Notes under the pieces: model-generated
What the model was told of the DNA's origin: nothing
Database searches by the model: none
Seen by the model: the letters and a program-made list of their open reading frames with translations, nothing else
From: Escherichia phage JEP7
Reading direction: 5' to 3' (one strand)
Sequence record: MT764207.1
Length of the DNA stretch: 52,936 bases
Part shown: piece by piece, positions 1 to 52,936 of the stretch
Position numbering within the stretch: position 1 is the stretch's first letter
Layout of the letters: each line of letters begins with the position of its first letter
Made by a program: the position numbers and the translations under genes

Positions 1-1449
1 ATGAATCTTGACTTTCACCTGCATGACAGACAAGGTGCCGCTCTGCGGTCTCAGGCAACTGAGATTCTGTACGGGGGTGCTGCTGGTGGTGGTAAGTCTC
101 ACCTTATGCGTGTAATGTCAATTATCATGTGTTGCATGATACCTGACTTGCAGATTTACCTTTTCCGCCGAAACTATAACGACCTTACGGCTAACCACAT
201 GGTTGGTCCCACAAGTTATCCTGCCTTGCTGGATGGTATGTGCAAAGCTGGCAAGTGCAAGATTAACTACTCTAGCAACACTATTAAATTCTGGAACGGT
301 GCGAACATCAAACTCTGTCACCTCCAGTACGAAAAAGATATTTATACCTACCAGGGTGCGGAGATTCACGTTCTGCTGATGGATGAGCTTACTCACTTCA
401 CAGAAACGATGTACCGCTTCTTGCGTAACCGTGTCCGACTCGGTGCTCTCAAAGTCCCCGAGAACTTTTTCCGGCCTCTGCCACTCATCTTTTGTGGGTC
501 AAACCCCGGTGGTGTAGGTCACAACTGGGTTAAGCGTACTTTCGTAACTGCTGCTCCTCCGATGAAAATCGTTAAGCAGGAAAAACGCGAAGGTGGTATG
601 GCGCGTCAGTACATACCAGCTAAGATGACTGATAACCCTACGTTGATGGAAAACGACCCTGATTACGGCGACCGTCTTGAAGGTCTTGGTGACCCGGCGC
701 TTGTTGCCGCGATGAAAGAAGGCGACTGGGATATTGTTGCAGGTGGTGCACTCGACGATGTATGGTCAACCAAGTGTATTCTGCCTCGTATGCGTATTCC
801 AAAAGGCTGGACTATCGAACGTTCTCTTGACTGGGGTTCTACTCACCCGTTCTCTGTTGGTATCTGGGCTATTGCAAATGGCGCTTCGCTTACAGACGAC
901 GAAGGCAATGAGTACTTTATTCCGCGTGGTTCCATTATACGTATAGCTGAATGGTATGGGTGCTCTGAAAAAGAAGCTAACAGGGGTATTAAACTTTCTG
1001 CTGCCGAAGTTGCTCAAGGTGTTCTCCGCTTACAGGAAAATCTGCAAGCTGGTGGCTGGATTCAAAGCAACGTTAATCCTGGTCCGGCTGATAGTCAAAT
1101 TTATGCGTGTAAGGAAAAAGACGTTGAGACTATCGCGAAGAAAATGGAAGACGAAGGCGTAACCTGGGTCAAGGCCGACAAGTCACAAGGTTCGAGAATA
1201 AATGGCTTAGAACTATTCCGTCAGCTTCTGAAAAATGTTAAGATGGACGAAACGGAAAAGCCGGGCATTTATTTCATGGAAAACTGTCCAGCAGCCATAA
1301 ACACGTTGCCGGTTCTGCCGCGTGACAAGAACAACACGGAAGATGTCGACACGAACTCTGAAGACCACGTATACGATGATTGTCGTTACATGGTGTTGCG
1401 TGGCATCAACCGTTATACTACCAAGCTCAAAATAAATATGGGACGGTAA
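1..1449 (+). CDS. terL: terminase large subunit
   Basis: 482 aa; N-terminal Walker A-like P-loop YGGAAGGGKS; immediately upstream of portal-sized gene; first gene of the morphogenesis block. Confidence 0.8.
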   Translation: MNLDFHLHDRQGAALRSQATEILYGGAAGGGKSHLMRVMSIIMCCMIPDLQIYLFRRNYNDLTANHMVGPTSYPALLDGMCKAGKCKINYSSNTIKFWNGANIKLCHLQYEKDIYTYQGAEIHVLLMDELTHFTETMYRFLRNRVRLGALKVPENFFRPLPLIFCGSNPGGVGHNWVKRTFVTAAPPMKIVKQEKREGGMARQYIPAKMTDNPTLMENDPDYGDRLEGLGDPALVAAMKEGDWDIVAGGALDDVWSTKCILPRMRIPKGWTIERSLDWGSTHPFSVGIWAIANGASLTDDEGNEYFIPRGSIIRIAEWYGCSEKEANRGIKLSAAEVAQGVLRLQENLQAGGWIQSNVNPGPADSQIYACKEKDVETIAKKMEDEGVTWVKADKSQGSRINGLELFRQLLKNVKMDETEKPGIYFMENCPAAINTLPVLPRDKNNTEDVDTNSEDHVYDDCRYMVLRGINRYTTKLKINMGR

Positions 1450-1450
1450 A

Positions 1451-3013
1451 ATGTCGATAACCCCAAGCAGCACGCCTAACGTCGGATACCAGCGTCCTGA
1501 GCTGACTAAGAACGCTGGTAAGTACCGAATGATTAAGGACTGCATCGAGGGTCAGGAAGCTGTTAAAGCACGCGGTGATTTTTATCTGCCTCGTCCTGAC
1601 CCTACGAACTGCACAGAAGAAAACCTGATGCGGTACAATTCGTACCTGCGTCGCGCTGTGTTCTATAACGTACTACAGCGAACTCTTTCGGGTATGACTG
1701 GCCTGGTATTCCAGCAGCAACCTGAGATGCTGATGCCTGATGATATGGAAGTGCTGAAAGTAAATATCGACGGTGCAGGTATCGGTGCTATTCAGCAAAT
1801 GCGTAAGTGCTTTAAATCAGTGCTTGCGTTTGGACGGGCAGGATTGCTGACTGACTTTCCAAAAGCACGTATCGGTGAGTTTGGTGAATCCATTGGTTTT
1901 ACACGTAAAGAACTAATGGACGGAGAAGTGCAGCCGACAGTAACGCTGTACATGCCATGGCAGATTATAAACTGGCGAGAAGAGTATCGCAACGGCAAAG
2001 TGATGCTCACTCAAGTTGTCATTTGCGAGCAAATACCGGGGGTTACTGATGGCTTTCAGCAAGACTACACACCCGTGTGGCGTCACCTTTACCTGGATGA
2101 AGAAGGCAATTGCAACCAGTCTTTGTGGGTCAATAAGGGCGACAAGAATGCGCAGAACGTCTCCGGTGGTGCGTTGTATGTCACGCAGGAAAATGTTGTC
2201 TTACGCGACTCCAATGGCTTACCGTTGAAGTTTATTCCGTTCCAGTTTATTGGTTCTGAAACAAACAGCGCTGAGATTGACCCTCCGCCGATGTACGACT
2301 TAGCTGTGCTTAATATTGCACACTACCGTAACTCTGCTGACTACGAAGAGTCATGCTTCGTAACAGGTCAACCCACAGTATGGGCGTCTGGGCTTACTGA
2401 GGCATGGGTTGAAGATGTTCTGAAGGGTGAACTGCGACTTGGTTCGTTTGGTGGTATTCCGCTGCCGGCTAACGCCGCTGTAGGTATTATCCAGACCAAC
2501 CCTAACACCCAGCCGTTTGAAGCGATGAAGCAAAAAGAAGCGCAGATGATTGCAATCGGTGCTCGACTGATTCGCGAGAACGGTAAGGTAGAACGACGCG
2601 AAGTTGAGATTAAGAACGAAGCTGCATCTGAGGCATCGCTTATCGTAACTGTTGCGCAGAACGTTGAAGCTGCTTACCGTAAGGCAATCGAATGGTGTGG
2701 TCTGTTCTACGGACACCCTAAAGAAGAGATTACGATTAACCTGAGCTACAACTTCATCTATAGCCAGTTGACGTATCAAGAACGCCAACAGCTGGTTAAC
2801 GAATGGATTGCTGGTGCTATCACGTTCAGTGAGATGCGTAGTAATCTCAAACAGGCTGGCATTGCTAAACTCACTGACGAAGAAGCCAAGAAGCTCATTG
2901 ACGAAGAGCTGGCTGAACGTGATGCACGTGAGGTAGCAAAAGAAGCAGAAAAGAACGCTCAAGCAGCTAAGAACAGCGATGGGCAGGAAAATAATCCAGA
3001 AAAAACTGAATAA
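1451..3013 (+). CDS. portal protein (putative)
   Basis: 520 aa ORF directly after terL (stop/start 1 nt apart) and before scaffold/capsid genes; acidic C-terminal tail; assignment by synteny and size. Confidence 0.55.
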   Translation: MSITPSSTPNVGYQRPELTKNAGKYRMIKDCIEGQEAVKARGDFYLPRPDPTNCTEENLMRYNSYLRRAVFYNVLQRTLSGMTGLVFQQQPEMLMPDDMEVLKVNIDGAGIGAIQQMRKCFKSVLAFGRAGLLTDFPKARIGEFGESIGFTRKELMDGEVQPTVTLYMPWQIINWREEYRNGKVMLTQVVICEQIPGVTDGFQQDYTPVWRHLYLDEEGNCNQSLWVNKGDKNAQNVSGGALYVTQENVVLRDSNGLPLKFIPFQFIGSETNSAEIDPPPMYDLAVLNIAHYRNSADYEESCFVTGQPTVWASGLTEAWVEDVLKGELRLGSFGGIPLPANAAVGIIQTNPNTQPFEAMKQKEAQMIAIGARLIRENGKVERREVEIKNEAASEASLIVTVAQNVEAAYRKAIEWCGLFYGHPKEEITINLSYNFIYSQLTYQERQQLVNEWIAGAITFSEMRSNLKQAGIAKLTDEEAKKLIDEELAERDAREVAKEAEKNAQAAKNSDGQENNPEKTE

Positions 3014-3018
3014 AGCTA

Positions 3019-3047
3019 TTTACTTTCGGTTTACCTGGCTATATAAT
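3019..3047 (+). promoter_or_regulatory. sigma70-like promoter (TTTACT-N17-TATAAT)
   Basis: -35 TTTACT at 3019-3024, 17-nt spacer, -10 TATAAT at 3042-3047, in the gap between portal and scaffold genes. Confidence 0.45.
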
Positions 3048-3190
3048 CCTTCATGTCAACCGCGCAACAGCCGGCCACGAGAGTCTGCAGGGCTCAGTGG
3101 ATTTCGGATGGCTGGCTGCGCGGTTTGACCCAAACCTGTTCAGAGCCCACTTGAGTGGATTGAGCCCCTCTCATATAGGATTGTAAAATT

Positions 3191-3904
3191 ATGGCACTTA
3201 AAACAGTTGTAACTGACCTTACCGAAGTTGATGAAGGCTTCCGTGGCCTGTATATCAAAGACGAAGCATCTGGCGCATTCCGTTTGGACGTTGAACCAGA
3301 CGAAAAAACGCTGAAAGAATTAGAAGACCTGCGCAAAGAAAAACAGCGTATGGAACAGCACACCAAAAAGCTTCTCGAAGAAAAGAAAAAAGAAGCTGAA
3401 CGTGCTCGCCTGGCTGAAGAAGAACGCGCACGTCGTGAGCGTGATGTTGAATCTCTTGAGCGCTCTATCAAAGAGAAACATCAGGCTGAACTGGAACAGT
3501 ATACTAATCGTCAGGCACAGCTGCAAGCTCAGCTGGAAGCGCAAATGGTTGATAACCTGGCGCTGAACCTGGCTAACCAACTCTCTGACACCCCGGCACT
3601 TATTATGCCACACATCAAGGCCCGACTGCGCGCTCAGGAAATTGATGGTAAGTGGCGTACTACTGTCGTGGATGTTATGGGTAACCCGACTGCTACAACG
3701 CCAGATGAACTAGTGGAACATATGCGCGCTGATAAGCAGTTTGCACCTCTTGTGCGTGGAACCAAGGCTGGCGGTGGCGGTGCCAACGGCGGCGGAGCTA
3801 ATCCTGGTGGGAACGGCGGTGGCGAACAGCACACTTTCGGAGGCGGGGACGACCGCATAGCACGTGCTCGTGCTAAAATCCAAAACACACAATGGGGCAA
3901 ATAA
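3191..3904 (+). CDS. scaffolding protein (putative)
   Basis: 237 aa, highly charged coiled-coil-like (EEKKKEAERARLAEEERARRERD), Gly-rich C-terminus, located between portal and major capsid genes. Confidence 0.5.
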   Translation: MALKTVVTDLTEVDEGFRGLYIKDEASGAFRLDVEPDEKTLKELEDLRKEKQRMEQHTKKLLEEKKKEAERARLAEEERARRERDVESLERSIKEKHQAELEQYTNRQAQLQAQLEAQMVDNLALNLANQLSDTPALIMPHIKARLRAQEIDGKWRTTVVDVMGNPTATTPDELVEHMRADKQFAPLVRGTKAGGGGANGGGANPGGNGGGEQHTFGGGDDRIARARAKIQNTQWGK

Positions 3905-3907
3905 GTT

Positions 3908-4885
3908 ATGTCACTGTATATTTTTAACGAACAAGTACGTTCTACCGCCACCGAACTGGTCGACCAGGACGTACAGAAGTTTAACGAAGCTTCTGCTGGT
4001 ACCCTTATCCTGGGTAACCAGTACGTAATCGGTGATTACGTTGAGCAGGCAATGTGGCAGCTGGTTGACGGTATCGCTACTCGTCGTAACGCTTACGCAG
4101 GCACCAACAAAGTTGATGCGCAGACTCTGGGCCAGATTCTGGACCGCTCTGTTAAGATCGACGGCCGTGTTGGTCCTCTGAACATTACCGGTACTATGAT
4201 GCGTCGCATCGGTGCAGGTGATACTGAACCAGCAGCTGTTGTTGCTGCACAGGCTTCTGCTGCGATGTTCCAGGATTACCTGAACACCACTGCTGCATGT
4301 CTGGTAGCTGCTATCGGTGCAAACGCTGATGTTGTTCTGGACGTAACTGCAGGCTCTGGTGCTGCTGCAAACATCACCATGCAGAACCTGAACAAAGTCA
4401 ACGCGAAGATGGGTGACCGTTCTCAGCAGATTCGTGCGTACATCATGCACTCTACTGCGTTCCACTCCCTCATCGACCAGGCTATCAACAACACAGAACA
4501 CCTGTTCCAGATTGGTGACCTGAACGTGTACAAAGACTTCCTGGGTCGTCGTTATGTCGTTTCCGACATCCCGGCTCTGGTTGATGGCGCCGGTGCTTCC
4601 GCTAAGTACCGCACTCTGGGTCTGACCCCGTCTGCTGCAATCGTTCAGGTCGGCGGCCTGTACGACATGGTTACCTCCGAGCAAACCGGTGGTGAAAACA
4701 TCCTGCGTCAGATGCAGGGTGAATACGACTTCAACGTGTCGCTGAAAGGCTACAGCTGGGTCGGTCACAAAGCTGGTCAGTCTCCGACTGATGAAGACCT
4801 GGCTGCTCAGGCTTCCTGGTCTAAAGTTGCAACTTCCAACAAAGACACCGCTGGTGTTATGTTGCTGGCTAAGTCTGCAATCTAA
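3908..4885 (+). CDS. major capsid protein (putative)
   Basis: 325 aa, follows scaffold gene by 3 nt; strong intrinsic terminator immediately downstream; assignment by synteny. Confidence 0.6.
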   Translation: MSLYIFNEQVRSTATELVDQDVQKFNEASAGTLILGNQYVIGDYVEQAMWQLVDGIATRRNAYAGTNKVDAQTLGQILDRSVKIDGRVGPLNITGTMMRRIGAGDTEPAAVVAAQASAAMFQDYLNTTAACLVAAIGANADVVLDVTAGSGAAANITMQNLNKVNAKMGDRSQQIRAYIMHSTAFHSLIDQAINNTEHLFQIGDLNVYKDFLGRRYVVSDIPALVDGAGASAKYRTLGLTPSAAIVQVGGLYDMVTSEQTGGENILRQMQGEYDFNVSLKGYSWVGHKAGQSPTDEDLAAQASWSKVATSNKDTAGVMLLAKSAI

Positions 4886-4907
4886 CCCACAAACGGGACT
4901 AACAAAA

Positions 4908-4937
4908 GGCGAGCTGACGAGCTCGCCTTTTTTATTT
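4908..4937 (+). terminator. rho-independent terminator
   Basis: GGCGAGC-TGACGA-GCTCGCC hairpin (4908-4927) followed by TTTTTTATTT. Confidence 0.75.
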
Positions 4938-4963
4938 ACACGTATAAAGTTCTGGTATATAAT
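4935..4963 (+). promoter_or_regulatory. sigma70-like promoter (TTTACA-N17-TATAAT)
   Basis: -35 TTTACA 4935-4940, -10 TATAAT 4958-4963; 27 nt upstream of ATG at 4990. Confidence 0.5.
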
Positions 4964-4989
4964 CGGACTAAACTTGCTGGAGGCTTTCT

Positions 4990-5490
4990 ATGGCATACAC
5001 ACTTGTTGTGGAAGACGGTTCAATTGTTCCGGGTGCTAACTCGTATGTTAGCGCTGCAGAAGTAGACGAGTTTATCACTAACGAAGGTATTCTCATTCAG
5101 CCAGGAACTGACCCGTATTACCAGGCTGCCAAAGCAGCTATTCGACTTGATAACCAGTTTAACTGGCTAGGTCGTAAGGTCAGCAAAACACAGAGCATGG
5201 CTTGGCCCCGTACAGGTCTCGGTGCGTGCAATGTTGATATAGCGGAATCTGTAATTCCGCGAGAAGTTAAGCTGGCACAGCTTTATATGCTGGCTAGCGT
5301 ATTGAGCTACGACGGCGAGGAAGGTGTACGCGGTGACCAGGCTTTGCGCCGTAAGAAAGTTGGTAACCTGGAGATTGAATACTTCGACTCCAAGTCAGGT
5401 GTTACCGGTGCAACTGACCTTTGGACTTCAGACGTCAAGGTCATGCTCAAGCACCTTGTGGGTGCATCACTGAGAACGCGGAGAGTATAA
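4990..5490 (+). CDS. head-tail connector / head completion protein (putative)
   Basis: 166 aa ORF with GGAGG RBS, first gene after capsid terminator; function by position only. Confidence 0.35.
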   Translation: MAYTLVVEDGSIVPGANSYVSAAEVDEFITNEGILIQPGTDPYYQAAKAAIRLDNQFNWLGRKVSKTQSMAWPRTGLGACNVDIAESVIPREVKLAQLYMLASVLSYDGEEGVRGDQALRRKKVGNLEIEYFDSKSGVTGATDLWTSDVKVMLKHLVGASLRTRRV

Positions 5491-5978
5491 TGATTCGCAT
5501 ACGCCTTTACCGTCGTGACAAACAAAAGTTCGAGTTCACCTACCGTGCCTTTAAGTCATTCGAAGGTCAAGGCGTATCAGTAGGTGTTCACCCAGAACAT
5601 AACAGACGCGTAAACCCTAGAGATCGTATAACAAACGCTGAGCTTGCAATGGTGCATGAATACGGTCTTAACGGTCTACCAGAACGAAGCTTTCTTCGTA
5701 GCGCTGTTGGCGGTAGGGGTAAAGGTCGACAGGCGATAAACAAAGCTTTCCGTGATAACGTGCCTGCCGTTCTTAGAGGAAGTATGACTGCCCATGAACT
5801 TAACGACAGAATAGGCCGTATGCTTGTCGATGCTGTTCACGACAGAATGGACAGTGACGTGCCACCTCCTAACACCGAGCTGACAGAAGAACGCAAGCGC
5901 GGACCTGGTACACTTAGAGAATCTATGCAATTGTATGATTCGATAGGTTACAAGGTTGGCAGAAACTGGAGGCTATAA
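5490..5978 (+). CDS. neck / head-tail joining protein (putative)
   Basis: ATG at 5490 overlaps upstream stop (TAATG), RBS GAGAG; track ORF 5421-5978 trimmed to this start. Confidence 0.3.
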   Translation: MIRIRLYRRDKQKFEFTYRAFKSFEGQGVSVGVHPEHNRRVNPRDRITNAELAMVHEYGLNGLPERSFLRSAVGGRGKGRQAINKAFRDNVPAVLRGSMTAHELNDRIGRMLVDAVHDRMDSDVPPPNTELTEERKRGPGTLRESMQLYDSIGYKVGRNWRL

Positions 5979-6355
5979 TGCTCAAGATAACTTCGCTAAT
6001 GAAGGATAAGTCCTTTGTGGCATTAACAGATGTTCTTCTCCGAAATGATTCGCGCTTACCAAACGGTGACTTCGAAGACGAATATACAGCTGCAAAGTAT
6101 CTGTGTAATATTCAACCTGGTGCAGCTACCAACCAGCCTAACCTGTTGACTAAAGACGATGGCGAGCATGAGTTCCCACGTATTGCGATATACTGTGGAC
6201 AAGAGCTGAAGCTCGGAGACTTCGTTATATACGAAGACCAGCCATACCGTGTATTCCGTATCGACCCATGGAGTCGTCATGGCCACTACTACGTTACAGC
6301 AATTCTACATAAAGGACCTCAGGGAGCTCGTTCAGAAGCTTTTACCATTACCTGA
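5978..6355 (+). CDS. hypothetical virion protein
   Basis: 125 aa; ATG overlaps upstream stop (TAATG), RBS GGAGG. Confidence 0.3.
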   Translation: MLKITSLMKDKSFVALTDVLLRNDSRLPNGDFEDEYTAAKYLCNIQPGAATNQPNLLTKDDGEHEFPRIAIYCGQELKLGDFVIYEDQPYRVFRIDPWSRHGHYYVTAILHKGPQGARSEAFTIT

Positions 6356-6806
6356 CGGGACATGTATTATTGGTGAAGAGTCTGGTACAGTTGACGGTAG
6401 TCCGTATGTTTACTTGCGCCCTGGCGACGCATATGACTTCGGACCTCCTCGAACCAGACAAGGCGCTGACGGCTTTGAGTACGTCAGTAAGCCTATGATG
6501 ACATCTGTACGTATTACAGCTGTCGGTAAGAATGCTGCTGAGCTAATGCGTAAGCTACACATAGCACTAGGTAGTTCACCAGCTAAGCAGTTTAACCGTT
6601 TACGACATTATGCAATAACCAAAATATCGAAGATTGATAATGTCGGTGGTGCTATCGGTGCAGGCTATGCCCAGAAGTCAATGATGACTGTTGACATTAG
6701 CTATGTGCATAAAGTTAAGATTGAGCAACCGTACATCTACAAGGTTGACATCACTTGTATGGATGATAACGGTAACAAAGCGACTGGTACAGTAGAGGAA
6801 CCGTAA
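6279..6806 (+). CDS. hypothetical virion protein
   Basis: ATG at 6279 preceded by GGAG; track ORF begins at a GTG at 6249; overlaps upstream gene. Confidence 0.3.
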   Translation: MATTTLQQFYIKDLRELVQKLLPLPDGTCIIGEESGTVDGSPYVYLRPGDAYDFGPPRTRQGADGFEYVSKPMMTSVRITAVGKNAAELMRKLHIALGSSPAKQFNRLRHYAITKISKIDNVGGAIGAGYAQKSMMTVDISYVHKVKIEQPYIYKVDITCMDDNGNKATGTVEEP

Positions 6807-7429
6807 TGGCAACTGGAGTAGACCCGGAACTGCAAGCGCAGCTGGATAAGCTAACAACTGCTGTCCAGCTCATTCATGACTTCGGTATGTCAGACGACCC
6901 AAACATCCCTAACCCGGAAGGTGGTGTCATACGCACACTCGAAGGCATTAACGCTGCAATTAACGAAGCTATACCAAACTTTGAAAATGCTAACGAAGCT
7001 GCTATCCAGGCGCGCGCTGCTCGTGATGTAGCTATTGCAGCCAAAGAAGCTGCAGAAACCGCAGCTGAACAGGCTACAGTATCTTCGACGTCAGCAATCT
7101 ATGAGTATGGCAATGTTGCAAGTGCAGCTACCGTAACTATACCTGCTGCATCTAAAACAATTGTTAGCATTACCCTTAATCAGCCAAACACCGTAATTAA
7201 TATCGGTAATGTATCTGACCCGTCTACTGTTGCGCGTCAGATTACTATTGCTATTAAGCAAGGTACTGGTTCTAACAAGGTGACCGCTTGGGATCCCAGA
7301 ATAAAATGGGCCAACAACAGGAAGCCCGTTCTGTCATTCCTTGTGGGTTACACAGATGTTGTTACGTTGCTGACCTTTGACTCAGGCGCAACTTGGATGG
7401 GTTTCTTTAACGGTGGATGGATTAAATAA
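6806..7429 (+). CDS. hypothetical virion protein
   Basis: 207 aa, Ala-rich helical N-terminal half; start overlaps upstream stop. Confidence 0.3.
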   Translation: MATGVDPELQAQLDKLTTAVQLIHDFGMSDDPNIPNPEGGVIRTLEGINAAINEAIPNFENANEAAIQARAARDVAIAAKEAAETAAEQATVSSTSAIYEYGNVASAATVTIPAASKTIVSITLNQPNTVINIGNVSDPSTVARQITIAIKQGTGSNKVTAWDPRIKWANNRKPVLSFLVGYTDVVTLLTFDSGATWMGFFNGGWIK

Positions 7430-10386
7430 TGCACACGATGTTGCTTAAAGACGGATCAGACCATCGAGCTAATGTCGAAAGCCTTATCGAAGGTCACCAC
7501 CATTTTCTTGAGCGCAATACTGGTAGAACTGACGACGCTACGCGTCAGCACTATATCTTCAACCCAGAAGGAGTAGTGTCGAACAACCGCCATTTTATTG
7601 CGCACACTATGATGGAGTACCAGCCTAACGGTGATGCTCCGTCTGAAAGTCAGTCGCTGCTGATACTCGGCGAAATTCACGCGTACCTTGCTACTAAGGA
7701 ACAGCGGTATCTGGACAAAGCAATTGAGTACTTCAATGCTTACGTCAAGTACTATTACGAGGGGGACCCAATCCCTGATACTCCTCGACGCTGGATCGCT
7801 AACTGGCTTTGTAATGGCAAAGAGCCTGTGCTAGCCAGCTTCCCGATCAACCCTGATTCACCAACACAGGGCGGCTATAAAAATGTGCCTGTTAAATTTG
7901 TTAACGGCAAAGCACAAATCCCTCATGGTTCTCCTTTCTGGGGCGAGTACCTGGATGTTGCTACTTGGGCCCACAGGGGGCACATGGCTTGGCCTGCTAT
8001 TAATGGTGGTGTCCGTGTTATTAAAAATAAAGTTGACTGGGACGATATTTACAACAATTATCGCATCACTACCATGCCAGCTGACCCGTGGAATCAGTTA
8101 GCCTGGATTGACTGGCCGAGGTATCTGGGTGAACCAAGCTACACTGTGGACTGGTCAGCTGCTGAACCTCCTGTACATCTCATCGAGTATATTGTTGCAT
8201 GGACCAATAACAAGATTGGTGTTCTGCCTGGCAAAAACGATGAGCTATGGGGAGGCGAGATTCTTGAGACTGGACTGCCTGACTCTCGTAGAGGTGAGAT
8301 TCAACTCCGTGACCACACTGTTAACGGTGTGTATCTGCTTAACTATGCCGTTAAGCTTCCTGTTGAACACGGTGGTTATTTGCTTAAGCGAAATGAAGTA
8401 TGGCACAACAGACCGGTAAACGTTCCATTGTACGGTGAGCTTCAACGCGGTAATGCTGCTGATGCTGAGTTGTGGTTCTGTGACTGCTGCTATATGCTGT
8501 GGCGAATTACTAACGAGCAAAAGTATTACAACGCTTGGCGAGCTGTCCTGTTTACACTGGAGGAGTATATTGATATTGATAAACAAGACCAGTTCTTCAG
8601 ACAAGACCCTCACGCGTCGTCTCCGTTTACTGATGGTATCTCTTATGATTGGACTTATCCTGAACTGGCACAAGCTATATATTCACGTGATGAAAATGGT
8701 TATATAGTTCTACGTCAGAACCAAAAAGCTCAATCATCTCTGGAGCAACAGGCTGTATGGTTTAAGTGTAAGCCAACAGCTAAGATACGTACCGAGGTTG
8801 GTGGTAAAGATGACGCTGGTCAGAATATCAGTGTCAAGGTGGAAATGTACATGAACCGTGAAAAGGTTGACGTCGAGCAAAACGTCTATCGTTTTGTCAC
8901 ACAGCTACCTGCTCTTGGTGCTTCTCCTGCTAACTACGACATTCCGTTAAGCGATTTTGTCGCAGGTACTAAGCCAGACGGTTCTGAGTATATCTTAGCT
9001 GATATTCGTTCATCCACTGATTATGGTAATGCCACTATTGCAGTGTCTTATCGTACTGACATACTCGACAACAGACGTGGCAACACTGTTCGTATGACTA
9101 TACCTGATAGTTCGTCAGGTGCCATTATAGGCTTTTGGTTACTGGAATCTTCCCAGGCACCTTTAAACTCGCTGACGTATACTTCTACAGGTCCGTTGTA
9201 CATCAAAGTAACTGACGCGCAAGGCTGGAGCTGGGTACGTGATTTACCTGCCGCATCAGGCTGGGTAACTCAGCAGATTCGTACATGGGAGTTCAGGCTG
9301 GCGTCATACCAGGAAAACCCAGGTACACCACCTACCAGCCCACAATTCGGCGAGATTAAGCAGTTCTCGTTTGTACTGCCTGACGGCGTTAATACGTCGA
9401 CAAGTATTAGCTGGTACTGTGTGAATGATGTTCCGCCTCGCTATAACTGGCCAATTGGTTACACGATTAAGTATCGTCTTACTTTCTCGGCTGATAACCC
9501 GTACACAGCTAAGCTAGGTGACTGTACTGTGCTGGACTATGAGAACGATAACCTTGCATATACGCCTGGTGTTATTCCGTTCTCCAACATTTATAACCCT
9601 GATTCTCAGCAGTTTGACGGCTGGCATGGTCTACCTTACCCTGGTTATCAGTATCCGTTTGTCTTTACGCATGATGATACTGCGGCTGGTACGACCAGAC
9701 TTAACAACATGGTTAACTTCTTATACGATTCTCAGCAATGGTACTTTAAGAAGTTTGGCCAGCTAGGTCCTGGCGCATCTGCTTTTATCTGGAACCGTTG
9801 GGATAACTTTAAATACGGTGTACCTGATACATTTACCATGTATCACTGGGGCAACGGTAGTGCATGGTCAGGTTACCAGCCTCGTGCTTACTTCTCCGCA
9901 GCACGTGGATGGTATGAGCTAGTAAACCGTGGTAAGCCGGTTCCGAGTAAGCTTATTGCTTACGTGGATAACTGGTCAAAATGGTTGCTTGACTTCATGG
10001 AAAGGTCAGGAGGTGTGTCACCTTCTAACTTCCCGCAAGAAGGTGTTGCTCTGCCAGTCCCTTCAGACTTCACAGGTCACATGTGTGGACTATGGCTTGC
10101 TGGAGCAGCTATGTCAGCCCTTTGTGGGTCAACAGTATCAGGACTTGATAAGCTGATGGATATGCTTGTCAATGAGCTAGAAGACCACTATGACCTAACT
10201 GGTATTCCGGGGCATGTAATGGATGGTGGTTGGTCGCCAGCGTTACGCCTTGAAACTGGTACAGGACCTGAAAGCAACGCCATGTACTATGGTTTTTACT
10301 CTGGCGAAATATTACGAGGGTTGGGCTTATACCTGCTATACAAAAACAAAGGGGCTAAAGCAGATATTTATGATTTAGGCCCGTAA
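7429..10386 (+). CDS. large Trp/Tyr-rich virion-associated protein, possibly carbohydrate-active
   Basis: 985 aa single ORF, very rich in W/Y/N/D/G; lies between neck genes and Ig-like proteins; no P-loop or other motif recognised. Confidence 0.3.
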   Translation: MHTMLLKDGSDHRANVESLIEGHHHFLERNTGRTDDATRQHYIFNPEGVVSNNRHFIAHTMMEYQPNGDAPSESQSLLILGEIHAYLATKEQRYLDKAIEYFNAYVKYYYEGDPIPDTPRRWIANWLCNGKEPVLASFPINPDSPTQGGYKNVPVKFVNGKAQIPHGSPFWGEYLDVATWAHRGHMAWPAINGGVRVIKNKVDWDDIYNNYRITTMPADPWNQLAWIDWPRYLGEPSYTVDWSAAEPPVHLIEYIVAWTNNKIGVLPGKNDELWGGEILETGLPDSRRGEIQLRDHTVNGVYLLNYAVKLPVEHGGYLLKRNEVWHNRPVNVPLYGELQRGNAADAELWFCDCCYMLWRITNEQKYYNAWRAVLFTLEEYIDIDKQDQFFRQDPHASSPFTDGISYDWTYPELAQAIYSRDENGYIVLRQNQKAQSSLEQQAVWFKCKPTAKIRTEVGGKDDAGQNISVKVEMYMNREKVDVEQNVYRFVTQLPALGASPANYDIPLSDFVAGTKPDGSEYILADIRSSTDYGNATIAVSYRTDILDNRRGNTVRMTIPDSSSGAIIGFWLLESSQAPLNSLTYTSTGPLYIKVTDAQGWSWVRDLPAASGWVTQQIRTWEFRLASYQENPGTPPTSPQFGEIKQFSFVLPDGVNTSTSISWYCVNDVPPRYNWPIGYTIKYRLTFSADNPYTAKLGDCTVLDYENDNLAYTPGVIPFSNIYNPDSQQFDGWHGLPYPGYQYPFVFTHDDTAAGTTRLNNMVNFLYDSQQWYFKKFGQLGPGASAFIWNRWDNFKYGVPDTFTMYHWGNGSAWSGYQPRAYFSAARGWYELVNRGKPVPSKLIAYVDNWSKWLLDFMERSGGVSPSNFPQEGVALPVPSDFTGHMCGLWLAGAAMSALCGSTVSGLDKLMDMLVNELEDHYDLTGIPGHVMDGGWSPALRLETGTGPESNAMYYGFYSGEILRGLGLYLLYKNKGAKADIYDLGP

Positions 10387-10392
10387 CCACTA

Positions 10393-10421
10393 TTTACTTA
10401 ACCGAGGCGCCAGCCTATAAT
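10393..10421 (+). promoter_or_regulatory. sigma70-like promoter embedded in an inverted repeat
   Basis: TTTACT 10393-10398, N17, TATAAT 10416-10421; GCGCCAGC...GCTGGCGC dyad straddles the -10. Confidence 0.45.
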
Positions 10422-10453
10422 AAGCTGGCGCACCCAATAAGAGGATTCTCCAG

Positions 10454-11092
10454 ATGGCAAATCGTACTACAGCCAACCGTCCTGTTAAAGACGCAGACCT
10501 GCGTCAAGAGTCGGTTACTCAGTTCCCGTTAGCAAAGCCGACCAAGCTTGATGAGAACGGAAAATTCATTCCAACCCCAGTTACCGGTGTAACTGTTACC
10601 CCTAAAGCTAAGTCAATTGCTGTTGGTGAGTTTACTACTCTGACAGCAGCAGTAGCCCCGGCAGACGCAGATGACGTCACCGTATTGTGGGAAAGCGATA
10701 CACCTGCTAATGCAACTGTTGATGGTTCAGGTCGTGTTCAGGGTATCAAAGTAGGTTCAGCAACTATTACTGCTAAATCCAAGCTTGACCCTGCCAAAAC
10801 CGATACCGTAGCAATTACGGTAACTGCTCCGCCTGTAGCCGTCACTGGTGTTACGTTAGCGCCTAAGTCGCCCAGCGTTGTAGTAGGCTCTACTGTACAG
10901 CTGACTGCAACTGTGCTGCCTGCTGGCGCTACTAACAAAGCTGTTACCTACGAGTCCAATGACACGGCTAAAGCTACTGTTAGCGCTACCGGTCTGGTGA
11001 CTGGTAAAGCAGCTGGCGTCGTCACCATCACTGTCAAAACAGCTGATGGCAGCTTCACTGACACCGCGTCAGTAACTGTTACTGCTGAGTAA
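10454..11092 (+). CDS. Ig-like (BIG2) domain protein
   Basis: 212 aa with two repeats of the pattern VTGVT..PK...VGxT.QLTATV.P..AT...V.W.S....ATV...G.V.........TIT typical of bacterial Ig-like group 2 domains. Confidence 0.6.
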   Translation: MANRTTANRPVKDADLRQESVTQFPLAKPTKLDENGKFIPTPVTGVTVTPKAKSIAVGEFTTLTAAVAPADADDVTVLWESDTPANATVDGSGRVQGIKVGSATITAKSKLDPAKTDTVAITVTAPPVAVTGVTLAPKSPSVVVGSTVQLTATVLPAGATNKAVTYESNDTAKATVSATGLVTGKAAGVVTITVKTADGSFTDTASVTVTAE

Positions 11093-11103
11093 GGAGCTGA
11101 TTG

Positions 11104-13233
11104 ATGTCGCTTCCACTTAATGAGGTTGTCGACGTCCAGTTCAGTAAGAGCAACGGGGGTAAAGGTTTTACCCCCAATGTTCCGCTGGAAGGTATAATGC
11201 TTTCTAACTACGAGTACTCAATCGTCGCGGGTGATGACCCTGTTCAGCTAGTTGTGCGTTACATTCCAACCAACGCTACTGAGCGTGGTATGGCATGGAA
11301 ATCTAGCGACCCGGACGTTATCACTGTTGATGAGCTCGGATTTGTGAAGCCACTGGCGGAAGGTGTTGCATACGTGACTGGTACGTCTGTTGACGGCGGT
11401 TATACAGTACGGGCAAAGTTTAACATTGCTCGGGCACCTATCCTTGTTGAATCTGTTACAGTGTCTCCCACAAGTGTGACGCTTGAAGAGGGCAAGACTC
11501 AACGCCTGACATACACCTATTTACCTGCTAATGCAGACAAACCTGATTTCTACTGGATTTCAGACGATGAGTCTGTTGCTATAGTTAACGACAGCGGGCT
11601 TGTCACTGCCATTGGAGATGGCGAAACAACTGTAAACGTGCAGTACGGTGTTGACAGCTCTATATTCGATAGCTGTACTGTAACTGTTATTCCGCCTGTT
11701 GTACACGTTACAGGAGTTGAGTTTCTTACTCAGTCGCCTATTAACGTTAATATCGGAAGCACAGCTGGTACTAGTATTCGTATATCGCCAGAAGATGCCA
11801 CTGACAAAACAGTGACATACGAAAGCAGTGCGCCTGATGTAGCAACTGTGGATACTGACGGAAATGTTACTGGTATTATAGCTGGTAATGCCACTGTTAC
11901 TGTTAAGACGAATGACGGTGATAAGACTGACACTCTTGACATTATAGTCAGGGTACCTGCTGTAAATGTTACAGGTGTAAGTATTGATGAAGGCGATACA
12001 GCTTCTATGGAGGTTGGTGACACGCTTCAGCTACATGCCACTGTGACTCCTGAAAATGCTACTGACCCGTCTGTTGTATGGAGTGCTCCTGTATCAGAAG
12101 TTGCGTCTGTGACTGAAGCTGGTTTGGTAACCGCTAACGCTGCAGGTTTAATTGATGTTACTGTTATCACTAATGATGGGAACTTTACTGATAGAATCGA
12201 GGTTAAAGTTACAGACCCCAGAATCGCAGTTACGGATGTTGCATGGGCTCCTGACTCTCCGACTAAAGTAAGTGCCGGCCATCAGGTGCAAACTAAAATT
12301 GTTATAACACCTGACAACGCAACTAACAAAAAAGTTAGCTACAATAGTTCAAACCCAGACGCTGTTACTGTTGACACTAACGGAGTTATATACGGCCAAT
12401 CTCCTGGAACTTCGACTATTACAGTTACAACAGACGACGGTGGACTTGTTGCTTCGTTTGTAGCGACTTGCACAGAGGTGGCTGTTATTACACCAGATGG
12501 TCTTGGTGGTATTCCAGTAGGTGGTACTCAGCAGTTCACTTACACTGTTAACCAGTCTGACGCTGAGCTGACTAATATTCGTTATGAGTCTGCTGACCCA
12601 GCTATTGCAACTGTTGATTCATCAGGCGTTGTAACTGGTGTTGCTAGCGGCGGATGTAACATCTGGATTTACGCAACTAGTAATGGTGCTGACATTAGCG
12701 CAGCTACTTGGGCACAAATTTCTGAGAGGGTACAGGTCTATCCGCAGTATGCTGAATGGCTTGTGGGTAACACCAAACAACTTGATGTTGAGATCTATCC
12801 GTCGGACTCTAAGAGCGTTACTGTTACTTATAGCTCGTCAGATGACTCTATAATTAGTGTAGATGCAAATGGCTTGATGACTGCTAAGTCTGAAGGTTCA
12901 GCAACTATTACTGCTAACGTTGTAATGAACGGTGTTGCTGCTTCTGGTACAACATCTCCTTACGTGTCTGAGCTTTCTGTTACTACGGATTCGCTGCCTG
13001 CACTTACTGTTGGTAACACGCAGCAGCTCGTTGTAACTGTTAGACCTGAATACGCTAAGACAGACGCAGGCTATAGCATTCAGTATACAACTACAGACGA
13101 TACTGTCGCTACTGTAAGTAATGCTGGTGTTATTACTGGTGTTGGTAGTGGTGGATGTCGTATTGGTGCCACAGTAACTGTGAGAAACGCTACAGCGTCG
13201 GACAGCTCTTATCAGTCCGTCGATGCAGCATAA
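11104..13233 (+). CDS. multi-domain Ig-like (BIG2) repeat protein
   Basis: about 709 aa with at least six tandem Ig-like repeats of the same pattern; ATG at 11104 with AGGAG RBS (track starts at a TTG at 11101). Confidence 0.6.
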   Translation: MSLPLNEVVDVQFSKSNGGKGFTPNVPLEGIMLSNYEYSIVAGDDPVQLVVRYIPTNATERGMAWKSSDPDVITVDELGFVKPLAEGVAYVTGTSVDGGYTVRAKFNIARAPILVESVTVSPTSVTLEEGKTQRLTYTYLPANADKPDFYWISDDESVAIVNDSGLVTAIGDGETTVNVQYGVDSSIFDSCTVTVIPPVVHVTGVEFLTQSPINVNIGSTAGTSIRISPEDATDKTVTYESSAPDVATVDTDGNVTGIIAGNATVTVKTNDGDKTDTLDIIVRVPAVNVTGVSIDEGDTASMEVGDTLQLHATVTPENATDPSVVWSAPVSEVASVTEAGLVTANAAGLIDVTVITNDGNFTDRIEVKVTDPRIAVTDVAWAPDSPTKVSAGHQVQTKIVITPDNATNKKVSYNSSNPDAVTVDTNGVIYGQSPGTSTITVTTDDGGLVASFVATCTEVAVITPDGLGGIPVGGTQQFTYTVNQSDAELTNIRYESADPAIATVDSSGVVTGVASGGCNIWIYATSNGADISAATWAQISERVQVYPQYAEWLVGNTKQLDVEIYPSDSKSVTVTYSSSDDSIISVDANGLMTAKSEGSATITANVVMNGVAASGTTSPYVSELSVTTDSLPALTVGNTQQLVVTVRPEYAKTDAGYSIQYTTTDDTVATVSNAGVITGVGSGGCRIGATVTVRNATASDSSYQSVDAA

Positions 13234-13258
13234 AAATTAATTAACTTTGCCTCGGCCA

Positions 13259-13287
13259 TTTACTTGGGTAAACTTACTGAGTATAAT
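13259..13287 (+). promoter_or_regulatory. sigma70-like promoter flanked by an inverted repeat
   Basis: TTTACT 13259-13264, N17, TATAAT 13282-13287; CGGCCAT...ATGGCCG dyad flanks it. Confidence 0.45.
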
Positions 13288-13319
13288 GGCCGGAAAGTCC
13301 ACCCAAGAGGTAATCAAAA

Positions 13320-14459
13320 ATGCCGTTGAATGTAAACCAGATTGTAAACGTTCAACTGAACAACACTCCAACTGGTATCAGCAAAGGTGACTTCGGTAAG
13401 CTGGCTCTTTTAACTCAGGACCCTGGCACTGCTTTTCCTGACAGCGAAAACGGACACTATGTTGAAATCGGCAGCTACTCTGAAGCCGAGTCTTATTGGG
13501 GTACTGGTTCAGTTGTGCTTGGCGCGTTGAAGATTTTCTTTGCACAATCTCCGCGTCCTCGTTCAGTAGTTATCGCCTCATGGAACAACACCTCTACTCT
13601 GGATGCGGCTATTAAAGCATTCAACGATGTGTACCCTGACTGGTATGTTCTGCGTCCGCTCCCACCTACTGGTGAGCTGTCTGACGATGACATCGATTTG
13701 CTGGCGTCAACTGTTGCTGCTTACGACAAAAAGCGTTGCAGCTATACTACCACTAAAGCAACTCATATTGAAAACAGCGACTCCAACCCGATTAAAGTTC
13801 TGGCTGGTAAAGGCTACAACAATATGTGGCTTCAGTACGATAAGAACAACCAGCACTACGCAGACATCTCTGCTATGGCGCGTGCTCTGTCTGTTAACTT
13901 CTCTGGTAACCGCACCACTATTACCATGAAGTTCAAACAAGAGCCTGGTATTACACCGAACAACACTTTAACGCTTACTGAAGCTAACAAGTGTAAAGCG
14001 CTGGGTATTAACTGGTACACCTACTACAGCACCTTTGCTATGCTTGCAGAAGGTACTGTCCTTGGTACGTCCAAGCCGCCGCGCTTCTGGGATGAAGTAC
14101 ACGGTCTAGACTGGTTCTGTAATGCAGTTCAGACTTACGTCTTCAACTCAATCGCTACGTCACCCACGAAGGTGCCGCAGACGAACAAAGGTCACGAGCG
14201 CCTTACCGGTGCTGCAGCTGTTGCTTGTCAGCAGGCTGTCGACAACGGCTTGGTTGCGCCTGGTATCTGGTACGGTGATGAGTTTGGTACACTGTCTTAT
14301 GGTGACCGACTCGAAACAGGTTTCTACATCTACATCCCTGACGTAGATGACCAGCCTCTGGATGAGCGTGAAGCTCGTCAGGCCGTTGTAATGCAAATCG
14401 CGATTAAGCTGGCTGGTGCAATCCACTCCAGCGACATCCTGATTAACTTCACTCGCTAA
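13320..14459 (+). CDS. tail sheath protein (putative)
   Basis: 379 aa, first gene of tail block, followed by a tube-sized gene, a frameshifted chaperone and the tape measure gene; assignment by gene order. Confidence 0.4.
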   Translation: MPLNVNQIVNVQLNNTPTGISKGDFGKLALLTQDPGTAFPDSENGHYVEIGSYSEAESYWGTGSVVLGALKIFFAQSPRPRSVVIASWNNTSTLDAAIKAFNDVYPDWYVLRPLPPTGELSDDDIDLLASTVAAYDKKRCSYTTTKATHIENSDSNPIKVLAGKGYNNMWLQYDKNNQHYADISAMARALSVNFSGNRTTITMKFKQEPGITPNNTLTLTEANKCKALGINWYTYYSTFAMLAEGTVLGTSKPPRFWDEVHGLDWFCNAVQTYVFNSIATSPTKVPQTNKGHERLTGAAAVACQQAVDNGLVAPGIWYGDEFGTLSYGDRLETGFYIYIPDVDDQPLDEREARQAVVMQIAIKLAGAIHSSDILINFTR

Positions 14460-14470
14460 GGAGCAGATCA

Positions 14471-14902
14471 ATGATCATCGATTCTTCTGAATGCGTGTTG
14501 AGCCTGAATGGTGTTCAGCTGTCCGACTGGGCAGACGGTGCCGATGTCATTGACGTGCAATGGGTGGACCCAGCTTCCACCTATCTTGCAGGCGCTGATG
14601 GCGGTGGTATCCAGATTATGAACCCGTCCAAAGCCATTAAGCTGACTATCAAAGTTAAGCAAAGTGGTCCGGACGCCAAATGGCTTAACGACCAATACAA
14701 CCTGCAGCGTAACAACATTCGTGGATTCGTCCCGTTTGTGCTGCAAGCTAAAGACCTGCTGAACCAGGATTTGGCATGGGGTAAAAAAGGTTACTTTACC
14801 GATGGTTCCCCGTGGACTCGTGGTAACGGCCATAACCCGACTACCTTCTCTATTGTGTTCCACCAAGGTGGCATGCAGTTGACTGAAGGCTTTGACCAGT
14901 AA
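14471..14902 (+). CDS. tail tube protein (putative)
   Basis: 143 aa, between sheath-sized gene and chaperone; synteny only. Confidence 0.4.
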   Translation: MIIDSSECVLSLNGVQLSDWADGADVIDVQWVDPASTYLAGADGGGIQIMNPSKAIKLTIKVKQSGPDAKWLNDQYNLQRNNIRGFVPFVLQAKDLLNQDLAWGKKGYFTDGSPWTRGNGHNPTTFSIVFHQGGMQLTEGFDQ

Positions 14903-14920
14903 CAATAAAGGAAAGCACAA

Positions 14921-15349
14921 ATGACTGAGCCCAAATCATTTGACATCGACGACGTAACGTACAACATGACACTCGCAAACGCGCTGCAAGCCTGGACAGT
15001 CCTGAAAAAAGCAGGTAAGCTGTTCAAAGGCATTGGCAACGCTGACATTGTGGGTAAAGACGGCAAAGTGGACGGTAAGAAAGCAATGCTGGTCCTGTTG
15101 GACGCTGTTCTGGAGAACGCAGGTTCTGACGAGATGACAGCTATTGAGGAATTAATCTTCCGCAATACTGTTGTTGTAGTTGATGGCAAACCGCGTAAGC
15201 TGTCTGACTGTAAAGACCAACACTTCAACGCATATCGTAGCCACATCTTCGGTGTGCTTAAGGAGGGATTGGTATATCAGTTCGCGGATTTTTTCAAAGG
15301 GAATGGCCTGTCAGGTCTAGCGGGTCTAGCCACGCCCTTGACGAAATAA
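14921..15349 (+). CDS. tail assembly chaperone (G-like, short form)
   Basis: 142 aa immediately upstream of tape measure gene; contains slippery heptamer T_TTT_TTC near its 3' end. Confidence 0.55.
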   Translation: MTEPKSFDIDDVTYNMTLANALQAWTVLKKAGKLFKGIGNADIVGKDGKVDGKKAMLVLLDAVLENAGSDEMTAIEELIFRNTVVVVDGKPRKLSDCKDQHFNAYRSHIFGVLKEGLVYQFADFFKGNGLSGLAGLATPLTK

Positions 15350-15531
15350 AACGCAAGCAACAGTCAGGGACGCAAGAAACTGACTGGTTCATTTGGCTTC
15401 CTATTCTCAAGGGTCATGTGACCCTTGCAGAATTAAAGTCGTCTTACAGCTTGTGTGATTTGTGCGACCTGCATATTGCTATTCTGGACTATGCCGAGTT
15501 AGAGGAAATCCATGGCGACCATAATCGATAG
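14921..15531 (+). CDS. tail assembly chaperone, -1 frameshift-extended form (GT-like)
   Basis: slippery site T_TTT_TTC at 15289-15295 in the zero frame; the -1 frame is open for 78 codons from 15295 to TAG at 15529-15531, filling the apparent gap before the tape measure gene. Confidence 0.5.
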
Positions 15532-17173
15532 CTTTCTGGTAACGCTTGAGAGTAAAGCCGATAGCGCAGGCTTTGACCTCTTCGACCAGCTGTCCCGCCG
15601 TTTTGTGATTACCCTCGGCGATGTAATCAATCTTGCTGAGCGTGCCGCTGGTGCGCTCGGTAGGATGTTTGCGCCTGCGTTAGAGGCTGACGTACTCGCC
15701 GCCAAGATTAAAGGCTTCGGCTACGACGTCGAATCGACGTGGAAAACGCTGATGGATATGTCTTTGCAAATGGGTACACCATTTCAAGAGGCACTAGACG
15801 GCTTTACTAAACTTAAAGCGTATGGCGTTGACCCGTTAAACGGTTCACTACAAATGCTCAAAACAATCACTGCTGCAACAGGCGGTGATTTGGCGCGTAC
15901 CATTGTTGCGTATGGCCAGGCAACTGCGATGGGTTCATTGCAGGGCCAGGAAAAGAACCAATTCATTAACGCCGGTGTTGACATCTGGGGCGCATTGTCC
16001 CGTTACACTGGTAAGAAGCTTGGCGAGCTTCAGGATATGATGCGGCAGAAGCAAATCACTGCCGACATACTGACTAGCGCGCTCAAACAAGAAGCCGAAC
16101 GTTTAAAACCAATTGCCCACGAAGTGTCGCAGACACTCAAAGCGCAGTTAACTAACCTGAGTACAATTTGGTATGCTGCTCGCTCTAAGATTACCCAGAC
16201 CCGAGTATGGGACGAGGTAACCAAAGGCGCGATAAATATGGTTAAGTCACTTACCGCAGTGCTTAACGATACCACACTTACTGCAGCATTTAAAAAGTTT
16301 GATGAAATTGTATTCAATACAATTGAAAATATAAAACGACTTATCTACGTTATCGGGGATAACTTCCCGTTAATGGTTGCAATAACTTCGTACGCACTAT
16401 TGGCACTTATTCCCGTGCTGACTAAGGTCGGCAATGCCTTTGTGGGTTTAGCTGCCAAAATACTTATGAACCCGCTTACGTGGATTGTACTTGCTATCGG
16501 CGCAGTTATTGCTGTACTCGCTGACCTCGATGATGCTCTGGCAGGACGTGAGACAGTTGTTAAGTGGTCAAAAGACGTTGTTGCTGCATGGGGAATTGTC
16601 AAGCAGTATATCGTAGTTATTGCAGACTTTATTCTGTCAATATTTGACGGCCGCTTATGGAACCGGCTCGGTAACTGGTGGCAAGGTTTCCTCGGCGAAG
16701 TTAAGCAAGGCATAGAGCAAATAAAGCTGTGGTTGTCTGAAGCACTTTACCAGCTGCCTGGCGGTAAGTTCCTGATGGCGTTGTTTGGTAAGCTCGATTC
16801 TACGCTTGGCTTTGCTGGCAACAAACTTGTGACAGGTGCTGAGGCCACTGTTAATGCTGTGTCGCCTACAACTGAGCAGGGCGGAAGCTTCTGGAGTAAG
16901 GCACTCAACTGGTCAATGCGTAACTTCAACCCTATCACAGGGGAGATGACAGCTGGGGGTCAGGCTATGCAGTCGGCGATAAATACTGCTAAGCAAAACC
17001 AGCAGCAGAACGCGACTGTTATCCACCAGGATAATAGCGTTAAAGTTGACGCTACTATTACCGGTGTACAGAACCCACAAGAAGTAGGTCGTGAGGTCAA
17101 TGACCAGGTCAAACAGGCGCAGAAAGAGAATGCTACTGTAAGGGCTAACAACAAAACGGCGGTAACACAATGA
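15512..17173 (+). CDS. tail tape measure protein
   Basis: 553 aa; Ala/Gln-rich helical protein with central hydrophobic segments (LMVAITSYALLALIPVL..., IVLAIGAVIAVLADL); directly after chaperone frameshift cassette. Confidence 0.65.
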   Translation: MATIIDSFLVTLESKADSAGFDLFDQLSRRFVITLGDVINLAERAAGALGRMFAPALEADVLAAKIKGFGYDVESTWKTLMDMSLQMGTPFQEALDGFTKLKAYGVDPLNGSLQMLKTITAATGGDLARTIVAYGQATAMGSLQGQEKNQFINAGVDIWGALSRYTGKKLGELQDMMRQKQITADILTSALKQEAERLKPIAHEVSQTLKAQLTNLSTIWYAARSKITQTRVWDEVTKGAINMVKSLTAVLNDTTLTAAFKKFDEIVFNTIENIKRLIYVIGDNFPLMVAITSYALLALIPVLTKVGNAFVGLAAKILMNPLTWIVLAIGAVIAVLADLDDALAGRETVVKWSKDVVAAWGIVKQYIVVIADFILSIFDGRLWNRLGNWWQGFLGEVKQGIEQIKLWLSEALYQLPGGKFLMALFGKLDSTLGFAGNKLVTGAEATVNAVSPTTEQGGSFWSKALNWSMRNFNPITGEMTAGGQAMQSAINTAKQNQQQNATVIHQDNSVKVDATITGVQNPQEVGREVNDQVKQAQKENATVRANNKTAVTQ

Positions 17174-18066
17174 GTGACATCTTTGCTGGAATTACTGATG
17201 CTGCCAACGACTTGTACCAAGAAGCCCGCGACAGACTCATGGGCGACGGTACGACCACCTTACGCTTCCGCAACTGCGGAGGCATTAAGATGGATGCTGT
17301 CACCAATGAGGAACATCAGTCTGACCTTGACATCGCTGACAATGAACTTGAGTCCGGGGCTAAGGCTTCGGACCATGCTGCAGTACAACCAAAAGTTATT
17401 ACTGTAACTGGCGTGGTAGTTGGTTATATCGACGAGTCAATTCAAGAGTCAACAATTAAGGATGTAACCGGTCTACGGTCTATGGATTTCTTGGATGATA
17501 TTCAGCTTCCACAGGTAGTGTCTACTGCGCTTGAAGGAACAAGGGACTTTGCTGTTAACAAGCTAGCATCCTTTATAGACTGGGGCGGTTTAGACGCTAC
17601 CATTTCACGCTCTTTAGTTCCATGGCTTCCTGACTTTAGTATAGCTGAACAGCTTAAGTCTTCGGACAATATGAGGATTGAACAGGTATACCGTACCTTG
17701 CTGGATTTACAGAAAAACGTTATCTACTGTGACGTTGACACTGGTATCTTCAAGTATACGAATATGCTTTTGAAGTCTGTTCGTGTTGTACAGGAGAAAG
17801 ACGGTTCAGCTACGTTTACCCTTACGTTCCGTGAAGTCATCGAAGTGCCGATTGTAGTTACAAACGCTGTAGCCGCTAAGTCGACAGGTCGCCCTGCTAA
17901 TAACGGCACTAAGAAAAGCGGACGTGCACAAGGACAGGGTGATGCCACCAGTAAGAAGGACATAAACACAACTACACCGATTAGCGAGAAACGTGTAAAC
18001 GATAACCGCGGTTTTGGTGTAACACTCGGTGACATGTTTGGCTTTAACTTACGAGGCATATTCTGA
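17170..18066 (+). CDS. tail/baseplate protein (putative)
   Basis: 298 aa ORF after tape measure gene; position only. Confidence 0.3.
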   Translation: MSDIFAGITDAANDLYQEARDRLMGDGTTTLRFRNCGGIKMDAVTNEEHQSDLDIADNELESGAKASDHAAVQPKVITVTGVVVGYIDESIQESTIKDVTGLRSMDFLDDIQLPQVVSTALEGTRDFAVNKLASFIDWGGLDATISRSLVPWLPDFSIAEQLKSSDNMRIEQVYRTLLDLQKNVIYCDVDTGIFKYTNMLLKSVRVVQEKDGSATFTLTFREVIEVPIVVTNAVAAKSTGRPANNGTKKSGRAQGQGDATSKKDINTTTPISEKRVNDNRGFGVTLGDMFGFNLRGIF

Positions 18067-18458
18067 TGATATTTACCACAACTGCTTTCCTTGACATTAT
18101 AGGTAATGATGGTTCTGGTATTTACGACTTGGAACCTACCTCCGAAGGTAAGCAATCAATATCAATTTCTATCGCTGGATATACGTATAACATTGAGTTG
18201 TACTATAACACGGTAGGTCAGCTCTGGCAGGCTACAGTGACTGACATATCAAGTAATGCTGTACTTTGTTCCAGTTATGCTTTACAATATGGGCGTATTG
18301 CTTTTGGTAACTGGGACACGCGTATAGCGTTGCTGGTAAGTGACAAATCCTCCAGCCGCATCGGTCCTATGACTACAGATGACATGGGAGGACGTTGCAG
18401 TGTCTACATCGTCGACAAAACAGCCTACCCGTCAGTTTGGCCGCGCGTTAAAGCTTGA
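18066..18458 (+). CDS. tail/baseplate protein (hypothetical)
   Basis: 130 aa; ATG overlaps upstream stop. Confidence 0.3.
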   Translation: MIFTTTAFLDIIGNDGSGIYDLEPTSEGKQSISISIAGYTYNIELYYNTVGQLWQATVTDISSNAVLCSSYALQYGRIAFGNWDTRIALLVSDKSSSRIGPMTTDDMGGRCSVYIVDKTAYPSVWPRVKA

Positions 18459-19359
18459 GGTCAGCAACGGTAAAGATGAAGGCATAATCATCTCAAATCT
18501 TCGTGTTACCTTTGACATTCAAAAGGGTAACACGAAGCATCCAAACAAAGCGACAATCACAGTGTTCAACTTGACTGAATCCAACCGTTATAAGTTGGCG
18601 TCAGGTACCTGGGATTACGTCCGTCTCTCTGTGGGTTACGGTCTTGACAACATAGTTTATCGTTTGATATTCGAAGGCGATATTACTCGTGCTAACGACC
18701 AACGAAACGGCCTTGACATTCAGACTGTTCTCGAATGCGGCGATGCCCGTAAATCTTACAACGATGGCTTTGTTAATACGACGCTGGCTGCTGGCTCTAC
18801 GTATGACAGTGTTGTTGACGTTTGCCTGGCTAGTATGCCAAGCGTTGAAGAAGGGTACGTCTGCCTTGACAGCAACAAACCAGCTTTCCTGAGAGCACGT
18901 ACTCTGTTCGGACAAACGCACAGTGTACTCGACCAGGTTGCTGCTGCCAACAAGGCTACCTGGTCTATACAAGACAATAAACTTAATATCATTCCTAATG
19001 ACTCTGTTACTGACTATGACGTTGTTGTGCTGTCAGAATCGTCTGGCATGATTGGTGCTCCTCGCGGCACAGACAAAGGTCTTGAGGTTACTTGCAACCT
19101 GAATCCTACTCTGGCCATTGGTGGTCTTGTACAAGTAAATTCTATGTTTACACAGTACAACGGACAGTATAAAATCGACACTATAAGATTTCGGGGTGAC
19201 AATAAACCGAAAGGACCGTGGCGTGCTGACTTGACGGTTCTTGGCGGACAGTTCGCGAAGAAAGTTCGTCGACTCAAGAAGCCACGCAAACTGTCGAAGA
19301 TTGAGTACGACTATGTTACTGAACCCGGTGTTGACCATACAGTAGGCGGAGGTAGCTGA
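18400..19359 (+). CDS. baseplate hub / tail protein (putative)
   Basis: GTG at 18400 preceded by GGGAGGA RBS (track ORF starts at ATG 18379, same frame); about 319 aa. Confidence 0.3.
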   Translation: MSTSSTKQPTRQFGRALKLEVSNGKDEGIIISNLRVTFDIQKGNTKHPNKATITVFNLTESNRYKLASGTWDYVRLSVGYGLDNIVYRLIFEGDITRANDQRNGLDIQTVLECGDARKSYNDGFVNTTLAAGSTYDSVVDVCLASMPSVEEGYVCLDSNKPAFLRARTLFGQTHSVLDQVAAANKATWSIQDNKLNIIPNDSVTDYDVVVLSESSGMIGAPRGTDKGLEVTCNLNPTLAIGGLVQVNSMFTQYNGQYKIDTIRFRGDNKPKGPWRADLTVLGGQFAKKVRRLKKPRKLSKIEYDYVTEPGVDHTVGGGS

Positions 19360-20006
19360 TGTCAGCTATTGATTATAATACAGCAACACTTGACGAGGCC
19401 ATTGAAGCTGCACTGTTTGCCGCAATGATTGGTAAGCGCCACTGTTTACCTGGTCGTATAGTATCGTTTAACAGTGACCTACAGACTGTTGTTGTTGAGC
19501 CTATGGTTAGCGCCGAAAACGAAGATGGTTCAATGAGACCACTACCACCAGCAGCTGATGTTCCTTTATTCCAGCTAGGCGGTGGTGATTTTGTTATAAC
19601 GCTTGAACCAAAGAAAGGCGACCCGTGCTTACTTCTTGTTGCCGACAGATGTATTGACGTATGGTATGAGCTGGCTGAAAACGCTATACCAGGTGACTTC
19701 CGACAGAATGACCTGTCAGACTGCTTCTGTCTTGTGGGCTTCAGACCTAAGCCTCTGAAGATAACAAACTGGATGGAAGGCGTAACTATCCGTAAGGTTG
19801 ACGGAAGTCACTATATCAATATTAATAATGCTGGCAAGGTATCGATAAAGGCTACAGTAGTGGACTTGCTTGATACACCAACACTTAATGCACCAAACAC
19901 AGAAGCCAAGTTTAAAGAAGTTGACATTGGCGGCGTTAAGATGTCCAAACACAGACACCAAGAAAATGGTGACGGTGGCGGTATTACTAATGGCCCGCAA
20001 AACTAG
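19359..20006 (+). CDS. baseplate spike protein (gpV-like, putative)
   Basis: 215 aa, His-rich C-terminus (KHRHQENGDGGG); synteny with W- and J-like genes. Confidence 0.35.
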   Translation: MSAIDYNTATLDEAIEAALFAAMIGKRHCLPGRIVSFNSDLQTVVVEPMVSAENEDGSMRPLPPAADVPLFQLGGGDFVITLEPKKGDPCLLLVADRCIDVWYELAENAIPGDFRQNDLSDCFCLVGFRPKPLKITNWMEGVTIRKVDGSHYININNAGKVSIKATVVDLLDTPTLNAPNTEAKFKEVDIGGVKMSKHRHQENGDGGGITNGPQN

Positions 20007-20016
20007 GTAACCCACA

Positions 20017-20388
20017 ATGCGAACTAGACGACTCGATTCAAACTGGGACTGGAATTTTGGGCGTGGCCGACTTGACTACGCCGATACGTCTGAGTCCATT
20101 GAACAACGCATCGTGCAGATACTCCGCTGTTATACTATGGACTGGGTACATGACCTGGACTATGGTATTGACTGGTTCGGACTAATGGAGAAGCCTGTTC
20201 GATGGGCTGACCTGGAAGCTGCAATCAAGACAGCAATACTTGCGGAGTATGGAGTTAGTTCTATCGAGAGCTTTACCCTAAGCTTCGACCCTGACTCACG
20301 TCACGCTGTTTATTCGGTTGAGGTTAATGATATTTACCACAACACAACCTCTATTAACAGAAGTATTAATTTAACCGGAGAAAACTGA
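20017..20388 (+). CDS. baseplate wedge protein (gpW/gp25-like, putative)
   Basis: 123 aa small protein immediately upstream of J-like gene. Confidence 0.35.
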   Translation: MRTRRLDSNWDWNFGRGRLDYADTSESIEQRIVQILRCYTMDWVHDLDYGIDWFGLMEKPVRWADLEAAIKTAILAEYGVSSIESFTLSFDPDSRHAVYSVEVNDIYHNTTSINRSINLTGEN

Positions 20389-21560
20389 TGGGCTCTGTAA
20401 CTAGCACAGGCTATGTTCCCGTCAAGCTCGACGACTGGATCAGCAGATTCGAAACGCTCTTCCGTCGTGTGTACGGCGCGGATATTGATTTGTCAGCTAA
20501 GTCTGCTGACGGACAAATGGTTGGTATTCTGGCGCAGATGTTTGCAGACCAGGACGAGCAAGTTGCAATTCTGTTTTCTATGCTTGACCCTAACCAGGCA
20601 TCTGGTGTATACGTAGACCAGTTCCTTGCCTACGTAGCGCTTCAGCGTAAAGGCGAGATGTCAACGCTGTTGACCAGGGTTAAGATCGAAGGTGACCGTA
20701 ACACTATTATACGTACTCCTTACTATGTAACTGACAGCTCGAATAACGTGTACCAGCTTAACTCCACTGTTGCGCTGGATGATAACGGTGTAGTCGAAAC
20801 AAGCTTCAGTTCTGTTAAGACTGGCCGCTTTGTCGTACTTGCAAACGATGAGCTTAAACCACAGACCATCGTTTCTGGCGTGCGTAAAGTTACCAACATG
20901 CAAGTGTCATCTGGCGGTGCGTCCACTGAGCTCGACTCTGAGGCAATAGACCGGGCGTATAACTCTTACGGCAAACCTGGCACGAACAGCTTAGACGGTA
21001 TTGTTGCTGAGATTCGTCAGATGACTGATGTTATCGCGTGTAACGGTTACGAGAACGAAGAAGATACTCGGGACCCGTTAACTGGCTTACCTCCTCACAG
21101 TATGCAGATTGTTGTGGATGGTGGTTCGCCTGCTGCTATTGCTGACTGTATCTTCCGTCGTAAAACTAATGGCTGTAAGCAGATTGGCACTGTGTCTTAT
21201 CAGATTACGGATAAGTCAGGTACACAGCGCACAATGAAATGGAGTCAGCCTACTTATGTTGAGGCTTATGCTTCACTCGTTGTAGCCCGTAAGGAACTGT
21301 TTACCGACGTTTCCGAGGAACTTATTAAGAATGCTATTCTGTCCAAGGTATACAATATCGGTGAAGAGGTATCAACCTACGAACTGGGTCAGCTAATTCA
21401 AGAAGCGAATGGCGTAAGCCCTAACTTCTACATCAAGACTTTCTTTGTGGGTAAATCAGCTAATCCGTCGACAGATACGATTCTGCGTATCACTGCTCTT
21501 GAGCGTGCAATATTCGCTGCAGACCGTATCACTATTGCAGTGGTGAATGCTGATGGCTGA
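20388..21560 (+). CDS. baseplate J-like protein (putative)
   Basis: 390 aa; position between W-like and I-like genes upstream of tail fibre. Confidence 0.4.
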   Translation: MGSVTSTGYVPVKLDDWISRFETLFRRVYGADIDLSAKSADGQMVGILAQMFADQDEQVAILFSMLDPNQASGVYVDQFLAYVALQRKGEMSTLLTRVKIEGDRNTIIRTPYYVTDSSNNVYQLNSTVALDDNGVVETSFSSVKTGRFVVLANDELKPQTIVSGVRKVTNMQVSSGGASTELDSEAIDRAYNSYGKPGTNSLDGIVAEIRQMTDVIACNGYENEEDTRDPLTGLPPHSMQIVVDGGSPAAIADCIFRRKTNGCKQIGTVSYQITDKSGTQRTMKWSQPTYVEAYASLVVARKELFTDVSEELIKNAILSKVYNIGEEVSTYELGQLIQEANGVSPNFYIKTFFVGKSANPSTDTILRITALERAIFAADRITIAVVNADG

Positions 21561-22206
21561 ATATCATAAACTACTTATTCAACAGTACGCTGATAAACCA
21601 AAAGCTGTTGCAACTATTAAGGGCTTCGATGATGCAATTCAAGGTATCTGGGACGGCGCCCAACAAGTTGTTGATAGCCTTAATATAGATAAAGCTTTTG
21701 GTAAAGGTCTTGATAATGTTGCAGCCCGCGTCGGTGCATCTCGTGTTCTCAAGAAAGGCGTAGACCGTAAGTTCTTCGGCTTTACCAACAAAGTACCAGA
21801 CGTGCTTGGCTTCGGTGGTTCGTCTGGTAATAAAGGTGGCCCGTTCTATCGCTACGGTGCATCAGTTTGGGACCCGGTAATTCTTGACGACATTGACCTG
21901 CGTACTTACATCAAGATGAAAATCTGGAAGAACATGCAAGACGGTACTATGCCGTATCTAATTGACTTCCTGATTGAATTCTTCGGAATGAATAACTTCG
22001 TTATAACTGACAACGAAGATATGACAATGACTCTGGAGATATACAGTACTCTGACTCCGCTTAAACAAGTGTTGATTCAGAACTATGATATTCTTCCGCG
22101 CCCCACAGGGGTGAAGATTGAACTTAACACGAGCGTTGACGTCACGGATAGTCTGTACCGTTACGCTACTGTAAACTTACCAGCACAGGTGAATGTATAT
22201 GGCTGA
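21547..22206 (+). CDS. baseplate/tail protein (gpI-like, putative)
   Basis: 219 aa; overlaps both neighbours; synteny. Confidence 0.3.
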   Translation: MLMAEYHKLLIQQYADKPKAVATIKGFDDAIQGIWDGAQQVVDSLNIDKAFGKGLDNVAARVGASRVLKKGVDRKFFGFTNKVPDVLGFGGSSGNKGGPFYRYGASVWDPVILDDIDLRTYIKMKIWKNMQDGTMPYLIDFLIEFFGMNNFVITDNEDMTMTLEIYSTLTPLKQVLIQNYDILPRPTGVKIELNTSVDVTDSLYRYATVNLPAQVNVYG

Positions 22207-23533
22207 TGTACAAACAAGACCCGATAACGACATCTTCGCCAGCTCCGCGGGTACTGGTGAACTGCTGCCGTTCGGTGACCTTGCTCGTGGCTGGGGTGCA
22301 ACCCTTGGCTACTCAGAAGGTATTCCTCCGATGGAGTGGTTTAACTTTATCGGTAACCGTACTGACAAAGGTATCCACTACATCCTTCAGCAGGGTGTTG
22401 ATATATGGGTAGAAACTGAGACCTACCCGGTTGGTGCACTGGTTAAAGTTAACGCCGACAATATGCTGTACCGTTGTCTGGTGCAGAACATTAATATGCC
22501 ACCGTCTGCTAACCCTACACAGTGGCGTCCTGTACTTGACCTGACAGCTGCATCTGCTGCAGCACGACAGGTTGGTAAAGCCTCTGGTAACGTAATCCAG
22601 GTCGGTGCATTTGGCTTAGGCGGCAACGCTGAGGTAGTTACTAATGCTAACAGCATTGTAAACGACGGTATCTACCAGCTTCCAGCGTCAGGTACGGGCG
22701 GACCTACTAACGGCGTTGAGACTGAGATTCTGCATATCAACTGGGATGAGAAAAACGCTTCACAGTGGGGACGCACCAAGGGTAAGCGCGTAATAGCCAT
22801 GCGCGAGAAGGTTAACAATACCTGGGGCGGATGGTCATACTCTTACGGGCCTGACAATAAACCTACTGCCTCTGAGCTGGGTATTAATCAGGACTTCATC
22901 CCTATGGATGGTTCTGACTCAATCCGAGGTAACTTAGGTACTGTCGGCTGGCTGCATATTGCACGTACTACTTCCGACTTGCTACGTGCTGCTAACTCCG
23001 CCGGCGTAGGTACTGTTGAGTACTCCGGTAACATCGCAGGCGGTACTGCTGTTCAGGAGTTGCTGACTTCGGTTTCTGTTGCGGCTAACAGTAATGTTAT
23101 CACTGCGGCTCGCTGGGGTTCTGTGCCTATGTCACATATCCAGCACCTTCTTACGGCAGGTGGCGCTACCCAGATTAACATGGCGGTATGTCGCCCTGGT
23201 GGTATTGCCGACCGCCGTACAGTAGCTTTGCAGGTGGATGGCCTTAACAGCCGAGTAACTACCACAAATAGCTTTATTTTATGCGAGAATGGTGTTAGAG
23301 TATATTCACCTAACAACCCGCAGCCTATCGATACTTCAGCCGGTAACGTTCGGGGTATTCGACTCGGCGCTCGTATTGCTGCTGGTGTATCCGAGTCAAC
23401 GTTCTACCCTGGGCATGTAATGACTGGCTGGCGCTTCGGCAATAAGAAAGAGCTGCGTGGTGGTACATACTGGTCAGCGCCGTTACAGTATTATATCAAC
23501 GGCACTTGGATTAACGTAAGCAACGTATCGTAA
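22193..23533 (+). CDS. tail fibre protein
   Basis: 446 aa, Gly/Ala/Thr/Ser-rich; followed by two tail-fibre-assembly-like genes. Confidence 0.5.
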   Translation: MYMADVQTRPDNDIFASSAGTGELLPFGDLARGWGATLGYSEGIPPMEWFNFIGNRTDKGIHYILQQGVDIWVETETYPVGALVKVNADNMLYRCLVQNINMPPSANPTQWRPVLDLTAASAAARQVGKASGNVIQVGAFGLGGNAEVVTNANSIVNDGIYQLPASGTGGPTNGVETEILHINWDEKNASQWGRTKGKRVIAMREKVNNTWGGWSYSYGPDNKPTASELGINQDFIPMDGSDSIRGNLGTVGWLHIARTTSDLLRAANSAGVGTVEYSGNIAGGTAVQELLTSVSVAANSNVITAARWGSVPMSHIQHLLTAGGATQINMAVCRPGGIADRRTVALQVDGLNSRVTTTNSFILCENGVRVYSPNNPQPIDTSAGNVRGIRLGARIAAGVSESTFYPGHVMTGWRFGNKKELRGGTYWSAPLQYYINGTWINVSNVS

Positions 23534-23542
23534 AGGTTTATT

Positions 23543-24085
23543 ATGACTAAGCATAAGGTGTTCCGTAACTTTACCATGTACCATCCTGAGGTAACAGAAG
23601 AGAACGAGAACATTGTAAATGCTGGTGCAATCTTCCTCAAGGATGAGGAAGGTCGCGACTGGTACAATCTAGCAAAAGAGTTCGCTATCAAATACGAAGG
23701 CGCAACGTTCTTGCAGGTAGATAAGAACGGAGTTGTAATTGCCGCACATACCGACCCGACTATGTTCCATCCTGTGGGCTGCGATATGGTTGTAACGTAC
23801 GACCCGCCCTTCAACATCTTCGAGACGGTTGGCGAATGGCTGTTTGACGGTAAAGAGTTTACGCTTAACGCACCAATGATGAAGGAGATTGCTCGTGAGC
23901 GTAAAGAACAAGCTCTGTCCATCGCTTCGACCAAGGTCAGTGTTTTACGCGACACAGTTGATAGTGGCAATGCTACCGATGAAGAAAAAGAGCTATTTGC
24001 TAAGTGGCGTGATTACAGGATTGCTGTCAATCGTCTTGACATTAACCTTGGTTCCGCTATGGTTGTTCCACCTATGCCGGAGTAA
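23543..24085 (+). CDS. tail fibre assembly protein (putative)
   Basis: 180 aa; paralog of next gene (shared ...FLKDEEGRDWYNLAKEFA... vs ...FIKDNNGNDWRKLAKELA...); position after fibre gene. Confidence 0.5.
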   Translation: MTKHKVFRNFTMYHPEVTEENENIVNAGAIFLKDEEGRDWYNLAKEFAIKYEGATFLQVDKNGVVIAAHTDPTMFHPVGCDMVVTYDPPFNIFETVGEWLFDGKEFTLNAPMMKEIARERKEQALSIASTKVSVLRDTVDSGNATDEEKELFAKWRDYRIAVNRLDINLGSAMVVPPMPE

Positions 24086-24088
24086 ACC

Positions 24089-24592
24089 ATGCAACTGTCA
24101 TTTTTCAACTTTACAGAATACAACCCACAAAGGACAGCGGAGACACTTCCGCTGATTAAGCAAGGCGTTGTATTCATCAAGGATAACAATGGTAATGACT
24201 GGCGCAAGCTGGCTAAAGAGCTGGCTAAGAATAAAGAGCTGGTTCATTACATTGTTGTGGACAAGTACAATGCTGTTGCCGCGTATGCTAACGATCCTAC
24301 GCTACTGTTTCCTGTTAATTGCGATTTGCATATTGTTGAGTCTGTCCCTGCTGATAAGTTTGCGGATTGCTATTACGAGTGGTCTTACGTTAATGGCAAA
24401 TTCGTTAAGCACTCAGAACTGCAGAAGGTGATTGCAGAAGAACGCCTGCAGGAAGAACAGGCTTGGGTTGAAGGACAACTCGACACTGAAGAAGATGAGG
24501 AACGTATTATCGCTCTCCATAAATTCCGTGCCGATTTGTTGCTGCTTGTTATGTCAGATGCGCCGCATATCGACTGGCCTGTACGACCGTAA
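24089..24592 (+). CDS. tail fibre assembly protein paralog (putative)
   Basis: 167 aa; paralogous to 23543-24085. Confidence 0.45.
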   Translation: MQLSFFNFTEYNPQRTAETLPLIKQGVVFIKDNNGNDWRKLAKELAKNKELVHYIVVDKYNAVAAYANDPTLLFPVNCDLHIVESVPADKFADCYYEWSYVNGKFVKHSELQKVIAEERLQEEQAWVEGQLDTEEDEERIIALHKFRADLLLLVMSDAPHIDWPVRP

Positions 24593-24599
24593 CTAATTG

Positions 24600-24640
24600 C
24601 TACCAGCAAGCTTGTGCAGTTGCTGGTAGTGTTTCTTTTA
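24600..24640 (+). terminator. rho-independent terminator (putative)
   Basis: CTACCAGCAA / TTGCTGGTAG 10-bp stem with 10-nt loop followed by TGTTTCTTTT, just after the stop of 24089-24592. Confidence 0.5.
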
Positions 24641-24660
24641 CGCTTGAGTCGTGCTATAAT
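24632..24660 (+). promoter_or_regulatory. promoter with extended -10 (TGcTATAAT)
   Basis: TGCTATAAT at 24652-24660 upstream of holin start. Confidence 0.4.
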
Positions 24661-24694
24661 CCACTCTGGGTATACAATAAACCGGAGATATGGG

Positions 24695-24955
24695 ATGTTT
24701 GACTACAACGACAAGTCTTCCCTTATTGGCCAGTTTGTGGCTTGGGTAACAATAACAGTAAGTACTTTATCACTAAGTGATTGGGGTACTCTTATCGGTA
24801 TACTCAGTTCCTTGGTGATGCTGATTGTTGTTACGTATAACCAAACACGGCGAACCAAAATTATGTCGGATTATTACAATCGTAAGAAGCCGATAGAGGA
24901 TGAAGTCGCATCGAAAGAAGAGGTGTTGCGTGAGTCTGAAATCAGCAGCGACTAA
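24695..24955 (+). CDS. holin (class II-like)
   Basis: 86 aa from ATG 24695 (RBS GGAGAT); two hydrophobic helices (LIGQFVAWVTITVSTLSL, WGTLIGILSSLVMLIVV) and charged C-terminus; directly upstream of lysozyme. Confidence 0.6.
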   Translation: MFDYNDKSSLIGQFVAWVTITVSTLSLSDWGTLIGILSSLVMLIVVTYNQTRRTKIMSDYYNRKKPIEDEVASKEEVLRESEISSD

Positions 24956-25475
24956 AGGAGGTTGCAGCGTGCTGGCTATCATCGGGCTTGTATTGTCGAT
25001 GACGAGTACACATGTCCGTACTAATAAAGAAGGTCTTGAAATAATCGGTAATGCAGAAGGTTGTATGCGCAACCCGTATGTATGTCCTACTGGTTACTTA
25101 ACAGTTGGCATTGGTAGCCGCATCTACAGCGATGAGCCCGCTGTACGGCGCGAAGGCCTGACAGACCAGGAGATTGCTGACCGCTGGGTCAAGAATATTC
25201 AAGAGGCTGAAAAGTGTGTTAATGACTGGTTTCACGGTAAAGACATGAACACCAACCAGTTCAGCGCCATGACCTCTATGGTATTTAACCATGGTTGCAC
25301 TAGACTCCGTAAGAACAAGGATGGTTCACCTACCAAAATATATACTGCTGCTCGTAAACAAAACTGGACGGAAATGTGTAACCGCATAACTGACTGGGAT
25401 ATGGGCGGCAAGTACAGGGGCTTGACAATACGTAAGCAAAAGGAAAAAGCGTTATGTCTAAAACCGGTGCAATAA
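24900..25475 (+). CDS. endolysin, lysozyme family with N-terminal signal-anchor (SAR)-like segment
   Basis: catalytic-region pattern EGLEIIGNAEGCMRNPYVCPTGYLTVGIG resembles T4/P21-type lysozymes; N-terminal Gly/Ala-rich weakly hydrophobic segment GGCSVLAIIGLVLSMTST; alternative GTG starts at 24930 and 24969 (the latter with AAAGGAGG RBS). Confidence 0.7.
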   Translation: MKSHRKKRCCVSLKSAATKGGCSVLAIIGLVLSMTSTHVRTNKEGLEIIGNAEGCMRNPYVCPTGYLTVGIGSRIYSDEPAVRREGLTDQEIADRWVKNIQEAEKCVNDWFHGKDMNTNQFSAMTSMVFNHGCTRLRKNKDGSPTKIYTAARKQNWTEMCNRITDWDMGGKYRGLTIRKQKEKALCLKPVQ

Positions 25476-25783
25476 TTGCAGCTATTCTCGGCATCGCCAT
25501 TGTGTTCTTGTCTTTGTGGGTACGTGAGCTGAAAGATGATGTTGCCGATCGCGACTGTACAATCAAACAGCTTAACAAAACCAATGGCGAATTGTCTGCT
25601 GCTAATCAAACGCTGATTAATTCCGTAAAGGATGAGCGTGAGGCTTCAGCCAAACGCGCTAGTAAGATAGCTGAGCTTGAGCAACAACTGCGTGACAGGA
25701 AAGGTAAATATGACGAAGCTACAAAAGATGATTCGTGCGCTAATACCGTTGCTCCTTCTGCCGTTCTTGACCTCATGCGCTGA
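25454..25783 (+). CDS. i-spanin (Rz-like)
   Basis: 109 aa; N-terminal transmembrane helix (GAIIAAILGIAIVFLSLWV) then charged coiled-coil periplasmic domain; follows endolysin. Confidence 0.6.
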   Translation: MSKTGAIIAAILGIAIVFLSLWVRELKDDVADRDCTIKQLNKTNGELSAANQTLINSVKDEREASAKRASKIAELEQQLRDRKGKYDEATKDDSCANTVAPSAVLDLMR

Positions 25784-25985
25784 TAAACCTGAAGTTGTTT
25801 ATGTTGACAGGATAGTCAAGGTTTATCCGCCTGGCGCATACATGGTTAAATGTCATAAGCCTGAATTAACCGGTAACACCTGGAAAGCAATAGGTCAGTT
25901 AGCTATTGAACGTGGAACAGCTCTTGATGATTGTGCAGACAAGATGGACAGCATAATTGACTGGAGTAACAAAGGGGCCGAGTGA
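25710..25985 (+). CDS. o-spanin (Rz1-like lipoprotein)
   Basis: ATG 25710 in the +1 frame inside/overlapping the i-spanin; signal peptide MTKLQKMIRALIPLLLLPFLTSC with lipobox LTSC. Confidence 0.55.
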   Translation: MTKLQKMIRALIPLLLLPFLTSCADKPEVVYVDRIVKVYPPGAYMVKCHKPELTGNTWKAIGQLAIERGTALDDCADKMDSIIDWSNKGAE

Positions 25986-26002
25986 AGGCCCCTTCATTTA
26001 TT
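25974..26002. terminator. bidirectional terminator hairpin between convergent gene blocks
   Basis: GGGGCC-GAGTGAA-GGCCCC hairpin flanked by A-run upstream and TTCATTTATT downstream, at the junction of + strand lysis genes and - strand genes. Confidence 0.55.
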
Positions 26003-26225
26003 AGCGTTTACCTTTTAGTTCGTTATACTGCGCACACGCTGCACACAGCACTGTACCGGGTAAAAGCTGACGTCGTTTTTCTTCAATGTCTTCCCCACAC
26101 TGGTAGCACGTCAGCGGGCTTACTCCGGTGTATCTTACTCGGTTCGATAGTGCTGCGTCCCGGGCAACTTGTTCAGCTTCAGAAGCCATATCAGTAATGT
26201 CCGATGTGCGCATAGACTCAATCAT
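26001..26225 (-). CDS. DksA/TraR-family C4 zinc-finger protein
   Basis: 74 aa with CxxC-N17-CxxC (CYQCGEDIEEKRRQLLPGTVLCAACA) characteristic of the TraR/DksA zinc finger. Confidence 0.6.
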   Translation of the reverse strand: MIESMRTSDITDMASEAEQVARDAALSNRVRYTGVSPLTCYQCGEDIEEKRRQLLPGTVLCAACAQYNELKGKR

Positions 26226-26500
26226 TATTTTCCCTCTTCTTCACAATACAGGGTTTCTAATTCATCGCATAGCTGTTGCGTCCAGTAATCATCCTCGCCA
26301 CGTATCTGGAAGCACAGCACAGGAATATCCTGTCGTAAAATATCGCTCTTGTAAATCTTTTTGGCAACAGCTTCTGGTTCTTCCTGGAATATCTTCATAA
26401 ACCAGTCCAGGCCTGACGTGCAGCCTGAGGCGTCTAGTATCTCCTTCGCCCTTAACTTAAGCGTTTCATCTACCTTATACTCTAAACCTATATTAGACAT
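26225..26500 (-). CDS. hypothetical protein
   Basis: 91 aa ORF, ATG overlapping downstream stop. Confidence 0.3.
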   Translation of the reverse strand: MSNIGLEYKVDETLKLRAKEILDASGCTSGLDWFMKIFQEEPEAVAKKIYKSDILRQDIPVLCFQIRGEDDYWTQQLCDELETLYCEEEGK

Positions 26501-26515
26501 ATCATAGACCTTTAA

Positions 26516-28483
26516 TTAGTGCGCCTCTGCCCAGTTACTTTCTATCTTAGCATCAGTAAGAACAGGTACACGAAGCGGTAGCACAGTTTCCATGACCCGT
26601 ACGAAATCGTAGAATCCATCTTCTGCTTGCTTACCAGTTGGTAGAGAGAAGTTAAGCTCATCGTGTACCGTCAGGCGAGGCACGCCAATCACGTCGAAGT
26701 AACCGTCTTCATACCCTTTCAGCATTGCAGACTTCATCTGGTCTGCTGACGACCCTTGCAGCACTCGGTTGATTGCTTTGTGGGTGTCTGCCAGTTTAAT
26801 GTTTGGGCCATACTCCTGACGTGCTTCTTCAAATGGCAAAGGCGTCTTCCCGAATCCACCACGTTTTGGGACCCATTTGTTGAACCACGTTTTCCGGCCC
26901 ATAAAGGTTTCTACATACCCCTGGCTATAACATAAATCTTCATAATGCTTCATGGTAGCACCAATGAATGGTGCACCCTGATGGTACGCCTTCAGAACAG
27001 GTTCTGCTTCTTCAGGTGTCATTGCTAACTTACGGGCAAGAGCATTAAGCATCATGCCGTACAACAAACCAAAGTTGATGGTCTTAGCCGGTTTACGCTC
27101 TATAACGTGACCTGAGGCTTCCTTGATAATATCGACCATAACATTGTGGTAATCTGCTTCCGGGTTAGCCGCGAAAATTGCTCGTAACTCATCAGCGCCC
27201 GGGCCGACTGCAAAATGCGCCATGAATCTATATTCAATTTGGGCGTAGTCTGCGGATCCCCATCGGTGTCCGACATCCGGTACGAAACAAGCACGAAGGA
27301 GTGGTCCCAGTATTTTGTGTCTAGACGGTATATTCTGCAGATTAGGGTCAGATGAGCTAAACCGACCACTAACGGTTCCACCGTCATCACCGCGCATTTG
27401 ATGGAATTGACCGTGAAGGAAGCCATTTGTATTCATCCCCAATATATAGCCACGAATAAACGTGGACTGGATTTTTTCATAAGACTTAATCTCAGACACC
27501 AGTTCCGCAAACGGATGGTGCAAGCCTGCTAAGAAGTCCGCTGTAAACGACGGATTACCCGCCGCTGTTTTGAAGTACTCCAGACCTAAATGGTCAAATG
27601 CAAGTGCTAAATCAGGACCGGAGTTAACGTTAATGTTAAAGCCAATCTGGTCTTTAATCTGCTGGTGCATTTTCCTTATTTCAGCGCTAAGCGTATCATC
27701 CGCCTCTTTGGCTTTGTCAAGGTCAACACGCACACCTGCAAAACGCATCTTAAGCATTAATGGAATGAGCTTGCACTCCATATAGAATACGTCTGTTAAA
27801 CACCAGCGACTTAACAAAGGCCACTGGGCTTTGATAATGTGTATTGGTAAGTCGGCGTCAGATTCAGCGTAGTAACCCACAAGACGAGGAGGTGTTTTGT
27901 AGATGTACTTTCTGGCTTCACCTGTTGGCTTACAACCATAAGCATCTGAAATCCATTGGTACATCTCAGCTGAGTCTTTACCTTCGCCTACATACTTTCG
28001 TCCAAGTCCTTCAAGTGCAACACGCGCGCCTGGGTCGAGTAATGCTTCCGCGAATTGTACATCCATGCACAATCCTTTGACTTCCACGCCTTCTGCTGCA
28101 AGCCAGCCCAAGTCATATGTGATGTTAGCACCGACTTTAACTTGGTTAGGTCGCGAGAGTTCGAGCCGAAGCCAACCAAGTACTTCCTCAGCTGGAAGGT
28201 TATCCTCTTCGCCGAGCTCGTGTCTGATTGGGTAGTAAGCCTTGAAGCCATTGTCCGTAGCGATACTAACTCCAACGATATGACCTTCCCTCCTGGCCCA
28301 ACCACTACCATTTGCATCCATCCCTGGGTCATATGTTTCACAGTCAAGACCGATAATCTTCGCAGAAGACAAATCCGGGTAATGCGCGCGCGGCCGCCAT
28401 CCAGTATCCCTGACGTATGGTATAGGACGGTTGATAGGTTTAACATTCTTTGCACCTTCAAAGCTATCGAATAAAAAGCTCAT
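26516..28483 (-). CDS. DNA polymerase, family A (PolI-like) with 3'-5' exonuclease domain
   Basis: 655 aa; polymerase motif A (DYAQIEYR), motif B (KTINFGLLYGM), motif C (TVHDELNF); N-terminal exonuclease-like region (GLDCETYD). Confidence 0.9.
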   Translation of the reverse strand: MSFLFDSFEGAKNVKPINRPIPYVRDTGWRPRAHYPDLSSAKIIGLDCETYDPGMDANGSGWARREGHIVGVSIATDNGFKAYYPIRHELGEEDNLPAEEVLGWLRLELSRPNQVKVGANITYDLGWLAAEGVEVKGLCMDVQFAEALLDPGARVALEGLGRKYVGEGKDSAEMYQWISDAYGCKPTGEARKYIYKTPPRLVGYYAESDADLPIHIIKAQWPLLSRWCLTDVFYMECKLIPLMLKMRFAGVRVDLDKAKEADDTLSAEIRKMHQQIKDQIGFNINVNSGPDLALAFDHLGLEYFKTAAGNPSFTADFLAGLHHPFAELVSEIKSYEKIQSTFIRGYILGMNTNGFLHGQFHQMRGDDGGTVSGRFSSSDPNLQNIPSRHKILGPLLRACFVPDVGHRWGSADYAQIEYRFMAHFAVGPGADELRAIFAANPEADYHNVMVDIIKEASGHVIERKPAKTINFGLLYGMMLNALARKLAMTPEEAEPVLKAYHQGAPFIGATMKHYEDLCYSQGYVETFMGRKTWFNKWVPKRGGFGKTPLPFEEARQEYGPNIKLADTHKAINRVLQGSSADQMKSAMLKGYEDGYFDVIGVPRLTVHDELNFSLPTGKQAEDGFYDFVRVMETVLPLRVPVLTDAKIESNWAEAH

Positions 28484-29478
28484 CAGTCCCCTCTCACATA
28501 CGCAATTACAACTGTACGAGTTGAGTTTTCCATTTTGAGCGCCTGACTACCAAGCCCTATTCTTTCCATGCCTTTAGCCAGTTTACTCATCTGACTAATA
28601 ACACAGTTGAACGGTTTACTAAACTTAGTCGACTGGAACTTAATGTCGACGGACATCTTAGGAATAATCTTGTCTGGTAAGTCTGCTTTTGCTGTTGACT
28701 CGCCAGTTATCTCCAGAATGGCTTGACCTTCGTCATACCCAGTAAGCTGGTCCATAACTTCCAGGAATTCAGGAGTGATGGCCTGCATATCCATTTCCAT
28801 ATTGAAGAACTTCGATACGTCTGGCCATTTGGCTGCGAGTACCGGAGCATCCATCTGTACGCCATCCGCAAAACCGAAGAACATCTGACCGCGGGTATAT
28901 CCTACGCTTGTGGGTTCCATCTTCAGCTTAACCAGAGCCTCAAGCATTGGTTTGGCTATGGCACATTCAAATTCAAAATCTACATTCAACTTCTCGCGTA
29001 TCATATACTTACCGTTAGTGGCGTAAGCATAACCATCGCGCAGAAGTAAAGATGTTGCCCATACCTGCGGTGCTTCGTTAGGTACCCATTTGGCTAAGGC
29101 AGTTAATACCGGGAGTAATTCGCCATGTGCTGAATACCAGTTGTTAACTGTAGCAAGCGGCGGTATTGGTTCATTAAGCGCTTGCATTCTTGTTTTAAGT
29201 ACACCTGCTGTGACCGTGAGGTTTCCAGCGGCTGTAATGTTAAAAGTAATCTGTTCAGTTCTTGCCGCATTAACGGCCTTACGAAATGATTCAGCATCCA
29301 CTTGCAGGTCTGGAAATCCTTTACATGGCGCTCGTAGTAATACGTTCTTGTAGTATGAATGGATTGTTCCGTCTGCAATCCATATTTTGCCCATAAGACC
29401 ACTATCAGTATACTTGATGGGACGAGCTTGTTGAACGGCAGTCTGTATTTGTTTGGTGTCATAGTTAAACTTGCTCAT
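28483..29478 (-). CDS. hypothetical protein (replication-associated by position)
   Basis: 331 aa ORF between DNA polymerase and ThyA-like gene; no motif recognised. Confidence 0.3.
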   Translation of the reverse strand: MSKFNYDTKQIQTAVQQARPIKYTDSGLMGKIWIADGTIHSYYKNVLLRAPCKGFPDLQVDAESFRKAVNAARTEQITFNITAAGNLTVTAGVLKTRMQALNEPIPPLATVNNWYSAHGELLPVLTALAKWVPNEAPQVWATSLLLRDGYAYATNGKYMIREKLNVDFEFECAIAKPMLEALVKLKMEPTSVGYTRGQMFFGFADGVQMDAPVLAAKWPDVSKFFNMEMDMQAITPEFLEVMDQLTGYDEGQAILEITGESTAKADLPDKIIPKMSVDIKFQSTKFSKPFNCVISQMSKLAKGMERIGLGSQALKMENSTRTVVIAYVRGD

Positions 29479-29508
29479 AGCATAACGGGGCCGAAGCCCC
29501 GCTCCATC

Positions 29509-30393
29509 TTATACGGCCATTTGTAGTTTGATGTTTGGCATTGGTTTGTACTTCTCAACCATTGGCGTAACATCGGCAGGAGTGAAGTCAAACACTGACA
29601 CGTCGTAAATTGCGTTAATGTCAGGACGACCTTCAAAGTTAGTGTCCAGTGTAGTATCAGAATTGCTTACGATACGTTGCAGGAAAATCTTTGCAGCATC
29701 GATATGATTCTGATAGATGTGATAGTCACCCAGCGTAACAGTCATATCACCTACCCCAGTACCCAGCTCAGCAGCAATGGTAATCTGCAGCATTTGATGC
29801 AACAGAATATCGTGAGGCAGACCCAGAATAACATCCGCGCTACGCATGTGGAACATCAGCTCTAATTCATTGCGGTTGTTAATGAACAGCTGAAAACCAT
29901 GGTAACAAGGCGGAAGGGCCATGGCGTCCATCTCTTGTGGGTTCCATGCCGTAATGTATGCCCGGCGGTCAGTAGGCTTAACCTTCAGCGTTTCAATAAC
30001 ATCTTTAAGCTGGTTAGTAAGAACACCATTCTTGTAGAATGGCTTAATCCATTGCACGCCGTACACAGGACCTAAGTCACGGTTGTCTGGCGTACCCCAG
30101 CGTTTGTTTGCGTCCTGCAGGTTACCTTCCCACCAGTTGCAGCCAAAGCCTTTGAGCGTGTCGACGTTTGAAATACCGTTGATAAAGCAGTAAAGCTCAG
30201 CAGCAACAGCTTTGATGTTAACAGGTTTAAACACCGGCACCATCAGTTTGTTGTCGTTAAAAGCCAGCTTAAATGCTGTACCAAAACAACGGCGTGTACC
30301 AACACCTGTACGGTCTACAACATCCTCGCCTTTACGCAGGATAAAAGAAATGATGTCGCTGTAAAGAGAATCGACAGTGCTATATGTTTTCAT
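29509..30393 (-). CDS. thymidylate synthase-fold enzyme with Asn-to-Asp at the pyrimidine specificity position (putative dCMP C5-hydroxymethylase or -methylase)
   Basis: 294 aa; by-eye alignment to E. coli ThyA across DRTGVGT, DLGPVYGVQW, RRAYITAWNP, ALPPC (catalytic Cys163, codon 29905-29907), RSADVILGLPHD, GDYHIYQNH; residue matching ThyA Asn177 is Asp195 (codon 29809-29811). Confidence 0.85.
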   Translation of the reverse strand: MKTYSTVDSLYSDIISFILRKGEDVVDRTGVGTRRCFGTAFKLAFNDNKLMVPVFKPVNIKAVAAELYCFINGISNVDTLKGFGCNWWEGNLQDANKRWGTPDNRDLGPVYGVQWIKPFYKNGVLTNQLKDVIETLKVKPTDRRAYITAWNPQEMDAMALPPCYHGFQLFINNRNELELMFHMRSADVILGLPHDILLHQMLQITIAAELGTGVGDMTVTLGDYHIYQNHIDAAKIFLQRIVSNSDTTLDTNFEGRPDINAIYDVSVFDFTPADVTPMVEKYKPMPNIKLQMAV

Positions 30394-30986
30394 TAAAACA
30401 GTTCCTTTTGAGCCGGGTTAACGTGTGCGTCGATGATGGCCTGGATGTCAGGTGCTTTCCATCCTTCAGGCTTAACAATATCCTGACCAGACTTATGCTT
30501 ACTGTTGCTTGCATCAGGCTTAGCACGTTCTTTCGCCATGTTAGCAACTTGTACCGCATCCCATGCTGCGTCGAGTGGCCAGTTGTTGTTTGCACACCAG
30601 GTAATCAGGTGGATAATTAACTGGGCCAGACGGTCGCAATGAGTGTCTTCAGTATCCTTAACGTATACAATAAGGCCGTCAGCATCGAAGCGGTCCATAA
30701 ATCCGCATGGCGTAGTTAACAGAATCGGATACTCAAATTCGTTGGTGAACCATGCAGTCTGGTCATACAGATATAACGTACCTGCAGCAATGTAAATTAA
30801 ATCTACAATACCGTCTAAGAATCCAGCTTTATCGCCGTCCTTCTTAGCTTGTTTAATTTCTTCCATCTCCTCAATAAGACGGTCATAGCGAAGCTTGAAC
30901 TCAGGTTTACCGCCTTGACTAACAGGCTTGAGGTCAAACTTCTCATGAAAAGCGGTAACGCCTGCAGCAATTTTACTGAATCGCAT
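30393..30986 (-). CDS. MazG-like nucleoside triphosphate pyrophosphohydrolase (putative)
   Basis: 197 aa; acidic helical segment RLIEEMEEIKQAKKDGDKAGFLDGIVDLIYIAAG resembling the EExxE...D metal-binding helices of all-alpha NTP pyrophosphatases; AGGAG RBS. Confidence 0.45.
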   Translation of the reverse strand: MRFSKIAAGVTAFHEKFDLKPVSQGGKPEFKLRYDRLIEEMEEIKQAKKDGDKAGFLDGIVDLIYIAAGTLYLYDQTAWFTNEFEYPILLTTPCGFMDRFDADGLIVYVKDTEDTHCDRLAQLIIHLITWCANNNWPLDAAWDAVQVANMAKERAKPDASNSKHKSGQDIVKPEGWKAPDIQAIIDAHVNPAQKELF

Positions 30987-31371
30987 TTCGTAACTCCTTA
31001 CAAACAGTTTCGATAAACTTACGCTTAATTTCTGTAGACCAGATAATATGACGAGCCTGTTCTAAAGTGTCCCAACGTTCTTTACCCACAGGAAAGGGAA
31101 CAATGAAAAGGCCGGTACGGGATATGCGCTTGATAAACGGGAATTTACAGCGCATGGTTGTTTCAAACTTGATAAAGTTGGTTTGCACTTCGCGTGTAAA
31201 CTTGACCTTATCAAATTCATGTTCAAGAGTTTGAGCAAGGTTGCATACTTCCTGGAAAGAAGATGTGGGTAAATAATCTTCGCGGCCGACGGTGTTCACG
31301 TAGTCGATTTGGCCTTCGAGTCGAAGTATCCAAATCCTGTAATAAGCTTCAGCAACACGTTGTAGGTTCAT
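30973..31371 (-). CDS. hypothetical protein
   Basis: 132 aa; GAGGAGAG RBS; first gene downstream of promoter at 31398-31426. Confidence 0.3.
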   Translation of the reverse strand: MNLQRVAEAYYRIWILRLEGQIDYVNTVGREDYLPTSSFQEVCNLAQTLEHEFDKVKFTREVQTNFIKFETTMRCKFPFIKRISRTGLFIVPFPVGKERWDTLEQARHIIWSTEIKRKFIETVCKELRNAIQ

Positions 31372-31397
31372 TGTATCTCTCCTCTAAAAGATAACTT

Positions 31398-31426
31398 ATT
31401 ATACCACATCACTCTCTAGTGGTAAA
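31398..31426 (-). promoter_or_regulatory. promoter with TTTACC -35 and extended -10 (TGgTATAAT), CCAC/GTGG dyad in spacer
   Basis: minus-strand reading CTTTACCACTAGAGAGTGATGTGGTATAAT; 17-nt spacer. Confidence 0.5.
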
Positions 31427-31453
31427 GCACTTTTTACGCTTCTGGTAAAAATA

Positions 31454-31482
31454 AAAAGGACCAGCGTTAACTGGTCCTTTTG
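31454..31482 (-). terminator. rho-independent terminator (minus-strand orientation)
   Basis: GGACCAG-CGTTAA-CTGGTCC stem-loop with A-run on + strand, i.e. hairpin followed by TTTTTATTTTT on the minus strand. Confidence 0.6.
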
Positions 31483-32047
31483 GCAGGGTGGCGTAAGGAG
31501 ATACAAGGCATCATAACTATGCAACCAGGCAGCGCATATGAGATTGGCCAAAAGATTTACCATTTTAATCCCCGCGACGAGACGAAAGGAGGTGCCATCA
31601 AGTAGCCAATCACATATGCGTTACTTGCTGTGTGCTCTCACCGCGGAAAGTATAGAGCGTTGCACTTATCACACCGATGGAGTGGCAAAAGCACACAGCA
31701 AGTACAACCTTAGTTGTGGTGTCTTAGCACCTGAGTTATTGTGGATAACCTGCACCCGACGGGTGTCAAAAAGATACGCCAAAACACCACAACTAAAATT
31801 GTGACCGCCGTCTACACCAGGCGCCTGGGGTCAAGGTAGCGAGCCAATACCCTTTTCAGCGTCGGAGGAATCGAACCTCACACATCACGGCTTTTACCAA
31901 ATCTCGGTCAGCGAGCAGAATTGAACTGCATTCACTGGACACCCTCACTGTTTCAACACACCAGGCTTAATTGATTGTTGATAAGAAGAGAGATGTAAGG
32001 ATGTCCATTGAATGCACCTCCGTAGAGGTGCGTTCAGATCAGCGCTA
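31483..32047 (-). ncRNA. candidate structured non-coding RNA / long 3' UTR
   Basis: about 570 nt without a credible ORF between the stop of 32048-32515 and the terminator; contains nested inverted repeats (CTTAGTTGTGGTGT ... ACACCACAACTAA enclosing CACCC-GAC-GGGTG), a 12-bp palindrome CCAGGCGCCTGG and a tRNA T-arm-like GAGGTTCGATTCCTC on the minus strand. Confidence 0.3.
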
Positions 32048-32515
32048 TTATTCAGCAACTTCTTCGTTGTCGCCTTCGATCGCGCCAGCCAGTTTAGCAG
32101 CTTCAGCTTTAGCAGCTTCTGCTTTCTGGCGAGCTTTTTCAGCTTTCTCTTCAGCTTTGCGAATCTGCTCAGCAGCTTTCGCTTCGGCTTTTTCAGCTTT
32201 GATGCGAGCACGCTCTTCAGCTTTACGCTGTTTTTCAGCGGCTTTAGCAGCATCGCGTTCTGCTTTAGCGGTATCAACACGCTTAGCCAGAACTTTACCA
32301 GTGGCTTTACGCCAGTAGGTCAGCTGGGAAGAAACAGTACCACGGGACATTTCGGTAGTGGCAACAACTTCGTCCATAACGTCAGAGCTGGACTTGCCTT
32401 CTTCATGGGCTTTATCAGCCAGGTCCCATACGTAACGTGCGCCAGTACCAGCTGCCGGATACAGTACGCCGTTAACTTCTTCTTTACCAGTTACAAAAGT
32501 CAGTTTCTCGCTCAT
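32048..32515 (-). CDS. Lys/Ala/Glu-repeat protein (histone H1-like, putative DNA-binding)
   Basis: ATG 32515 with GAGGA RBS; C-terminal third is KAAEK/AEKA low-complexity repeats; codon choice typical of highly expressed genes. Confidence 0.4.
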   Translation of the reverse strand: MSEKLTFVTGKEEVNGVLYPAAGTGARYVWDLADKAHEEGKSSSDVMDEVVATTEMSRGTVSSQLTYWRKATGKVLAKRVDTAKAERDAAKAAEKQRKAEERARIKAEKAEAKAAEQIRKAEEKAEKARQKAEAAKAEAAKLAGAIEGDNEEVAE

Positions 32516-32621
32516 AATTTTTTCCTCGTCTACAGGGCTTAATGTTTGTTCGTTACGTGAGTTAATATACGTCATTTAAAAGAGTGTGTAAACACCTTTT
32601 TTAAACTTTTTTCATTAGTGT

Positions 32622-32849
32622 CTAGAAAGGCACATCATAGTCAAAAAGTTTACATCCGGAAGACAGGACTGCCGGCGGTGGTGTTTTGCCTCCGGATAAT
32701 AGACAACCTCCTGCCTGAAAACTACGGCAGTTCGCACAGCTCATATCCTGCAGGTATATAATAAGCTGCCGGCGAACATGCCGTGGTAAAGCTTTAGCTT
32801 GGGTAGCTACCCGTTCAAATAGTTCTCTGTCATCGAGCGCCATAGCCAT
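32622..32849 (-). CDS. hypothetical small Cys-containing protein
   Basis: 75 aa ORF overlapping the helicase 3' end; weak call. Confidence 0.25.
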   Translation of the reverse strand: MAMALDDRELFERVATQAKALPRHVRRQLIIYLQDMSCANCRSFQAGGCLLSGGKTPPPAVLSSGCKLFDYDVPF

Positions 32850-34500
32850 TCCCCCAGTCGTAGTTCATGATTTGTGGGTAGGGTCGTTTAATCCATACCT
32901 TGATGCGCTTAGGAATAGCCAGCTCACCCTTACGGCGAATAAACTCATCGCATGTTTCAGGCGGTTCGGTTCCTGCAGCATTACGCCACCAGGCATCTGC
33001 CATTTGCTTAGCATTACCATGGGCCTCAATATTTACCCAAGTTGTGTACACTTCCAGGTTTGAATAATACACAACCTTTATACTGTCAGGCCGTCCTTGC
33101 TTCTGGAATAAAGAATAGTTTACCAGCGTAACATCCTTATCCACAACACGAAGCTGACCGTTAGTCATTACCTCTTCTTCTGATGAAGTGAAGGCAATAG
33201 CAGGTCCGTTAACTGTAAATTCAAATTCATGTCCGCACATCGGATATACACCATTCTCGTCTGGCGTACTTCCTTTAGCCGGATGTTTACATGTACGAGC
33301 AGCATAACCACTTACCTGGTGGCAGATAGGGCACTCTTTACCGCCAGGTGTTTTCTCTGACCGTTTCTTTTTCTTCTTACCAAGACGTGGCGGAACAGCC
33401 GGGTCATCAATAGGACCAAGGTCAATGGTGTTAGATGTGAAGTCCATAACAAGACAGTCATGCTTACCAGGCGCTGTACGTAATCCTCGACCGAGTATCT
33501 GCACCCACAAGGCAACAGACGTGGACGGGCGCAAGATGCCGAGCATATCAATTTCAGGATAGTCAAAGCCTGTTGTCAATACGTTTACGTTTACGCATAC
33601 CCTGGCACGTCCGCTTGTAAACTCTTCCAGTGCGGCTTCACGTTCTTTCTTTGTAAGACCGCCATGCACAACTACAGTCTGCCACCCGCGCAGATTAAAT
33701 TCGTCTGCTATGTTGTGGGCGTGCTCAACACTTGTGGCAAATACAAGAACGTGGTTCCTGTCTTTACCGTAGTGCATCATCTCACGAATAGCCGCGACTG
33801 TTATACTATGCTGGTTGGCTACCTTCTCGAGCTCTGACGGGATATAGTCACCCATCCTTTCGCCAACATTACTGGTGTCAATCTTGGTTAACACTTTCTT
33901 GTTGACCAGGCGCGACAGGAAGCCTTCATTTACCAGTCGGGTGAATGCGTCAGGTGTTGTAAGGTCATAGCAGATGTCGGTAAATATACCACAGTCAAGC
34001 AAGTGACCACCTGCCAGTCGATACGGAGTTGCTGTAAGGCCTGTTACCTTTACCTTAGGATTAAGCTCTTTGAAATGAGCAATAACCTTACGGTATGTTG
34101 TTTCAGACTTCTCAGGAACGAGATGGGCTTCGTCAATGAATATAAGATTGAACTTACCTGCTTCTTCCAGGTTCTTAATAATCGACTGTACTGACGCTAC
34201 AACTATACGACCTGAAAAGTCTTTGTGTCCTGCACCTGAAGAGTAGATTGATACTGGTGCTTGTGGCCAGTGGCGAACAATTGCTTTGGCGTCTTGTTCT
34301 ACCAGCTCCTTGACGTGTGTCAATATAAGAATGCGCTGACGTGGATAGCTGGTAAGAATATCCTTCATCAACATACCAAGCACAGGTGATTTACCTGAAC
34401 CTGTTGGCATGACAATAAGTGGGTTACCACTATAAGAATTGAAGTACGACCACCAAGCGGTCACAGCTTCTTGTTGATACCAGCGAGCTTCAAAAGCCAT
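32830..34500 (-). CDS. superfamily 2 DEAD/DEAH-box DNA helicase with C-terminal zinc-ribbon
   Basis: 556 aa; motif I VMPTGSGKS, motif II FIDEAH, motif III-like LTATP; C-terminal CPICH...C...C cluster. Confidence 0.8.
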   Translation of the reverse strand: MAFEARWYQQEAVTAWWSYFNSYSGNPLIVMPTGSGKSPVLGMLMKDILTSYPRQRILILTHVKELVEQDAKAIVRHWPQAPVSIYSSGAGHKDFSGRIVVASVQSIIKNLEEAGKFNLIFIDEAHLVPEKSETTYRKVIAHFKELNPKVKVTGLTATPYRLAGGHLLDCGIFTDICYDLTTPDAFTRLVNEGFLSRLVNKKVLTKIDTSNVGERMGDYIPSELEKVANQHSITVAAIREMMHYGKDRNHVLVFATSVEHAHNIADEFNLRGWQTVVVHGGLTKKEREAALEEFTSGRARVCVNVNVLTTGFDYPEIDMLGILRPSTSVALWVQILGRGLRTAPGKHDCLVMDFTSNTIDLGPIDDPAVPPRLGKKKKKRSEKTPGGKECPICHQVSGYAARTCKHPAKGSTPDENGVYPMCGHEFEFTVNGPAIAFTSSEEEVMTNGQLRVVDKDVTLVNYSLFQKQGRPDSIKVVYYSNLEVYTTWVNIEAHGNAKQMADAWWRNAAGTEPPETCDEFIRRKGELAIPKRIKVWIKRPYPQIMNYDWGNGYGAR

Positions 34501-34526
34501 TTATCATCTCCTCATTAACTTTATAT

Positions 34527-34555
34527 ATTATACCACTTCCTTGTGGTAAAGTATA
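34527..34555 (-). promoter_or_regulatory. promoter with extended -10 (TGgTATAAT) and CCAC/GTGG dyad
   Basis: minus-strand reading CTTTACCACAAGGAAGTGGTATAAT upstream of helicase gene. Confidence 0.45.
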
Positions 34556-34558
34556 CTT

Positions 34559-35437
34559 TTATTTTAAGGAAAGTTTAACGGGCTTCTCATCCTGCGGGAA
34601 GACATCAGCAGGGCGATAATCATCACAAGCTGCTAATTGCTCTTCGAGTGTTTCGAGTTCTTTCTGGTGCTTGTTGCAGTACCACACTTTGCCCTGGAGC
34701 GGTTTACTGTAATGGCAGGTTCTGCAGTTCCTGTCTGGCATTGCTCCTTTGTGGCACAGGTGATGGTATTCGCACATCCCTGGTTTGCACTCCCACCAAA
34801 TAGGCGATTCAGAAATCTTCGGCATATCCAAACCAGATTCCGCATATACAACAGCCTCCGCTTTACTCAGTTGTATGTCGCTTTCCAGTAAGTCAATCTC
34901 GACCACCTCAAAATACATCTCGTCGGTGTTCTTGTTGATTGCGATGTACACAGCTTGATTCAGCTTAAGCTTCCGCATGTATACCTGCATCTGGGCATAG
35001 TGTACCGGCTTACTTGCTTTAACAGACTTGAGCTTGACTAACTCTTTAAACGACTTATCGCCATGCGTCTTGAATTCAGCAAGTGCCCATACGCCTTTGT
35101 ATTTAATTACACAGTCACAAGACCCAGAGAAGATGTCATTGAATTCGTGTATGCGCCATTGCTTACCAGTCTTGGGATTGACGTCCAGCACCTCATCACA
35201 TACGGAACGAAGCCACTTTACAATTCTGCTTTCTTCAAGGTTACCTCGCTCAAACAGACGAAGTTGCTTAGCTGTAAACTTCTCCTTGAACGACCAGTGC
35301 AGAACGTGCCAAAGATAGCGATAGCAGTTGTGCCCTATCTGCGATGCTCCAAGATGCCCGCGTCGTTCTTCTCTTTCGTGGGCTTCGACTATCTTGATGT
35401 CAATACGTTTCTGCAGGTCGTCAAACGGACTTGGCAT
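34559..35437 (-). CDS. PD-(D/E)XK exonuclease (Cas4/RecB-nuclease-like) with C-terminal Cys cluster
   Basis: ATG 35437 with GAGGAG RBS; D...EFK motif (DCVIKYKGVWALAEFKTHGD); C-terminal CKPGMC...C..C....C cysteine cluster. Confidence 0.5.
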   Translation of the reverse strand: MPSPFDDLQKRIDIKIVEAHEREERRGHLGASQIGHNCYRYLWHVLHWSFKEKFTAKQLRLFERGNLEESRIVKWLRSVCDEVLDVNPKTGKQWRIHEFNDIFSGSCDCVIKYKGVWALAEFKTHGDKSFKELVKLKSVKASKPVHYAQMQVYMRKLKLNQAVYIAINKNTDEMYFEVVEIDLLESDIQLSKAEAVVYAESGLDMPKISESPIWWECKPGMCEYHHLCHKGAMPDRNCRTCHYSKPLQGKVWYCNKHQKELETLEEQLAACDDYRPADVFPQDEKPVKLSLK

Positions 35438-35906
35438 TGTTAAACTCCTCAACGCTGAATTCATCGTACACAATATTATGAGCCCACAAATGAGCGACGG
35501 CGTTTGCCATACTGTCTTTCCATTTGGATTGTGAAGCTGTATGAGCCAATGCAACTACACGAACCAGGTTAAGGTTGGCTATCAGCATATCTGCACAATG
35601 TTCGCACGGCGGGTAGGTTATGTAGATGGTAACCGGGCCTAAAGAAGGAGTGTCTAACTCACTCCTTATATTAGCTAAGGTATTTATCTCGCTATGAATA
35701 GTTAGAGCGTTCTTGAGGCTATTAGGCACTATTCTTATAGAGTCTAGCTGCGTAGGTAAGCCGTTATATCCAGTGGAAATAATACGCTTGTTCTGGTCCA
35801 CAAGAACACTACCGACTTGACGTTTCGGGTCCTTTGACCAGCTTGCAACTTCACAAGCTATGCGCATAAACCGCTTGTCCCACTTGTCCATCTTCTTCTT
35901 TTGCAT
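35421..35906 (-). CDS. dCMP deaminase (cytidine/deoxycytidylate deaminase family)
   Basis: 161 aa; zinc-binding motifs HSEINT and PCEHC. Confidence 0.85.
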   Translation of the reverse strand: MQKKKMDKWDKRFMRIACEVASWSKDPKRQVGSVLVDQNKRIISTGYNGLPTQLDSIRIVPNSLKNALTIHSEINTLANIRSELDTPSLGPVTIYITYPPCEHCADMLIANLNLVRVVALAHTASQSKWKDSMANAVAHLWAHNIVYDEFSVEEFNNAKSV

Positions 35907-35925
35907 GGTAGTCTCCGTATACGAA

Positions 35926-35945
35926 AATAGGGGCCGAAGCCCCTA
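35926..35945 (-). terminator. GGGGC-UUCG-GCCCC hairpin (possible terminator/attenuator)
   Basis: minus-strand hairpin GGGGCTTCGGCCCC followed by TATTTTCG, between SSB-like gene stop and dCMP deaminase start. Confidence 0.4.
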
Positions 35946-35967
35946 TTGAATATCTACTCGGCAGGGA

Positions 35968-36513
35968 TTACTCTTCCCAAGGAGCTGCTTCACCACCATC
36001 AGTACCAGGTGCCGTTGCAGTAGCACTCCCCTTCATTGAAGTACCCGCACCTGCACCTACTTTCTTCGTCGTCGATGCAGTTGCTTGAGACTGACCGCCT
36101 ACTGCAGTAGTTGCTTCAGTTGACGCTTTGTATTCGCGAATATCGTTTTGTGGGTCGTATTCACCGGTCTTGTCGATACGAACACCAACTTTACCGGCTA
36201 CAATACGGTTTTCCAGTAAGTCGGTAGAAGTCAGTTCAACAATACCCAGCGCACGACACAACGCAGACAGTTTGCGATGACCGATTTCAACAGCTTGTGC
36301 ATTAGGGTTGGAGTAGGTAATCATGTCAAATACAACACGGTTAGCGAACTCACCTTCCTGCACTTTCAGACGCAGGGACAGGTAAGAACCAGTGCCTGCT
36401 TTAGTCGGCTTCAGCTCAACCTCTTCAATCATGAAGTTGTACCAGCCTTTCGGGATAGGGTCAAAAGACTGTTGCGGTTCGACGGTAGAGCTGTTGAAGT
36501 TTAATTCAGCCAT
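35968..36513 (-). CDS. putative ssDNA-binding protein
   Basis: 181 aa; Gly/Ala/Thr-rich flexible C-terminal region ending in acidic tail (APWEE); adjacent to RecA-like ATPase; weak call. Confidence 0.3.
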   Translation of the reverse strand: MAELNFNSSTVEPQQSFDPIPKGWYNFMIEEVELKPTKAGTGSYLSLRLKVQEGEFANRVVFDMITYSNPNAQAVEIGHRKLSALCRALGIVELTSTDLLENRIVAGKVGVRIDKTGEYDPQNDIREYKASTEATTAVGGQSQATASTTKKVGAGAGTSMKGSATATAPGTDGGEAAPWEE

Positions 36514-36585
36514 TGTTTGGTATCCTGTTTAAGTTTAGTTTAATTTCGTTTAACGCTTTACCGGCAGCGTTCGGCCGTGATGCTT

Positions 36586-36615
36586 ATTATACGCCACTTT
36601 TTATCATGGCGTAAA
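36586..36615 (-). promoter_or_regulatory. promoter (TTTACG ... GTGGCGTATAAT)
   Basis: minus-strand reading GTTTACGCCATGATAAAAAGTGGCGTATAAT. Confidence 0.4.
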
Positions 36616-36620
36616 CACTT

Positions 36621-37505
36621 TTATTTGCTGGTTTCTTTCTCAGCTTGAGCGGCTTTCTTCGCCATCCAGGCTTGGTGCTTCTCTTTCGATTCGTCCGAAC
36701 CGATTTTAGTGAGCTGCACGTTTGGGTCGTCGTTCTGCATCTGTTCTGCAGCTCGACCTGTCAGGAGCAGGTAGCTGTCTGACTCCGGATGATAATACCA
36801 CAGCTGGTAAGGATGATAGCCTTGTAGCTTATCATAAATCCAGCCCAGATCTGCAGGTTCACGTGCATCCAGTTCACGGCCTGGTGCGTTACGGCACTTA
36901 GCTTCCCATTGATAGTCAGGTTGTGTCTGAATATAGCGCTCGCTGTTACCATTGGCATCAGGTGCAGTCATACGTAAAGCAAGCACCGCATCCATAAGGT
37001 ACGGTAACTGTTTAGGTAACTGCTGACCAGGCATAAGAGGTGAGTACAACATTGCACCAGTAACCTCGTCCTTGTTCTTCTCAAGCTTGCACAGGTATGC
37101 AACGCTGAAAGGCAAGTCACGGAACTGACGCATGATATACATCATCTTGTCGTTGGTATTACCATACGCCTGTCGTTTGTCATTAACCTGTGACTTCTCG
37201 TAGTCCAGACAAACTTCAGCAACATCTGATAGTGAGTCGAAAATCAGATGCTCATACTTCTGCGCATCCTTACTTTCGGTAAGCCATTTGTACAGCGCCA
37301 GAATGTCGTTGAACGTATTGATTGGCGTAGAGTCGATGTCAGCGTCTGCAATTGACATCAAACCGCCTTCGGCATTAATGACAAGAACCTTGTCATGAGG
37401 CAAGGTCTTAGCCAGGGTGGTTTTACCAACACCTGATGCGCCGTAAATAGCGACCTTAGGTCGCTTATTTTCTACGGCTTGTTTAGTAGATACAATCTGA
37501 ACCAT
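36621..37505 (-). CDS. RecA-like P-loop ATPase (Sak4-like recombination protein, putative)
   Basis: 294 aa; Walker A AIYGASGVGKTT near N-terminus; Walker B-like LIFD. Confidence 0.5.
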   Translation of the reverse strand: MVQIVSTKQAVENKRPKVAIYGASGVGKTTLAKTLPHDKVLVINAEGGLMSIADADIDSTPINTFNDILALYKWLTESKDAQKYEHLIFDSLSDVAEVCLDYEKSQVNDKRQAYGNTNDKMMYIMRQFRDLPFSVAYLCKLEKNKDEVTGAMLYSPLMPGQQLPKQLPYLMDAVLALRMTAPDANGNSERYIQTQPDYQWEAKCRNAPGRELDAREPADLGWIYDKLQGYHPYQLWYYHPESDSYLLLTGRAAEQMQNDDPNVQLTKIGSDESKEKHQAWMAKKAAQAEKETSK

Positions 37506-37735
37506 TAATGATAGTCCTCGTAAAGTGATTCTTCATCGCAGTACATACGATAAAGAGCTTCTTCGGCTTCTTCCAGGGTGTCAAACTCCTCGCCACAGAC
37601 GGAGTATTTTGTGGGTTCATCGAATGACTCGACGATGTGCCAGTCATGATGAATACCGTATGTCCACAAGTCGCAGTCATCTTTTGCAACAAGCTTACGT
37701 GTGGAACGAAATTGTGCTAGAGTATTGATGCTCAT
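37505..37735 (-). CDS. hypothetical protein
   Basis: ATG 37735 with AGGAGAG RBS (track ORF extends to 37774 across the promoter). Confidence 0.3.
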   Translation of the reverse strand: MSINTLAQFRSTRKLVAKDDCDLWTYGIHHDWHIVESFDEPTKYSVCGEEFDTLEEAEEALYRMYCDEESLYEDYH

Positions 37736-37762
37736 ATTCTCTCTCCTCATGTGTATAGAGGT

Positions 37763-37791
37763 ATTATACACCACTTACATGGGGTAAGTAC
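37763..37791 (-). promoter_or_regulatory. promoter (CTTACC ... GTGGTGTATAAT)
   Basis: minus-strand reading GTACTTACCCCATGTAAGTGGTGTATAAT. Confidence 0.4.
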
Positions 37792-37795
37792 ACTA

Positions 37796-38242
37796 CTATT
37801 TTACACTAACAGCTTGACACGATAGCCGTGACAAACCGAGGTTGGCTATGACACCATCGAGCAATACTCCTGCATGCTCTTCGTTGTATGCTTCTACCCA
37901 CAAAGGGATGGTCACGCCCTTCATATGGTCGCTGTATACGTTGAACGTAAACAATTGTTTGTGTGCTTTGTCAACACGCACAACAGTAAGATTACCATCC
38001 TCTCGTGGCGGAAGCTCAACGCCGTTATTACTCCAGAAGCTACGGAATTCGTCGCTGTTAACAATACCATGCACGACACGTTCTGTAAGTTCTGTTTTGA
38101 GGTCAGCACGTGCCTTTGTACTGATAAAGAAACGACAAGAGAAGAAGGCATTGACGTTTAGCACATCAACAGCATACACAACGTTATGCTCTTCAGTAGT
38201 TGGCGCTTTATAAACAATATATTTAGTCTTGAACAGGTCCAT
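37796..38242 (-). CDS. hypothetical protein
   Basis: ATG 38242 with GGAGAG RBS (track ORF starts at a GTG at 38278). Confidence 0.3.
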   Translation of the reverse strand: MDLFKTKYIVYKAPTTEEHNVVYAVDVLNVNAFFSCRFFISTKARADLKTELTERVVHGIVNSDEFRSFWSNNGVELPPREDGNLTVVRVDKAHKQLFTFNVYSDHMKGVTIPLWVEAYNEEHAGVLLDGVIANLGLSRLSCQAVSVK

Positions 38243-38290
38243 AGTACTCTCCAGGGAGGAAGACTGGCGGGCTTGCACCCGCCTAAGTTA

Positions 38291-39196
38291 TTACAGCAGT
38301 TCTGCTTTCAGCGCAGCGATACCATCGAGCAATGCTTTGATGTCCGGGTTAGATGCCGCCAGGTCAGCAACAACTGACTGACGACGACGTTCCAGCTCTT
38401 TCTCAACTTCCAGGTCGAGTCGTGCTGACGCTTCACGCAGTAAGTCTTCAACCTGCTGACGACGCTGATACTTGTTAAAGTCAGGCACATCAACCAGCCA
38501 TTTGAGAGTTGCAGTGTTATAGCCGGAAGTATTGGCTGCACTTACAGACACAACATCAACGAGCTTGGTACCGTTCAGCTCCGGATAATTAACATTGCGA
38601 ACGTCAACAACTGCTTTGTCACCTACACTTACTTTGCCGATGTACTTGTAAGTGTACACACGACCATTCGGTTCAAACTTAACACCAACAAACTTCAGTT
38701 TGTCGTCTGCAATAACCTCTTCCTCAACTTTGAAGTTGATTGCAGTATTCTTAACAGGTGCAGCCGCTTTGAGCTTAGCAACCATGTACTGTTCGGAATG
38801 AGACGGACGGCACAGACGGAAGACGTCTTCATTGTAGGTCAGCCAGTTACCGGTCTCATCCATGCATGCAATCTGATTAGTGCCATCCAGCGAACGAACG
38901 CCCGGGCGATTCTTCTCAACACGATACAGCTTACCTTCTTTCAGGTTAGCATAAGAACGGCGGGCGATACCCCAGTTGTGTTTTTCAGATTCATACTTAG
39001 CGAAACGGTCAACACTGAAGTTCTGCTTCAGGCCACGGTCGTCGATTACCCATAAGTTATCGTAAGCCCCGCAAAAAGAACCTAGGTTGGCATACACTTT
39101 GCCCTGCGTCAACAGGGAAGTGGTTCCCTCGTCAACACAGATAACAAAACCCAGAGCTTCGTGTGCTTTACCGCTGCGGTCAAATACTGTAGTCAT
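38291..39196 (-). CDS. hypothetical protein
   Basis: 301 aa; AAGGAAAC RBS; coiled-coil C-terminus. Confidence 0.3.
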   Translation of the reverse strand: MTTVFDRSGKAHEALGFVICVDEGTTSLLTQGKVYANLGSFCGAYDNLWVIDDRGLKQNFSVDRFAKYESEKHNWGIARRSYANLKEGKLYRVEKNRPGVRSLDGTNQIACMDETGNWLTYNEDVFRLCRPSHSEQYMVAKLKAAAPVKNTAINFKVEEEVIADDKLKFVGVKFEPNGRVYTYKYIGKVSVGDKAVVDVRNVNYPELNGTKLVDVVSVSAANTSGYNTATLKWLVDVPDFNKYQRRQQVEDLLREASARLDLEVEKELERRRQSVVADLAASNPDIKALLDGIAALKAELL

Positions 39197-39278
39197 TTCT
39201 TGTTTCCTTGTATACCAGTTTAATTGTATGCCAGAGTTATTCCCTGCGCATGTGCTTTATTGCTTAACCGTTAAAGAC

Positions 39279-39307
39279 ATTATATCATTAGCGAGTGGTG
39301 ACGTACA
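39279..39307 (-). promoter_or_regulatory. promoter with extended -10 (TGaTATAAT)
   Basis: minus-strand reading GTGTACGTCACCACTCGCTAATGATATAAT. Confidence 0.4.
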
Positions 39308-39310
39308 CAT

Positions 39311-39601
39311 TTATTTTAAGGCAGAAGTGCAAATAGCATCACACAAACAATAATGAGCACGGTCGTAGTCTTCAAACAAGAACACTTCGCCATTGGCGAC
39401 AACTTCATTACTGTTGACCTGCAGGCTAATACCTGAATGCAGAAGCACATCCATAGCCTGGTCCTTGTTCTTGTACGGGTCCCAAATAAGCTGGAAGCCT
39501 GACCCACAAAGGAGACATCCCTTGAGCTCCGGAAGAGTTGACTCCTTCACGGTCACATTACAAATCTTAGCCAGCTTAGCACGAGAATCGAGAGTACTCA
39601 T
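39311..39601 (-). CDS. hypothetical protein
   Basis: 96 aa; ATG overlaps upstream stop. Confidence 0.3.
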   Translation of the reverse strand: MSTLDSRAKLAKICNVTVKESTLPELKGCLLCGSGFQLIWDPYKNKDQAMDVLLHSGISLQVNSNEVVANGEVFLFEDYDRAHYCLCDAICTSALK

Positions 39602-39876
39602 TTACGTTTGTGTGGAGGTGTATATGTTTTCTTCGGTACGCCGAACATGGCCGCATATGTACCGACTTCTTTCTTTGTTGGCTTATCCACAATCTCGTCA
39701 ATCACGATTAAGTCATGGTTGATATTGCGAAAGACTTCAGCCGCTCTTTTCTCAACAGGAGTAAAGTCAATAACCAGCTCTTTGCCTATCAGGCTTTCTT
39801 TGAACTTGTCAAATAGCCATTTGTCACGCGGACCAGGATTGCCCATAAACATAACACGCATCTGCTTATTGTCCAT
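39598..39876 (-). CDS. hypothetical protein
   Basis: 92 aa basic protein. Confidence 0.3.
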   Translation of the reverse strand: MDNKQMRVMFMGNPGPRDKWLFDKFKESLIGKELVIDFTPVEKRAAEVFRNINHDLIVIDEIVDKPTKKEVGTYAAMFGVPKKTYTPPHKRK

Positions 39877-39944
39877 GGATGATATACCCCGTTATTTGTG
39901 TTGCCAGGTACAAACCGTATACCACACACCCAACTAGTATGGCA

Positions 39945-40244
39945 TCAAGAATAAGATGGGCTATCCTCACGTTTGATCTCCACGTTACGGCTGTTAACAA
40001 CTTCCAGGCTGGTACCATCATTTTTGTGGGTTACACGAATAAATGCAACACCCTCAGCCTGTGCCTGCTCAATAGCTTTATTCAGCACAACATTATCCTG
40101 TACCATATGACGTACGCGAGGAAGGATATTACAAAGAGGTTCCATCTCATCCATTCCTGCAGTACGCATGACGGACTTGAGAATGCCAAGATGATGCTTG
40201 TAACGGTCTTCAAGATTATACTTCTTGCTGTTATCTGATGCCAT
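39945..40244 (-). CDS. hypothetical protein
   Basis: ATG 40244 with GGAG RBS (track ORF starts at a TTG at 40256). Confidence 0.3.
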   Translation of the reverse strand: MASDNSKKYNLEDRYKHHLGILKSVMRTAGMDEMEPLCNILPRVRHMVQDNVVLNKAIEQAQAEGVAFIRVTHKNDGTSLEVVNSRNVEIKREDSPSYS

Positions 40245-40263
40245 GTAAGTCTCCAAAAGTCAA

Positions 40264-40282
40264 GGGGCTTGTGCTAAGCCCC
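40264..40282 (-). terminator. hairpin (possible terminator)
   Basis: GGGGCTT-GTGCT-AAGCCCC stem-loop between genes; minus-strand downstream CTTTTGG. Confidence 0.35.
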
Positions 40283-40288
40283 GTCTAA

Positions 40289-40738
40289 TTACTCGGCTTC
40301 TTCCGTAGCCGCCGGGGTGAATGTTACAGTCGGAATACCAGGCGAGGTCTTCACAACAGGGTCGACGATAGCCAGTTGTTCTGGTGTCAGGTTACGGTAT
40401 GCAGTAACTGACATTTCATACTTGGTTTTAAACAGCTTGGCAACAACAGTCTTCGGTAACTTCTTCATTACATCAGGCACAAGCTTCTGATCAAGTGAGC
40501 GGTTAACCTTCTGCTCAACCTTGAGTTTACCAGGTACGCCATGCATACTGAACTCAACAGTTTGTGTACCTTCTTTACCGCGGTTGATAATCATGTCGCG
40601 TTCAAGACGTGCTTTAATGGTCCGGCGCAACGTCTCCTGGTCAGCTTTCGCTTGTGCCATCCAGCGGTTCAGATTCGCCAGCTTGTCGTACAGCTGTTCC
40701 GTGTCCATCGATTCCAGTTCTTGTGGGTTCAATGCCAT
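40289..40738 (-). CDS. hypothetical protein
   Basis: ATG 40738 with GAGGA RBS; overlaps upstream ORF by about 98 nt. Confidence 0.3.
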   Translation of the reverse strand: MALNPQELESMDTEQLYDKLANLNRWMAQAKADQETLRRTIKARLERDMIINRGKEGTQTVEFSMHGVPGKLKVEQKVNRSLDQKLVPDVMKKLPKTVVAKLFKTKYEMSVTAYRNLTPEQLAIVDPVVKTSPGIPTVTFTPAATEEAE

Positions 40739-41009
40739 CAGTTGTTTCCTCAGGTTGCATGTGCATAGTTGCACCAATTAGTAGACAATAGTTATTGAAC
40801 ATTGTACGTAGTGCCTGGCCCGCAGCAATATCCGTTACGTCTATTATACCACTTTTAGTGGTGACGCGTAAAGCTTTTTCTTTCTTTGTTTTTTCCACGA
40901 ATGCAATGCTGATGATTTCTTCCGCATGGATTACGTGGATGGTACCTGCAAACTCACCAGTCTTAGCTGGCGCCTGGTACACTAACGACATAGACGGTTG
41001 GTTACTCAC
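40641..41009 (-). CDS. hypothetical protein
   Basis: GTG start at 41009 with AGGAG RBS; 3' part overlaps next gene and contains promoter-like sequence. Confidence 0.25.
   Translation of the reverse strand: MSNQPSMSLVYQAPAKTGEFAGTIHVIHAEEIISIAFVEKTKKEKALRVTTKSGIIDVTDIAAGQALRTMFNNYCLLIGATMHMQPEETTDGIEPTRTGIDGHGTAVRQAGESEPLDGTSES
40843..40872 (-). promoter_or_regulatory. promoter with extended -10 (TGgTATAAT) and CCAC/GTGG dyad
   Basis: minus-strand reading CTTTACGCGTCACCACTAAAAGTGGTATAAT. Confidence 0.4.
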
Positions 41010-41019
41010 TTAATTGCTC

Positions 41020-41457
41020 CTATTTGTATAAGTCCATCCAGTTACGATACTCGTCATAAAACCGGTCAAACTCGTTTTTGGTGAGTGCAATAGCAACACC
41101 ATTTACCAGATGCATGGTTCGTGTTTTGATGTTGACATACATGACATTGCTGTACGGGAATAAGCTACCGTCATTGTCAGTAAAATAAGTAGGTGTAATA
41201 TGAAGCGCATCACGCAATGCAACCAGTGATTCAACAGCTTCAGCGTGCCATTCACGTTTGAAGGTCATGCAAGGCGGTGCACCGTCTTCGTCCTGGGTAC
41301 CGCGCAAAGTAAGGTATACAATTTCGGCAGTATCATTGTGTACAATTACGCTAATGTCAACGATGTCGCTGGTACGGAAGGTAACAAAGTGCTCTTCAAT
41401 TACTTGTTCGTCGGTATTAGGGCTGACGCCCTGAAAGGTCTTGAGTGTGTGAAACAT
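41020..41457 (-). CDS. hypothetical protein
   Basis: ATG 41457 with AAGGAG RBS; last gene of the minus-strand replication block. Confidence 0.3.
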   Translation of the reverse strand: MFHTLKTFQGVSPNTDEQVIEEHFVTFRTSDIVDISVIVHNDTAEIVYLTLRGTQDEDGAPPCMTFKREWHAEAVESLVALRDALHITPTYFTDNDGSLFPYSNVMYVNIKTRTMHLVNGVAIALTKNEFDRFYDEYRNWMDLYK

Positions 41458-41550
41458 TGGTTGTATCTCCTTAGCAGAATGTACGTCTATTATGTATATA
41501 AAGGAGGGGAAAGTAAATAGATATAAATGTATAAAATACATAAAAGTCTA

Positions 41551-41580
41551 TTTACTCTGGTTTAATAACGTGTATATAAT
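41551..41580 (+). promoter_or_regulatory. sigma70-like promoter (TTTACT ... TATAAT)
   Basis: in AT-rich divergent intergenic region 41458-41610. Confidence 0.4.
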
Positions 41581-41610
41581 GAGAGCCCCACAAACAAGAG
41601 GAGAGACTCA

Positions 41611-41943
41611 ATGATAAAGCCAAAACTGTTGCGGCATATTCGCAACGGTATTAAGCTACTCGCCGAAGGCAATGAATATGCCTGCAAGCAACGCGGTATT
41701 ACAAAAGTCGGCCTGTTCAATAAAGAGTTACCAACTCGCTACTTTACCAAATCACCACTAACACTCGTACCTGCAGCGGAGTATTATAAAGACCCCGAAG
41801 CAGCCCGGGCTAAAATCAAGGAAGGTCTTGACCGACTTGTAGAGGAAGGCTATTTGACAGTACGTCAACACACTGAATCATCTTATTACTATAAGCCAAC
41901 TTCTAAGGTAACCAGCAATGACAATGACGAGTCAGCCGAGTGA
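41611..41943 (+). CDS. hypothetical protein (possible regulator)
   Basis: 110 aa basic protein with GAGGAGAG RBS, first gene of rightward operon containing primase-helicase. Confidence 0.3.
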   Translation: MIKPKLLRHIRNGIKLLAEGNEYACKQRGITKVGLFNKELPTRYFTKSPLTLVPAAEYYKDPEAARAKIKEGLDRLVEEGYLTVRQHTESSYYYKPTSKVTSNDNDESAE

Positions 41944-44452
41944 TATTCTCGGTCTGAAATACTTTAAGCCAGAAGGGATTCCCCAAGTCTTCAAAGATAT
42001 GAAGCGCTGGGCTATCTTTGAGCTAACGTACGAAGACGAGACTCTTGAAGTTCAATCCAAACCGAAGAAACCTGCAAGAGCGCCATCAGGCCGTTCCTTC
42101 AGCACAACAGTGCCTGAAGAGTGGATGACTTTCGACGACGCCCTGACACGTTGTATTCGCAATCGTGAAATGAAGATTAAAGCTGTACAGGGTAATATCA
42201 CCTTTGTGCCGGCTTTGGTTGTTCCTCGCCAGTGGTACTTTGTTGACCTGGACAACCATGAAGATAACCCAGACATTGAAGCTACCCACAAGGCGATAAT
42301 TGAGGGGACCCGTGGTGCTTATGCCGAGACGTCAATCTCTGGCAAAGGGCAACACATTGCAATCCCTTTACCCTGGACTGCAGCAACATCTAAAGAGAAA
42401 GACGAACAGCTGGACATCAAAATCCAGAAGGCTGAGATGTTCCTGGTAATGACGGGTAACGTGTTGAGTGAGTTCAATGCTAATCCTGTTTCAGCCCGTG
42501 AATGGCATGCAGCAATTGAGAAGTTCTTTCTTGAATCAAGCGCACCTGACATTGATGTTGAGTTTGAGCAAGACGAAGACCGTGGCGAAGAGTATGACAA
42601 AGAGCTGTACGAACAGCTAGCCGACAATACTCGCTGGGCTTTAGAACACTATCTGAATGAGCATGCACCAGACGGTGTTGGTGTGAGTAACGACGGTTCT
42701 GAACGTTTAAGCCGTATCCTAAAAGACTTGCTTCGTGTAACCCGTAACTATGAAGTTACACAACGCATCTTTATGGCCAGCAAAGCTGCAGCATACGAAG
42801 GTCGTCGTCCTAGCCGACATAACTTGTCTGTTGATAAGTACCATCAGTGGTTCAGTCGTGTCGGTAAGACTGTGCTGAAAGAGATGCAACGTGATGGCTT
42901 ATTCGTTAAGACCAAGTTTGCTCTTGACATCAACAAAGAGTTAACCAAGAATTCTGGTGTCTCCCTGGCTGAGAATGTTGAGTTCAAAGTCAACGACGAT
43001 ATTCTGCCATCTGATGTATTCGTCAGGACGGCTCCGTCCGGGTTTAAACGGCTTATTGCTGAGATACAGGATAACATATCTCCTGCTAACAGGGTTAACG
43101 ACTATGCCATCGGCACAGCTCTTAACATCCTGAGCAACTGCGCTGGTCGCAAGTATGTTTGTCCAGTAGGCGGTCATGCTAACTTCCTGGTAACCAACAT
43201 CATTCTTGTGGGTGGTTCATCAATCGGTAAATCGTTGTATACTGAGATGTTCCCACAAATCCAGGCAAGCTTACCTGACACATCGCCTATCAGCCTTAAT
43301 CGTATTCCAAGGGAACAGACTTTTGCAACCAGGACGTTTGCTGAACTGATGTCCAACCCGTCATACCATTCAGTACAGTTGTTCTATCCTGAATTTGGTC
43401 TGGCTTTAGGTTCAGGCTTACGCATGAATCCTAACAACCCGGACAACTTTCAGAAAGCTCTGATGGACGCTTCAACCAAGCGTAAGGTTGGTGGTATACT
43501 GACAGGTATCAAACGTGCTAATGCTGACAATGATGTCAAGACAGTAAGCGAACCGTGTTACTCTATCCTGGGTGACTCCACTCAAGAGCTTATTCTTGAC
43601 AACACCCGGAAGCAAGACTTCTCAAGTGGCTTTTTGCCCCGCTTCCTGTTCATCCCGAACTATGAACGAGCGGAGTTTGCCAAACCTGAGAAGGTAGGAC
43701 GTCGCCAGCAGATTCGCCGTACTCAATTCTCCAAAGAGCTGATTGAGAAGCTGGAAGCAATCGCTTATGTGAATGCTATCCCGCCTAACGGTAAACTAAG
43801 GCATGACCCGATTCCTATTTACGACGAATCGGACGATGATGACTTCCTGTATGAGTACCAGTGCAATATTAATGACATGCGCAAGTATTACAGGGACAAC
43901 GAAGTAGCATCCGCCTTTGTGGGCCGAATGGGTGAGTATGTATTCAACATAGCAGCACTGATTGGCTTACTCGACAACTGGGATGCTCCTGTAATGACCA
44001 GGGACAACATCGAATGGGCTTACAAATATGTTCTTCGTTGTATAACCGCCTGGGTCAATAACACAAGCAGGATAGTCGCACCACCAACTACCAACGCCGA
44101 AGTAGTGGACGGCTTCCTAAAAGTCTACAGGGACATTTTGGCCCTTTACACCAAAAGAGGATGGTCTGGCATTGTCAAGCATTATCCCGAAGGTGTTGTA
44201 AGAAGTATCCGGGAAGAACACCTCCAGATGAATGGTTTAAGCATATATGCTATTCGTCAGTCTTTGAGCTGGTTTAAATCGAATTACGGTTTTAACATCA
44301 CAGCTAATAACAAAGTCATTGACGGTATGCTCCAGGATATGATTGACCAGGACTATTTAGCAGTACAAGTATATAAGCCCACAAGAGGCCGATCTGCTAA
44401 CATTTACTGCCTGACGGAGCGAGGATATGACACTGCTAAGAAGTTAAAATAA
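41918..44452 (+). CDS. DNA primase / SF3 helicase fusion (D5/P4-type)
   Basis: 844 aa; C-terminal Walker A GGSSIGKS in a helicase-like domain; N-terminal region with acidic DxD-like motifs (FVDLDNHED); replication-block position. Confidence 0.65.
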   Translation: MTMTSQPSDILGLKYFKPEGIPQVFKDMKRWAIFELTYEDETLEVQSKPKKPARAPSGRSFSTTVPEEWMTFDDALTRCIRNREMKIKAVQGNITFVPALVVPRQWYFVDLDNHEDNPDIEATHKAIIEGTRGAYAETSISGKGQHIAIPLPWTAATSKEKDEQLDIKIQKAEMFLVMTGNVLSEFNANPVSAREWHAAIEKFFLESSAPDIDVEFEQDEDRGEEYDKELYEQLADNTRWALEHYLNEHAPDGVGVSNDGSERLSRILKDLLRVTRNYEVTQRIFMASKAAAYEGRRPSRHNLSVDKYHQWFSRVGKTVLKEMQRDGLFVKTKFALDINKELTKNSGVSLAENVEFKVNDDILPSDVFVRTAPSGFKRLIAEIQDNISPANRVNDYAIGTALNILSNCAGRKYVCPVGGHANFLVTNIILVGGSSIGKSLYTEMFPQIQASLPDTSPISLNRIPREQTFATRTFAELMSNPSYHSVQLFYPEFGLALGSGLRMNPNNPDNFQKALMDASTKRKVGGILTGIKRANADNDVKTVSEPCYSILGDSTQELILDNTRKQDFSSGFLPRFLFIPNYERAEFAKPEKVGRRQQIRRTQFSKELIEKLEAIAYVNAIPPNGKLRHDPIPIYDESDDDDFLYEYQCNINDMRKYYRDNEVASAFVGRMGEYVFNIAALIGLLDNWDAPVMTRDNIEWAYKYVLRCITAWVNNTSRIVAPPTTNAEVVDGFLKVYRDILALYTKRGWSGIVKHYPEGVVRSIREEHLQMNGLSIYAIRQSLSWFKSNYGFNITANNKVIDGMLQDMIDQDYLAVQVYKPTRGRSANIYCLTERGYDTAKKLK

Positions 44453-44463
44453 GTAAGTAAATC

Positions 44464-44506
44464 AAGGGCTTGGGTAATTGTAAAAATCCTAAGCCCTTAT
44501 TTTTTA
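44464..44506 (+). terminator. rho-independent terminator
   Basis: AAGGGCTTGGG / CCTAAGCCCTT stem with 13-nt loop followed by ATTTTTTAAG directly after primase-helicase stop. Confidence 0.6.
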
Positions 44507-44599
44507 AGCTTATTTTACAAACTGATTAATATTTAAACTATAATTAAATATATGGGCTCTAAGAGTATGATTTTATTACTCTTTTACAAATCATAATAT

Positions 44600-44860
44600 A
44601 TGAGCTCCTTATAAAAGATTAAGGGGGTAAAAAAGGGGGATACAAGTACCGGATAAAGGGGGTATATATTTATTTATTATTATTATTATTATTATATATT
44701 ATTAATTATATTAGAAGTAATAAAAACAGCTACTTAGAGGCGTCTATATGTATGATCCGGTTTATCTCTTTATTAATATCAGAACCGGATGAAAAAAATT
44801 TACGCCGGCGAAAAAAATAAAAAAGCCGGATTGATAAATAAATCTGTAGACGTTTACACT
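44600..44860. repeat. AT-rich iteron/microsatellite region (candidate replication origin or regulatory hub)
   Basis: three AAGGGGG(T/A)A copies (44622, 44634, 44656); (TTA)7 microsatellite about 44676-44697; repeated CCGGAT/ATCCGG/GCCGGC motifs each followed by A-runs. Confidence 0.4.
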
Positions 44861-44882
44861 GTAAAAAAGATGTGCTACAATA
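44854..44882 (+). promoter_or_regulatory. sigma70-like promoter (TTTACA-N17-TACAAT)
   Basis: upstream of gene starting 44936. Confidence 0.45.
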
Positions 44883-44935
44883 TTTATCAATGTTGCTGAT
44901 TACCAAAACTTTGAATTGTATACGAGGCTGAATAA

Positions 44936-45367
44936 ATGGTTAATATAAGACAGAAAGGACAGAACTTTGAGCGTAAAATGGCTAAGAAGTTTAATAGCTC
45001 GTTCGGATTAACTGTTGAGCGCAATCTTCAACAGTCTATTAATGGCGGGGATGACTTGCTGGGTGTGCCGTTTTTCAGTGTTGAACTGAAGAAGCACAAT
45101 ACCAAGTCTATCGGAACATGGTGGAGACAGTGTGCGGCATCGGCAAAGGCTCAGAACAAGATGCCGGTACTGATATACGAACTACCAAGAAAACAGCCTA
45201 CCGTGGTGATGAATAAGGCTGATGTGATTGACTGTTTTCCAAGTGGCACGACTTTTAACGAGGCATCGAACCGCCTCTTTGTGGGTCTAGTAGAATTAAC
45301 ATGGGAACAATTTTGCCGGGTCTACAACTATTACGTTGCGCCCGGCACTCAATATCACGTCAATTAA
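44936..45367 (+). CDS. putative PD-(D/E)XK-type nuclease (Holliday-junction-resolvase-like)
   Basis: 143 aa; motif GGDDLLGVPFFSVELKKH consistent with D...ExK nuclease core; weak call. Confidence 0.3.
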   Translation: MVNIRQKGQNFERKMAKKFNSSFGLTVERNLQQSINGGDDLLGVPFFSVELKKHNTKSIGTWWRQCAASAKAQNKMPVLIYELPRKQPTVVMNKADVIDCFPSGTTFNEASNRLFVGLVELTWEQFCRVYNYYVAPGTQYHVN

Positions 45368-45549
45368 TCTTGTTTCAGCTCGTCACAAATGACACGCTGA
45401 TTTTTGGCAGGGATAATACCAAGATTCAGTAAGGTGTATGGACTATCGGCGGCACATTGTTCAACGGTAGTCCATTCAGTTTTGGATTCAACAATTTTGT
45501 AACTACAATCATGAGTAGCCACACATGTTGCCAGGATTAAGCCAATCAC
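45364..45549 (-). CDS. hypothetical small protein
   Basis: 61 aa, GTG start; hydrophobic N-terminus with LATC lipobox-like motif but no charged n-region. Confidence 0.25.
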   Translation of the reverse strand: MIGLILATCVATHDCSYKIVESKTEWTTVEQCAADSPYTLLNLGIIPAKNQRVICDELKQD

Positions 45550-45725
45550 AAGTAATCGCCTTCAACCAGGAACTCAAACAGTTGGTTGTAAACGTTGCAA
45601 CCTTTAGCGAAAGAGCTTTCAGCAGGTTTACCATCGCGGACGATCATCATATACTCACCGCCATGAATATCAACCCAATATTGCATGCCACCTTTGACCG
45701 TGTTACGTTGTAAGAATTTAAACAT
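45546..45725 (-). CDS. hypothetical small protein (not in ORF track)
   Basis: 59 codons; ATG overlaps upstream stop (TAATG); AAGGAG RBS; translation MFKFLQRNTVKGGMQYWVDIHGGEYMMIVRDGKPAESSFAKGCNVYNQLFEFLVEGDYL. Confidence 0.35.
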   Translation of the reverse strand: MFKFLQRNTVKGGMQYWVDIHGGEYMMIVRDGKPAESSFAKGCNVYNQLFEFLVEGDYL

Positions 45726-45970
45726 TATTTGCTCCTTATTCCAAGTTTATTCAATAACCAAATTGTCATGTCAACCCAGGTTAACGGTACAGTTTTCGGG
45801 GGTTGATAATTCCAGCAGCTTGCAGTTCTTTGTATTTCTGCTTGGCGCCGCTCCGCTTCGCGTAATACCGCATCGTCAGAAGTGCCGGCAGAAAAAAGAT
45901 CGGTAACACCAGATAAATCGCGTTGATTAACACGTCGAGCAATGTCATATAAATCATCCTTAGAAAACAT
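45725..45970 (-). CDS. hypothetical protein
   Basis: 81 aa; start overlaps the 3' end of the 41-codon ORF upstream. Confidence 0.3.
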   Translation of the reverse strand: MFSKDDLYDIARRVNQRDLSGVTDLFSAGTSDDAVLREAERRQAEIQRTASCWNYQPPKTVPLTWVDMTIWLLNKLGIRSK

Positions 45971-46085
45971 AAGCCAATACCATAAGAATTATCAGAAAGA
46001 TCCCAACCAGCTTCCTCATAGCCCGACCTTCAGCATATGCAGGATTCACAACAGAATACTCAACAACATGTTTACATCGGACCAT
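45960..46085 (-). CDS. hypothetical small membrane peptide (not in ORF track)
   Basis: 41 codons; GGAGG RBS 4 nt before ATG; C-terminal hydrophobic helix KLVGIFLIILMVLAYVF. Confidence 0.3.
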   Translation of the reverse strand: MVRCKHVVEYSVVNPAYAEGRAMRKLVGIFLIILMVLAYVF

Positions 46086-46197
46086 AAGGCCTCCACTTGT
46101 GGGTTAATTCAAGCATGAGGACTTTCATCAAATCCTCAGGATTGAATTAATTACCAGCTTTTAATCAAGCCCTGTCAGCGCCAGGACTTGACTAATA

Positions 46198-46398
46198 TCA
46201 CTCTATCATTACCTGAACTACTATTATACACTCTTTATTGAAGCGAGTAAACACTTTTCCACCATTAGTGCGTTTAGCCCCAGATTTTAGAGCTGACTGG
46301 CACCAGATATGCCACTCCTCAACTGTCAAGAATTTTTGCTCAGCTTTGGGTGGCAATCCATGGGCAAGGTCTACCGTCGTAAATTTGACTAGTGGCAT
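46198..46398 (-). CDS. hypothetical protein
   Basis: 66 aa from ATG 46398 (track ORF starts at a GTG at 46401). Confidence 0.3.
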   Translation of the reverse strand: MPLVKFTTVDLAHGLPPKAEQKFLTVEEWHIWCQSALKSGAKRTNGGKVFTRFNKECIIVVQVMIE

Positions 46399-46787
46399 CA
46401 CTTGACCTCAAACTTTGACTCGTCGTATTCCGGATCAGTCACGTCCCGGGTCGCACAATTTTTGATTGCTTCCCAGTAGCGTTGGGCATCATCACCATCG
46501 ACGTAAACCGTCCAGTGGCCATAACCACCTTCAAATCTGTCCCAGGCTTGTTCCCAGACTTTGCCATCTTCCAGCTTGTACCAAGTTGGACGACTGTCAA
46601 ACTCACGAATTGGATGGTACCCCATCAAGGGATTCATCAGGTCGATAATGTCTTCCCGACTAATCTCCTGGTTCTCCCACAACACCGTCATGAATTGCTC
46701 AAACTTGAAGGCGTTTGGCAGAACTTTGAGTACTTTACCGTCACAATATACGGTATAGGTGCCATCTTCGCATTTTGCACTGTACAT
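46398..46787 (-). CDS. hypothetical protein
   Basis: 129 aa from ATG 46787 with AGGAGAG RBS; preceded by conserved leader and dyad. Confidence 0.35.
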   Translation of the reverse strand: MYSAKCEDGTYTVYCDGKVLKVLPNAFKFEQFMTVLWENQEISREDIIDLMNPLMGYHPIREFDSRPTWYKLEDGKVWEQAWDRFEGGYGHWTVYVDGDDAQRYWEAIKNCATRDVTDPEYDESKFEVK

Positions 46788-46855
46788 GTTTCTCTCTCCT
46801 ATTGATATAATTTCAATCATGAACTATCACAACTTTGGATAGTTCATTGTTGAAA

Positions 46856-47029
46856 CTATACTAACTTTGTTGCGATCTGAATTGTCAGCCGGAAATCTTC
46901 CATCAAGTTATCAAACTCTTTGGAACCACCAACAGCATCAGATATTTGATCTTTCACAATTTGGGCATTTGATTCCAGTAATTCAATCAGGTGCGCCAAT
47001 TCGTCTTCAGTCAATTTCAAATCTTTCAT
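46856..47029 (-). CDS. small acidic helical protein, paralog family member A
   Basis: 57 aa from ATG 47029; N-terminus MKDLKLTEDELAHLIELLE similar to the products of 47289-47447 and 48144-48317. Confidence 0.35.
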   Translation of the reverse strand: MKDLKLTEDELAHLIELLESNAQIVKDQISDAVGGSKEFDNLMEDFRLTIQIATKLV

Positions 47030-47283
47030 AATGCATCCACCCAAGCCATAACTTTTGCCAGTCTTACAACGTCTTCATGGTCCCGCTCGCCATCAGAAAA
47101 TTCGCTGGCGATGATATCCATAATTGACGCCAGATTCATGTTGATGATGTAGGCGTGTTGGCGCACTTCATCAATTCCTGAATCTATCACCAGTTCCGCA
47201 AATTCTTGTGAACCTTCATCCCATTCAGCCCAATACTGCTCAGCATAAAAGTCCAGTTCTTTTTTCATCTCAATATCAGTCAT
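47026..47283 (-). CDS. highly acidic small protein
   Basis: 85 aa, many D/E and aromatic residues; AGGAG RBS. Confidence 0.35.
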   Translation of the reverse strand: MTDIEMKKELDFYAEQYWAEWDEGSQEFAELVIDSGIDEVRQHAYIINMNLASIMDIIASEFSDGERDHEDVVRLAKVMAWVDAL

Positions 47284-47288
47284 TTTGA

Positions 47289-47447
47289 TTACTCCTCAGA
47301 ACCTGAAAATTTGTCATCAATGGACTCAACAATATAATCAAGAGTTGAAGTGTGAGAACTATCAGAAAAAGTGCCCATCTTCTCCAGCTCAATCATCATA
47401 TCCCGTAAAGCCATTGCCTGGTCTTTGGTCAGTTTAATTTTAAGCAT
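47289..47447 (-). CDS. small acidic helical protein, paralog family member B
   Basis: 52 aa from ATG 47447 with CAGGAGAG RBS; MLKIKLTKDQAMALRDMMIELE. Confidence 0.35.
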   Translation of the reverse strand: MLKIKLTKDQAMALRDMMIELEKMGTFSDSSHTSTLDYIVESIDDKFSGSEE

Positions 47448-47511
47448 GTTTCTCTCCTGTTGATTGTGAATAATTTCAATTGATGGCACTACTTGAGTGC
47501 CATCTCAAAAA

Positions 47512-48048
47512 TTACTCTTCAGTTTCTTGGGTTTCAGGTTTTTGACCAGTTACTGACTTGCCATCAGTCACTTTACCAGATTTTACATCATTCCGGTAGT
47601 ATGACATATATGACTGGATAACTCTTTTGGCTTTGATGTCATCCGCCTCCATCCCACAGGCTTTCATGGCATCAACTAGGGCCAGTTTGGAATCTTCCTT
47701 ATCCATCAGGTTATAATCCTTAAACACCAGATAACAAGTGTCCTTGGTTGATGGACCAGATGACTTCCGGGTCCCGCCATTGGAAGATCTTGATGCCACA
47801 ACTTTGACCTCTTCAACTTCCAGTTGGTTCAGTTCATCAAACAATGCCTTGACCAACACTTCTTTGGAGTCCTTGACAGTTGCAGAACTTTCATCATTAA
47901 GGGACTTAATCATCTTAATGATCTGGTTATTGGCAAAGTACTGAAGACTATCCATCTGCACTACAATAGTCCCAAGACTTTCAGTAGTCAGACCAGATTT
48001 TACAGACTCAACAGAAAAGGCGGAAGTCAGGTAAACATAGTTAGTCAT
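47512..48048 (-). CDS. hypothetical protein
   Basis: 178 aa from ATG 48048 with GAGGA RBS; Ser/Lys/Glu-rich. Confidence 0.35.
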   Translation of the reverse strand: MTNYVYLTSAFSVESVKSGLTTESLGTIVVQMDSLQYFANNQIIKMIKSLNDESSATVKDSKEVLVKALFDELNQLEVEEVKVVASRSSNGGTRKSSGPSTKDTCYLVFKDYNLMDKEDSKLALVDAMKACGMEADDIKAKRVIQSYMSYYRNDVKSGKVTDGKSVTGQKPETQETEE

Positions 48049-48143
48049 TGATGTATCCTCATTGATAGAATTTTTGATAAGTGTCAATCCTTGACAAGTA
48101 AGTCCAATCATGAGGACTTTTACCAAGTCCCCATTGTTGGAAA

Positions 48144-48317
48144 TTACTTCAACTTATCCAGAATTGATTGGAGTAACTTGACCCTCACTTCCTGGTCTTT
48201 GACATCCCTTCCACTCTCCCTGTCATATTCCAACAGGTCACTTTCCATAAATAAAGTAGTGTCCAATTGGTCAACCAATAATTCCAGTTCTTCTTGGGAC
48301 AATTCTAAAACTTTCAT
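48144..48317 (-). CDS. small acidic helical protein, paralog family member C
   Basis: 57 aa from ATG 48317 with AGGAGT RBS; MKVLELSQEELELLVDQLD. Confidence 0.35.
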   Translation of the reverse strand: MKVLELSQEELELLVDQLDTTLFMESDLLEYDRESGRDVKDQEVRVKLLQSILDKLK

Positions 48318-48321
48318 CTTA

Positions 48322-48468
48322 TTACTCCTGATATTTAATAACTTGGGATTGGATAAAGTCAACACAATCTTCCACATCCATTGACTCAAAGTCTGGAACT
48401 GGACCATTGTTTATATTGACACACCAAAGCCCTTCATTGGTATCATACCAAAGTGTGTAGTTGTCCAT
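48322..48468 (-). CDS. hypothetical small protein
   Basis: 48 aa from ATG 48468 with GAGGTGA RBS; first gene of leftward early block. Confidence 0.3.
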   Translation of the reverse strand: MDNYTLWYDTNEGLWCVNINNGPVPDFESMDVEDCVDFIQSQVIKYQE

Positions 48469-48834
48469 CTTAATAGTCACCTCTTGTACTAGTTTCCAGT
48501 TGTGACTACTGTTACCAATAGTCACTGGTTGAAACTATTACTAGTGTTACTATCAACAAGAAACATGTTACCAGATTGTTAAAGAGCAAAAGGTACCATT
48601 GACATCTACCAGATGTACCTGTTGACTGGTTAAGTACTACCTACCCAAATTAAACCATACTAATACCCTCCAGACCAGTTGACTGGTCACTTGGTCATCA
48701 CATTCAATAAATATATAATAGTCCAATCCCTCTTGATTGTACACCTTATATTTGTAAGTTTATGCAAGTTTTTAGAAATGATAATCACTTGCGATTGAGA
48801 GTGGTTCTCATATGCAATTGATATAGTTTCACAT

Positions 48835-48914
48835 GTAATTACTCACTTCAAAATGGTCGGCGGGGGTTATAGTAACGTAGGGGTGCCACTTAAAGGAGCC
48901 GGCGAAATTATTTC
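48835..48914. repeat. GC-rich direct repeat, copy 1
   Basis: TAATTACTCACTTCAAAATGG-TCGGCGGGGGT...GGGTGCCAC...AGGAGCCGGCGAAATT; imperfect copy of 49010-49090. Confidence 0.5.
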
Positions 48915-49009
48915 TAAAAATATAATTTCAATCTGAATTATAGACGCTTTGTACTATAACGGCCGAAGTAGTTCACCCGGTAATTGTACCAATCATAATA
49001 GTTACCAGA

Positions 49010-49090
49010 GTAATCATTTCAATCGAAATAGGTGCGGCGGGGGTAATTTCGCAAGGGTGCTACCCGCCAGGAGCCAGCGGAATTTTTTTA
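49010..49090. repeat. GC-rich direct repeat, copy 2
   Basis: TAATCATTTCAATCGAAATAGG-TGCGGCGGGGGT...GGGTGCTAC...AGGAGCCAGCGGAATT followed by a T-run. Confidence 0.5.
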
Positions 49091-49319
49091 TTTTTTGGTA
49101 TTTTTGCCTTATCAGGACCAATCATCATCAGATTGATACAATAGGAGCTAACCTTTTGCCTAACACAATAATAAGTGAAGCCCCTCTAAAATTTTTTTTT
49201 ATATTTTTCGGAAATTGTGTAGACACTCACTAAAAAGTGGTGTACTTTCTCTCCTCCACGCGCTATCATTAATGTGAATCATCAAACGGCCTCACGGTCT
49301 CCTACTTGTGGGTAACATT

Positions 49320-49805
49320 ATGAAAATTGTTCAATTAGAGCCATATCCGCCTCAATTGGCTATCGTTTGCAGCGAAAAAGAGCACGAAGAGCTCCAAAAA
49401 CTGATGGATTTGCCTGATTTTGGCAACTGGAATGACCGAGAAACGCGTACTGCATCTACCTTTACGTTCTCTCGCGTTAACTATCCGTACCTGTTAATCG
49501 TCGTCGAGCTGTACCACCCGGACGACCTGAAGTACAACACCATTTCCCACGAAGGCATTCACGTAATGTCGTCGCTGATGAACTATGTCGGCCTTAAATA
49601 CGACCCAGAAAACGATGAATGGTACGCATATCAGCATGATTTCATCGTAAATGCCATTTGTAAGGCCCATGACGAGTACATTGAGCGCCAAAAAACGCCA
49701 AAAACTAAGCCAAAAATCGAAACAGGCAACCATCCTGTGATACTGCCACAAGACGTTATGAACTCGCTTTTGACTGACACTACTGGGGACTTTTTAGGTG
49801 ATTGA
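49320..49805 (+). CDS. HExxH-motif protein (putative zinc metallopeptidase-like)
   Basis: about 161 aa from ATG 49320 (track starts at a GTG at 49308); HEGIH motif (NTISHEGIHVMSSLM). Confidence 0.3.
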   Translation: MKIVQLEPYPPQLAIVCSEKEHEELQKLMDLPDFGNWNDRETRTASTFTFSRVNYPYLLIVVELYHPDDLKYNTISHEGIHVMSSLMNYVGLKYDPENDEWYAYQHDFIVNAICKAHDEYIERQKTPKTKPKIETGNHPVILPQDVMNSLLTDTTGDFLGD

Positions 49806-50307
49806 AATACTCCGTAAGTATTTTCGCTATGAGCCAGACACAGGCTTATTGTACAGAATACGACAGGCTAAAACAGGTAAACGAGTCGATTTGAGCCAGC
49901 CTGTAGGCACGGAACATAGCGGTTATCTGTTTTGCAGTGTACCAGAAGGCATTCGTACAAAGCCTGTGCACGTAATCTGCTATGCTTTACAAACTGGCGA
50001 ACTACCTGAAGTAGTTGACCATAAAGATGGTAACGGGCTTAACAACAAATGGTACAACCTTCGTAACGGTACTCAAACGCAGAACCGGTATAACTCAAAA
50101 GTCAAATCAAGTAACACAACAGGCGTAAAAGGCTTGTTTGAGTACGCACCAAAAGGTCGTAAACCTCTTTGGAAAGCCAGCATTAAAGTAGATGGAGTCA
50201 ATCATCAGAAGTATTTCCCTTATACTGATAACGGTAGGCTGGAAGCTATTGAGTGGCTTGACGAACAAAGACATCAACATGGCGAATTCGCCAACAAAGG
50301 AAATTAA
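49798..50307 (+). CDS. HNH homing endonuclease with AP2-like DNA-binding domain
   Basis: 169 aa; HNH core VVDHKDGNGLNNKWYNLRNGTQTQN; C-terminal GVKGLFEYAPKGRKPLWKASIKVDGVNHQKYFPYTDNGRLEAIEW resembles AP2 domain. Confidence 0.75.
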   Translation: MIEILRKYFRYEPDTGLLYRIRQAKTGKRVDLSQPVGTEHSGYLFCSVPEGIRTKPVHVICYALQTGELPEVVDHKDGNGLNNKWYNLRNGTQTQNRYNSKVKSSNTTGVKGLFEYAPKGRKPLWKASIKVDGVNHQKYFPYTDNGRLEAIEWLDEQRHQHGEFANKGN

Positions 50308-50308
50308 T

Positions 50309-50983
50309 GTGATAAACCTAATCTTCGCAATGGGCCAAAATGGGGAATTCGGGTTATCTCCGGAGTTTATGAAGCATCAGGTTGACTCGTGCAAGACCAT
50401 GGAAGAGGTTCGTGCGCTTCCTAAGTCTGGTCTGCCCTGGAAATGTCCGTCAGACATGCTCTTTTTCAGGACTATGACTAATTCAGTTGCGACAGAACCA
50501 GGCTATAATGCGTATCAGCAACTACGTGGACAGTTCCCAAGTGACCAGTTGCGAAACATGATAGCAGATGTAACGGTAAAAATGGTCGGACATAGTGTAC
50601 TGTTAGCCGGTCGTAACACGTATATGACTATGAGTCTGCCTATGTCAGCCCACAGAATACTGCTGCCGGTATCTCGCCAGATTATGGCTTCAGAAGGCTA
50701 CAATAATTTGGGTGAGATGGCAGCAGACCTTGAATCCAGAGGTACTGACGTCTGGATTGTAGGCGGTGCCGAGTTGATACTTTCGGCCCTTGAAGAGCAT
50801 GCAAAAGACTTACTCCGTATCGACAACATGTTTATCAGTACGATCAAGCAATCAGGTCCAAGTGATATTTTAATGGATCGTAGCAAATTAATGATGTACA
50901 TTGATAGCGACTTCACTTATAATGATGAATATGTTGATAACAAACAAGTTCTGATACAACGGTACAGGAGTTTACACGAATGA
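50309..50983 (+). CDS. dihydrofolate reductase
   Basis: GTG 50309 with AAAGGA RBS (in-frame ATG also at 50279); DHFR-like order of motifs: INLIFAMGQNGEFG, LPW, DMLFF, VLLAGRNTY, VWIVGGAELI. Confidence 0.75.
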   Translation: MINLIFAMGQNGEFGLSPEFMKHQVDSCKTMEEVRALPKSGLPWKCPSDMLFFRTMTNSVATEPGYNAYQQLRGQFPSDQLRNMIADVTVKMVGHSVLLAGRNTYMTMSLPMSAHRILLPVSRQIMASEGYNNLGEMAADLESRGTDVWIVGGAELILSALEEHAKDLLRIDNMFISTIKQSGPSDILMDRSKLMMYIDSDFTYNDEYVDNKQVLIQRYRSLHE

Positions 50984-51486
50984 ACATCATAATCGAGGGT
51001 CCCGATAATGCTGGTAAAAGTACACTTATTGAGTTCCTTAAATCTCATACTGGCCGCAATGTTATTCATAATACTGTTGATAAAGACCCCGAATCGGTCA
51101 TGGCTAAACAGGCCAAAGAAAACGCGTTGGAAGGCAATTGCATTTATGACCGTAGCGCTGTTATATCTGAGTATATCTATTGTCTGGTTCTTCAACGTAC
51201 GCCTGTCATCAATATTAATGTATCACATGTAGCAGATATGTGTGACAACGCCATCGTTATCTTTTGTATGCCGCCTGTTGAAAAGGTACTGGCAACTACA
51301 AAAGACGAAATGCCTGGTGTTGTGGAAAATCTTGAGGCGTTATACAATCAGTATGACAACCTCATTGACGAGCTGGTTATGATGAGTAAGCAGTTCTTCA
51401 TTTACGACTGGACTGTTGAAGAAGACGGTCCTGAAGCAGTTCTCGAATACATCAACGAACGTATTAATAAGGAGTGGAACAAATGA
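50980..51486 (+). CDS. P-loop deoxynucleoside monophosphate kinase (thymidylate-kinase-like)
   Basis: 168 aa; N-terminal Walker A IIIEGPDNAGKST; CAGGAG RBS; adjacent to DHFR. Confidence 0.55.
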   Translation: MNIIIEGPDNAGKSTLIEFLKSHTGRNVIHNTVDKDPESVMAKQAKENALEGNCIYDRSAVISEYIYCLVLQRTPVININVSHVADMCDNAIVIFCMPPVEKVLATTKDEMPGVVENLEALYNQYDNLIDELVMMSKQFFIYDWTVEEDGPEAVLEYINERINKEWNK

Positions 51487-52175
51487 GCCCAGTATACAAT
51501 AGCACAGTCACGCTGTCAGCAACCGTAGGAGACGTCAACAAGACTGTTACTGTGGGTTCAACTAACCCGAACCTGTCAGGTGACGACCTGCTGCGCCTGG
51601 CCAAACGTGCTCTTGAAGATAACGAAGTGACTGGTACTGAAGGCGTCAGCATTGAAATTAACGTCGAAGGATGTCCACACAGCATCAGTATTGCGACTTC
51701 TGGCGATGAAATTGAAAAGTTCAACGATGAGCTGGAATATCGTACTGGTGAGATGTTCAGCAGTGCTCTAAACTGGTACTTGTGCAAGGCCTCAAACTAC
51801 GCTGGCGCTCCTATGTCAGACCGTATGTTAGCTGATATGTCAGCTCGCGAAATTGCTAAAGGCTGGGCGCATGTACAGATGCTGCAGGAGCATATCTGCA
51901 AGCTGGAAAGCTGCAATAAAGATGCGTCTGAGCTTATCACTGCCTATAAACGGCAGATTACCGACCTGCAGCAACTGATGGGCAAGCGTGCTGAAGAATA
52001 TGAGGCTGAGATTCGTAGCCTTAACGGTACAGCTGTTGCTAATAACCGTGCTTTCAGCGAAGAGCGTAAAGCGCTTATTGCCCAGCGTGACGCTGAAAAA
52101 CGTCGTGCAGACGACCTGGCAGATCGTCTCAACTTTATCCGTAAGCATATGGATGCTATGGAAGGGGTAATCTGA
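51483..52175 (+). CDS. hypothetical protein
   Basis: 230 aa from ATG 51483 (overlaps kinase stop, GGAGTGG RBS); C-terminal coiled coil. Confidence 0.3.
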   Translation: MSPVYNSTVTLSATVGDVNKTVTVGSTNPNLSGDDLLRLAKRALEDNEVTGTEGVSIEINVEGCPHSISIATSGDEIEKFNDELEYRTGEMFSSALNWYLCKASNYAGAPMSDRMLADMSAREIAKGWAHVQMLQEHICKLESCNKDASELITAYKRQITDLQQLMGKRAEEYEAEIRSLNGTAVANNRAFSEERKALIAQRDAEKRRADDLADRLNFIRKHMDAMEGVI

Positions 52176-52465
52176 TGGACTTGTTCGATATGGTCGAACA
52201 TCCTGAAGTAAACGGCTTAGCCTCCGCCAAGCCGTTTAGCTGGGATGAGTTCGTAGCAGGCAAACCTGCTGTAACCCACAACGGGCAGATTGCATATTAC
52301 GGAGGCCATAGCGAACATCCGATGTGCACTCACCTGTACAACGCTATAACAACCATAACCGATGAAAACGTTATTAAATACGGAAAAGAGGTAATGCCTT
52401 TTCTTGTAGATGAGCGCGGTTACTTCGAAGGTAAATGGTTCCCGTTTCTGGTAGAAATGGCCTAA
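52175..52465 (+). CDS. hypothetical protein
   Basis: 96 aa; ATG overlaps upstream stop. Confidence 0.3.
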   Translation: MDLFDMVEHPEVNGLASAKPFSWDEFVAGKPAVTHNGQIAYYGGHSEHPMCTHLYNAITTITDENVIKYGKEVMPFLVDERGYFEGKWFPFLVEMA

Positions 52466-52581
52466 AAACCGGATAAATATAAAGGCGTCTAAGCTAGTTC
52501 TTCATCTATATAAGCTACTTATTCGCCTTTCTACTGTAGACTTTCTCATCATCTCTCTAGACACTTCATTTTTATATTCTG

Positions 52582-52610
52582 TTTACTTACTTCGCGTAAC
52601 TCGTTATAAT
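52582..52610 (+). promoter_or_regulatory. sigma70-like promoter (TTTACT-N17-TATAAT)
   Basis: -35 52582-52587, -10 52605-52610, upstream of 52643 gene. Confidence 0.5.
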
Positions 52611-52642
52611 CCCGACTATCCGGATTAACGAGGACGACACCC

Positions 52643-52933
52643 ATGGCAAAACCGAAAAAAACCCGTGAGGCAACAGAAGAACTGTTGGCCACGATGCGAC
52701 GTATCCAGCTGGACCCGTTGGAAGTTATGCAACGGGCTATCATACTTGCTGAACGTGAAGACGACTACAAAGCAATGATGGATGGTGCACTGGGCGTTAT
52801 GCCGTACATGTATCCTAAGCTGAAAGAATCCGTTGTCAAAGCAGACATCGACCAGAACCTGTCTGGTAATGGTGTCAACCTGAACATTACAATAGGCGAC
52901 CAGAAAGTGGTAGATACTACTGGGGAAGAGTAA
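52643..52933 (+). CDS. terminase small subunit (putative)
   Basis: 96 aa with basic N-terminus (MAKPKKTREATEE); last gene of window, so directly upstream of terL if the genome is circularly permuted; GAGGA RBS. Confidence 0.4.
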   Translation: MAKPKKTREATEELLATMRRIQLDPLEVMQRAIILAEREDDYKAMMDGALGVMPYMYPKLKESVVKADIDQNLSGNGVNLNITIGDQKVVDTTGEE

Positions 52934-52936
52934 TAA

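What the first reader, a model, noticed from the sequence alone, without database searches (positions are those of the whole stretch)
3048..3190. Structured leader upstream of the scaffold-capsid operon
Between the promoter (-10 at 3042-3047) and the scaffold start at 3191 there is a 140-nt leader with a long-range helix (CCGCGCAACAGCC at 3060-3072 pairing with GGCTGGCTGCGCGG at 3110-3123) and a small dyad CCACT-TG-AGTGG near 3148. Such leaders can set translation or stability of very abundant late proteins.
Basis: seen in the sequence. Interest (0 to 1): 0.3.

Follow-up and report, generated by a model that had tools for sequence, protein, structure and literature searches.

The report
Conserved structured leader of phage capsid mRNA
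The 138 bases between a bacterial-type promoter and the scaffold and capsid genes of this Salmonella/E. coli phage form a very stable RNA hairpin plus a conserved tail; selection has kept this stretch nearly unchanged across related phages, so it is a real but uncharacterised control region of a familiar general kind.

Summary
The window is a Rosemountvirus-type myophage. A near-consensus sigma-70 promoter (TTTACT-17-TATAAT, 3019-3047) lies after the portal gene. A leader of about 138 nt follows it. P1 starts within 0-3 nt of the predicted transcript start.

The leader is under strong purifying selection. It is 98.4% identical to Loughboroughvirus, against 54-75% at flanking third codon positions, and about 85% against 47-69% in a more distant clade.

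It is the only long leader among six same-type promoters in the genome; the others are 20-26 nt.

The small dyad is not conserved: two substitutions break it in the distant clade. A different hairpin, P2 (3152-3173), is invariant.

The invariant P1 apical loop (GGGCUC) is complementary to two invariant GAGCCC boxes downstream.

Covariation is uninformative, because 27 of 33 pairs never vary. There is no Rfam match, no conserved ORF, no host homolog and no second copy.

Best reading: a cis-acting 5' leader RNA that stabilises or processes the scaffold-capsid mRNA and may tune its translation. The mechanism is untested. Interest is modest.

The parts
3019..3047 (+). Sigma-70-type promoter: -35 TTTACT (3019-3024), 17-bp spacer, -10 TATAAT (3042-3047) within the conserved GGYTATATAATC.
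   Evidence: Pattern scan, 10 of 12 matches. Both hexamers are invariant in 9 variants while the spacer varies. The authors of phage S144 predicted a promoter at the homologous place (PMC7432712). It is one of six TTTACW-17/18-TATAAT promoters in the window.
3053..3055 (+). Predicted transcription start, 6-8 nt after the -10. This is inferred, not mapped.
   Evidence: Based on the usual spacing from the -10. The hairpin begins 0-3 nt downstream of this point in every variant.
3055..3129 (+). P1: 75-nt irregular hairpin. Lower stem 3055-3066/3117-3129; ACA bulge 3067-3069; middle stem 3070-3078/3107-3116; 2x2 internal loop; G.U-rich upper stem 3081-3088/3097-3104.
   Evidence: Energy -43 kcal/mol, z = -4.51; the - strand gives -34.8 kcal/mol. 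It is the minimum-energy fold in all variants. Of the 27 P1 pairs counted, 21 never vary (all 6 P2 pairs are also invariant). The changes that do occur are C-G to U.G, A-U to G.U to G-C, G.U to G-C, and A-U to G.U.
3089..3096 (+). P1 apical loop AGGGCUCA, invariant in all variants.
   Evidence: It is complementary to GAGCCC at 3143 and to UGAGCC(C) at 3161.
3130..3142 (+). Variable linker after P1.
   Evidence: Most substitutions and indels of the leader fall here and in the P1 internal loops.
3143..3148 (+). Box X1, GAGCCC: invariant and complementary to the P1 loop.
   Evidence: Duplex energy -13.4 kcal/mol. Two separate complementary sites are found in only 0.2% of dinucleotide shuffles.
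3147..3158 (+).
   Evidence: Present in Rosemountvirus and Loughboroughvirus. Broken by C3150G and U3156C in the fHy-Eco03, SOI901, UViG and ERZ variants.
3152..3173 (+). P2 candidate hairpin, UGAG(U)GG-AUUGAGCC-CC(U)CUCA. Its 8-nt loop contains box X2 (GAGCCC, 3162-3167).
   Evidence: RNAalifold consensus. All 6 pairs and the whole loop are invariant. The hairpin is weak on its own.
3167..3190 (+). C/U-rich tract, then the SD AGGA (3177-3180), then an A/U-rich spacer to the start codon.
   Evidence: Sequence. The SD is weaker than the GGAGG and AAGAGG sites of the other promoter-proximal genes. Predicted accessibility is 0.57.
3191..4885 (+). Scaffold gene (3191-3904) and major capsid gene (3908-4885), the two cistrons served by the leader.
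   Evidence: ORFs; annotations of relatives.
4904..4931 (+). Intrinsic terminator (12-bp stem plus a T run) that closes the scaffold-capsid unit. The next promoter follows at once (4935-4963).

Best explanation
This is a cis-acting structured 5' leader RNA of the bicistronic scaffold-major capsid mRNA. Host RNA polymerase starts at about 3053-3055, from a strong sigma-70-type promoter placed after the portal gene. The first 75 or so nt fold at once into a very stable hairpin, P1, which leaves at most about 3 unpaired nt at the 5' end. By analogy with the E. coli ompA 5' UTR and other 5'-terminal stem-loops, this would block 5'-end-dependent decay through RppH and RNase E. That would lengthen the life of the message for the phage's most abundant proteins. 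On read-through transcripts from the terminase-portal genes, the same hairpin could be a processing site. The remaining ~60 nt, of which the first ~45 are conserved, are weakly structured and keep the RBS open. They carry two invariant GAGCCC boxes complementary to the invariant P1 apical loop. These probably form a pseudoknot or loop-loop contact, or a protein-binding surface, that tunes translation initiation at a rather weak SD. Shown here: the promoter motif, the hairpin, the strand preference, the purifying selection, and the fact that this leader is unique among the phage's promoters. Inferred: the transcription start, the stabilising effect, the tertiary contact, and any effect on translation.
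For: P1 folds at -43 kcal/mol with z = -4.5. The opposite strand is 8 kcal/mol weaker because of G.U pairs. P1 is predicted in all variants and begins 0-3 nt from the predicted start. Leader 3053-3176 is 98.4% identical to SE4 and S144, against 54-75% at third codon positions. It is the most conserved 124-nt window between 1500 and 7000 when compared with SE4. Against the distant clade it is about 85% identical versus 47-69%. Within the same intergenic region the promoter spacer is only 67-80% identical. Variable columns make up 8 of 66 paired positions but 21 of 58 unpaired ones. Both apical loops are invariant. Stem substitutions are wobble-compatible on the + strand. The five other TTTACW-N17/18-TATAAT promoters have leaders of 20-26 nt with strong SDs; only this one has a 137-nt leader, with 58% GC against a genome value of 46%. 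The unit is closed by a strong terminator right after the capsid gene. Two separate sites complementary to the loop arise in about 0.2% of dinucleotide shuffles. The RBS is predicted to be open.
Against: There is no experimental transcript map, so the 5'-terminal position of P1 rests on a predicted start. Covariation is statistically nil: 1 pair with a double change, and the shuffle control reaches the observed value in 175 of 500 trials. The structure is therefore supported by thermodynamics and conservation only. A plain stabiliser hairpin would not need 23-nt and 19-nt invariant blocks, loops included, so something sequence-specific is also being recognised and remains unidentified. One isolate (PiR) carries a substitution that breaks a pair in the lower stem. 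The loop-box complementarity was noticed after the fact.
Confidence: 0.5

Rival explanations
1. Autogenous translational operator. The invariant loops and boxes are the binding site of a phage protein, most plausibly free scaffolding or capsid protein. That protein would stabilise a pseudoknot next to the RBS and hold down translation when unassembled protein accumulates. This is compatible with the best explanation and could act together with it.
For: Primary-sequence invariance extends to unpaired loops and to a weakly structured 3' domain, which fits protein recognition. The hairpin loop is complementary to boxes 10-35 nt upstream of the SD, the layout seen in the rpsO/S15 and T4 gene 32 operators (my own knowledge). 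P22 scaffolding protein is known to regulate its own synthesis post-transcriptionally (Casjens & Adams 1985 and Wyckoff & Casjens 1985, listed as refs 52-53 of PMC5529062).
Against: No binding protein has been identified. No covariation supports the pseudoknot, because everything is invariant. The P22 operator has not been defined, so there is nothing to compare by sequence. The RBS is not predicted to be occluded.
Confidence: 0.2
2. RNase III processing site of the T7 type. P1, about 28 bp of interrupted helix placed right after a promoter in an intergenic region, would be cut by host RNase III. Read-through transcripts and locally started transcripts would then yield the same scaffold-capsid mRNA, and the upstream portal mRNA would keep a protective 3' hairpin.
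For: P1 is a long irregular hairpin with internal loops. No terminator lies between the portal gene and the promoter, so read-through RNA must contain P1 internally. In T7, promoters are often followed directly by RNase III sites, such as R1.1, R3.8, R4.7, R6.5 and R13 (my own knowledge).
Against: Cleavage cannot be predicted reliably from sequence. This does not explain the conserved 3' domain. The other promoter junctions of this phage have no such hairpin.
Confidence: 0.15
3. DNA-level element. The conserved inverted and direct repeats (GGGCTC and GAGCCC, GCCGGC, CCGCGC and GCGCGG) would be binding sites for a DNA-binding protein. Candidates are a repressor acting as a roadblock downstream of the promoter, a packaging site or a replication site.
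For: There are three copies of a hexamer in two orientations, and conservation is very high. Position-specific invariance is what a protein operator would show.
Against: The fold is 8 kcal/mol better on the + strand as RNA. It relies on G.U pairs that would be A.C mismatches on the other strand or in a cruciform. Stem substitutions preserve RNA pairing through wobble. The physical genome ends of relative S144 were mapped elsewhere, either in cluster C or in the gap between clusters E and A (PMC7432712). There is no AT-rich or iteron architecture. The element is single-copy.
Confidence: 0.07
4. A distinct functional RNA rather than a passive leader. It could be a new riboswitch-like sensor, a self-cleaving ribozyme, or a 5'-UTR-derived RNA acting in trans, for example one that multimerises through its complementary loops as phi29 pRNA does.
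For: The invariant complementary loops and the extreme conservation of about 120 nt resemble aptamer-like RNAs. There is no match to any known family, so it would be new.
Against: There is no terminator or obvious expression platform, and the RBS is not sequestered. No alternative nested fold is competitive: it comes out at -33 to -46 kcal/mol against -54. There is no antisense target in the phage and no host homolog. The distribution is very narrow.
Confidence: 0.06
5. A small protein-coding gene, as some automatic annotations call within this interval.
For: Short ORFs exist: 33 aa at 3053-3154 and 29 aa at 3097-3186 in the window. Hypothetical proteins are annotated here in KE25, KM, SOI901, PK3 and vB_SenM-1. 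Three substitutions (3141, 3150, 3156) fall at a spacing of 3.
Against: No ORF is shared. Start and stop codons are not conserved. Uncompensated 1-nt indels shift every frame between clades, and the annotated ORFs lie on different strands and frames in different records.
Confidence: 0.02

Closest known systems
E. coli ompA 5' UTR and other 5'-terminal stem-loop mRNA stabilisers (Emory, Bouvet & Belasco 1992; Arnold, Yu & Belasco 1998; from my own knowledge)
   Same: The leader length is similar (133 nt for ompA, about 137 nt here). A hairpin sits at the extreme 5' end, followed by single-stranded segments and a second small hairpin before an accessible RBS. Both serve a very abundant structural protein.
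   Different: There is no sequence similarity. P1 is much longer and more stable than ompA hp1. Conservation here extends to the loops. Stabilisation has not been measured.
Phage T7 RNase III processing signals that follow promoters (R1.1, R6.5, R13 and others; from my own knowledge)
   Same: An irregular hairpin of about two or more helical turns lies immediately downstream of a promoter, in an intergenic region of a lytic phage, and read-through transcripts cross it.
   Different: This phage uses host-type promoters. The site is single rather than a recurring signal. Cleavage is untested, and there is an extra conserved 3' domain.
Autoregulatory leaders: the T4 gene 32 pseudoknot, E. coli rpsO (S15), and post-transcriptional autoregulation of P22 scaffolding protein (refs 52-53 of PMC5529062)
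   Same: A structured element with possible loop-to-downstream pairing lies upstream of an open RBS, and the regulated gene is a scaffolding protein, as in P22.
   Different: No protein partner has been shown and no pseudoknot has been demonstrated. The P22 operator is undefined, so homology cannot be assessed.
HK022 put RNA (PMC9378689)
   Same: A structured RNA encoded directly downstream of a sigma-70 promoter and acting in cis.
   Different: put is about 70 nt and folds into two long stem-loops in a V shape that bind the RNAP beta' zinc-binding domain. Here there is one 75-nt hairpin plus a weak 22-nt hairpin 22 nt away. The unit is short (1.85 kb), ends at a terminator, and is followed by its own next promoter, so processive antitermination is not obviously needed.

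Membership tests
Any Rfam 15 RNA family (riboswitches, ribozymes, sRNAs, leaders, phi29 pRNA and others) | A covariance-model match at or near the family's gathering score | tested here: not met
   cmscan of 2500-3700 and of 3040-3200 at E <= 10 gave only chance matches: bZIP intron at 15.9 bits against a threshold of 41, and mir-203 at 13.3 bits against 65. ARAGORN found no tRNA or tmRNA.
5'-terminal stem-loop mRNA stabiliser (ompA type) | The hairpin begins within about 0-4 nt of the transcript's 5' end | tested here: inconclusive
   The hairpin begins 7-8 nt after the -10 hexamer in all variants, which puts it 0-3 nt from the predicted start. The start is predicted, not mapped.
5'-terminal stem-loop mRNA stabiliser (ompA type) | The hairpin prolongs mRNA half-life, and its disruption shortens it | not testable with these tools
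   This needs rifampicin chase experiments or reporter assays.
T7-type RNase III processing signal | An interrupted double helix of about 20 bp or more in an intergenic transcript | tested here: met
   P1 has about 29 pairs in three coaxial segments with small internal loops.
T7-type RNase III processing signal | Specific cleavage by RNase III | not testable with these tools
   This needs rnc mutants or an in vitro cleavage assay.
HK022 put-type antiterminator RNA | Two adjacent long stem-loops of about 70 nt in total, just downstream of the promoter | tested here: not met
   The location fits. The architecture differs: a single 75-nt hairpin and a weak, distant 22-nt hairpin, compared with the description in PMC9378689.
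HK022 put-type antiterminator RNA | Confers read-through of downstream terminators through the RNAP beta' zinc-binding domain | not testable with these tools
   A strong terminator lies at 4904-4931, but a new promoter follows it at once.
Riboswitch or attenuator with alternative folds | Competing structures of similar energy, one of which hides a terminator or the RBS | tested here: not met
   Forced alternative pairings score -32.8 to -46.4 kcal/mol against -54 for the minimum-energy fold. There is no terminator in the leader. RBS accessibility of 0.57 is like that of the other genes.
Autogenous translational operator (S15, gene 32 or P22 gp8 type) | A structured site near the RBS that is bound by the encoded protein | not testable with these tools
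   Only the layout is seen: a loop complementary to boxes upstream of the SD.
Small protein-coding gene | An ORF with start, stop and frame conserved among relatives | tested here: not met
Packaging (pac or cos) or terminal-repeat site | Coincides with the physical genome ends or lies next to the small terminase gene | tested here: not met
   In S144 the physical end was placed either in cluster C or in the gap between clusters E and A, not in the portal-scaffold gap (PMC7432712). The element lies 3 kb downstream of the terminase start.

The most novel reading that the evidence does not exclude
The leader could be a new class of phage regulatory RNA. Its invariant hairpin loop (GGGCUC) would dock onto one of two invariant GAGCCC boxes to build a compact fold. 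A specific partner would read that fold: free scaffold or capsid protein, a host factor, or a small molecule. This would couple synthesis of the head proteins to assembly or to the state of the cell. Less likely, the RNA could act in trans or multimerise through its complementary loops.
Probability: 0.2. Interest if true: 0.6.

Novelty: new member of a known kind. Interest (0 to 1): 0.33.

Why it matters
Rosemountvirus and Loughboroughvirus phages are widely isolated for biocontrol of Salmonella and E. coli, yet how they schedule and dose expression of their head proteins using only host RNA polymerase is unknown. This leader is among the most strongly constrained non-coding stretches near the head genes, and it is unique among the phage's promoter-proximal regions. 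That makes it the obvious handle for studying, or engineering, scaffold and capsid expression. If the invariant loops and boxes prove to bind a protein, it would give a defined operator for scaffold autoregulation, which has been known in P22 since 1985 without a mapped RNA site. If it is only a stabiliser or a processing hairpin, it is an ordinary example of a familiar device.

Tried and rejected
Rfam at permissive thresholds on two ranges found nothing, and the tRNA/tmRNA scan found none.

I looked for more diverse relatives for covariation in several ways:
- two exact-core DNA scans of viral contigs;
- a capsid-based locus search;
- one gapped-pattern scan of metagenome contigs;
- one scan of genome contigs.

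These returned only the same three clades: one new metagenome variant, and one copy identical to the window in a MAG.

The next-closest capsid relatives, Aeromonas pAEv1818 and Serratia Scapp, carry a MuF-like gene in place of this interval and have no such leader.

A covariance model built from the alignment found no second copy in the window. The formal pair count showed that covariation is uninformative.

A host origin was rejected. The only E. coli hits are phage genomes deposited as plasmids.

An antisense partner inside the phage was rejected, because only chance matches of 11 nt or fewer were found.

A nested alternative 'switch' fold that uses the duplicated GUGGAUU and GAGCCC segments was rejected on energy. 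An SD-sequestering helix, CCUGU:AUAGG, costs about 10 kcal/mol when combined with P2 and is not favoured.

The direct repeats themselves (a 6-mer and a 7-mer) are about as frequent as chance would give in 138 nt. Only their invariance and their complementarity to the loop are notable.

The small-ORF reading was rejected, and so was the packaging-site reading.

Full report
**What the window is.** BLAST against phage records shows a Rosemountvirus-type myophage of Salmonella and E. coli. It is 96-98% identical to BP63, SE13, UPF_BP2, PiR and others. The gene order is large terminase (1-1449), portal (1451-3013), a 177-bp gap, scaffold (3191-3904) and major capsid protein (3908-4885).

**Checking the observation.**
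- All quoted sequences are at the quoted coordinates.
- The -10 TATAAT (3042-3047) pairs with TTTACT (3019-3024) across a 17-bp spacer. Both hexamers are invariant in nine sequence variants, while the spacer varies.
- The authors of the related phage S144 predicted a promoter at the homologous place. They state that the phage has no RNA polymerase of its own.
- P1 has a lower stem (3055-3066/3117-3129), a middle stem (3070-3078/3107-3116), an upper stem (3081-3088/3097-3104) and an apical loop (3089-3096).
- P1 alone folds at -43 kcal/mol, z = -4.5, with 0 of 200 shuffles as good. The reverse strand gives -34.8 kcal/mol, because several pairs are G.U.
- The whole leader is less striking (z = -2.0 to -2.7). 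The reason is that its 3' third (3131-3200) is no more structured than shuffled sequence (z = +0.8).

**Conservation.** Sixty phage records contain the interval. With one IMG/VR contig and one metagenome contig, they collapse into three clades:
- Rosemountvirus;
- Loughboroughvirus (S144, SE4, ZCSE2);
- a more distant set (fHy-Eco03, KE25, KM, UViG_3300045988_135134, ERZ1463040, Erwinia phage SOI901).

Leader 3053-3176 is 98.4% identical to Loughboroughvirus, while third codon positions of the portal, scaffold and capsid genes are 51-75% identical. Against the distant clade it is about 85% identical versus 47-69%. Fisher tests against pooled third positions give p = 3e-20 and p = 5e-9. Compared with SE4, it is the most conserved 124-nt window between 1500 and 7000. 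The promoter spacer in the same gap is only 67-80% identical. The leader is therefore under purifying selection about as strong as that on amino-acid-determining positions.

**Where variation falls.** Eight of 66 paired columns vary, against 21 of 58 unpaired columns. The variable positions are the 5' end, the internal loops of P1, the linker after P1 and the SD-AUG spacer. Both apical loops and the blocks GAGUCUGCAGGGCUCAGUGGAUU and GGAUUGAGCCCCUCUCAUA never vary.

With a model-guided alignment of 11 distinct sequences, 27 of 33 pairs never vary, one pair has a double change, and the shuffle control is not exceeded (175 of 500). The test is uninformative rather than negative.

The few stem changes keep pairing in the + strand RNA sense:
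- C3057U (C-G to U.G);
- A3058G (A-U to G.U, and G-C in ERZ1463040);
- U3113C (G.U to G-C);
- A3077G in phage Sz (A-U to G.U).

One change, in PiR (U3126C), breaks a pair.

**The small dyad.** It is not part of the conserved element. In the distant clade, C3150G and U3156C each destroy one of its four pairs. A different hairpin, P2 (3152-3158/3167-3173, loop AUUGAGCC), is invariant and is the RNAalifold consensus, though it is weak.

**A candidate tertiary contact.** The invariant P1 loop AGGGCUCA is complementary to two invariant boxes. One is GAGCCC at 3143-3148 (duplex -13.4 kcal/mol). The other is UGAGCC(C) at 3161-3167, inside the P2 loop (-8.9 kcal/mol). Two separate complementary sites in the 60 nt downstream occur in about 0.2% of dinucleotide shuffles. 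This is a post hoc observation. It suggests a pseudoknot or kissing-loop contact, but there is no variation with which to test it. Nested alternative folds using these repeats are 8-21 kcal/mol worse than the minimum-energy fold, so a classic two-state switch is unlikely.

**Context.** The window carries a family of TTTACW-N17/18-TATAAT promoters at 3019, 4935, 10393, 13259, 41551 and 52582. The other five have leaders of 20-26 nt with strong SDs such as GGAGG and AAGAGG. Only the scaffold promoter has a 137-nt leader, with 58% GC against 46% for the genome, and it ends in a weaker SD (AGGA). A 12-bp-stem terminator lies at 4904-4931, right after the capsid gene, and the next promoter follows at once. 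Scaffold plus capsid therefore form a discrete transcription unit of 1.85 kb. No terminator separates the portal gene from this promoter, so read-through RNA should also contain P1. The predicted RBS accessibility (0.57) is within the range of the other genes (0.34-0.66), which argues against simple SD occlusion.

**What it is not.**
- No Rfam family matches, and there is no tRNA or tmRNA.
- No ORF is conserved. Starts, stops and frames all differ, and 1-nt indels are uncompensated. The 'hypothetical proteins' annotated here in some records lie on different strands.
- There is no host homolog.
- There is no second copy and no antisense partner in the phage.
- It does not coincide with the genome ends mapped for S144.
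- The nearest capsid relatives outside the group have a MuF-like minor capsid gene in this position and no such leader.

**Interpretation.** The best-supported reading is a cis-acting 5' leader RNA. P1, placed at the very start of the transcript, is what a 5'-terminal stabiliser looks like. The closest analogue is the ompA 5' UTR: 133 nt, a 5' hairpin, single strands, a second hairpin and an open RBS (from my own knowledge). On read-through transcripts P1 could equally be an RNase III site, as in T7, where promoters are followed by R sites (also from my own knowledge).

A hairpin alone does not explain invariant loops or an invariant, unstructured 3' domain. Some sequence-specific recognition is implied, either a tertiary contact or a protein. 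Autoregulation by free scaffolding protein, known for P22 (refs 52-53 in PMC5529062), is the most attractive specific idea, but it cannot be tested here. A put-like antiterminator was considered. The architecture differs from the published put structure, and the short, self-contained unit gives little need for one.

**Verdict.** The small dyad should be dropped and replaced by P2 and the loop-box complementarity. It is an undescribed member of a familiar kind, the structured 5' leader of an abundant phage mRNA. It is confined to one phage lineage and is of modest interest unless the invariant parts turn out to bind a specific partner.

Noticed in passing
window 4935-4963, 10393-10421, 13259-13287, 41551-41580, 52582-52610 (and 3019-3047): A family of near-identical sigma-70-type promoters (TTTACW, 17-18 bp spacer, TATAAT). 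Each sits 20-26 nt upstream of a gene with a strong SD. This looks like the phage's standard promoter cassette for the structural and packaging modules.
   Followed up: partly
window 4904-4963: A strong terminator (12-bp stem, AAAAGGCGAGC...GCTCGCCTTTT, symmetric enough to work in both directions) lies directly after the capsid gene. The -35 of the next promoter overlaps its T tail. This forms a compact terminator-promoter junction.
   Followed up: no
window 1-52936 vs OM313461.1: The window has the same length (52,936) and the same coordinates as Escherichia phage vB_EcoM_PiR. It is nevertheless only about 98.3% identical over 2400-4000, with 2 differences in the leader (T3126C, A3142G). It may be a different isolate or another version of the record.
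   Followed up: partly
PP583539.1; NZ_CP067310.1; NZ_JBVNBN010000003.1; L028 (JAEWER010000021.1): Probable mislabelled records. A 'Listeria phage' is 98% identical to this Salmonella/E. coli phage. Two E. coli 'plasmids' of about 53 kb are really this phage type. A 'Bacillota bacterium' MAG contig carries a leader identical to the window.
   Followed up: no
L015 (Aeromonas phage pAEv1818) 1123-2235; L016 (Serratia phage Scapp) 995-2041: The nearest capsid relatives outside the group carry a MuF-like minor capsid or head-assembly gene between portal and scaffold. The Rosemountvirus group lacks it and has the promoter and leader in that place.
   Followed up: partly
window 3141, 3150, 3156: The three substitutions that separate the clades in the 3' domain are spaced by multiples of 3. 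They would be third-position changes (two of them synonymous) in the 29-aa GTG ORF at 3097-3186. No start, stop or frame is conserved, so this is probably chance (about 1 in 9), but it is unexplained.
   Followed up: partly
MT074434-MT074446 records (Salmonella phages emiel, rivia, zoltan, triss and others): About a dozen related genome records are linearised so that they end exactly one base after the portal stop codon (window 3015). Their ends therefore cut between the portal gene and this promoter. This is presumably an arbitrary choice of orientation, not a physical end.
   Followed up: no
window 3588-3675: A hairpin inside the scaffold gene gives a weak match to a plant microRNA model (MIR160, 19.5 bits against a threshold of 48). 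This is almost certainly chance.
   Followed up: no

What the first reader, a model, noticed from the sequence alone, without database searches (positions are those of the whole stretch)
7429..10386. 985-aa aromatic-rich protein encoded between the neck genes and the tail module
A protein of this size is not expected at this position in a head-neck-tail gene order; the tape measure gene is identified separately at 15512-17173. The sequence is very rich in Trp, Tyr, Asn, Asp and Gly, as in carbohydrate-binding or carbohydrate-active enzymes and some receptor-binding proteins. It may be a virion-borne depolymerase or adhesin in an unusual location, or a large decoration or ejection protein.
Basis: inference. 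Interest (0 to 1): 0.5.

Follow-up and report, generated by a model that had tools for sequence, protein, structure and literature searches.

The report
Tail-borne cellulase-like enzyme with adaptor
The 985-residue protein is a virion tail appendage built on a cellulase-type enzyme fold and attached through a small adaptor protein encoded just upstream; three unrelated phages that need host cellulose to infect all carry the same gene pair, so it is the best candidate for how these phages recognise, and perhaps cut, bacterial cellulose.

Summary
The ORF is real (7429-10386, 985 aa) and is enriched in Trp, Tyr and His, but not in Asn, Asp or Gly. The window is a BP63-like Salmonella myovirus (Rosemountvirus). 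The protein belongs to a large family annotated only as "tail protein" (phrog_2871; 532 phage records). It has no Pfam, NCBIfam or PDB sequence match.

The gene is always coupled to an anchoring device. Of 75 informative loci, 64 have an upstream adaptor with a conserved C-terminal beta-sandwich and a swappable N-terminal tail-fibre anchor, and 11 have a direct N-terminal fusion. The S144 orthologue was found in virions by mass spectrometry.

Three independently reported cellulose (bcs)-dependent phages carry the cassette: Salmonella SPLA2 (enzyme 99.3% identical to the window's), Erwinia M7 and Vibrio BX-1 (tested on VAP7, its published 99.7% match). The Vequintavirus orthologue is dispensable on cellulose-negative E. 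coli K-12.

Best reading: a portable, adaptor-docked, cellulose-targeting tail glycosidase or adhesin. Enzymatic activity, substrate and position on the virion are inferred, not shown.

The parts
6806..7429 (+). Adaptor gene (207 aa), translationally coupled to the enzyme gene. It has an N-terminal alpha-helical stalk and a conserved C-terminal beta-sandwich.
   Evidence: phrog_27998 'tail fiber protein'. AF2 model: pLDDT 81, helices at residues 7-28 and 37-92, beta-sandwich at 100-207 with pLDDT about 95. The C-domain is conserved in the upstream gene of 64 of 75 informative loci. The S144 orthologue gp16 was found in virions.
6824..7081 (+). Adaptor N-terminal helical stalk (aa 7-92). This is the lineage-specific, presumed tail-anchoring part.
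   Evidence: AF2 secondary structure. It has no Pfam match. In other phages this position holds Phage_T7_tail, Tail_spike_N, phage_tail_N or Phage_tail_fib domains.
7103..7426 (+). Adaptor conserved C-terminal beta-sandwich (aa 100-207), the presumed docking domain for the enzyme.
7427..7431 (+). TAATG stop/start overlap between the adaptor and enzyme genes.
   Evidence: Read directly from the sequence.
7429..10386 (+). Enzyme gene (985 aa): a tail-associated (alpha/alpha)6-barrel glycosidase-like protein.
7465..7758 (+). Barrel segment 1 (aa 13-110), which carries the putative catalytic-acid motif.
   Evidence: Helices 13-29, 72-89 and 92-109.
7639..7656 (+). Motif PSE73SQS (family consensus TTEGQS). 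E73 is the putative proton donor.
   Evidence: E73 is invariant in 50 sequences. It gives the best hhalign local match to the BcsZ TSEGQS motif. Its ungapped placement is rank 1 on BcsZ E55 (z 4.6) and on S6 gp094 E155 (z 3.2).
7759..8448 (+). Beta-rich insertion 1 (aa 111-340), nested in the barrel.
   Evidence: AF2 secondary structure. M7 gp042 has an extra insertion of about 160 aa here. A cluster of SPLA2/SPLA11 differences at residues 200-250, including W221A, falls here.
8449..8604 (+). Barrel segment 2 (aa 341-392), with motifs NAAD345AE and DQFFRQ.
   Evidence: D345, E347 and W349 are invariant. Placement is rank 1 on BcsZ SASD116GDVW (z 5.9), on GH48 NAPDAE (z 4.5) and on GH48 DKYFRQ (z 5.2).
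8626..9543 (+). Beta-sandwich insertion 2 (aa 400-705), resembling a carbohydrate-binding module.
   Evidence: AF2 predicts an all-beta region. Foldseek matches CBM11 with probability 1.0 over about 160-180 columns; I assign that match to this region by inference. phrog_23426 matches residues 520-696. SPLA2/SPLA11 differences S575Y, Y591C and W620S fall here.
9640..10383 (+). Barrel segment 3 (aa 738-985).
   Evidence: Helices 752-776, 816-833, 840-859, 883-899, 906-919 and 955-974. Invariant residues sit at the helix N-termini (Y816, R819, H884, E960, R963).

Best explanation
Genes 6806-7429 and 7429-10386 form a two-gene receptor-binding cassette of the virion tail.

The 207-aa adaptor has a helical stalk that anchors it to the tail, most likely at the baseplate periphery. 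Its conserved C-terminal beta-sandwich holds the 985-aa protein.

The 985-aa protein is an (alpha/alpha)6-barrel glycosidase-like module related in fold and in two active-site motifs to clan GH-M cellulases (GH8, GH48). Two nested beta-rich domains probably bind glycan.

On the cell surface the module binds host bacterial cellulose (in Salmonella, phosphoethanolamine cellulose) as a primary, conditionally required receptor. It probably cleaves the beta-1,4-glucan using E73 as the proton donor. This would let the phage reach the outer membrane, where the Mu-type tail fibre (22199-23533) and the baseplate complete adsorption.

Status of each step:
- Shown here or in cited work: the gene is real; the predicted fold; motif conservation; the obligatory coupling to an anchoring device; virion presence of the orthologue; bcs-dependence of three phages that carry the cassette.
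- Inferred: physical docking of the enzyme on the adaptor; the attachment site; cellulose as the ligand of this particular protein; catalysis.

My component probabilities: tail-borne glycan-targeting appendage about 0.9; cellulose as the target about 0.55; catalytically active rather than binding only about 0.55.
For: Fold:
- The AF2 model has pLDDT 88.7 and pTM 0.83.
- Foldseek gives GH48 and CBM11 matches at probability 1.0.

Motifs:
- E73 and D345 are invariant.
- Their segments place at rank 1 on BcsZ E55 and D116 (z 4.6 and 5.9), and collinearly on E155, NAPDAE and DKYFRQ of a true GH48. E55 is a catalytic residue of BcsZ (PMC11379886).

Anchoring:
- 64 of 75 informative loci have the adaptor directly upstream, 11 have an N-terminal fusion (10 to Tail_P2_I), and none has neither.
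- Adaptor N-termini include T7 fibre, TSP1/Gp66, prophage tail-fibre and tail-collar anchor domains.
- In P2-like contigs the order is W-J-I-adaptor-enzyme-fibre H.

Virion presence: S144 gp17 and gp16 were detected by MS.

Cellulose link:
- SPLA2 TraDIS hit bcsG, bcsC, bcsB, bcsQ, bcsR and bcsE. SPLA2's enzyme is 99.3% identical to the window's, its adaptor 99.5%, and its tail fibre 100%.
- Erwinia M7 requires cellulose and has gp041/gp042 as the cassette.
- Vibrio BX-1 needs bcsE for adsorption. Its 99.7% relative VAP7 has gp019/gp020 as the cassette.

No other candidate: no GH5, GH8 or GH48 homologue is found in the window or in M7, and no other carbohydrate-active domain is found in the window's tail module.

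The orthologue bas54_0026 is dispensable on E. coli K-12, a host in which bcsQ is a pseudogene.
Against: - No Pfam or NCBIfam GH model matches, even when the insertions are removed. Global hhalign against BcsZ fails.
- The GH8 catalytic base (BcsZ D243) has no identifiable counterpart; D792 does not map to it. The protein could therefore be non-catalytic.
- The window protein has Ser rather than the near-invariant Gly after E73.
- Carrying the family does not imply bcs-dependence. Rosemountvirus SPLA11 was not reported as bcs-dependent; its authors propose LPS. Seoulvirus SPLA1a depends on O-antigen, and I found family members in other Seoulvirus genomes. Vequintaviruses infect cellulose-negative K-12.
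- The link between bcs genes and this protein is correlative (three phages, found by a literature search). No one has mutated the gene in a bcs-dependent phage. In BX-1 the delta-bcsE mutant still makes cellulose.
- I had no model coordinates, so I could not check the active-site geometry.
Confidence: 0.55

Rival explanations
1. The module is a tail-borne glycosidase or binder for a different conserved surface glycan. Candidates are the N4 glycan receptor (a ManNAc polymer), enterobacterial common antigen, the LPS core, PNAG or colanic acid. On this reading the bcs-dependence of SPLA2, M7 and BX-1 is mediated by another protein or is indirect.
For: - Vequintavirinae, which all carry the family, depend on wecB/NGR on K-12.
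- Fold-level matches to GH76, GH88 and GH105 are as strong as those to cellulases.
- SPLA11 and the Seoulvirus phages are linked to LPS rather than bcs: SPLA1a experimentally, SPLA11 by its authors' proposal.
Against: - bas54_0026 is dispensable on K-12, where NGR is needed. BASEL attributes NGR recognition to a different, deacetylase-domain fibre.
- The sequence motifs match clan GH-M specifically.
- Three of three tested bcs-dependent phages that lack a classical cellulase carry the family, against about 1% of all phage records.
Confidence: 0.2
2. The protein is a non-catalytic adhesin. The glycosidase fold is kept as a lectin-like binding scaffold for cellulose or another glycan, and no bond is cleaved.
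For: - No counterpart of the GH8 catalytic base was found.
- The window protein deviates from the TEGQ consensus (PSESQS).
- There is no halo or enzymatic report for any family member in the literature I searched.
- Aromatic substitutions between SPLA2 and SPLA11 lie in the beta-domains rather than the barrel.
Against: - E73, D345, E347 and a ring of residues at helix N-termini are invariant across proteins only 29-50% identical. That pattern is typical of a conserved active site.
- The position of the catalytic base varies among GH8 subfamilies (established knowledge), so failure to map it is weak evidence.
Confidence: 0.2
3. The protein is a structural, decoration or ejection protein with no role in carbohydrate recognition.
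For: - The gene sits between the neck and sheath genes, next to Ig-domain proteins.
- No curated family names a function for it.
Against: - The gene is obligatorily coupled to tail-fibre or baseplate anchor domains in every lineage.
- The Vequintavirus orthologue is dispensable for making infective virions.
- There is no resemblance to ejection or tape-measure proteins.
Confidence: 0.03

Closest known systems
Erwinia phage S6 gp094 (GH48) and gp095 (GH5, experimentally verified cellulase); cellulose is the primary receptor of S6 (PMC9544554)
   Same: Both are phage-encoded enzymes associated with bcs-dependent infection. gp094 shares the clan GH-M (alpha/alpha)6 fold and collinear acid, NAxDAE and FRQ motifs with the window protein.
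   Different: gp094 matches Pfam GH48 at 662 bits and shows no BLAST similarity to the window protein. S6 lacks the adaptor cassette and the nested beta-domains. The window family matches no CAZy-type Pfam model.
BcsZ and other GH8 endo-beta-1,4-glucanases (PF01270)
   Different: There is no HMM-level match. The counterpart of the base D243 was not found. The barrel is split by two insertions of about 230 and 350 aa. The window protein is virion-borne rather than periplasmic.
Adaptor-plus-tailspike systems of podoviruses and myoviruses (T7-fibre N-domain adaptors; G7C gp66/gp63.1 and CBA120 TSP branching through TSP1/Gp66 N-domains)
   Different: The distal protein is a globular (alpha/alpha)6 barrel, not a trimeric beta-helix spike. 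The conserved docking domain (about 110 aa, beta-sandwich) has no Pfam family.
Vequintavirinae 'lateral tail fiber protein with glycosidase domains' (e.g. bas54_0026 of phage MaxBurger; rV5, phi92-like and PVP-SE1 relatives)
   Same: It belongs to the same protein family (29-42% identity over the full length) and has the same adaptor gene upstream.
   Different: It sits inside a large multi-fibre locus. It is dispensable on K-12. No receptor has been assigned to it.
SSV19 VP4 tail protein (PDB 7xdi_F)
   Different: It comes from an archaeal spindle-shaped virus. There is no sequence relationship and no adaptor cassette, and its function is different or unknown.

Membership tests
phrog_2871 'tail protein' (phage protein family) | Full-length profile HMM match | tested here: met
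   E = 0, 1420 bits, residues 3-980. 532 phage records hold full-length tblastn homologues.
Glycoside hydrolase family 8 (Pfam PF01270) | Sequence-profile match to the family model | tested here: not met
   No Pfam hit at E <= 1 for the whole protein, and none at E <= 10 for four barrel-only constructs. hhalign against a BcsZ profile gives only a 6-residue local match, E 0.043.
Glycoside hydrolase family 8 (Pfam PF01270) | (alpha/alpha)6 barrel fold | tested here: met
Glycoside hydrolase family 8 (Pfam PF01270) | Catalytic proton-donor Glu in the SEGQ-type motif (BcsZ E55) | tested here: met
   E73 is invariant. The ungapped profile placement of residues 68-80 is rank 1 on BcsZ 50-62, z 4.6. 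This rests on sequence register only; the geometry was not checked.
Glycoside hydrolase family 8 (Pfam PF01270) | Signature Asp motif (A-[ST]-D-[AG]-D...; BcsZ D116) | tested here: met
   Residues 342-352 (NAADAELWFCD) place at rank 1 on BcsZ 113-123 (SASDGDVWMAW), z 5.9. D, W, E, Q and Y are in register over 22 residues.
Glycoside hydrolase family 8 (Pfam PF01270) | Catalytic base Asp (BcsZ D243) | tested here: not met
   Neither segment 784-800 (D792) nor segment 812-822 places on the BcsZ D243 region. No alternative base was identified, because no model coordinates were available.
Glycoside hydrolase family 48 (Pfam PF02011) | Sequence-profile match to the family model | tested here: not met
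   There is no Pfam hit. BLASTP against the true GH48 S6 gp094 gives E 0.53, while gp094 itself scores 662 bits on the Pfam model.
Clan GH-M (GH8 + GH48), as a distant relative | Shared fold plus collinear acid and Asp motifs | tested here: met
Any glycoside hydrolase | Demonstrated hydrolytic activity on a defined glycan | not testable with these tools
   This needs a recombinant protein assay.
Classical phage tailspike depolymerase | Trimeric right-handed parallel beta-helix catalytic domain | tested here: not met
Adaptor-docked (two-component) receptor-binding protein | A separate adaptor gene with a tail-anchor N-domain, adjacent to and co-inherited with the distal protein | tested here: met
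   64 of 75 informative loci; 25 adaptor clusters; four known anchor Pfam domains; a TAATG overlap in the window.
Adaptor-docked (two-component) receptor-binding protein | Physical complex of adaptor and distal protein on the virion | not testable with these tools
   There is only indirect support: both S144 orthologues are present in virions. No multimer prediction or PAE output was available.
CBM11-like carbohydrate-binding module | Beta-jelly-roll fold similar to CBM11 | tested here: inconclusive
   Foldseek probability 1.0 and TM about 0.5 to 6r31, 1v0a and 2lro. The fold is generic, and the ligand-binding residues were not examined.

The most novel reading that the evidence does not exclude
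This family would be a previously unrecognised, virion-borne glycoside-hydrolase family of clan GH-M. It would be the general cellulose-recognition and cellulose-degradation module of phages that infect Gammaproteobacteria. It is portable between myoviruses, podoviruses and jumbo phages through a universal docking domain on exchangeable adaptors. Bacterial cellulose would then be a widespread primary phage receptor, relevant to at least 500 sequenced phages, rather than a curiosity of Erwinia phage S6.
Probability: 0.4. Interest if true: 0.75.

Novelty: new variant of a known kind. Interest (0 to 1): 0.62.

Why it matters
Cellulose-dependent infection has been reported independently for Salmonella, Erwinia and Vibrio phages. 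In the papers I could search, only Erwinia phage S6 has had a phage determinant named (GH5 and GH48 enzymes). This analysis nominates one conserved gene pair as the determinant in the other three, with specific residues to mutate (E73, D345).

If the hypothesis is correct, it would do four things:
- define a new phage enzyme family acting on biofilm cellulose;
- explain a conserved but unassigned "lateral tail fiber" gene of the Vequintavirinae and of many jumbo phages;
- provide a modular adaptor/docking system usable for engineering receptor-binding proteins;
- inform cocktail design, because bcs mutations would be the expected resistance route and they carry biofilm and virulence costs.

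If it is wrong, the protein is still a well-supported glycan-targeting tail appendage with an unusual non-beta-helix architecture.

Tried and rejected
1. Direct family assignment failed. Pfam, NCBIfam and PDB sequence searches with the single sequence gave nothing. A PDB search with the family profile gave only a marginal GH76 hit, E 0.014.

2. Global profile comparison with BcsZ failed. In-silico removal of the two insertions did not rescue a Pfam match.

3. I proposed D792 (RWDN) as the counterpart of the GH8 base D243. The placement test rejected this.

4. I suspected that S6 gp094 belonged to this family. It does not; it is a true GH48 with no sequence similarity.

5. The natural experiment comparing SPLA2 (bcs-dependent) with SPLA11 was uninformative. 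The enzyme (31 differences), the tail fibre (10 differences) and the Ig-710 protein (one repeat missing) all differ.

6. The relationship between the Rosemountvirus adaptor N-terminus and the P2-type adaptor N-termini is weak (z about 3, and the sequences are Ala-rich). The attachment site therefore remains undetermined.

7. No natural adaptor-enzyme fusions were found among the 120 homologues examined.

8. The SD286 'gp38' RBP paper concerns a 123-aa protein, not this gene.

9. A literature search for six-hairpin phage depolymerases found nothing.

10. I considered a fused adaptor+enzyme AF2 run. I did not do it, because the tool returns no PAE or contact output with which to judge an interface.
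Full report
**Observation**

The ORF at 7429-10386 (+ strand, ATG start, 985 aa) exists as described. It overlaps the stop codon of the upstream gene in a TAATG junction.

Compared with the 22 other proteins of the structural module, it is enriched in Trp (2.6x), His (2.2x), Tyr (2.0x) and Pro (1.7x).

The window is a Rosemountvirus, a BP63-like Salmonella myovirus. It is 98-99% identical over 8.5 kb to phages triss, emiel, emhyr and yarpen.

The gene order is terminase, portal, scaffold, capsid, Ad1, Neck1, neck terminator (6249-6806), a 207-aa gene, the 985-aa gene, two Ig-repeat proteins, sheath, tube, tape measure, a P2/Mu-like baseplate, a Mu-type fibre, and lysis genes. The position between the neck and sheath genes is therefore real, and it is conserved in the genus.

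**What the protein is**

It matches phrog_2871 ("tail protein") at 1420 bits. It matches nothing in Pfam, NCBIfam or the PDB by sequence.

Full-length homologues at 29-50% identity occur in 532 phage records of very different types:
- Vequintavirinae, where BASEL annotates the gene as "lateral tail fiber protein with glycosidase domains";
- Seoulvirus, Asteriusvirus and Goslar-like jumbo phages;
- Kolesnikvirus;
- 7-11-like and T7-like podoviruses;
- Vibrio, Aeromonas and Photobacterium phages.

Homologues also occur in many metagenomic contigs and prophages.

An AlphaFold2 model built on a 50-sequence alignment is confident (pLDDT 88.7, pTM 0.83). Helices at residues 13-110, 341-392 and 738-985 form an (alpha/alpha)6 barrel. 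The barrel is interrupted by a beta-rich insertion (about 111-340) and a beta-sandwich region (about 400-705).

**Is it an enzyme?**

At the sequence-profile level the protein is not a member of GH8 or GH48. This holds even after the insertions are removed in silico.

Two invariant family motifs nevertheless correspond to clan GH-M active-site motifs:
- Family segment 68-80 (consensus TTEGQS, E73) places at rank 1 of about 350 positions on the BcsZ TSEGQS motif (E55, z 4.6).
- Family segment 342-352 (NAADAE, D345) places at rank 1 on BcsZ SASD116GDVW (z 5.9).

The same segments, plus DQFFRQ, place collinearly at rank 1 on E155, NAPDAE and DKYFRQ of the genuine GH48 gp094 of phage S6. Glu55 and Asp243 are the catalytic residues of BcsZ (PMC11379886).

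I could not find a counterpart of the base Asp243, and my candidate D792 failed the test. I had no model coordinates, so I could not check active-site geometry. I therefore rate catalysis at about 0.55 and keep a non-catalytic adhesin as a live rival.

**How it is mounted**

The upstream 207-aa gene is part of the system. I examined 80 loci that hold a family member (from the phage database and from IMG/VR). Of these, 75 have enough upstream sequence to judge. The result:
- 64 have an upstream ORF whose last ~100 residues are a conserved domain, ending within about 60 nt of the first aligned residue of the enzyme in nearly every case;
- 11 have an N-terminal extension on the enzyme itself, 10 of them a P2 gpI (Tail_P2_I) baseplate domain;
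- none has neither.

The adaptors fall into 25 clusters with unrelated N-termini. These include Phage_T7_tail, Tail_spike_N (TSP1/Gp66), phage_tail_N and Phage_tail_fib domains.

In P2-like contigs the cassette lies between baseplate gene I and fibre gene H. Other family members carry C-terminal fusions to a GP4 gp77 adaptor, to N4 non-contractile sheath domains, or to Big_2 repeats.

This is the signature of a portable distal tail module docked on exchangeable anchors. Physical docking, and the attachment site in Rosemountvirus, are inferences. The N-terminal similarity to baseplate-associated P2-type adaptors is only z about 3.

The S144 orthologues of both proteins were found in purified virions: gp17 (111 kDa) with 25 peptides, and gp16. 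H169 confirms that these two genes are the cassette.

**What it targets**

Three independent reports tie phages that carry the cassette to host cellulose biosynthesis:

1. Salmonella SPLA2 (Rosemountvirus). [quoted passage not shown] The window's enzyme, adaptor and Mu-type fibre are 99.3%, 99.5% and 100% identical to SPLA2's.
2. Erwinia M7 (Kolesnikvirus). It "requires cellulose" (PMC13101476). Its gp041 and gp042 are the adaptor (E 4e-18) and the enzyme (46-58% identity).
3. Vibrio BX-1. It needs bcsE for adsorption (PMC11792527). Its 99.7% relative VAP7 encodes gp019, a minimal adaptor that is almost only the C-domain (E 8.5e-26), and gp020, the enzyme (family HMM 690 bits, all motifs present).

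The fourth known case, Erwinia phage S6, instead encodes classical GH48 and GH5 cellulases.

Neither the window nor M7 encodes a detectable GH5, GH8 or GH48 homologue. The window's other tail proteins show no carbohydrate-active domain.

The family occurs in about 1% of phage records. Finding it in all three of these phages by chance is therefore unlikely. The sample is small, however, and was found through a literature search.

Conversely, the Vequintavirus orthologue bas54_0026 tolerates transposon disruption on E. coli K-12. K-12 is a host whose bcsQ is a pseudogene. This fits an accessory module that is needed only when cellulose is present.

**Evidence against, and limits**

- Carrying the family does not predict bcs-dependence. 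SPLA11 (Rosemountvirus; its authors propose LPS) and SPLA1a (Seoulvirus; O-antigen) are not reported as bcs-dependent.
- The SPLA2/SPLA11 comparison cannot assign the difference to one gene.
- The delta-bcsE mutant of the BX-1 host still makes cellulose.
- The receptor could be the Bcs machinery rather than the polymer.
- The fold is shared with enzymes that act on other glycans.

Alternative substrates (NGR, ECA, PNAG) therefore remain possible. I rate that rival at about 0.2.

**Comparison with the known, and novelty**

The protein works like a virion-associated depolymerase or receptor-binding protein mounted through an adaptor. Comparable systems are T7-type adaptors, G7C gp66/gp63.1 and CBA120 TSP branching.

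It is not a beta-helix tailspike, and it is not a sequence member of any curated GH family. Others have noted a glycosidase-like nature: an HHpred "hydrolase" hint for S144, BASEL's "glycosidase domains" annotation, and Atoyac's "glycosidase superfamily" annotation.

I did not find the following points in the searchable literature:
- the split-barrel architecture;
- the clan GH-M motif correspondence;
- the universal adaptor docking domain;
- the association with cellulose-dependent infection.

I classify the finding as a new variant of a known kind.

**Verdict**

The best explanation is an adaptor-docked, cellulose-targeting, GH-M-like tail module, with overall confidence 0.55. Interest is 0.62. 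The result is ordinary in kind, since phage tail glycanases are well known. It still gives a concrete and directly testable answer to which phage protein underlies cellulose-dependent infection in three systems, and it assigns a function to a conserved, unassigned tail gene found in hundreds of phages.

Noticed in passing
window 10454-11092 and 11101-13233: Two Big_2 Ig-repeat proteins (212 aa, and 710 aa with about 8 repeats) lie between the enzyme and the sheath genes. The 710-aa protein is one repeat shorter in SPLA11 (622 aa). The S144 orthologue of the small one (gp18) had 80% MS coverage in virions. They may be tail-surface fibres or decoration, and their role is unknown.
   Followed up: partly
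window 10387-10453 (hairpin 10407-10431; promoter-like site 10393-10421): The 67-nt gap after the enzyme gene holds an 8-bp GC-rich hairpin (GCGCCAGC...GCTGGCGC; -19.7 kcal/mol; z -3.3; none of 200 shuffles folds as well). No T-run follows it. Its loop contains the TATAAT of the best sigma-70-like match in the region (TTTACT-17-TATAAT, 10 of 12 positions). The BP63 GenBank record also annotates a promoter somewhere under the 8.5-kb match.
   Followed up: partly
enzyme residues 221, 575, 591 and 620 (window about 8089-9290), compared in L086 and L087: SPLA2 and SPLA11 differ at 31 enzyme positions. The differences cluster in the two beta-domains (residues 200-250 and 548-655) and include aromatic gains and losses (W221A, S575Y, Y591C, W620S). 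This is the kind of change expected to alter glycan binding.
   Followed up: partly
L089 (Vibrio phage D504) 929-4203: In this unrelated 157-kb Vibrio phage the adaptor+enzyme cassette also sits directly after a neck gene ('head closure Hc2'). This echoes the window's unusual placement and leaves a neck or collar attachment formally possible.
   Followed up: no
phage database records PP583539.1 and MG0656xx: A record named 'Listeria phage' is 96.8% identical to Salmonella Rosemountviruses. About 18 'Campylobacter phage' records are about 98% identical to rV5-like E. coli phages. These are probably host misassignments or contaminants in public records.
   Followed up: no
window 20017-20388: This 123-aa baseplate protein gives a weak Pfam Sheath_initiator match and is annotated as a baseplate wedge subunit in phage yarpen. 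It has the same length as the 'gp38' that a 2026 paper on Rosemountvirus SD286 proposes as a receptor-binding protein (PMC12946066). I did not check whether the two are the same protein.
   Followed up: no
window 44001-45000 and 48001-49000: There are local GC dips (0.349 and 0.368, against about 0.46 elsewhere). Cumulative GC skew reverses near 26 kb, where gene orientation switches from the structural module to the replication module.
   Followed up: no
proteins P0119, P0041, P0105 and P0066: Some family members are fused to other tail parts: the N4 non-contractile sheath N-domain and TIM barrel (1557 aa), about 700 aa of Big_2 repeats, the GP4 gp77 fibre-tail adaptor, or the P2 gpI domain. 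The module is therefore recombined very freely across tail architectures.
   Followed up: partly
window 21547-22206 and M7 gp037 (L088 1882-2730): Both phages have a DUF2612 baseplate protein immediately before their fibre genes. The Rosemountvirus and Kolesnikvirus baseplates therefore look related, even though the cassette sits in different places in the two genomes.
   Followed up: no

What the first reader, a model, noticed from the sequence alone, without database searches (positions are those of the whole stretch)
10393..13292. Late promoters embedded in perfect inverted repeats
The promoter before the first Ig-like gene sits inside GCGCCAGC-CTATAATAA-GCTGGCGC (10408-10430), and the promoter before the sheath-like gene is bracketed by CGGCCAT ... 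ATGGCCG (13253-13292). A dyad spanning the -10 suggests repressor or activator binding, or a hairpin forming in the nascent leader.
Basis: seen in the sequence. Interest (0 to 1): 0.3.

Follow-up and report, generated by a model that had tools for sequence, protein, structure and literature searches.

The report
Phage promoters folded inside RNA stem-loops
Two host-type promoters inside the tail-gene operon of a Salmonella/E. coli phage lie within conserved stem-loops that can form only in RNA read through from the upstream gene; this resembles the promoter/stem-loop cassettes already described in T4-like phages, so it is real but only modestly new.

Summary
Both inverted repeats exist. The first is at 10407-10431, one base wider at each end than reported. 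The second is exactly as reported, and it is the outer part of a 16-pair helix.

The window is a complete Rosemountvirus-type myophage genome. Each dyad overlies a TTTACT-N17-TATAAT promoter. That type occurs at 10 intergenic sites on both strands, so it is the phage's general sigma-70-type promoter, not a late-specific one.

Across 7-8 diverged lineages the arms keep pairing through compensatory changes:
- **IG1:** GCGCCAGC/GCTGGCGC becomes TGCCAGC/GCTGGCA, GTGCCTGC/GCAGGCAC or AGCCAGT/GCTGGCT.
- **IG2:** there are 19 G·U cells on the + strand and none on the - strand.

This points to sense-strand base pairing rather than a protein operator. The predicted start sites lie at the 3' foot of each stem, so the hairpins exist only in transcripts reading through from the upstream gene, not in the promoter's own leader. 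They lack U-tracts and do not mask the ribosome-binding site.

Best reading: a composite promoter/stem-loop acting on upstream-derived RNA (end protection or processing, perhaps attenuation). The closest known thing is the PeSL cassette of T4-like phages. Interest is modest.

The parts
10393..10398 (+). -35 hexamer TTTACT of the promoter before the Ig-like gene (P10393)
   Evidence: annotated as a promoter in BP63 and S144
10407..10414 (+). IG1 stem, 5' arm GCGCCAGC. It lies in the promoter spacer.
10415..10423 (+). IG1 9-nt loop CTATAATAA holding the -10 hexamer TATAAT (10416-10421)
   Evidence: The loop is 9 nt and contains TATAAT in all 7 lineages.
10424..10431 (+). IG1 stem, 3' arm GCTGGCGC. 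It covers the discriminator and start-site region; the predicted start is about G10428.
   Evidence: The start site is inferred from sigma-70 geometry, not measured.
10439..10456 (+). Shine-Dalgarno AAGAGGA and the ATG (10454) of the Big_2 Ig-like gene. The about 26-nt leader lies outside the stem.
13234..13251 (+). AT-rich tract after the stop codon of the upstream gene, in the UP-element position of P13259
   Evidence: reading of the sequence; inference
13252..13267 (+). IG2 helix, 5' strand TCGGCCATTTACTTGG.
13268..13276 (+). IG2 9-nt loop (middle of the promoter spacer)
13277..13293 (+). IG2 helix, 3' strand CTGAGTATAATGGCCGG. The predicted start is about A13294.
13307..13322 (+). Shine-Dalgarno GAGG and the ATG (13320) of the DUF3383 sheath-like gene
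52600..52632 (+). Related case at the terS promoter P52582. CTCGTTA (52600-52606, overlapping the -10) pairs with TAACGAG (52626-52632, the Shine-Dalgarno region).
44830..44891 (+). Related case: an 11-bp perfect repeat, ATTGATAAATA ... TATTTATCAAT, brackets the whole P44853 promoter before the RusA-like gene.
4904..4931 (+). For contrast: a canonical terminator (12-bp stem plus T-run) directly abutting promoter P4935

Best explanation
Each dyad is the DNA footprint of an RNA stem-loop laid over an internal sigma-70-type promoter (TTTACT-N17-TATAAT) in the phage's long + strand structural operon.

The arms use the positions a sigma-70 promoter leaves free: the spacer, the discriminator and the bases just upstream of the -35. 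One 67- or 86-nt intergenic region therefore carries two overlapping signals.

The promoter's own transcript starts at the 3' foot of the stem, so it has an unstructured leader of about 26 nt. RNA arriving from the upstream tail gene contains both arms and folds. In IG1 this gives 8-11 bp with the -10 in the loop. In IG2 it gives about 16-18 bp in which the -35 pairs with the -10.

I infer that the stem-loop acts on that upstream-derived RNA and punctuates the polycistronic late message. It would protect the 3' end of the upstream segment from exonucleases and, at the long IG2 helix, possibly offer an RNase III site. At most it would give weak attenuation. Meanwhile the promoter adds transcripts for the Ig-like and sheath-like proteins.

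**Shown:** the repeats, their overlap with the promoters, conservation of pairing, and the strand bias of G·U pairs.

**Inferred:** the start sites, the existence of read-through, and the function.
For: - **Conserved pairing in IG1.** Seven distinct lineages were compared (window/BP63, SE13, S144, SE4, KM/KE25, fHy-Eco03/IMG-VR contig, SOI901). In IG1, 94.6% of cells are paired. Two pairs changed on both sides (CG/UA/AU and AU/UA). The covariation score was reached by 1 of 500 shuffles. Sliding the 3' partner by 1-3 columns gave at most 45% paired.
- **Conserved pairing in IG2.** The 16-pair helix is 97.3% paired, against at most 46% when slid. The outer pairs run C-G / U·G / U-A.
- **Strand bias in IG2.** With an eighth lineage added, the + strand has 105 Watson-Crick, 19 G·U and 4 unpaired cells. 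The - strand has 105, 0 and 23. The + strand MFE is lower in all 8 lineages.
- **Selective conservation.** The arms are kept while the neighbouring spacer bases diverge freely.
- **Fold stability.** z ranges from -2.4 to -5.6 in all lineages.
- **Start-site geometry.** The start site predicted 7 nt after the -10 gives a 24-28 nt leader in every lineage and falls at the 3' edge of the stem.
- **Read-through is plausible.** No terminator-like site lies between P4935 and these regions.
- **Host polymerase.** A relative's paper reports no phage RNA polymerase and use of the host enzyme (PMC7432712).
- **A described precedent.** In T4-type PeSL cassettes the stem-loop overlaps the -10 box, G-T pairs are shown in the stems, and the PST/T4 pair has a TTTACW-N17 promoter consensus. 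One PeSL stem-loop reduced reporter expression as strongly as rrnB T1 (PMC2839356, PMC4122927).
Against: - No transcript data exist for this phage group, so the start sites, read-through and RNA ends are all inferred.
- The sample is 7-8 related lineages, so the covariation statistics are weak. For the 16-pair IG2 helix the covariation score was reached by 40 of 500 shuffles, because most of its changes are one-sided G·U steps.
- IG1 shows no strand bias (3 G·U-compatible cells on either strand), so DNA-level pairing is not excluded there.
- Neither stem has a U-tract, so termination is not expected.
- IG1 (8-11 bp) is too short for a classical RNase III site.
- Only 3-4 of the 10 promoters are enclosed, and the internal promoter P3019 has no such helix. 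The arrangement is therefore not a general requirement.
- The specific benefit (end protection versus attenuation versus processing) cannot be told apart from sequence.
Confidence: 0.55

Rival explanations
1. The dyads are operators. A dimeric phage or host regulator binds the two half-sites across the -10 and times expression of the tail genes.
For: - The dyad symmetry is centred on core promoter elements.
- The six inner IG2 arm bases GGCCAT/ATGGCC are invariant in all lineages.
- Near-consensus sigma-70 promoters in front of late genes need some timing device.
Against: - The arms at IG1, IG2 and P44853 share no half-site.
- The IG1 arms differ between lineages by paired changes on both sides. 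A protein would need to change specificity repeatedly to follow them.
- IG2 tolerates 19 T/G cells, which are mismatches in a DNA palindrome, and these occur only in the orientation that gives G·U in sense RNA.
- The IG1 stem shifts by 1 nt relative to the hexamers between lineages.
- No helix-turn-helix or other DNA-binding domain was found in 20 small early proteins. The one transcription factor seen is a DksA/TraR zinc-finger protein. From my knowledge of that family (not tested here), such proteins bind RNA polymerase rather than DNA.
Confidence: 0.12
2. The structure forms in DNA. Supercoiling-driven hairpin or cruciform extrusion at the promoter exposes or hides the -10 and so couples promoter strength to template topology or replication, in the manner of N4 early promoters.
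For: - The IG1 arms are GC-rich around an AT-rich 9-nt centre.
- Both DNA strands fold at about -11 kcal/mol, z about -4.
- IG1 shows no strand bias in wobble pairs.
- In S144, KM and SOI901 the stem extends to 10-11 bp with a 3-nt loop.
Against: - Stems of 8 bp with 9-nt loops are poor cruciforms (my estimate, not computed with a tool).
- Only 82% of IG2 helix cells pair on the - strand, and G·T pairs are frequent.
- The promoters carry full sigma-70 hexamers at 17-nt spacing, and no phage RNA polymerase is present (PMC7432712).
- A cruciform would destroy the duplex -35 and -10 that sigma-70 first binds.
Confidence: 0.08
3. The stem-loops are true attenuators or terminators of upstream transcription, as proposed for PeSLs. 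They cut read-through so that downstream genes depend on the internal promoter.
For: - The position and architecture are as in PeSLs, where one stem-loop reduced lacZ expression as strongly as rrnB T1 (PMC2839356).
- The stable GC-rich stems lie just after stop codons.
Against: - No U-tract follows either stem in any lineage (ACCCAAUAAG; AAAGUCCACC).
- The terminator scan does not call them.
- This phage's clear terminators do carry U-tracts, for example 4904-4931.
Confidence: 0.2
4. There is no function. The complementarity is a by-product of promoter composition (TTTAC versus GTAAA-like -10) or of neutral drift.
For: - Part of the IG2 inner helix (UUUAC with GUA-AA) follows from the two hexamers themselves.
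- Six of the ten promoters show only chance-level enclosing helices.
- The P44853 dyad is not kept in KE26 or SOI901.
Against: - Compensatory changes occur in IG1.
- The G before TATAAT and the GGCC flanks are invariant in IG2 only, not at other promoters.
- Shuffle tests give p about 0.01 for each site.
- The arms are conserved next to freely diverging spacer bases.
Confidence: 0.05

Closest known systems
PeSL (promoter-early stem-loop) composite promoter/terminator cassettes of T4-like phages (Arbiol et al. 2010, PMC2839356; Comeau et al. 2014, PMC4122927)
   Same: - A strong sigma-70-type promoter sits in a short intergenic region between same-strand genes, running from stop codon to Shine-Dalgarno.
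- The PST/T4 PeSL promoter consensus is TTTACW-N17-TAYWAT, the same type as here.
- A stem-loop overlaps the promoter; 'overlapping the -10 box' is one of the commonest PeSL subclasses.
- G-T pairs are drawn in the stems.
- The stem is proposed to act on transcription coming from upstream.
   Different: - The phage here is a 53-kb Rosemountvirus, not a T4-like phage.
- The sites are in the conserved structural module, not in hyperplastic ORFan regions.
- There are two to four sites with unrelated stem sequences, not a dispersed repeat family with G-tract/C-tract stems.
- They are orthologously conserved with compensatory changes.
- In IG2 the stem encloses both hexamers, which is not one of the five described subclasses.
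- No U-tract is present, and no evidence of cassette-mediated shuffling was obtained. IG1 does, however, sit between a 78%-identical tail gene and a 40%-identical Ig-like gene.
Promoter/RNase III-site pairs of phage T7 (phi3.8/R3.8, phi6.5/R6.5; Dunn and Studier 1983, as cited in PMC6938266)
   Same: An internal promoter and an RNA-processing hairpin share one short intergenic region of a polycistronic phage operon. The IG2 helix length (about 16-18 bp plus a bulge) is in the range of RNase III substrates.
   Different: [quoted passage not shown]
- T7 uses its own RNA polymerase.
- Cleavage is not shown here, and IG1 is too short.
Fold-back inhibition of IS10 transposase mRNA (Davis, Simons and Kleckner 1985; recalled from memory, not retrieved)
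   Same: One arm of an inverted repeat lies upstream of the element's own start site. Only transcripts entering from outside can fold, so read-through RNA and promoter-initiated RNA differ in structure.
   Different: - In IS10 the 3' arm covers the ribosome-binding site and blocks translation.
- For IG1 and IG2 the computed Shine-Dalgarno accessibility is essentially the same in both RNAs in most lineages.
- Fold-back inhibition does fit the terS promoter at 52582.
Hairpin promoters of phage N4 virion RNA polymerase (from my own knowledge)
   Same: A small hairpin is centred about 10-12 nt upstream of the start site.
   Different: - The N4 hairpin is a DNA structure read by a phage-encoded polymerase and has no sigma-70 hexamers.
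- Here full -35 and -10 hexamers are present and no phage RNA polymerase is encoded.

Membership tests
PeSL composite promoter/stem-loop | Strong sigma-70-like promoter in a short intergenic region between same-strand genes | tested here: met
   TTTACT-N17-TATAAT at 10393 and 13259, in intergenic regions of 67 and 86 nt. Promoter activity itself was not measured.
PeSL composite promoter/stem-loop | Stable stem-loop overlapping or abutting the promoter boxes | tested here: met
   IG1 encloses the -10 and IG2 encloses both boxes. Fold z is about -4 and pairing is conserved.
PeSL composite promoter/stem-loop | Dispersed repeated motif family concentrated in hyperplastic regions, flanking ORFans and mediating modular shuffling | tested here: not met
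   The stems are unrelated in sequence and the sites lie in the conserved tail module. The only hint is that DNA homology to KM, KE25 and fHy-Eco03 stops at about 10429 and the downstream Ig-like gene is only 40% identical, against 78% upstream.
PeSL composite promoter/stem-loop | Stem-loop terminates or attenuates upstream transcription | not testable with these tools
   Needs reporter assays or in vitro transcription. The absence of a U-tract argues against strong termination.
PeSL composite promoter/stem-loop | Host genome is a T4-like phage | tested here: not met
   The genome is a Rosemountvirus type of about 53 kb.
Intrinsic (Rho-independent) terminator | GC-rich hairpin immediately followed by a U-tract | tested here: not met
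   The hairpin is present but is followed by ACCCAAUAAG (IG1) and AAAGUCCACC (IG2). The terminator scan does not list either site.
Dyad-symmetric operator | Conserved half-site sequence shared by co-regulated promoters and read as sequence by a dimeric protein | tested here: not met
   The arms differ between sites. In relatives pairing, not sequence, is kept. T/G cells are tolerated on one strand only.
Dyad-symmetric operator | A cognate DNA-binding regulator is encoded | tested here: inconclusive
   No DNA-binding domain was found in 20 small early proteins. Only a DksA/TraR zinc-finger protein was seen. Many ORFs were not scanned or have no known family.
RNase III processing site (T7 R-site type) | About 20 bp of mostly continuous double-stranded RNA | tested here: inconclusive
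   IG2 has 16-18 pairs with one bulge, which is borderline. IG1 has 8-11 pairs, which is too short. Cleavage cannot be tested here.
Fold-back inhibition (IS10 type) | The 3' arm sequesters the Shine-Dalgarno sequence or start codon only in read-through RNA | tested here: not met
   The probability that the Shine-Dalgarno is unpaired is about equal in read-through and promoter-initiated RNA for IG1 and IG2 in most lineages. It is met at the terS promoter: 0.00-0.25 against 0.18-0.53.
N4-type hairpin promoter | Phage-encoded RNA polymerase that recognises an extruded DNA hairpin, with no sigma-70 hexamers | tested here: not met
   Consensus-like hexamers at 17-nt spacing are present. No RNA polymerase is annotated in the colinear PiR genome or reported for S144 (PMC7432712).
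Invertible promoter (inverton) | Promoter segment flanked by inverted repeats, flipped by a recombinase, with both orientations observed | tested here: inconclusive
   The arms are only 7-8 bp around 26 nt and no recombinase gene is adjacent. One record (SPHG1) has the whole 86-nt intergenic region inverted, but its sheath gene is missing there, so this looks like an assembly rearrangement.

The most novel reading that the evidence does not exclude
The internal promoters may be 'self-complementary' by design. The RNA copy of the promoter (the -35 pairing with the -10) would mark read-through transcripts for cleavage or 3'-end formation exactly where promoter-initiated transcripts begin. Both routes would then deliver the same short unstructured leader, and the upstream message would gain a protective 3' hairpin. 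This would be a general way for host-polymerase phages to overlay an RNA punctuation code on the free positions of sigma-70 promoters. A DNA-level, topology-sensing version of the same idea is also not excluded for IG1.
Probability: 0.12. Interest if true: 0.6.

Novelty: new member of a known kind. Interest (0 to 1): 0.33.

Why it matters
- It shows that in a phage that appears to rely on host RNA polymerase (reported for a relative), short intergenic regions can carry two superimposed signals. One is a DNA promoter. The other is an RNA stem-loop built from the promoter's unconstrained positions, and comparative data show the second signal is under selection.
- It extends the T4-type PeSL idea to an unrelated group of phages, members of which have been isolated as antibacterial candidates, and to structural operons.
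- It gives clean, testable mutants (one-arm versus compensatory) for asking what U-less intergenic hairpins do to phage polycistronic mRNAs.
- It warns annotators not to read every dyad over a -10 as an operator.

Tried and rejected
- **Shine-Dalgarno masking at IG1 and IG2.** Partition-function accessibility of the Shine-Dalgarno sequence is essentially the same with and without the upstream arm in most lineages. Rejected for these sites. It holds only at the terS promoter.
- **More distant relatives for covariation.** Phages sharing the tail protein (Grimontviridae, a Pantoea phage, prophage-like IMG/VR contigs) and GC-rich sheath homologues have a different gene order and no orthologous intergenic region.
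- **Rfam.** No family matched anywhere in the window, at gathering threshold or at E up to 1 over 2950-13450.
- **'All promoters are enclosed'.** Only 10393, 13259 and 44853 are significant (p about 0.01 each), with 52582 marginal. The other six are at chance.
- **Conservation of the P44853 dyad.** It is kept in yarpen, replaced by a different -10-enclosing 7-bp dyad in S144, and absent in KE26 and SOI901.
- **Sigma-54 or extended -10 readings of the arms.** Neither fits, from reading the sequence.
- **Literature on IS10 fold-back inhibition.** Searches did not retrieve it. It is cited from memory only.
- **Invertible-promoter reading.** It was prompted by the inverted cassette in SPHG1 and judged to be an assembly rearrangement.
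Full report
**What the window is.** The 52,936-base window is a complete genome of a Rosemountvirus-type myophage of Salmonella and E. coli. It is 97-100% identical over the region to phages yarpen, emhyr, triss and BP63. It is colinear with Escherichia phage PiR, base for base, with no indels over the first 50 kb. Genes 1-25985 on the + strand are the packaging, head, tail and lysis module. The finding lies in two short intergenic regions of that module:
- **IG1**, 10387-10453 (67 nt), lies between a 985-aa tail protein and a Big_2 Ig-like protein.
- **IG2**, 13234-13319 (86 nt), lies between an eight-repeat Big_2 protein and a DUF3383 protein, annotated as tail sheath in RefSeq relatives.

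**Observation.** Both repeats exist.
- IG2 has CGGCCAT at 13253-13259 and ATGGCCG at 13286-13292, exactly as stated.
- Each overlies a sigma-70-type promoter of identical geometry, TTTACT-N17-TATAAT. Both are annotated as predicted promoters in BP63 or S144.
- Holding the hexamers fixed and shuffling the rest, a helix enclosing the -10 as strong as the observed one arises with p=0.008 (IG1) and p=0.015 (IG2).
- The intergenic RNAs fold far better than shuffles: z = -4.0 and -3.9, 0 of 200.
The helix runs 13252-13267 with 13277-13293, 16 pairs with T13284 bulged. In it the -35 TTTAC pairs with GTA(T)AA of the -10, and the two ends of the spacer pair with each other.

**The promoters are not late-specific.** TTTAC[AT]-N17/18-TATAAT-like sites occur at ten intergenic positions.
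- On the + strand: 3019, 4935, 10393, 13259, 41551, 44853 and 52582.
- On the - strand: 46251, 41517 and 32592.
- They head early, replication and structural genes alike.
- The S144 paper found no phage RNA polymerase and proposes use of the host enzyme (PMC7432712).

**Relatives.** I collected the orthologous regions from these sources:
- Rosemountvirus species BP63, SE13 and brorfarstad;
- Loughboroughvirus S144 and SE4;
- the KM/KE25 group;
- fHy-Eco03 and a matching IMG/VR contig;
- Erwinia phage SOI901;
- one metagenome contig (IG2 only).

Coding flanks are 70-77% identical at the DNA level to the more distant of these relatives.
- **IG1 stems.** Every lineage has a 7-8 bp stem around a 9-nt loop that holds TATAAT, but the stem sequence differs.

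| Lineage | 5' arm | 3' arm |
|---|---|---|
| window | GCGCCAGC | GCTGGCGC |
| KM | TGCCAGC | GCTGGCA |
| fHy-Eco03 | GTGCCTGC | GCAGGCAC |
| SOI901 | AGCCAGT | GCTGGCT |

- **IG1 counts.** 94.6% of cells are paired. Two pairs changed on both sides. The covariation score was reached by 1 of 500 shuffles. Slid registers gave at most 45% paired. The spacer bases next to the arm diverge freely.
- **IG2 counts.** GGCCAT/ATGGCC is invariant. The next pair outward is C-G, U·G or U-A, and the one beyond is C-G or U·G. The inner spacer-spacer pairs change (UUGG/CUGA to ACAG/CUGU and others) while staying paired. Overall 97.3% of cells are paired, against at most 46% when slid.
- **Strand bias in IG2.** Of the non-Watson-Crick cells, 19 are G·U on the + strand and none would be G·U on the - strand. 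Pairing is 96.9% on the + strand and 82.0% on the - strand, and the + strand MFE is lower in all eight lineages.
- **Limits.** IG1 shows no such bias. The sample is small and related, so these numbers are supportive rather than formal proof.

**What this says about mechanism.**
- Selection acts on base pairing. For IG2 it acts on the sense strand, that is, in RNA.
- The arms use the positions that a sigma-70 promoter leaves free. IG1 uses the spacer plus the discriminator. IG2 uses -37 to -44, both ends of the spacer, and the discriminator.
- With the start site 7 nt after the -10 (about G10428 and A13294; inferred, not measured), the promoter's own RNA begins at the 3' foot of the stem. It has a 24-28 nt unstructured, CA-rich leader in every lineage. 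The stem-loop cannot be 'in the nascent leader'.
- It can form only in RNA that reads through from the upstream gene. That is expected, because no terminator-like site lies between P4935 and these regions.
- Neither stem is followed by a U-tract in any lineage, whereas the phage's evident terminators are, for example 4904-4931, which directly abuts promoter P4935. Strong intrinsic termination is therefore unlikely.
- The stems do not hide the ribosome-binding site. The probability that the Shine-Dalgarno sequence is unpaired is about the same in read-through and promoter-initiated RNA in most lineages.

I therefore favour a post-transcriptional role on the upstream-derived RNA. The stem would act as a 3'-exonuclease barrier or end-defining hairpin for the upstream segment. 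At the 16-18 bp IG2 helix it could also be an RNase III site. Weak attenuation is the next most likely role. Which of these holds cannot be settled from sequence.

**Rivals.**
- **Protein operator.** Disfavoured for four reasons. The three significant dyads share no half-site. Pairing rather than sequence is conserved. One-strand G·U is tolerated. No DNA-binding domain was seen in 20 small early proteins. The one transcription factor found is a 74-aa DksA/TraR zinc-finger protein at 26001-26225 on the - strand; from my knowledge of that family, such proteins act on RNA polymerase rather than on DNA.
- **DNA cruciform or hairpin.** Not excluded for IG1 (DNA folds of about -11 kcal/mol on both strands). 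It fits IG2 poorly, and it conflicts with the need for duplex hexamers.
- **Pure chance or by-product.** Unlikely given the compensatory changes and the site-specific invariance of bases that other promoters do not need.

**Comparison with known systems.** The closest described thing is the PeSL cassette of T4-like phages.
- It is a strong sigma-70-type promoter plus a stem-loop in a short intergenic region.
- The stem-loop most often lies between the boxes or overlaps the -10 box.
- G-T pairs are drawn in the stems.
- For the PST/T4 pair the promoter consensus is TTTACW-N17-TAYWAT.
- One PeSL stem-loop reduced reporter expression as strongly as rrnB T1 (PMC2839356, PMC4122927).

The present sites share the architecture but not the family traits. 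They are not a dispersed repeat. They are not in hyperplastic regions. The phage is not T4-like. IG2 encloses both boxes, which is not one of the five described subclasses. IG1 does sit at a mosaic junction: 78% amino-acid identity upstream against 40% downstream, with DNA homology to three lineages stopping at about 10429.

[quoted passage not shown] IS10 fold-back inhibition (from memory) shares the logic that only incoming transcripts fold, but it works by masking the ribosome-binding site. That is not met at IG1 or IG2. It is met at the terS promoter.

**Verdict.** This is a new member, with a variant architecture at IG2, of the known class of composite promoter/stem-loop elements in phage intergenic regions. 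Interest is modest (0.33). The point of value is the comparative evidence that an RNA structure is superimposed on the free positions of a DNA promoter.

Noticed in passing
window 3048-3190: The about 140-nt leader between promoter P3019 and the scaffold-gene ATG (3191) appears more conserved than the surrounding region (about 89% DNA identity to Loughboroughvirus over 2800-3400, against about 75% at the tail-gene loci). It folds into a long stem, GTCAACCGCGCA...TGCGCGGTTTGAC, of about 23 pairs. It has no Rfam family and its function is unknown.
   Followed up: partly
window 52600-52632 (promoter P52582, terS start 52643): CTCGTTA, just upstream of and overlapping the -10, pairs with TAACGAG of the Shine-Dalgarno region. 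The pairing is kept with G·U pairs in KM, fHy-Eco03 and SOI901 (AGUCUUCGU/GCGAGGACU). The Shine-Dalgarno sequence is predicted to be masked in read-through RNA (unpaired probability 0.00-0.25) but not in promoter-initiated RNA (0.18-0.53). This resembles IS10-type fold-back inhibition.
   Followed up: partly
window 44830-44891: An 11-bp perfect inverted repeat, ATTGATAAATA...TATTTATCAAT, brackets the whole promoter before the RusA-like gene (p about 0.01). It is kept in yarpen, replaced in S144 by a different 7-bp dyad enclosing the -10, and absent in KE26 and SOI901.
   Followed up: partly
window 26001-26225 (- strand): A 74-aa protein with a DksA/TraR C4 zinc finger (Pfam E = 6e-10). It is a candidate modulator of host RNA polymerase. 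The promoters before structural genes tend to have GC-richer discriminators (GGCCGG, CCCGAC, CGGACT) than the early ones.
   Followed up: no
window 41512-41556: The divergent promoters P41551 (+) and P41517 (-) are arranged so that their two TATTTACT -35 boxes form a 21-nt imperfect inverted repeat.
   Followed up: no
window 52500-52570, 44846, 32530-32620: A short motif, (T)GTAGAC or CTAGAC, recurs upstream of several promoters. It could be a regulator site or chance; no statistics were done.
   Followed up: no
L003 (Salmonella phage SPHG1, MW413353) 2985-3070: The whole 86-nt IG2 cassette (SE13 type) lies inverted between the major-tail gene and the tube gene, and the sheath gene is missing at that place. 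The record is 47 kb with several split matches, so this is probably an assembly rearrangement. Its breakpoints lie at or within a few bases of the cassette ends.
   Followed up: partly
whole window versus OM313461 (PiR): The window has the same length as PiR and is colinear with it over the first 50 kb, with 1386 substitutions and no indel. Many of the first listed differences fall at third codon positions. Locally, other phages (yarpen, emhyr, triss) are 100% identical, which suggests mosaic ancestry.
   Followed up: no
window about 3015 and about 44732: Many related GenBank records start or end at these two positions (just before P3019, and inside the variable region before the RusA-like gene). 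This reflects either deposit conventions or physical ends.
   Followed up: no

What the first reader, a model, noticed from the sequence alone, without database searches (positions are those of the whole stretch)
10454..13233. Two adjacent proteins built almost entirely of Ig-like (BIG2) repeats
The 212-aa and roughly 709-aa products consist of tandem repeats with the recurring pattern VTGV..P.......VGxT.QL.ATV.P..AT...V.W.S.....ATVD..G.V.........TIT, at least eight repeats in total. Their position between neck and sheath-like genes suggests capsid or tail decoration or auxiliary adhesion rather than core structure. Having a short and a long paralog side by side is unusual.
Basis: seen in the sequence. 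Interest (0 to 1): 0.4.

Follow-up and report, generated by a model that had tools for sequence, protein, structure and literature searches.

The report
Two Ig-repeat virion proteins, sheath-like anchor
Two neighbouring genes of a known Salmonella/E. coli phage group encode accessory virion proteins built from ten Ig-like (Big_2) domains, which is ordinary for phages, but the long one starts with a copy of the tail sheath's own docking strand, suggesting how it attaches to the tail.

Summary
ORF-S (10454-11092, 212 aa) has 2 Big_2 domains and ORF-L (ATG 11104-13233, 709 aa) has 8. They are real, diverged domains (18-48% identity).

The window is a Rosemountvirus-type genome (98% identical to phages emhyr and yarpen), and the gene pair is already present in more than 50 deposited genomes. 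It is annotated there as hypothetical, Ig-like, or (wrongly) "major tail protein".

The pair belongs to a four-gene accessory module inserted between the tail terminator and sheath genes, which abut in canonical relatives. The module consists of p207, a 985-aa glycosidase-like protein, ORF-S and ORF-L. Published virion proteomics detect the short protein in two related phages (80-86% coverage) and the long one in one.

The new point is that ORF-L's invariant N-terminus (MSLPLNEVVDVQF) matches the N-terminal "handshake" strand of DUF3383/E217-type sheaths. It is the only non-sheath hit in every locus searched.

My best-supported inference is that six copies plug into the strand position left empty on the head-proximal sheath ring. 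From there they would carry flexible Ig strings, mosaic at their distal ends, for weak glycan adhesion. The short protein has a different anchor and its site is unresolved.

The gene pair is ordinary as a class. The attachment idea is new and unproven; the AlphaFold test was inconclusive.

The parts
10454..11092 (+). ORF-S: a 212-aa virion protein made of an N-terminal anchor segment plus 2 Big_2 domains.
   Evidence: ORF and own AAGAGG Shine-Dalgarno. Big_2 E=1.7e-34 with 2 stretches. Orthologue S144 gp18 had 80% MS coverage and fHy-Eco03 Gp30 had 85.7% coverage with 47 PSMs.
10454..10570 (+). ORF-S N-terminal segment (aa 1-39, conserved to about aa 45). It is not Ig-like, is Pro- and charge-rich, and is the putative attachment segment.
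   Evidence: Nearly invariant across Rosemountvirus and Loughboroughvirus orthologues that are 74% identical overall. 60% identical in SOI901 and replaced by a different, longer segment in fHy-Eco03 and KE25. No Pfam hit and no match to the sheath-arm HMM.
10571..10831 (+). Big_2 domain S1 (aa 40-126), the conserved proximal domain.
   Evidence: Much more conserved between genera than S2.
10832..11089 (+). Big_2 domain S2 (aa 127-212), the more variable distal domain.
   Evidence: Best solved-structure matches are the Ig domain of lambda gpV and the T5-type tube proteins.
11104..13233 (+). ORF-L: a 709-aa protein made of a sheath-type N-terminal arm plus 8 Big_2 domains and a conserved C-terminal tail.
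   Evidence: The fHy-Eco03 orthologue Gp31 was detected in virions (11 peptides, 17 PSMs, 14% coverage).
11104..11175 (+). ORF-L N-arm (aa 1-24, MSLPLNEVVDVQFSKSNGGKGFTP). Its core strand motif is aa 3-13. It is homologous to the N-terminal handshake strand of DUF3383/E217-type sheath proteins.
   Evidence: 100% invariant among orthologues only 54% identical overall. It aligns ungapped with sheath N-termini. Many sheaths start MSLPLSQIVNVQLN. The sheath-arm HMM hits only sheaths and this exact N-terminus. hhalign gives probability 79%, E=1.7e-5, in register. It is conserved at the protein level despite divergent codons.
11176..11436 (+). Big_2 domain L1 (aa 25-111), the proximal, lineage-tracking domain.
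   Evidence: Arm+L1 is 39-41% identical in all three distant lineages.
11437..12720 (+). Big_2 domains L2-L6 (aa 112-539; boundaries at aa 198/199, 285/286, 372/373 and 456/457). This is the region of domain gain and loss.
   Evidence: Phage birk lacks exactly one domain through an in-register L3/L4 junction, and S144/ES2-BCU-3 lack one domain around L6/L7.
12721..13230 (+). Big_2 domains L7-L8 (aa 540-709) with the conserved C-terminal tail ASDSSYQSVDAA; the putative distal binding tip.
   Evidence: The C-terminus is conserved in all lineages. It is 42-46% identical to the C-terminus of 'tail proteins' of Vequintavirinae-type phages; in phage 4MG that protein is the last gene of the tail-fibre cluster.
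13320..14459 (+). Tail sheath (DUF3383 / E217_gp31_N family), the proposed docking partner of ORF-L. Its own N-arm is aa 1-17 (nt 13320-13370).
   Evidence: Pfam E=1e-72. Solved relatives are XM1 gp6 (E=2e-29) and the Pam3 sheath (E=1e-10); residues 5-13 align to their N-terminal strand.
6279..6806 (+). Tail terminator (PF23961), the upstream border of the inserted accessory module.
   Evidence: Pfam E=3.3e-17 and phrog_7975 'tail terminator'. In canonical relatives this gene abuts the sheath gene.
6806..7429 (+). p207, the first gene of the module; its PHROG families are labelled 'tail fiber protein'.
   Evidence: phrog_27998 and others. No Pfam hit. Virion-associated in S144 (gp16) and fHy-Eco03 (Gp28).
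7429..10386 (+). p985, the second gene of the module: a virion protein with a glycoside-hydrolase-like (alpha/alpha)6 barrel and a CBM-like beta-sandwich insert.
   Evidence: AlphaFold pLDDT 90.7, pTM 0.84. Foldseek matches GH48 cellulases and CBM11/CBM22 with probability 1.0. Abundant in virion MS.
10393..10421 (+). Promoter-like site (TTTACT-17-TATAAT) in the gap upstream of ORF-S. An identical site lies at 13259-13287 upstream of the sheath gene.
   Evidence: The number of sites is not above chance, but the two + strand sites fall in the only two intergenic gaps. Promoters are annotated at the same places in S144 and BP63. This is weak evidence.

Best explanation
SHOWN: ORF-S and ORF-L are accessory, virion-associated proteins made of 2 and 8 Big_2 Ig-like domains. 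They belong to a four-gene module (p207, a glycosidase-like 985-aa protein, ORF-S, ORF-L) inserted between the tail-terminator and sheath genes in the Rosemountvirus/Loughboroughvirus/fHy-Eco03/SOI901 clade. Each has a different conserved N-terminal attachment segment. ORF-L's first ~13 residues are a sequence homologue of the N-terminal 'handshake' strand of its own sheath family.

INFERRED: In this sheath family, each ring donates an N-terminal and a C-terminal strand to a beta-turn of the ring below. At the last, head-proximal ring, the terminator supplies only the C-terminal-type strand, so the N-arm position is empty in E217, Pam3 and XM1. I propose that ORF-L inserts its sheath-like N-arm into that empty position. 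That would give about six copies per virion at the neck-tail junction. Each copy would carry a flexible string of eight Ig domains, roughly 25-30 nm long if extended. Its proximal part co-evolves with the phage, while its distal domains and C-terminal tip are exchanged horizontally. The string would make weak, multivalent contacts with surface glycans (LPS O-antigen, capsule or mucus) that raise the encounter rate before the baseplate fibre binds. The anchor would survive contraction because the hinge sheet is preserved.

ORF-S is a separate, probably more abundant decoration protein with an unrelated 40-45-aa extended anchor and a conserved proximal domain. Its binding site (capsid, sheath surface or the module's other proteins) is not resolved.
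For: - Domains: Big_2 assignments and ten delimited domains.
- Accessory status: canonical relatives with the same terminator, sheath, tube and chaperone families have terminator and sheath adjacent and no Ig genes; the window terminator was identified.
- Virion association: S144 gp18 had 80% coverage and 17 peptides. fHy-Eco03 Gp30 had 85.7% coverage and 47 PSMs, and Gp31 had 11 peptides and 17 PSMs.
- Anchor conservation: ORF-L residues 1-24 are invariant at 54% overall identity; ORF-S residues 1-45 and domain S1 are nearly invariant.
- Sheath-arm homology: ungapped alignment in two diverged clades. Sheath N-termini such as MSLPLSQIVNVQLN. An HMM of 70 sheath N-termini scores the window's sheath at 49 bits, the ORF-L N-terminus at 12.5 bits in context (18-21 bits as a peptide, E~1e-7), and the next hit at 4.8 bits. 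In 12 loci (192,000 aa), all sheaths score 42-50 bits, all 8 ORF-L orthologues score 10-16 bits at residue 1, and noise is 6 bits or less. hhalign gives probability 79%, in register. Selection is at the protein level, with divergent codons.
- Structural mapping: sheath residues 5-13 align to the N-terminal strand of the Pam3 and XM1 sheaths.
- Empty slot: Pam3, E217's 3-stranded sheet at the top ring, phage 812's terminator strand being equivalent to the sheath C-terminal strand, XM1, and phiTE keeping 4 strands only through extra terminator strands.
- Precedent for neck-mounted host-binding proteins in this tail lineage: the XM1 gp40 collar spike.
- Host-interaction signature: the distal array is 72% identical to fHy-Eco03 versus 38% to SOI901 and KE25, while arm+L1 is 39-41% in all three. 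In-register domain loss occurs. L7-L8 is homologous to the C-terminus of a fibre-cluster protein in phage 4MG.
- Neighbour: p985 is glycosidase/CBM-like.
Against: - No structure or localisation exists for any member of this clade.
- The arm match is short (12-14 residues), and its score within the full-length protein is modest (i-E 0.003-0.05 per locus).
- The AlphaFold test of an ORF-L(1-111)-linker-sheath(deltaN) fusion was inconclusive: the sheath part had pLDDT ~90 but the whole ORF-L part had pLDDT ~30.
- ORF-L's orthologue (ORF19) was not among the 32 proteins detected in S144 virions, although 3-6-copy proteins were.
- The fHy-Eco03 preparation also contained replication enzymes, so 'virion-associated' is a loose label there and PSM counts do not track copy number.
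- In the window/S144 clade, the first 72 nt are nearly identical even at synonymous sites and contain a stable hairpin. Part of the invariance there could therefore be RNA-level constraint or recent recombination.
- Glycan binding by these Big_2 domains is assumed from other phages and was not tested.
- Nothing locates ORF-S.
Confidence: 0.5

Rival explanations
1. Both proteins are Hoc-like capsid decoration proteins that bind the major capsid protein (for example at hexamer centres). The resemblance of ORF-L's N-terminus to the sheath arm has no structural meaning.
For: - The genome has no other decoration or cement gene near the capsid gene.
- ORF-S is among the best-covered proteins in two virion proteomes, comparable to the capsid protein.
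- phrog_215 ('structural protein with Ig domain', head category) and a weak Hoc-like phrog_1149 hit.
- A solved Hoc-like protein (7x30_P) matches ORF-L's Ig domains.
- The fHy-Eco03 authors' HHpred top hit for Gp31 was RB69 Hoc.
Against: - All of these matches run through the generic Ig domains only.
- The genes lie inside the tail-assembly cluster, between terminator and sheath.
- The sheath-arm motif is specific, positionally exact and conserved in two clades at the protein level.
- ORF-L's proteomic signal is low or absent, unlike a capsid-wide decoration.
- For ORF-S alone, this rival remains quite plausible.
Confidence: 0.2
2. The N-terminal similarity is an evolutionary relic or a non-structural signal. 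For example, ORF-L could have arisen by fusing the 5' end of a sheath gene to an Ig array and kept it as a translation-initiation or mRNA element, or as a shared chaperone or assembly tag. ORF-L would then attach elsewhere, for example through p207 or p985 or the baseplate fibre network.
For: - ORF-L sits immediately upstream of the sheath gene, so a local duplication is easy to imagine.
- In the window/S144 clade, the first 72 nt are almost identical even at synonymous sites and include a stable hairpin (z=-3.2).
- L7-L8 is related to a protein of a baseplate fibre cluster in phage 4MG.
- S144 micrographs describe only distal fibres, with no collar or whiskers reported.
Against: - Between clades the codons differ, yet the peptide motif is kept.
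- The long-gene and sheath-gene 5' ends are not notably similar at the DNA level.
- The hairpin is absent from the SOI901, fHy-Eco03 and KE25 clade, which keeps the arm.
- The conserved positions are exactly those conserved in sheath arms family-wide.
- The terminator, another strand donor, shows no such sequence similarity, so this is not a generic property.
Confidence: 0.15
3. The proteins are structural stabilisers rather than adhesins. ORF-L's arm completes the four-stranded hinge sheet of the last sheath ring to strengthen or regulate the neck-sheath junction (sheath termination, contraction control), and the Ig arrays are passive spacers. ORF-S similarly reinforces the capsid or sheath.
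For: - phiTE needs extra terminator strands to keep the hinge sheet complete in head-proximal rings.
- Neck decoration proteins that reinforce junctions exist in phage 812.
- The arm is far more conserved than the Ig array.
Against: - Eight Ig domains with horizontal exchange, domain gain and loss, and a conserved distal tip shared with fibre-cluster proteins are hard to explain as spacers.
- Canonical relatives with same-sized terminators manage without ORF-L.
- This rival shares the docking mechanism with the best explanation and differs only in purpose.
Confidence: 0.1

Closest known systems
T4 Hoc and Hoc-like Ig-domain decoration proteins (e.g. PDB 7x30 ORF90)
   Same: A non-essential-looking virion surface protein made of tandem Ig-like domains plus one short attachment element. 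The expected role is weak adhesion to glycans. ORF-L's Ig domains match a solved Hoc-like protein.
   Different: Hoc binds capsid hexamers. Here the genes lie in the tail cluster, ORF-L carries a sheath-type arm instead of a capsid-binding domain, and it has 8 domains. No capsid binding was shown or testable.
Big_2 domains appended to tail-tube proteins (lambda gpV C-terminal domain, T5 pb6-type, PDB 2l04/6p3e/9mfe)
   Same: The same Pfam family (Big_2). These are the best solved-structure matches of ORF-S domain 2 and the source of the 'major tail protein' label.
   Different: Those are C-terminal add-ons of the tube protein itself in non-contractile tails. Here the Ig arrays are free-standing proteins, the tube is a separate PF11681 protein, and it is covered by a sheath.
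Strand donation to the sheath hinge ('handshake') sheet by tail terminators and sheath initiators (E217 gp29, Pam3 gp12/gp21, XM1 gp5/gp15, phiTE terminator)
   Same: A non-sheath protein attaches to a sheath ring by adding a beta-strand to the sheath's C-terminal beta-turn. The mechanism proposed for ORF-L is the same.
   Different: Those donors are core tail proteins. They use the C-terminal-type position or act as acceptors, and they show no sequence similarity to sheath arms. ORF-L would be an accessory protein using a true sequence copy of the N-terminal arm. This has not been shown structurally.
Neck-attached accessory fibres: XM1 collar spike gp40, T4 fibritin whiskers
   Same: An accessory, host-sensing appendage at the head-tail junction of a contractile-tailed phage. 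XM1 has the closest solved sheath to this phage.
   Different: Those are trimeric coiled-coil or spike proteins bound to head-completion and terminator proteins through globular N-domains. ORF-L has no coiled coil, is a string of Ig domains, and would bind the sheath ring through a single strand.
Tail fibres / receptor-binding proteins with conserved N-terminal anchor and exchanged distal parts
   Same: A lineage-tracking proximal part and a horizontally exchanged distal part, with a distal tip shared with a fibre-cluster protein of phage 4MG.
   Different: There is no evidence of trimerisation, a fibre chaperone or baseplate attachment. The clade's recognised fibre is the Mu-S-like ORF at 22193-23533, which has two assembly proteins.

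Membership tests
Big_2 (PF02368) bacterial Ig-like domain group 2 | A significant match to the Pfam Big_2 profile above the gathering threshold. | tested here: met
   ORF-S scores 118 bits (cut-off 22.8) with 2 stretches. ORF-L scores 306 bits with 8 stretches. Ten domains were delimited.
Big_2 (PF02368) bacterial Ig-like domain group 2 | A beta-sandwich Ig-like fold. | tested here: inconclusive
   Sequence matches to solved Big_2 domains (lambda gpV, LigA, bglH) imply the fold. The only model that contained an ORF-L domain had pLDDT ~30 because of a shallow alignment.
Major tail (tube) protein (the label carried by phrog_28902/341/41 and many GenBank records) | Contains the tail-tube fold domain that polymerises into the tube. 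| tested here: not met
   PHROG matches cover only the Ig part (for example positions 156-244 of 245 in phrog_41). Big_2 domains account for nearly all residues. The phage has its own tube protein (PF11681, 14471-14902).
Tail sheath, DUF3383 / E217_gp31_N (PF11863) | Sheath N- and C-terminal globular domains. | tested here: not met
   Neither ORF-S nor ORF-L hits PF11863. Only the first ~13 residues of ORF-L resemble the sheath.
Tail sheath, DUF3383 / E217_gp31_N (PF11863) | An N-terminal arm strand with the motif (L)x(L/V)xx(I/V)V(N/D)VQ(L/I/F) at the extreme N-terminus. | tested here: met
   ORF-L and all 8 orthologues match the sheath-arm HMM at residue 1, and hhalign aligns them in register. 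ORF-S does not match.
Hoc-like head decoration protein | A capsid-binding element and location on capsid hexamers. | not testable with these tools
   There are only generic Ig-domain matches (phrog_1149 E=1.7e-4 for ORF-S; 7x30_P). No localisation data exist.
Programmed-frameshift Ig extension (Ig domain added to a structural protein by frameshifting) | Overlapping open frames that allow a fusion of the upstream protein with the Ig-encoding frame. | tested here: not met
   The ORF-S stop is at 11090-11092. The ORF-L frame is closed by TGA at 11098-11100 and opens only at 11101. Both genes have their own Shine-Dalgarno site.
Strand-donating partners of the sheath hinge sheet (terminator/initiator-like docking) | A terminal strand resolved in the sheath's inter-ring beta-sheet. 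| tested here: inconclusive
   The AlphaFold fusion model drew residues 8-15 as a strand but with pLDDT ~30. No experimental structure exists for this clade.

The most novel reading that the evidence does not exclude
An accessory phage protein has captured a copy of the sheath's own N-terminal handshake strand. It uses that strand to plug into the one strand position left unfilled on the last sheath ring under the neck. This 'strand-mimicry' docking would hang six exchangeable Ig-domain strings on a contractile tail without any dedicated adaptor. If general, it would give a simple, portable way to mount cargo or adhesins on contractile tails and injection systems, and it might also tune sheath termination or contraction.
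Probability: 0.4. Interest if true: 0.6.

Novelty: new variant of a known kind. Interest (0 to 1): 0.4.

Why it matters
As a class, Ig-like decoration proteins on phages are well known, and this gene pair is already in dozens of GenBank records, so the bare finding is ordinary. Three things could still matter.

2. **Applied relevance.** Rosemountvirus and Loughboroughvirus phages are being developed for Salmonella and E. coli biocontrol. An accessory glycan-targeting module (a glycosidase-like protein plus two Ig-array proteins) could influence adsorption, host range and retention on mucosal or food surfaces.

3. **Mechanism.** The sheath-arm homology gives a concrete, cheaply testable attachment mechanism. 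If confirmed, it would be a new way of docking accessory proteins to contractile sheaths and a possible engineering handle for displaying domains on phage tails, pyocins or other contractile injection systems.

Tried and rejected
- **Frameshift or read-through fusion of ORF-S to ORF-L:** excluded by the stop-codon layout and separate ribosome-binding sites.
- **Low-complexity artefact:** excluded by shuffle controls and Pfam.
- **Pfam scan of the isolated N-terminal peptides:** uninformative, because even the sheath's own first 60 residues give no hit alone.
- **Simple pairwise score of the ORF-L and sheath N-termini within this phage:** only suggestive (p~0.004). It became convincing only with the family-wide profile.
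- **AlphaFold fusion test of arm docking:** inconclusive, because the whole ORF-L segment had pLDDT ~30.
- **Co-variation search for ORF-S's binding partner:** across four diverged genomes, no structural protein mirrors the anchor's pattern.
- **Using spectral counts as copy numbers:** rejected. In fHy-Eco03 the tape measure protein tops the list, tube and sheath are low, and replication enzymes are present.
- **Terminator C-terminus as a sequence mimic of the sheath C-arm:** no similarity (p=0.39).
- **The 2026 'gp38 inhibits adsorption' paper on a Rosemountvirus:** gp38 is an unrelated 123-aa DUF7173 protein.
- **Word-index protein search with ORF-L residues 1-112:** it returned essentially nothing, with only 5 candidates.
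- **Search for the arm+Ig architecture outside the clade:** in IMG/VR only 5 loci were found, all in the same clade.
- **DNA-level duplication of the sheath 5' end into ORF-L:** no notable nucleotide similarity.


Full report
**What the window is.** The 52,936-bp window is essentially a complete genome of a Rosemountvirus-type myophage. The 3.1-kb region around the finding is 98% identical to Salmonella phages emhyr and yarpen and 95-97% identical to about 40 other Salmonella and E. coli phages. Gene coordinates coincide exactly with Escherichia phage vB_EcoM_PiR (OM313461.1, also 52,936 bp). The sequence is only 96.1% identical over 9 kb, with no indels.

**Observation.**
- Both ORFs are present. 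ORF-S is 10454-11092 (212 aa).
- ORF-L is best started at ATG 11104 (709 aa), because it has a GGAG ribosome-binding site, phrog_28902 aligns end to end, and the orthologue annotations agree.
- Pfam Big_2 gives E=1.7e-34 with 2 stretches in ORF-S and E=4.9e-93 with 8 stretches in ORF-L.
- I delimited ten domains of about 85 aa. They are 18-48% identical to one another. Most pairs score far above the shuffled controls, although a few of the most diverged pairs fall within the shuffled range.
- At the DNA level only short, diverged repeats remain. These are therefore old domain duplications, not low complexity.
- A fusion of the two ORFs by frameshifting is impossible. The ORF-S stop is at 11090-11092, and the ORF-L frame is closed by TGA at 11098-11100.

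**Context.**
- Upstream are the capsid protein (PF20036), neck proteins and the tail terminator (6279-6806; PF23961, E=3e-17).
- Downstream are the sheath (DUF3383/E217_gp31_N), the tube (PF11681), a chaperone and the tape measure protein.
- In three unrelated prophages or metagenomic phages with the same terminator, sheath, tube and chaperone families, the terminator gene abuts the sheath gene and there are no Ig genes.
- Four genes therefore form a ~6.5-kb accessory module inserted at that junction: p207 (6806-7429), p985 (7429-10386), ORF-S and ORF-L.
- p207 falls in PHROGs labelled 'tail fiber protein'.
- p985 gave a confident AlphaFold model (pLDDT 90.7, pTM 0.84). Its helical core matches (alpha/alpha)6 glycoside hydrolases (GH48, probability 1.0; also GH116, a rhamnosidase and a C5-epimerase). 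Its beta-sandwich insert matches carbohydrate-binding modules CBM11 and CBM22 (probability 1.0, TM 0.5-0.58). This agrees with the S144 authors' HHpred hint of hydrolase activity.

**Conservation of the pair.** The short+long pair, directly upstream of the sheath gene, is present in every relative examined:

| Phage | Short protein (aa) | Long protein (aa) |
|---|---|---|
| window | 212 | 709 |
| birk | 212 | 622 |
| S144 and ES2-BCU-3 (Loughboroughvirus type) | 213 | 624 |
| Erwinia phage SOI901 | 213 | 628 |
| fHy-Eco03 | 143 | 705 |
| KE25 | 226 | 624 |

Domain number varies. Phage birk lost exactly one domain through an in-register L3/L4 junction, and S144 lacks one domain around L6/L7. 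The fHy-Eco03 short protein has one Ig domain. A scan of IMG/VR found the long protein's N-terminal architecture only in this clade.

**Virion association (published proteomics).**
- In S144, the short orthologue gp18 (22 kDa) had the highest coverage of all proteins (80%, 17 peptides). ORF19, the long orthologue, is not in the list of detected proteins (PMC7432712).
- In fHy-Eco03, both proteins are flagged as virion-associated. Table S6 gives Gp30 85.7% coverage and 47 PSMs, and Gp31 14.4% coverage, 11 peptides and 17 PSMs (PMC8145870).
- These data are not quantitative. The tape measure protein tops the list, tube and sheath score low, and replication enzymes are present.
- I therefore take 'present in virions' as reasonably shown for the short protein, shown once for the long one, and copy numbers as unknown.

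**The attachment segments.**
- Among long-protein orthologues only 54% identical overall, residues 1-24 are 100% invariant, and the C-terminal tail ASDSSYQSV(D/N) is also conserved.
- In the short protein, residues 1-45 and domain S1 are nearly invariant, while S2 varies.
- The short protein's anchor is clade-specific. It is 60% identical in SOI901 and is replaced by a different segment in fHy-Eco03 and KE25.

**The sheath-arm homology (the main new result).** The long protein's N-terminus aligns without gaps with the N-terminus of the sheath:

| Protein | Clade | N-terminal sequence |
|---|---|---|
| Long protein | window/S144 | MSLPLNEVVDVQFS |
| Long protein | fHy-Eco03 | MGLPLKEIVNVQIG |
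| Sheath | window | M-PLNVNQIVNVQLN |
| Sheath | fHy-Eco03 | MTLSVNNVVNVQLN |

- Of 120 sheath homologues retrieved, many from unrelated prophages start MSLPLSQIVNVQLN.
- An HMM of 70 distinct sheath N-termini was searched against all 577 open frames of the window. It hits the sheath at 49.2 bits, then the exact N-terminus of ORF-L at 12.5 bits in context (18-21 bits for the isolated peptides, E about 1e-7), then noise at 4.8 bits.
- Over 12 loci (192,000 aa of six-frame translation), all sheaths score 42-50 bits. All eight long-protein orthologues score 10-16 bits, always at residue 1. Nothing else exceeds 6 bits.
- Profile-profile comparison aligns columns 1-16 in register (probability 79%, E=1.7e-5).
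- Between the two clades the codons differ while the peptide is kept, so selection acts on the protein.
- The two genes' 5' ends are not notably similar as DNA.
- The short protein's N-terminus does not match.

**What that strand does in solved relatives.**
- This sheath is homologous to the solved XM1 gp6 (E=2e-29) and Pam3 (E=1e-10) sheaths. Residues 5-13 align to their N-terminal strand: Pam3 residues 6-14 YSRVTNVTL and XM1 residues 4-12 ISEVIRVSL.
[quoted passage not shown] At the top, only the terminator's C-terminal strand adds to that beta-turn (PMC9942802).
- E217, whose gp31 names the Pfam family, has an N-terminal arm (residues 1-23). At the top ring it has only a three-stranded sheet made with the terminator gp29's C-terminal extension, and this sheet is kept after contraction (PMC10329688).
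- The phage 812 neck paper states that the terminator's C-terminal strand takes the place of the sheath's C-terminal strand (PMC12886913).
- XM1 shows the same handshake and terminator capping (PMC10457771).
- phiTE keeps four strands in the head-proximal rings only because its terminator donates three strands, whereas terminators generally contribute a single strand (PMC11972413).
- The position normally occupied by a sheath N-arm is therefore vacant on the last ring in the closest solved relatives.
- This phage's terminator (175 aa) is no longer than those of canonical relatives (173-187 aa), and its C-terminus shows no sequence similarity to the sheath C-arm.

**Inference.** ORF-L most likely docks by inserting its sheath-like N-arm into that vacant position, giving about six copies at the neck-tail junction. 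Each would carry a flexible string of eight Ig domains. The estimate of about 25-30 nm assumes ~3.5-4 nm per domain; this is general knowledge, not measured here.

XM1's collar spike gp40 is a precedent for neck-mounted host-sensing appendages in this tail lineage.

The long protein also behaves like a host-interaction protein:
- The arm+L1 part tracks lineage (39-41% identity in all three distant genomes). L2-L8 is 72% identical between the window and fHy-Eco03 but 38% in SOI901 and KE25.
- L7-L8 plus the C-terminal tail is 42-46% identical to the C-terminus of 'tail proteins' of Vequintavirinae-type phages. In phage 4MG that protein is the last gene of the tail-fibre cluster.
- Together with the glycosidase/CBM-like p985, the module looks like an accessory apparatus aimed at surface glycans. 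Glycan binding itself was not tested.

**Limits.**
- The direct test I could run was an AlphaFold model of ORF-L(1-111), a 40-residue linker and the sheath lacking its own arm. The homologues in the alignment were trimmed of their arms to avoid circularity. It was inconclusive: the sheath part had pLDDT ~90, the whole ORF-L part had pLDDT ~30, and a strand was drawn at residues 8-15 without confidence.
- The long protein was not detected in S144 virions.
- In the window/S144 clade, the first 72 nt are almost identical even at synonymous sites and contain a stable hairpin (11155-11175; z=-3.2). Part of the invariance there may be RNA-level constraint or recent exchange. The hairpin is absent from the other clade, which keeps the arm.
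- The short protein's site is unresolved. A co-variation search found no partner. A capsid (Hoc-like) location remains plausible for it, since no other decoration gene is present and it is strongly represented in proteomes.

**Comparison with the known.**
- Both proteins are clear Big_2 proteins (membership met).
- They are not tube proteins. The 'major tail protein' label comes from Ig-only matches to lambda gpV-type proteins, and the phage has its own tube protein.
- They are not sheath proteins (no PF11863 match).
- Functionally they are closest to Hoc-like Ig decoration proteins and to neck or side fibres.
- Mechanistically, the proposed docking is closest to the strand donation by terminators and sheath initiators, with the difference that ORF-L uses a true sequence copy of the sheath's N-arm.
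- In the library searched, no paper that mentions Rosemountvirus discusses this attachment.

**Verdict.** The finding is real and, as a class, ordinary and already sequenced many times. Its function and location are uncharacterised. The sheath-arm homology is a specific, testable new idea, and I give it about a 0.4-0.5 probability of being the attachment mechanism.

Noticed in passing
window 1-52936 (checked 6000-15000): The window has exactly the length (52,936 bp) and ORF coordinates of Escherichia phage vB_EcoM_PiR (OM313461.1). It is only 96.1% identical over 9 kb, with no indels, while phages emhyr and yarpen are 98% identical in the 3.1-kb region. It is a collinear sibling rather than that record.
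   Followed up: partly
window 6806-13233: A four-gene accessory module (p207, p985, ORF-S, ORF-L; ~6.5 kb) is inserted between the tail terminator and sheath genes. These two genes are adjacent in canonical phages and prophages with the same tail gene families.
   Followed up: yes
window 7429-10386: The 985-aa 'tail protein' has no Pfam hit, but its AlphaFold model is confident (pLDDT 90.7). It resembles (alpha/alpha)6-barrel glycoside hydrolases (GH48, GH116) with a CBM11/CBM22-like beta-sandwich insert, so it may be a virion-borne polysaccharide-degrading or polysaccharide-binding enzyme. It is mosaic between lineages: 76-79% identity to fHy-Eco03 and KE25 versus 50% to SOI901.
   Followed up: partly
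window 11155-11175: A perfect 9-bp hairpin (GGGGGTAAA-GGT-TTTACCCCC) lies in the ORF-L mRNA just after the N-arm codons. The 117-nt 5' region folds at -40.5 kcal/mol (z=-3.2). The first 72 nt are nearly identical, including synonymous sites, between the window and S144 clades, but the hairpin is absent from SOI901, fHy-Eco03 and KE25.
   Followed up: partly
window 10393-10431 and 13259-13287: Two identical promoter-like sites (TTTACT-17-TATAAT) sit in the only two intergenic gaps, upstream of ORF-S and of the sheath gene. The first overlaps an inverted repeat (GGCGCCAGC...GCTGGCGC) whose loop holds the TATAAT. Promoters are annotated at the equivalent places in S144 and BP63.
   Followed up: no
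window 10753-10776 and 12894-12917: An exact 24-nt repeat (AGGTTCAGCAACTATTACTGCTAA, encoding GSATITA) is shared between domain S1 of the short gene and domain L7 of the long gene. The domains are otherwise only about 27% identical. This could be gene conversion or chance.
   Followed up: no
L004 (birk) 4860-6728; L002 (S144) 7208-9082: The long protein shows in-register gain or loss of whole Ig domains within and between genera. Phage birk joins L3 to L4 at a shared TNDG motif, and S144 lacks one domain around L6/L7.
   Followed up: yes
public records of orthologues: Annotation of the two genes is inconsistent and partly wrong across GenBank and papers. [quoted passage not shown]
   Followed up: yes
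PP583539.1 (hit H18): A record named 'Listeria phage 220426122051', with host Listeria monocytogenes, is 96% identical to this enterobacterial phage region. This is probably a host misassignment or a contaminant.
   Followed up: no
window 44001-50000: GC content drops to 0.39-0.42 here, against about 0.46-0.50 elsewhere. This parallels the low-GC cluster of small genes described for S144.
   Followed up: no
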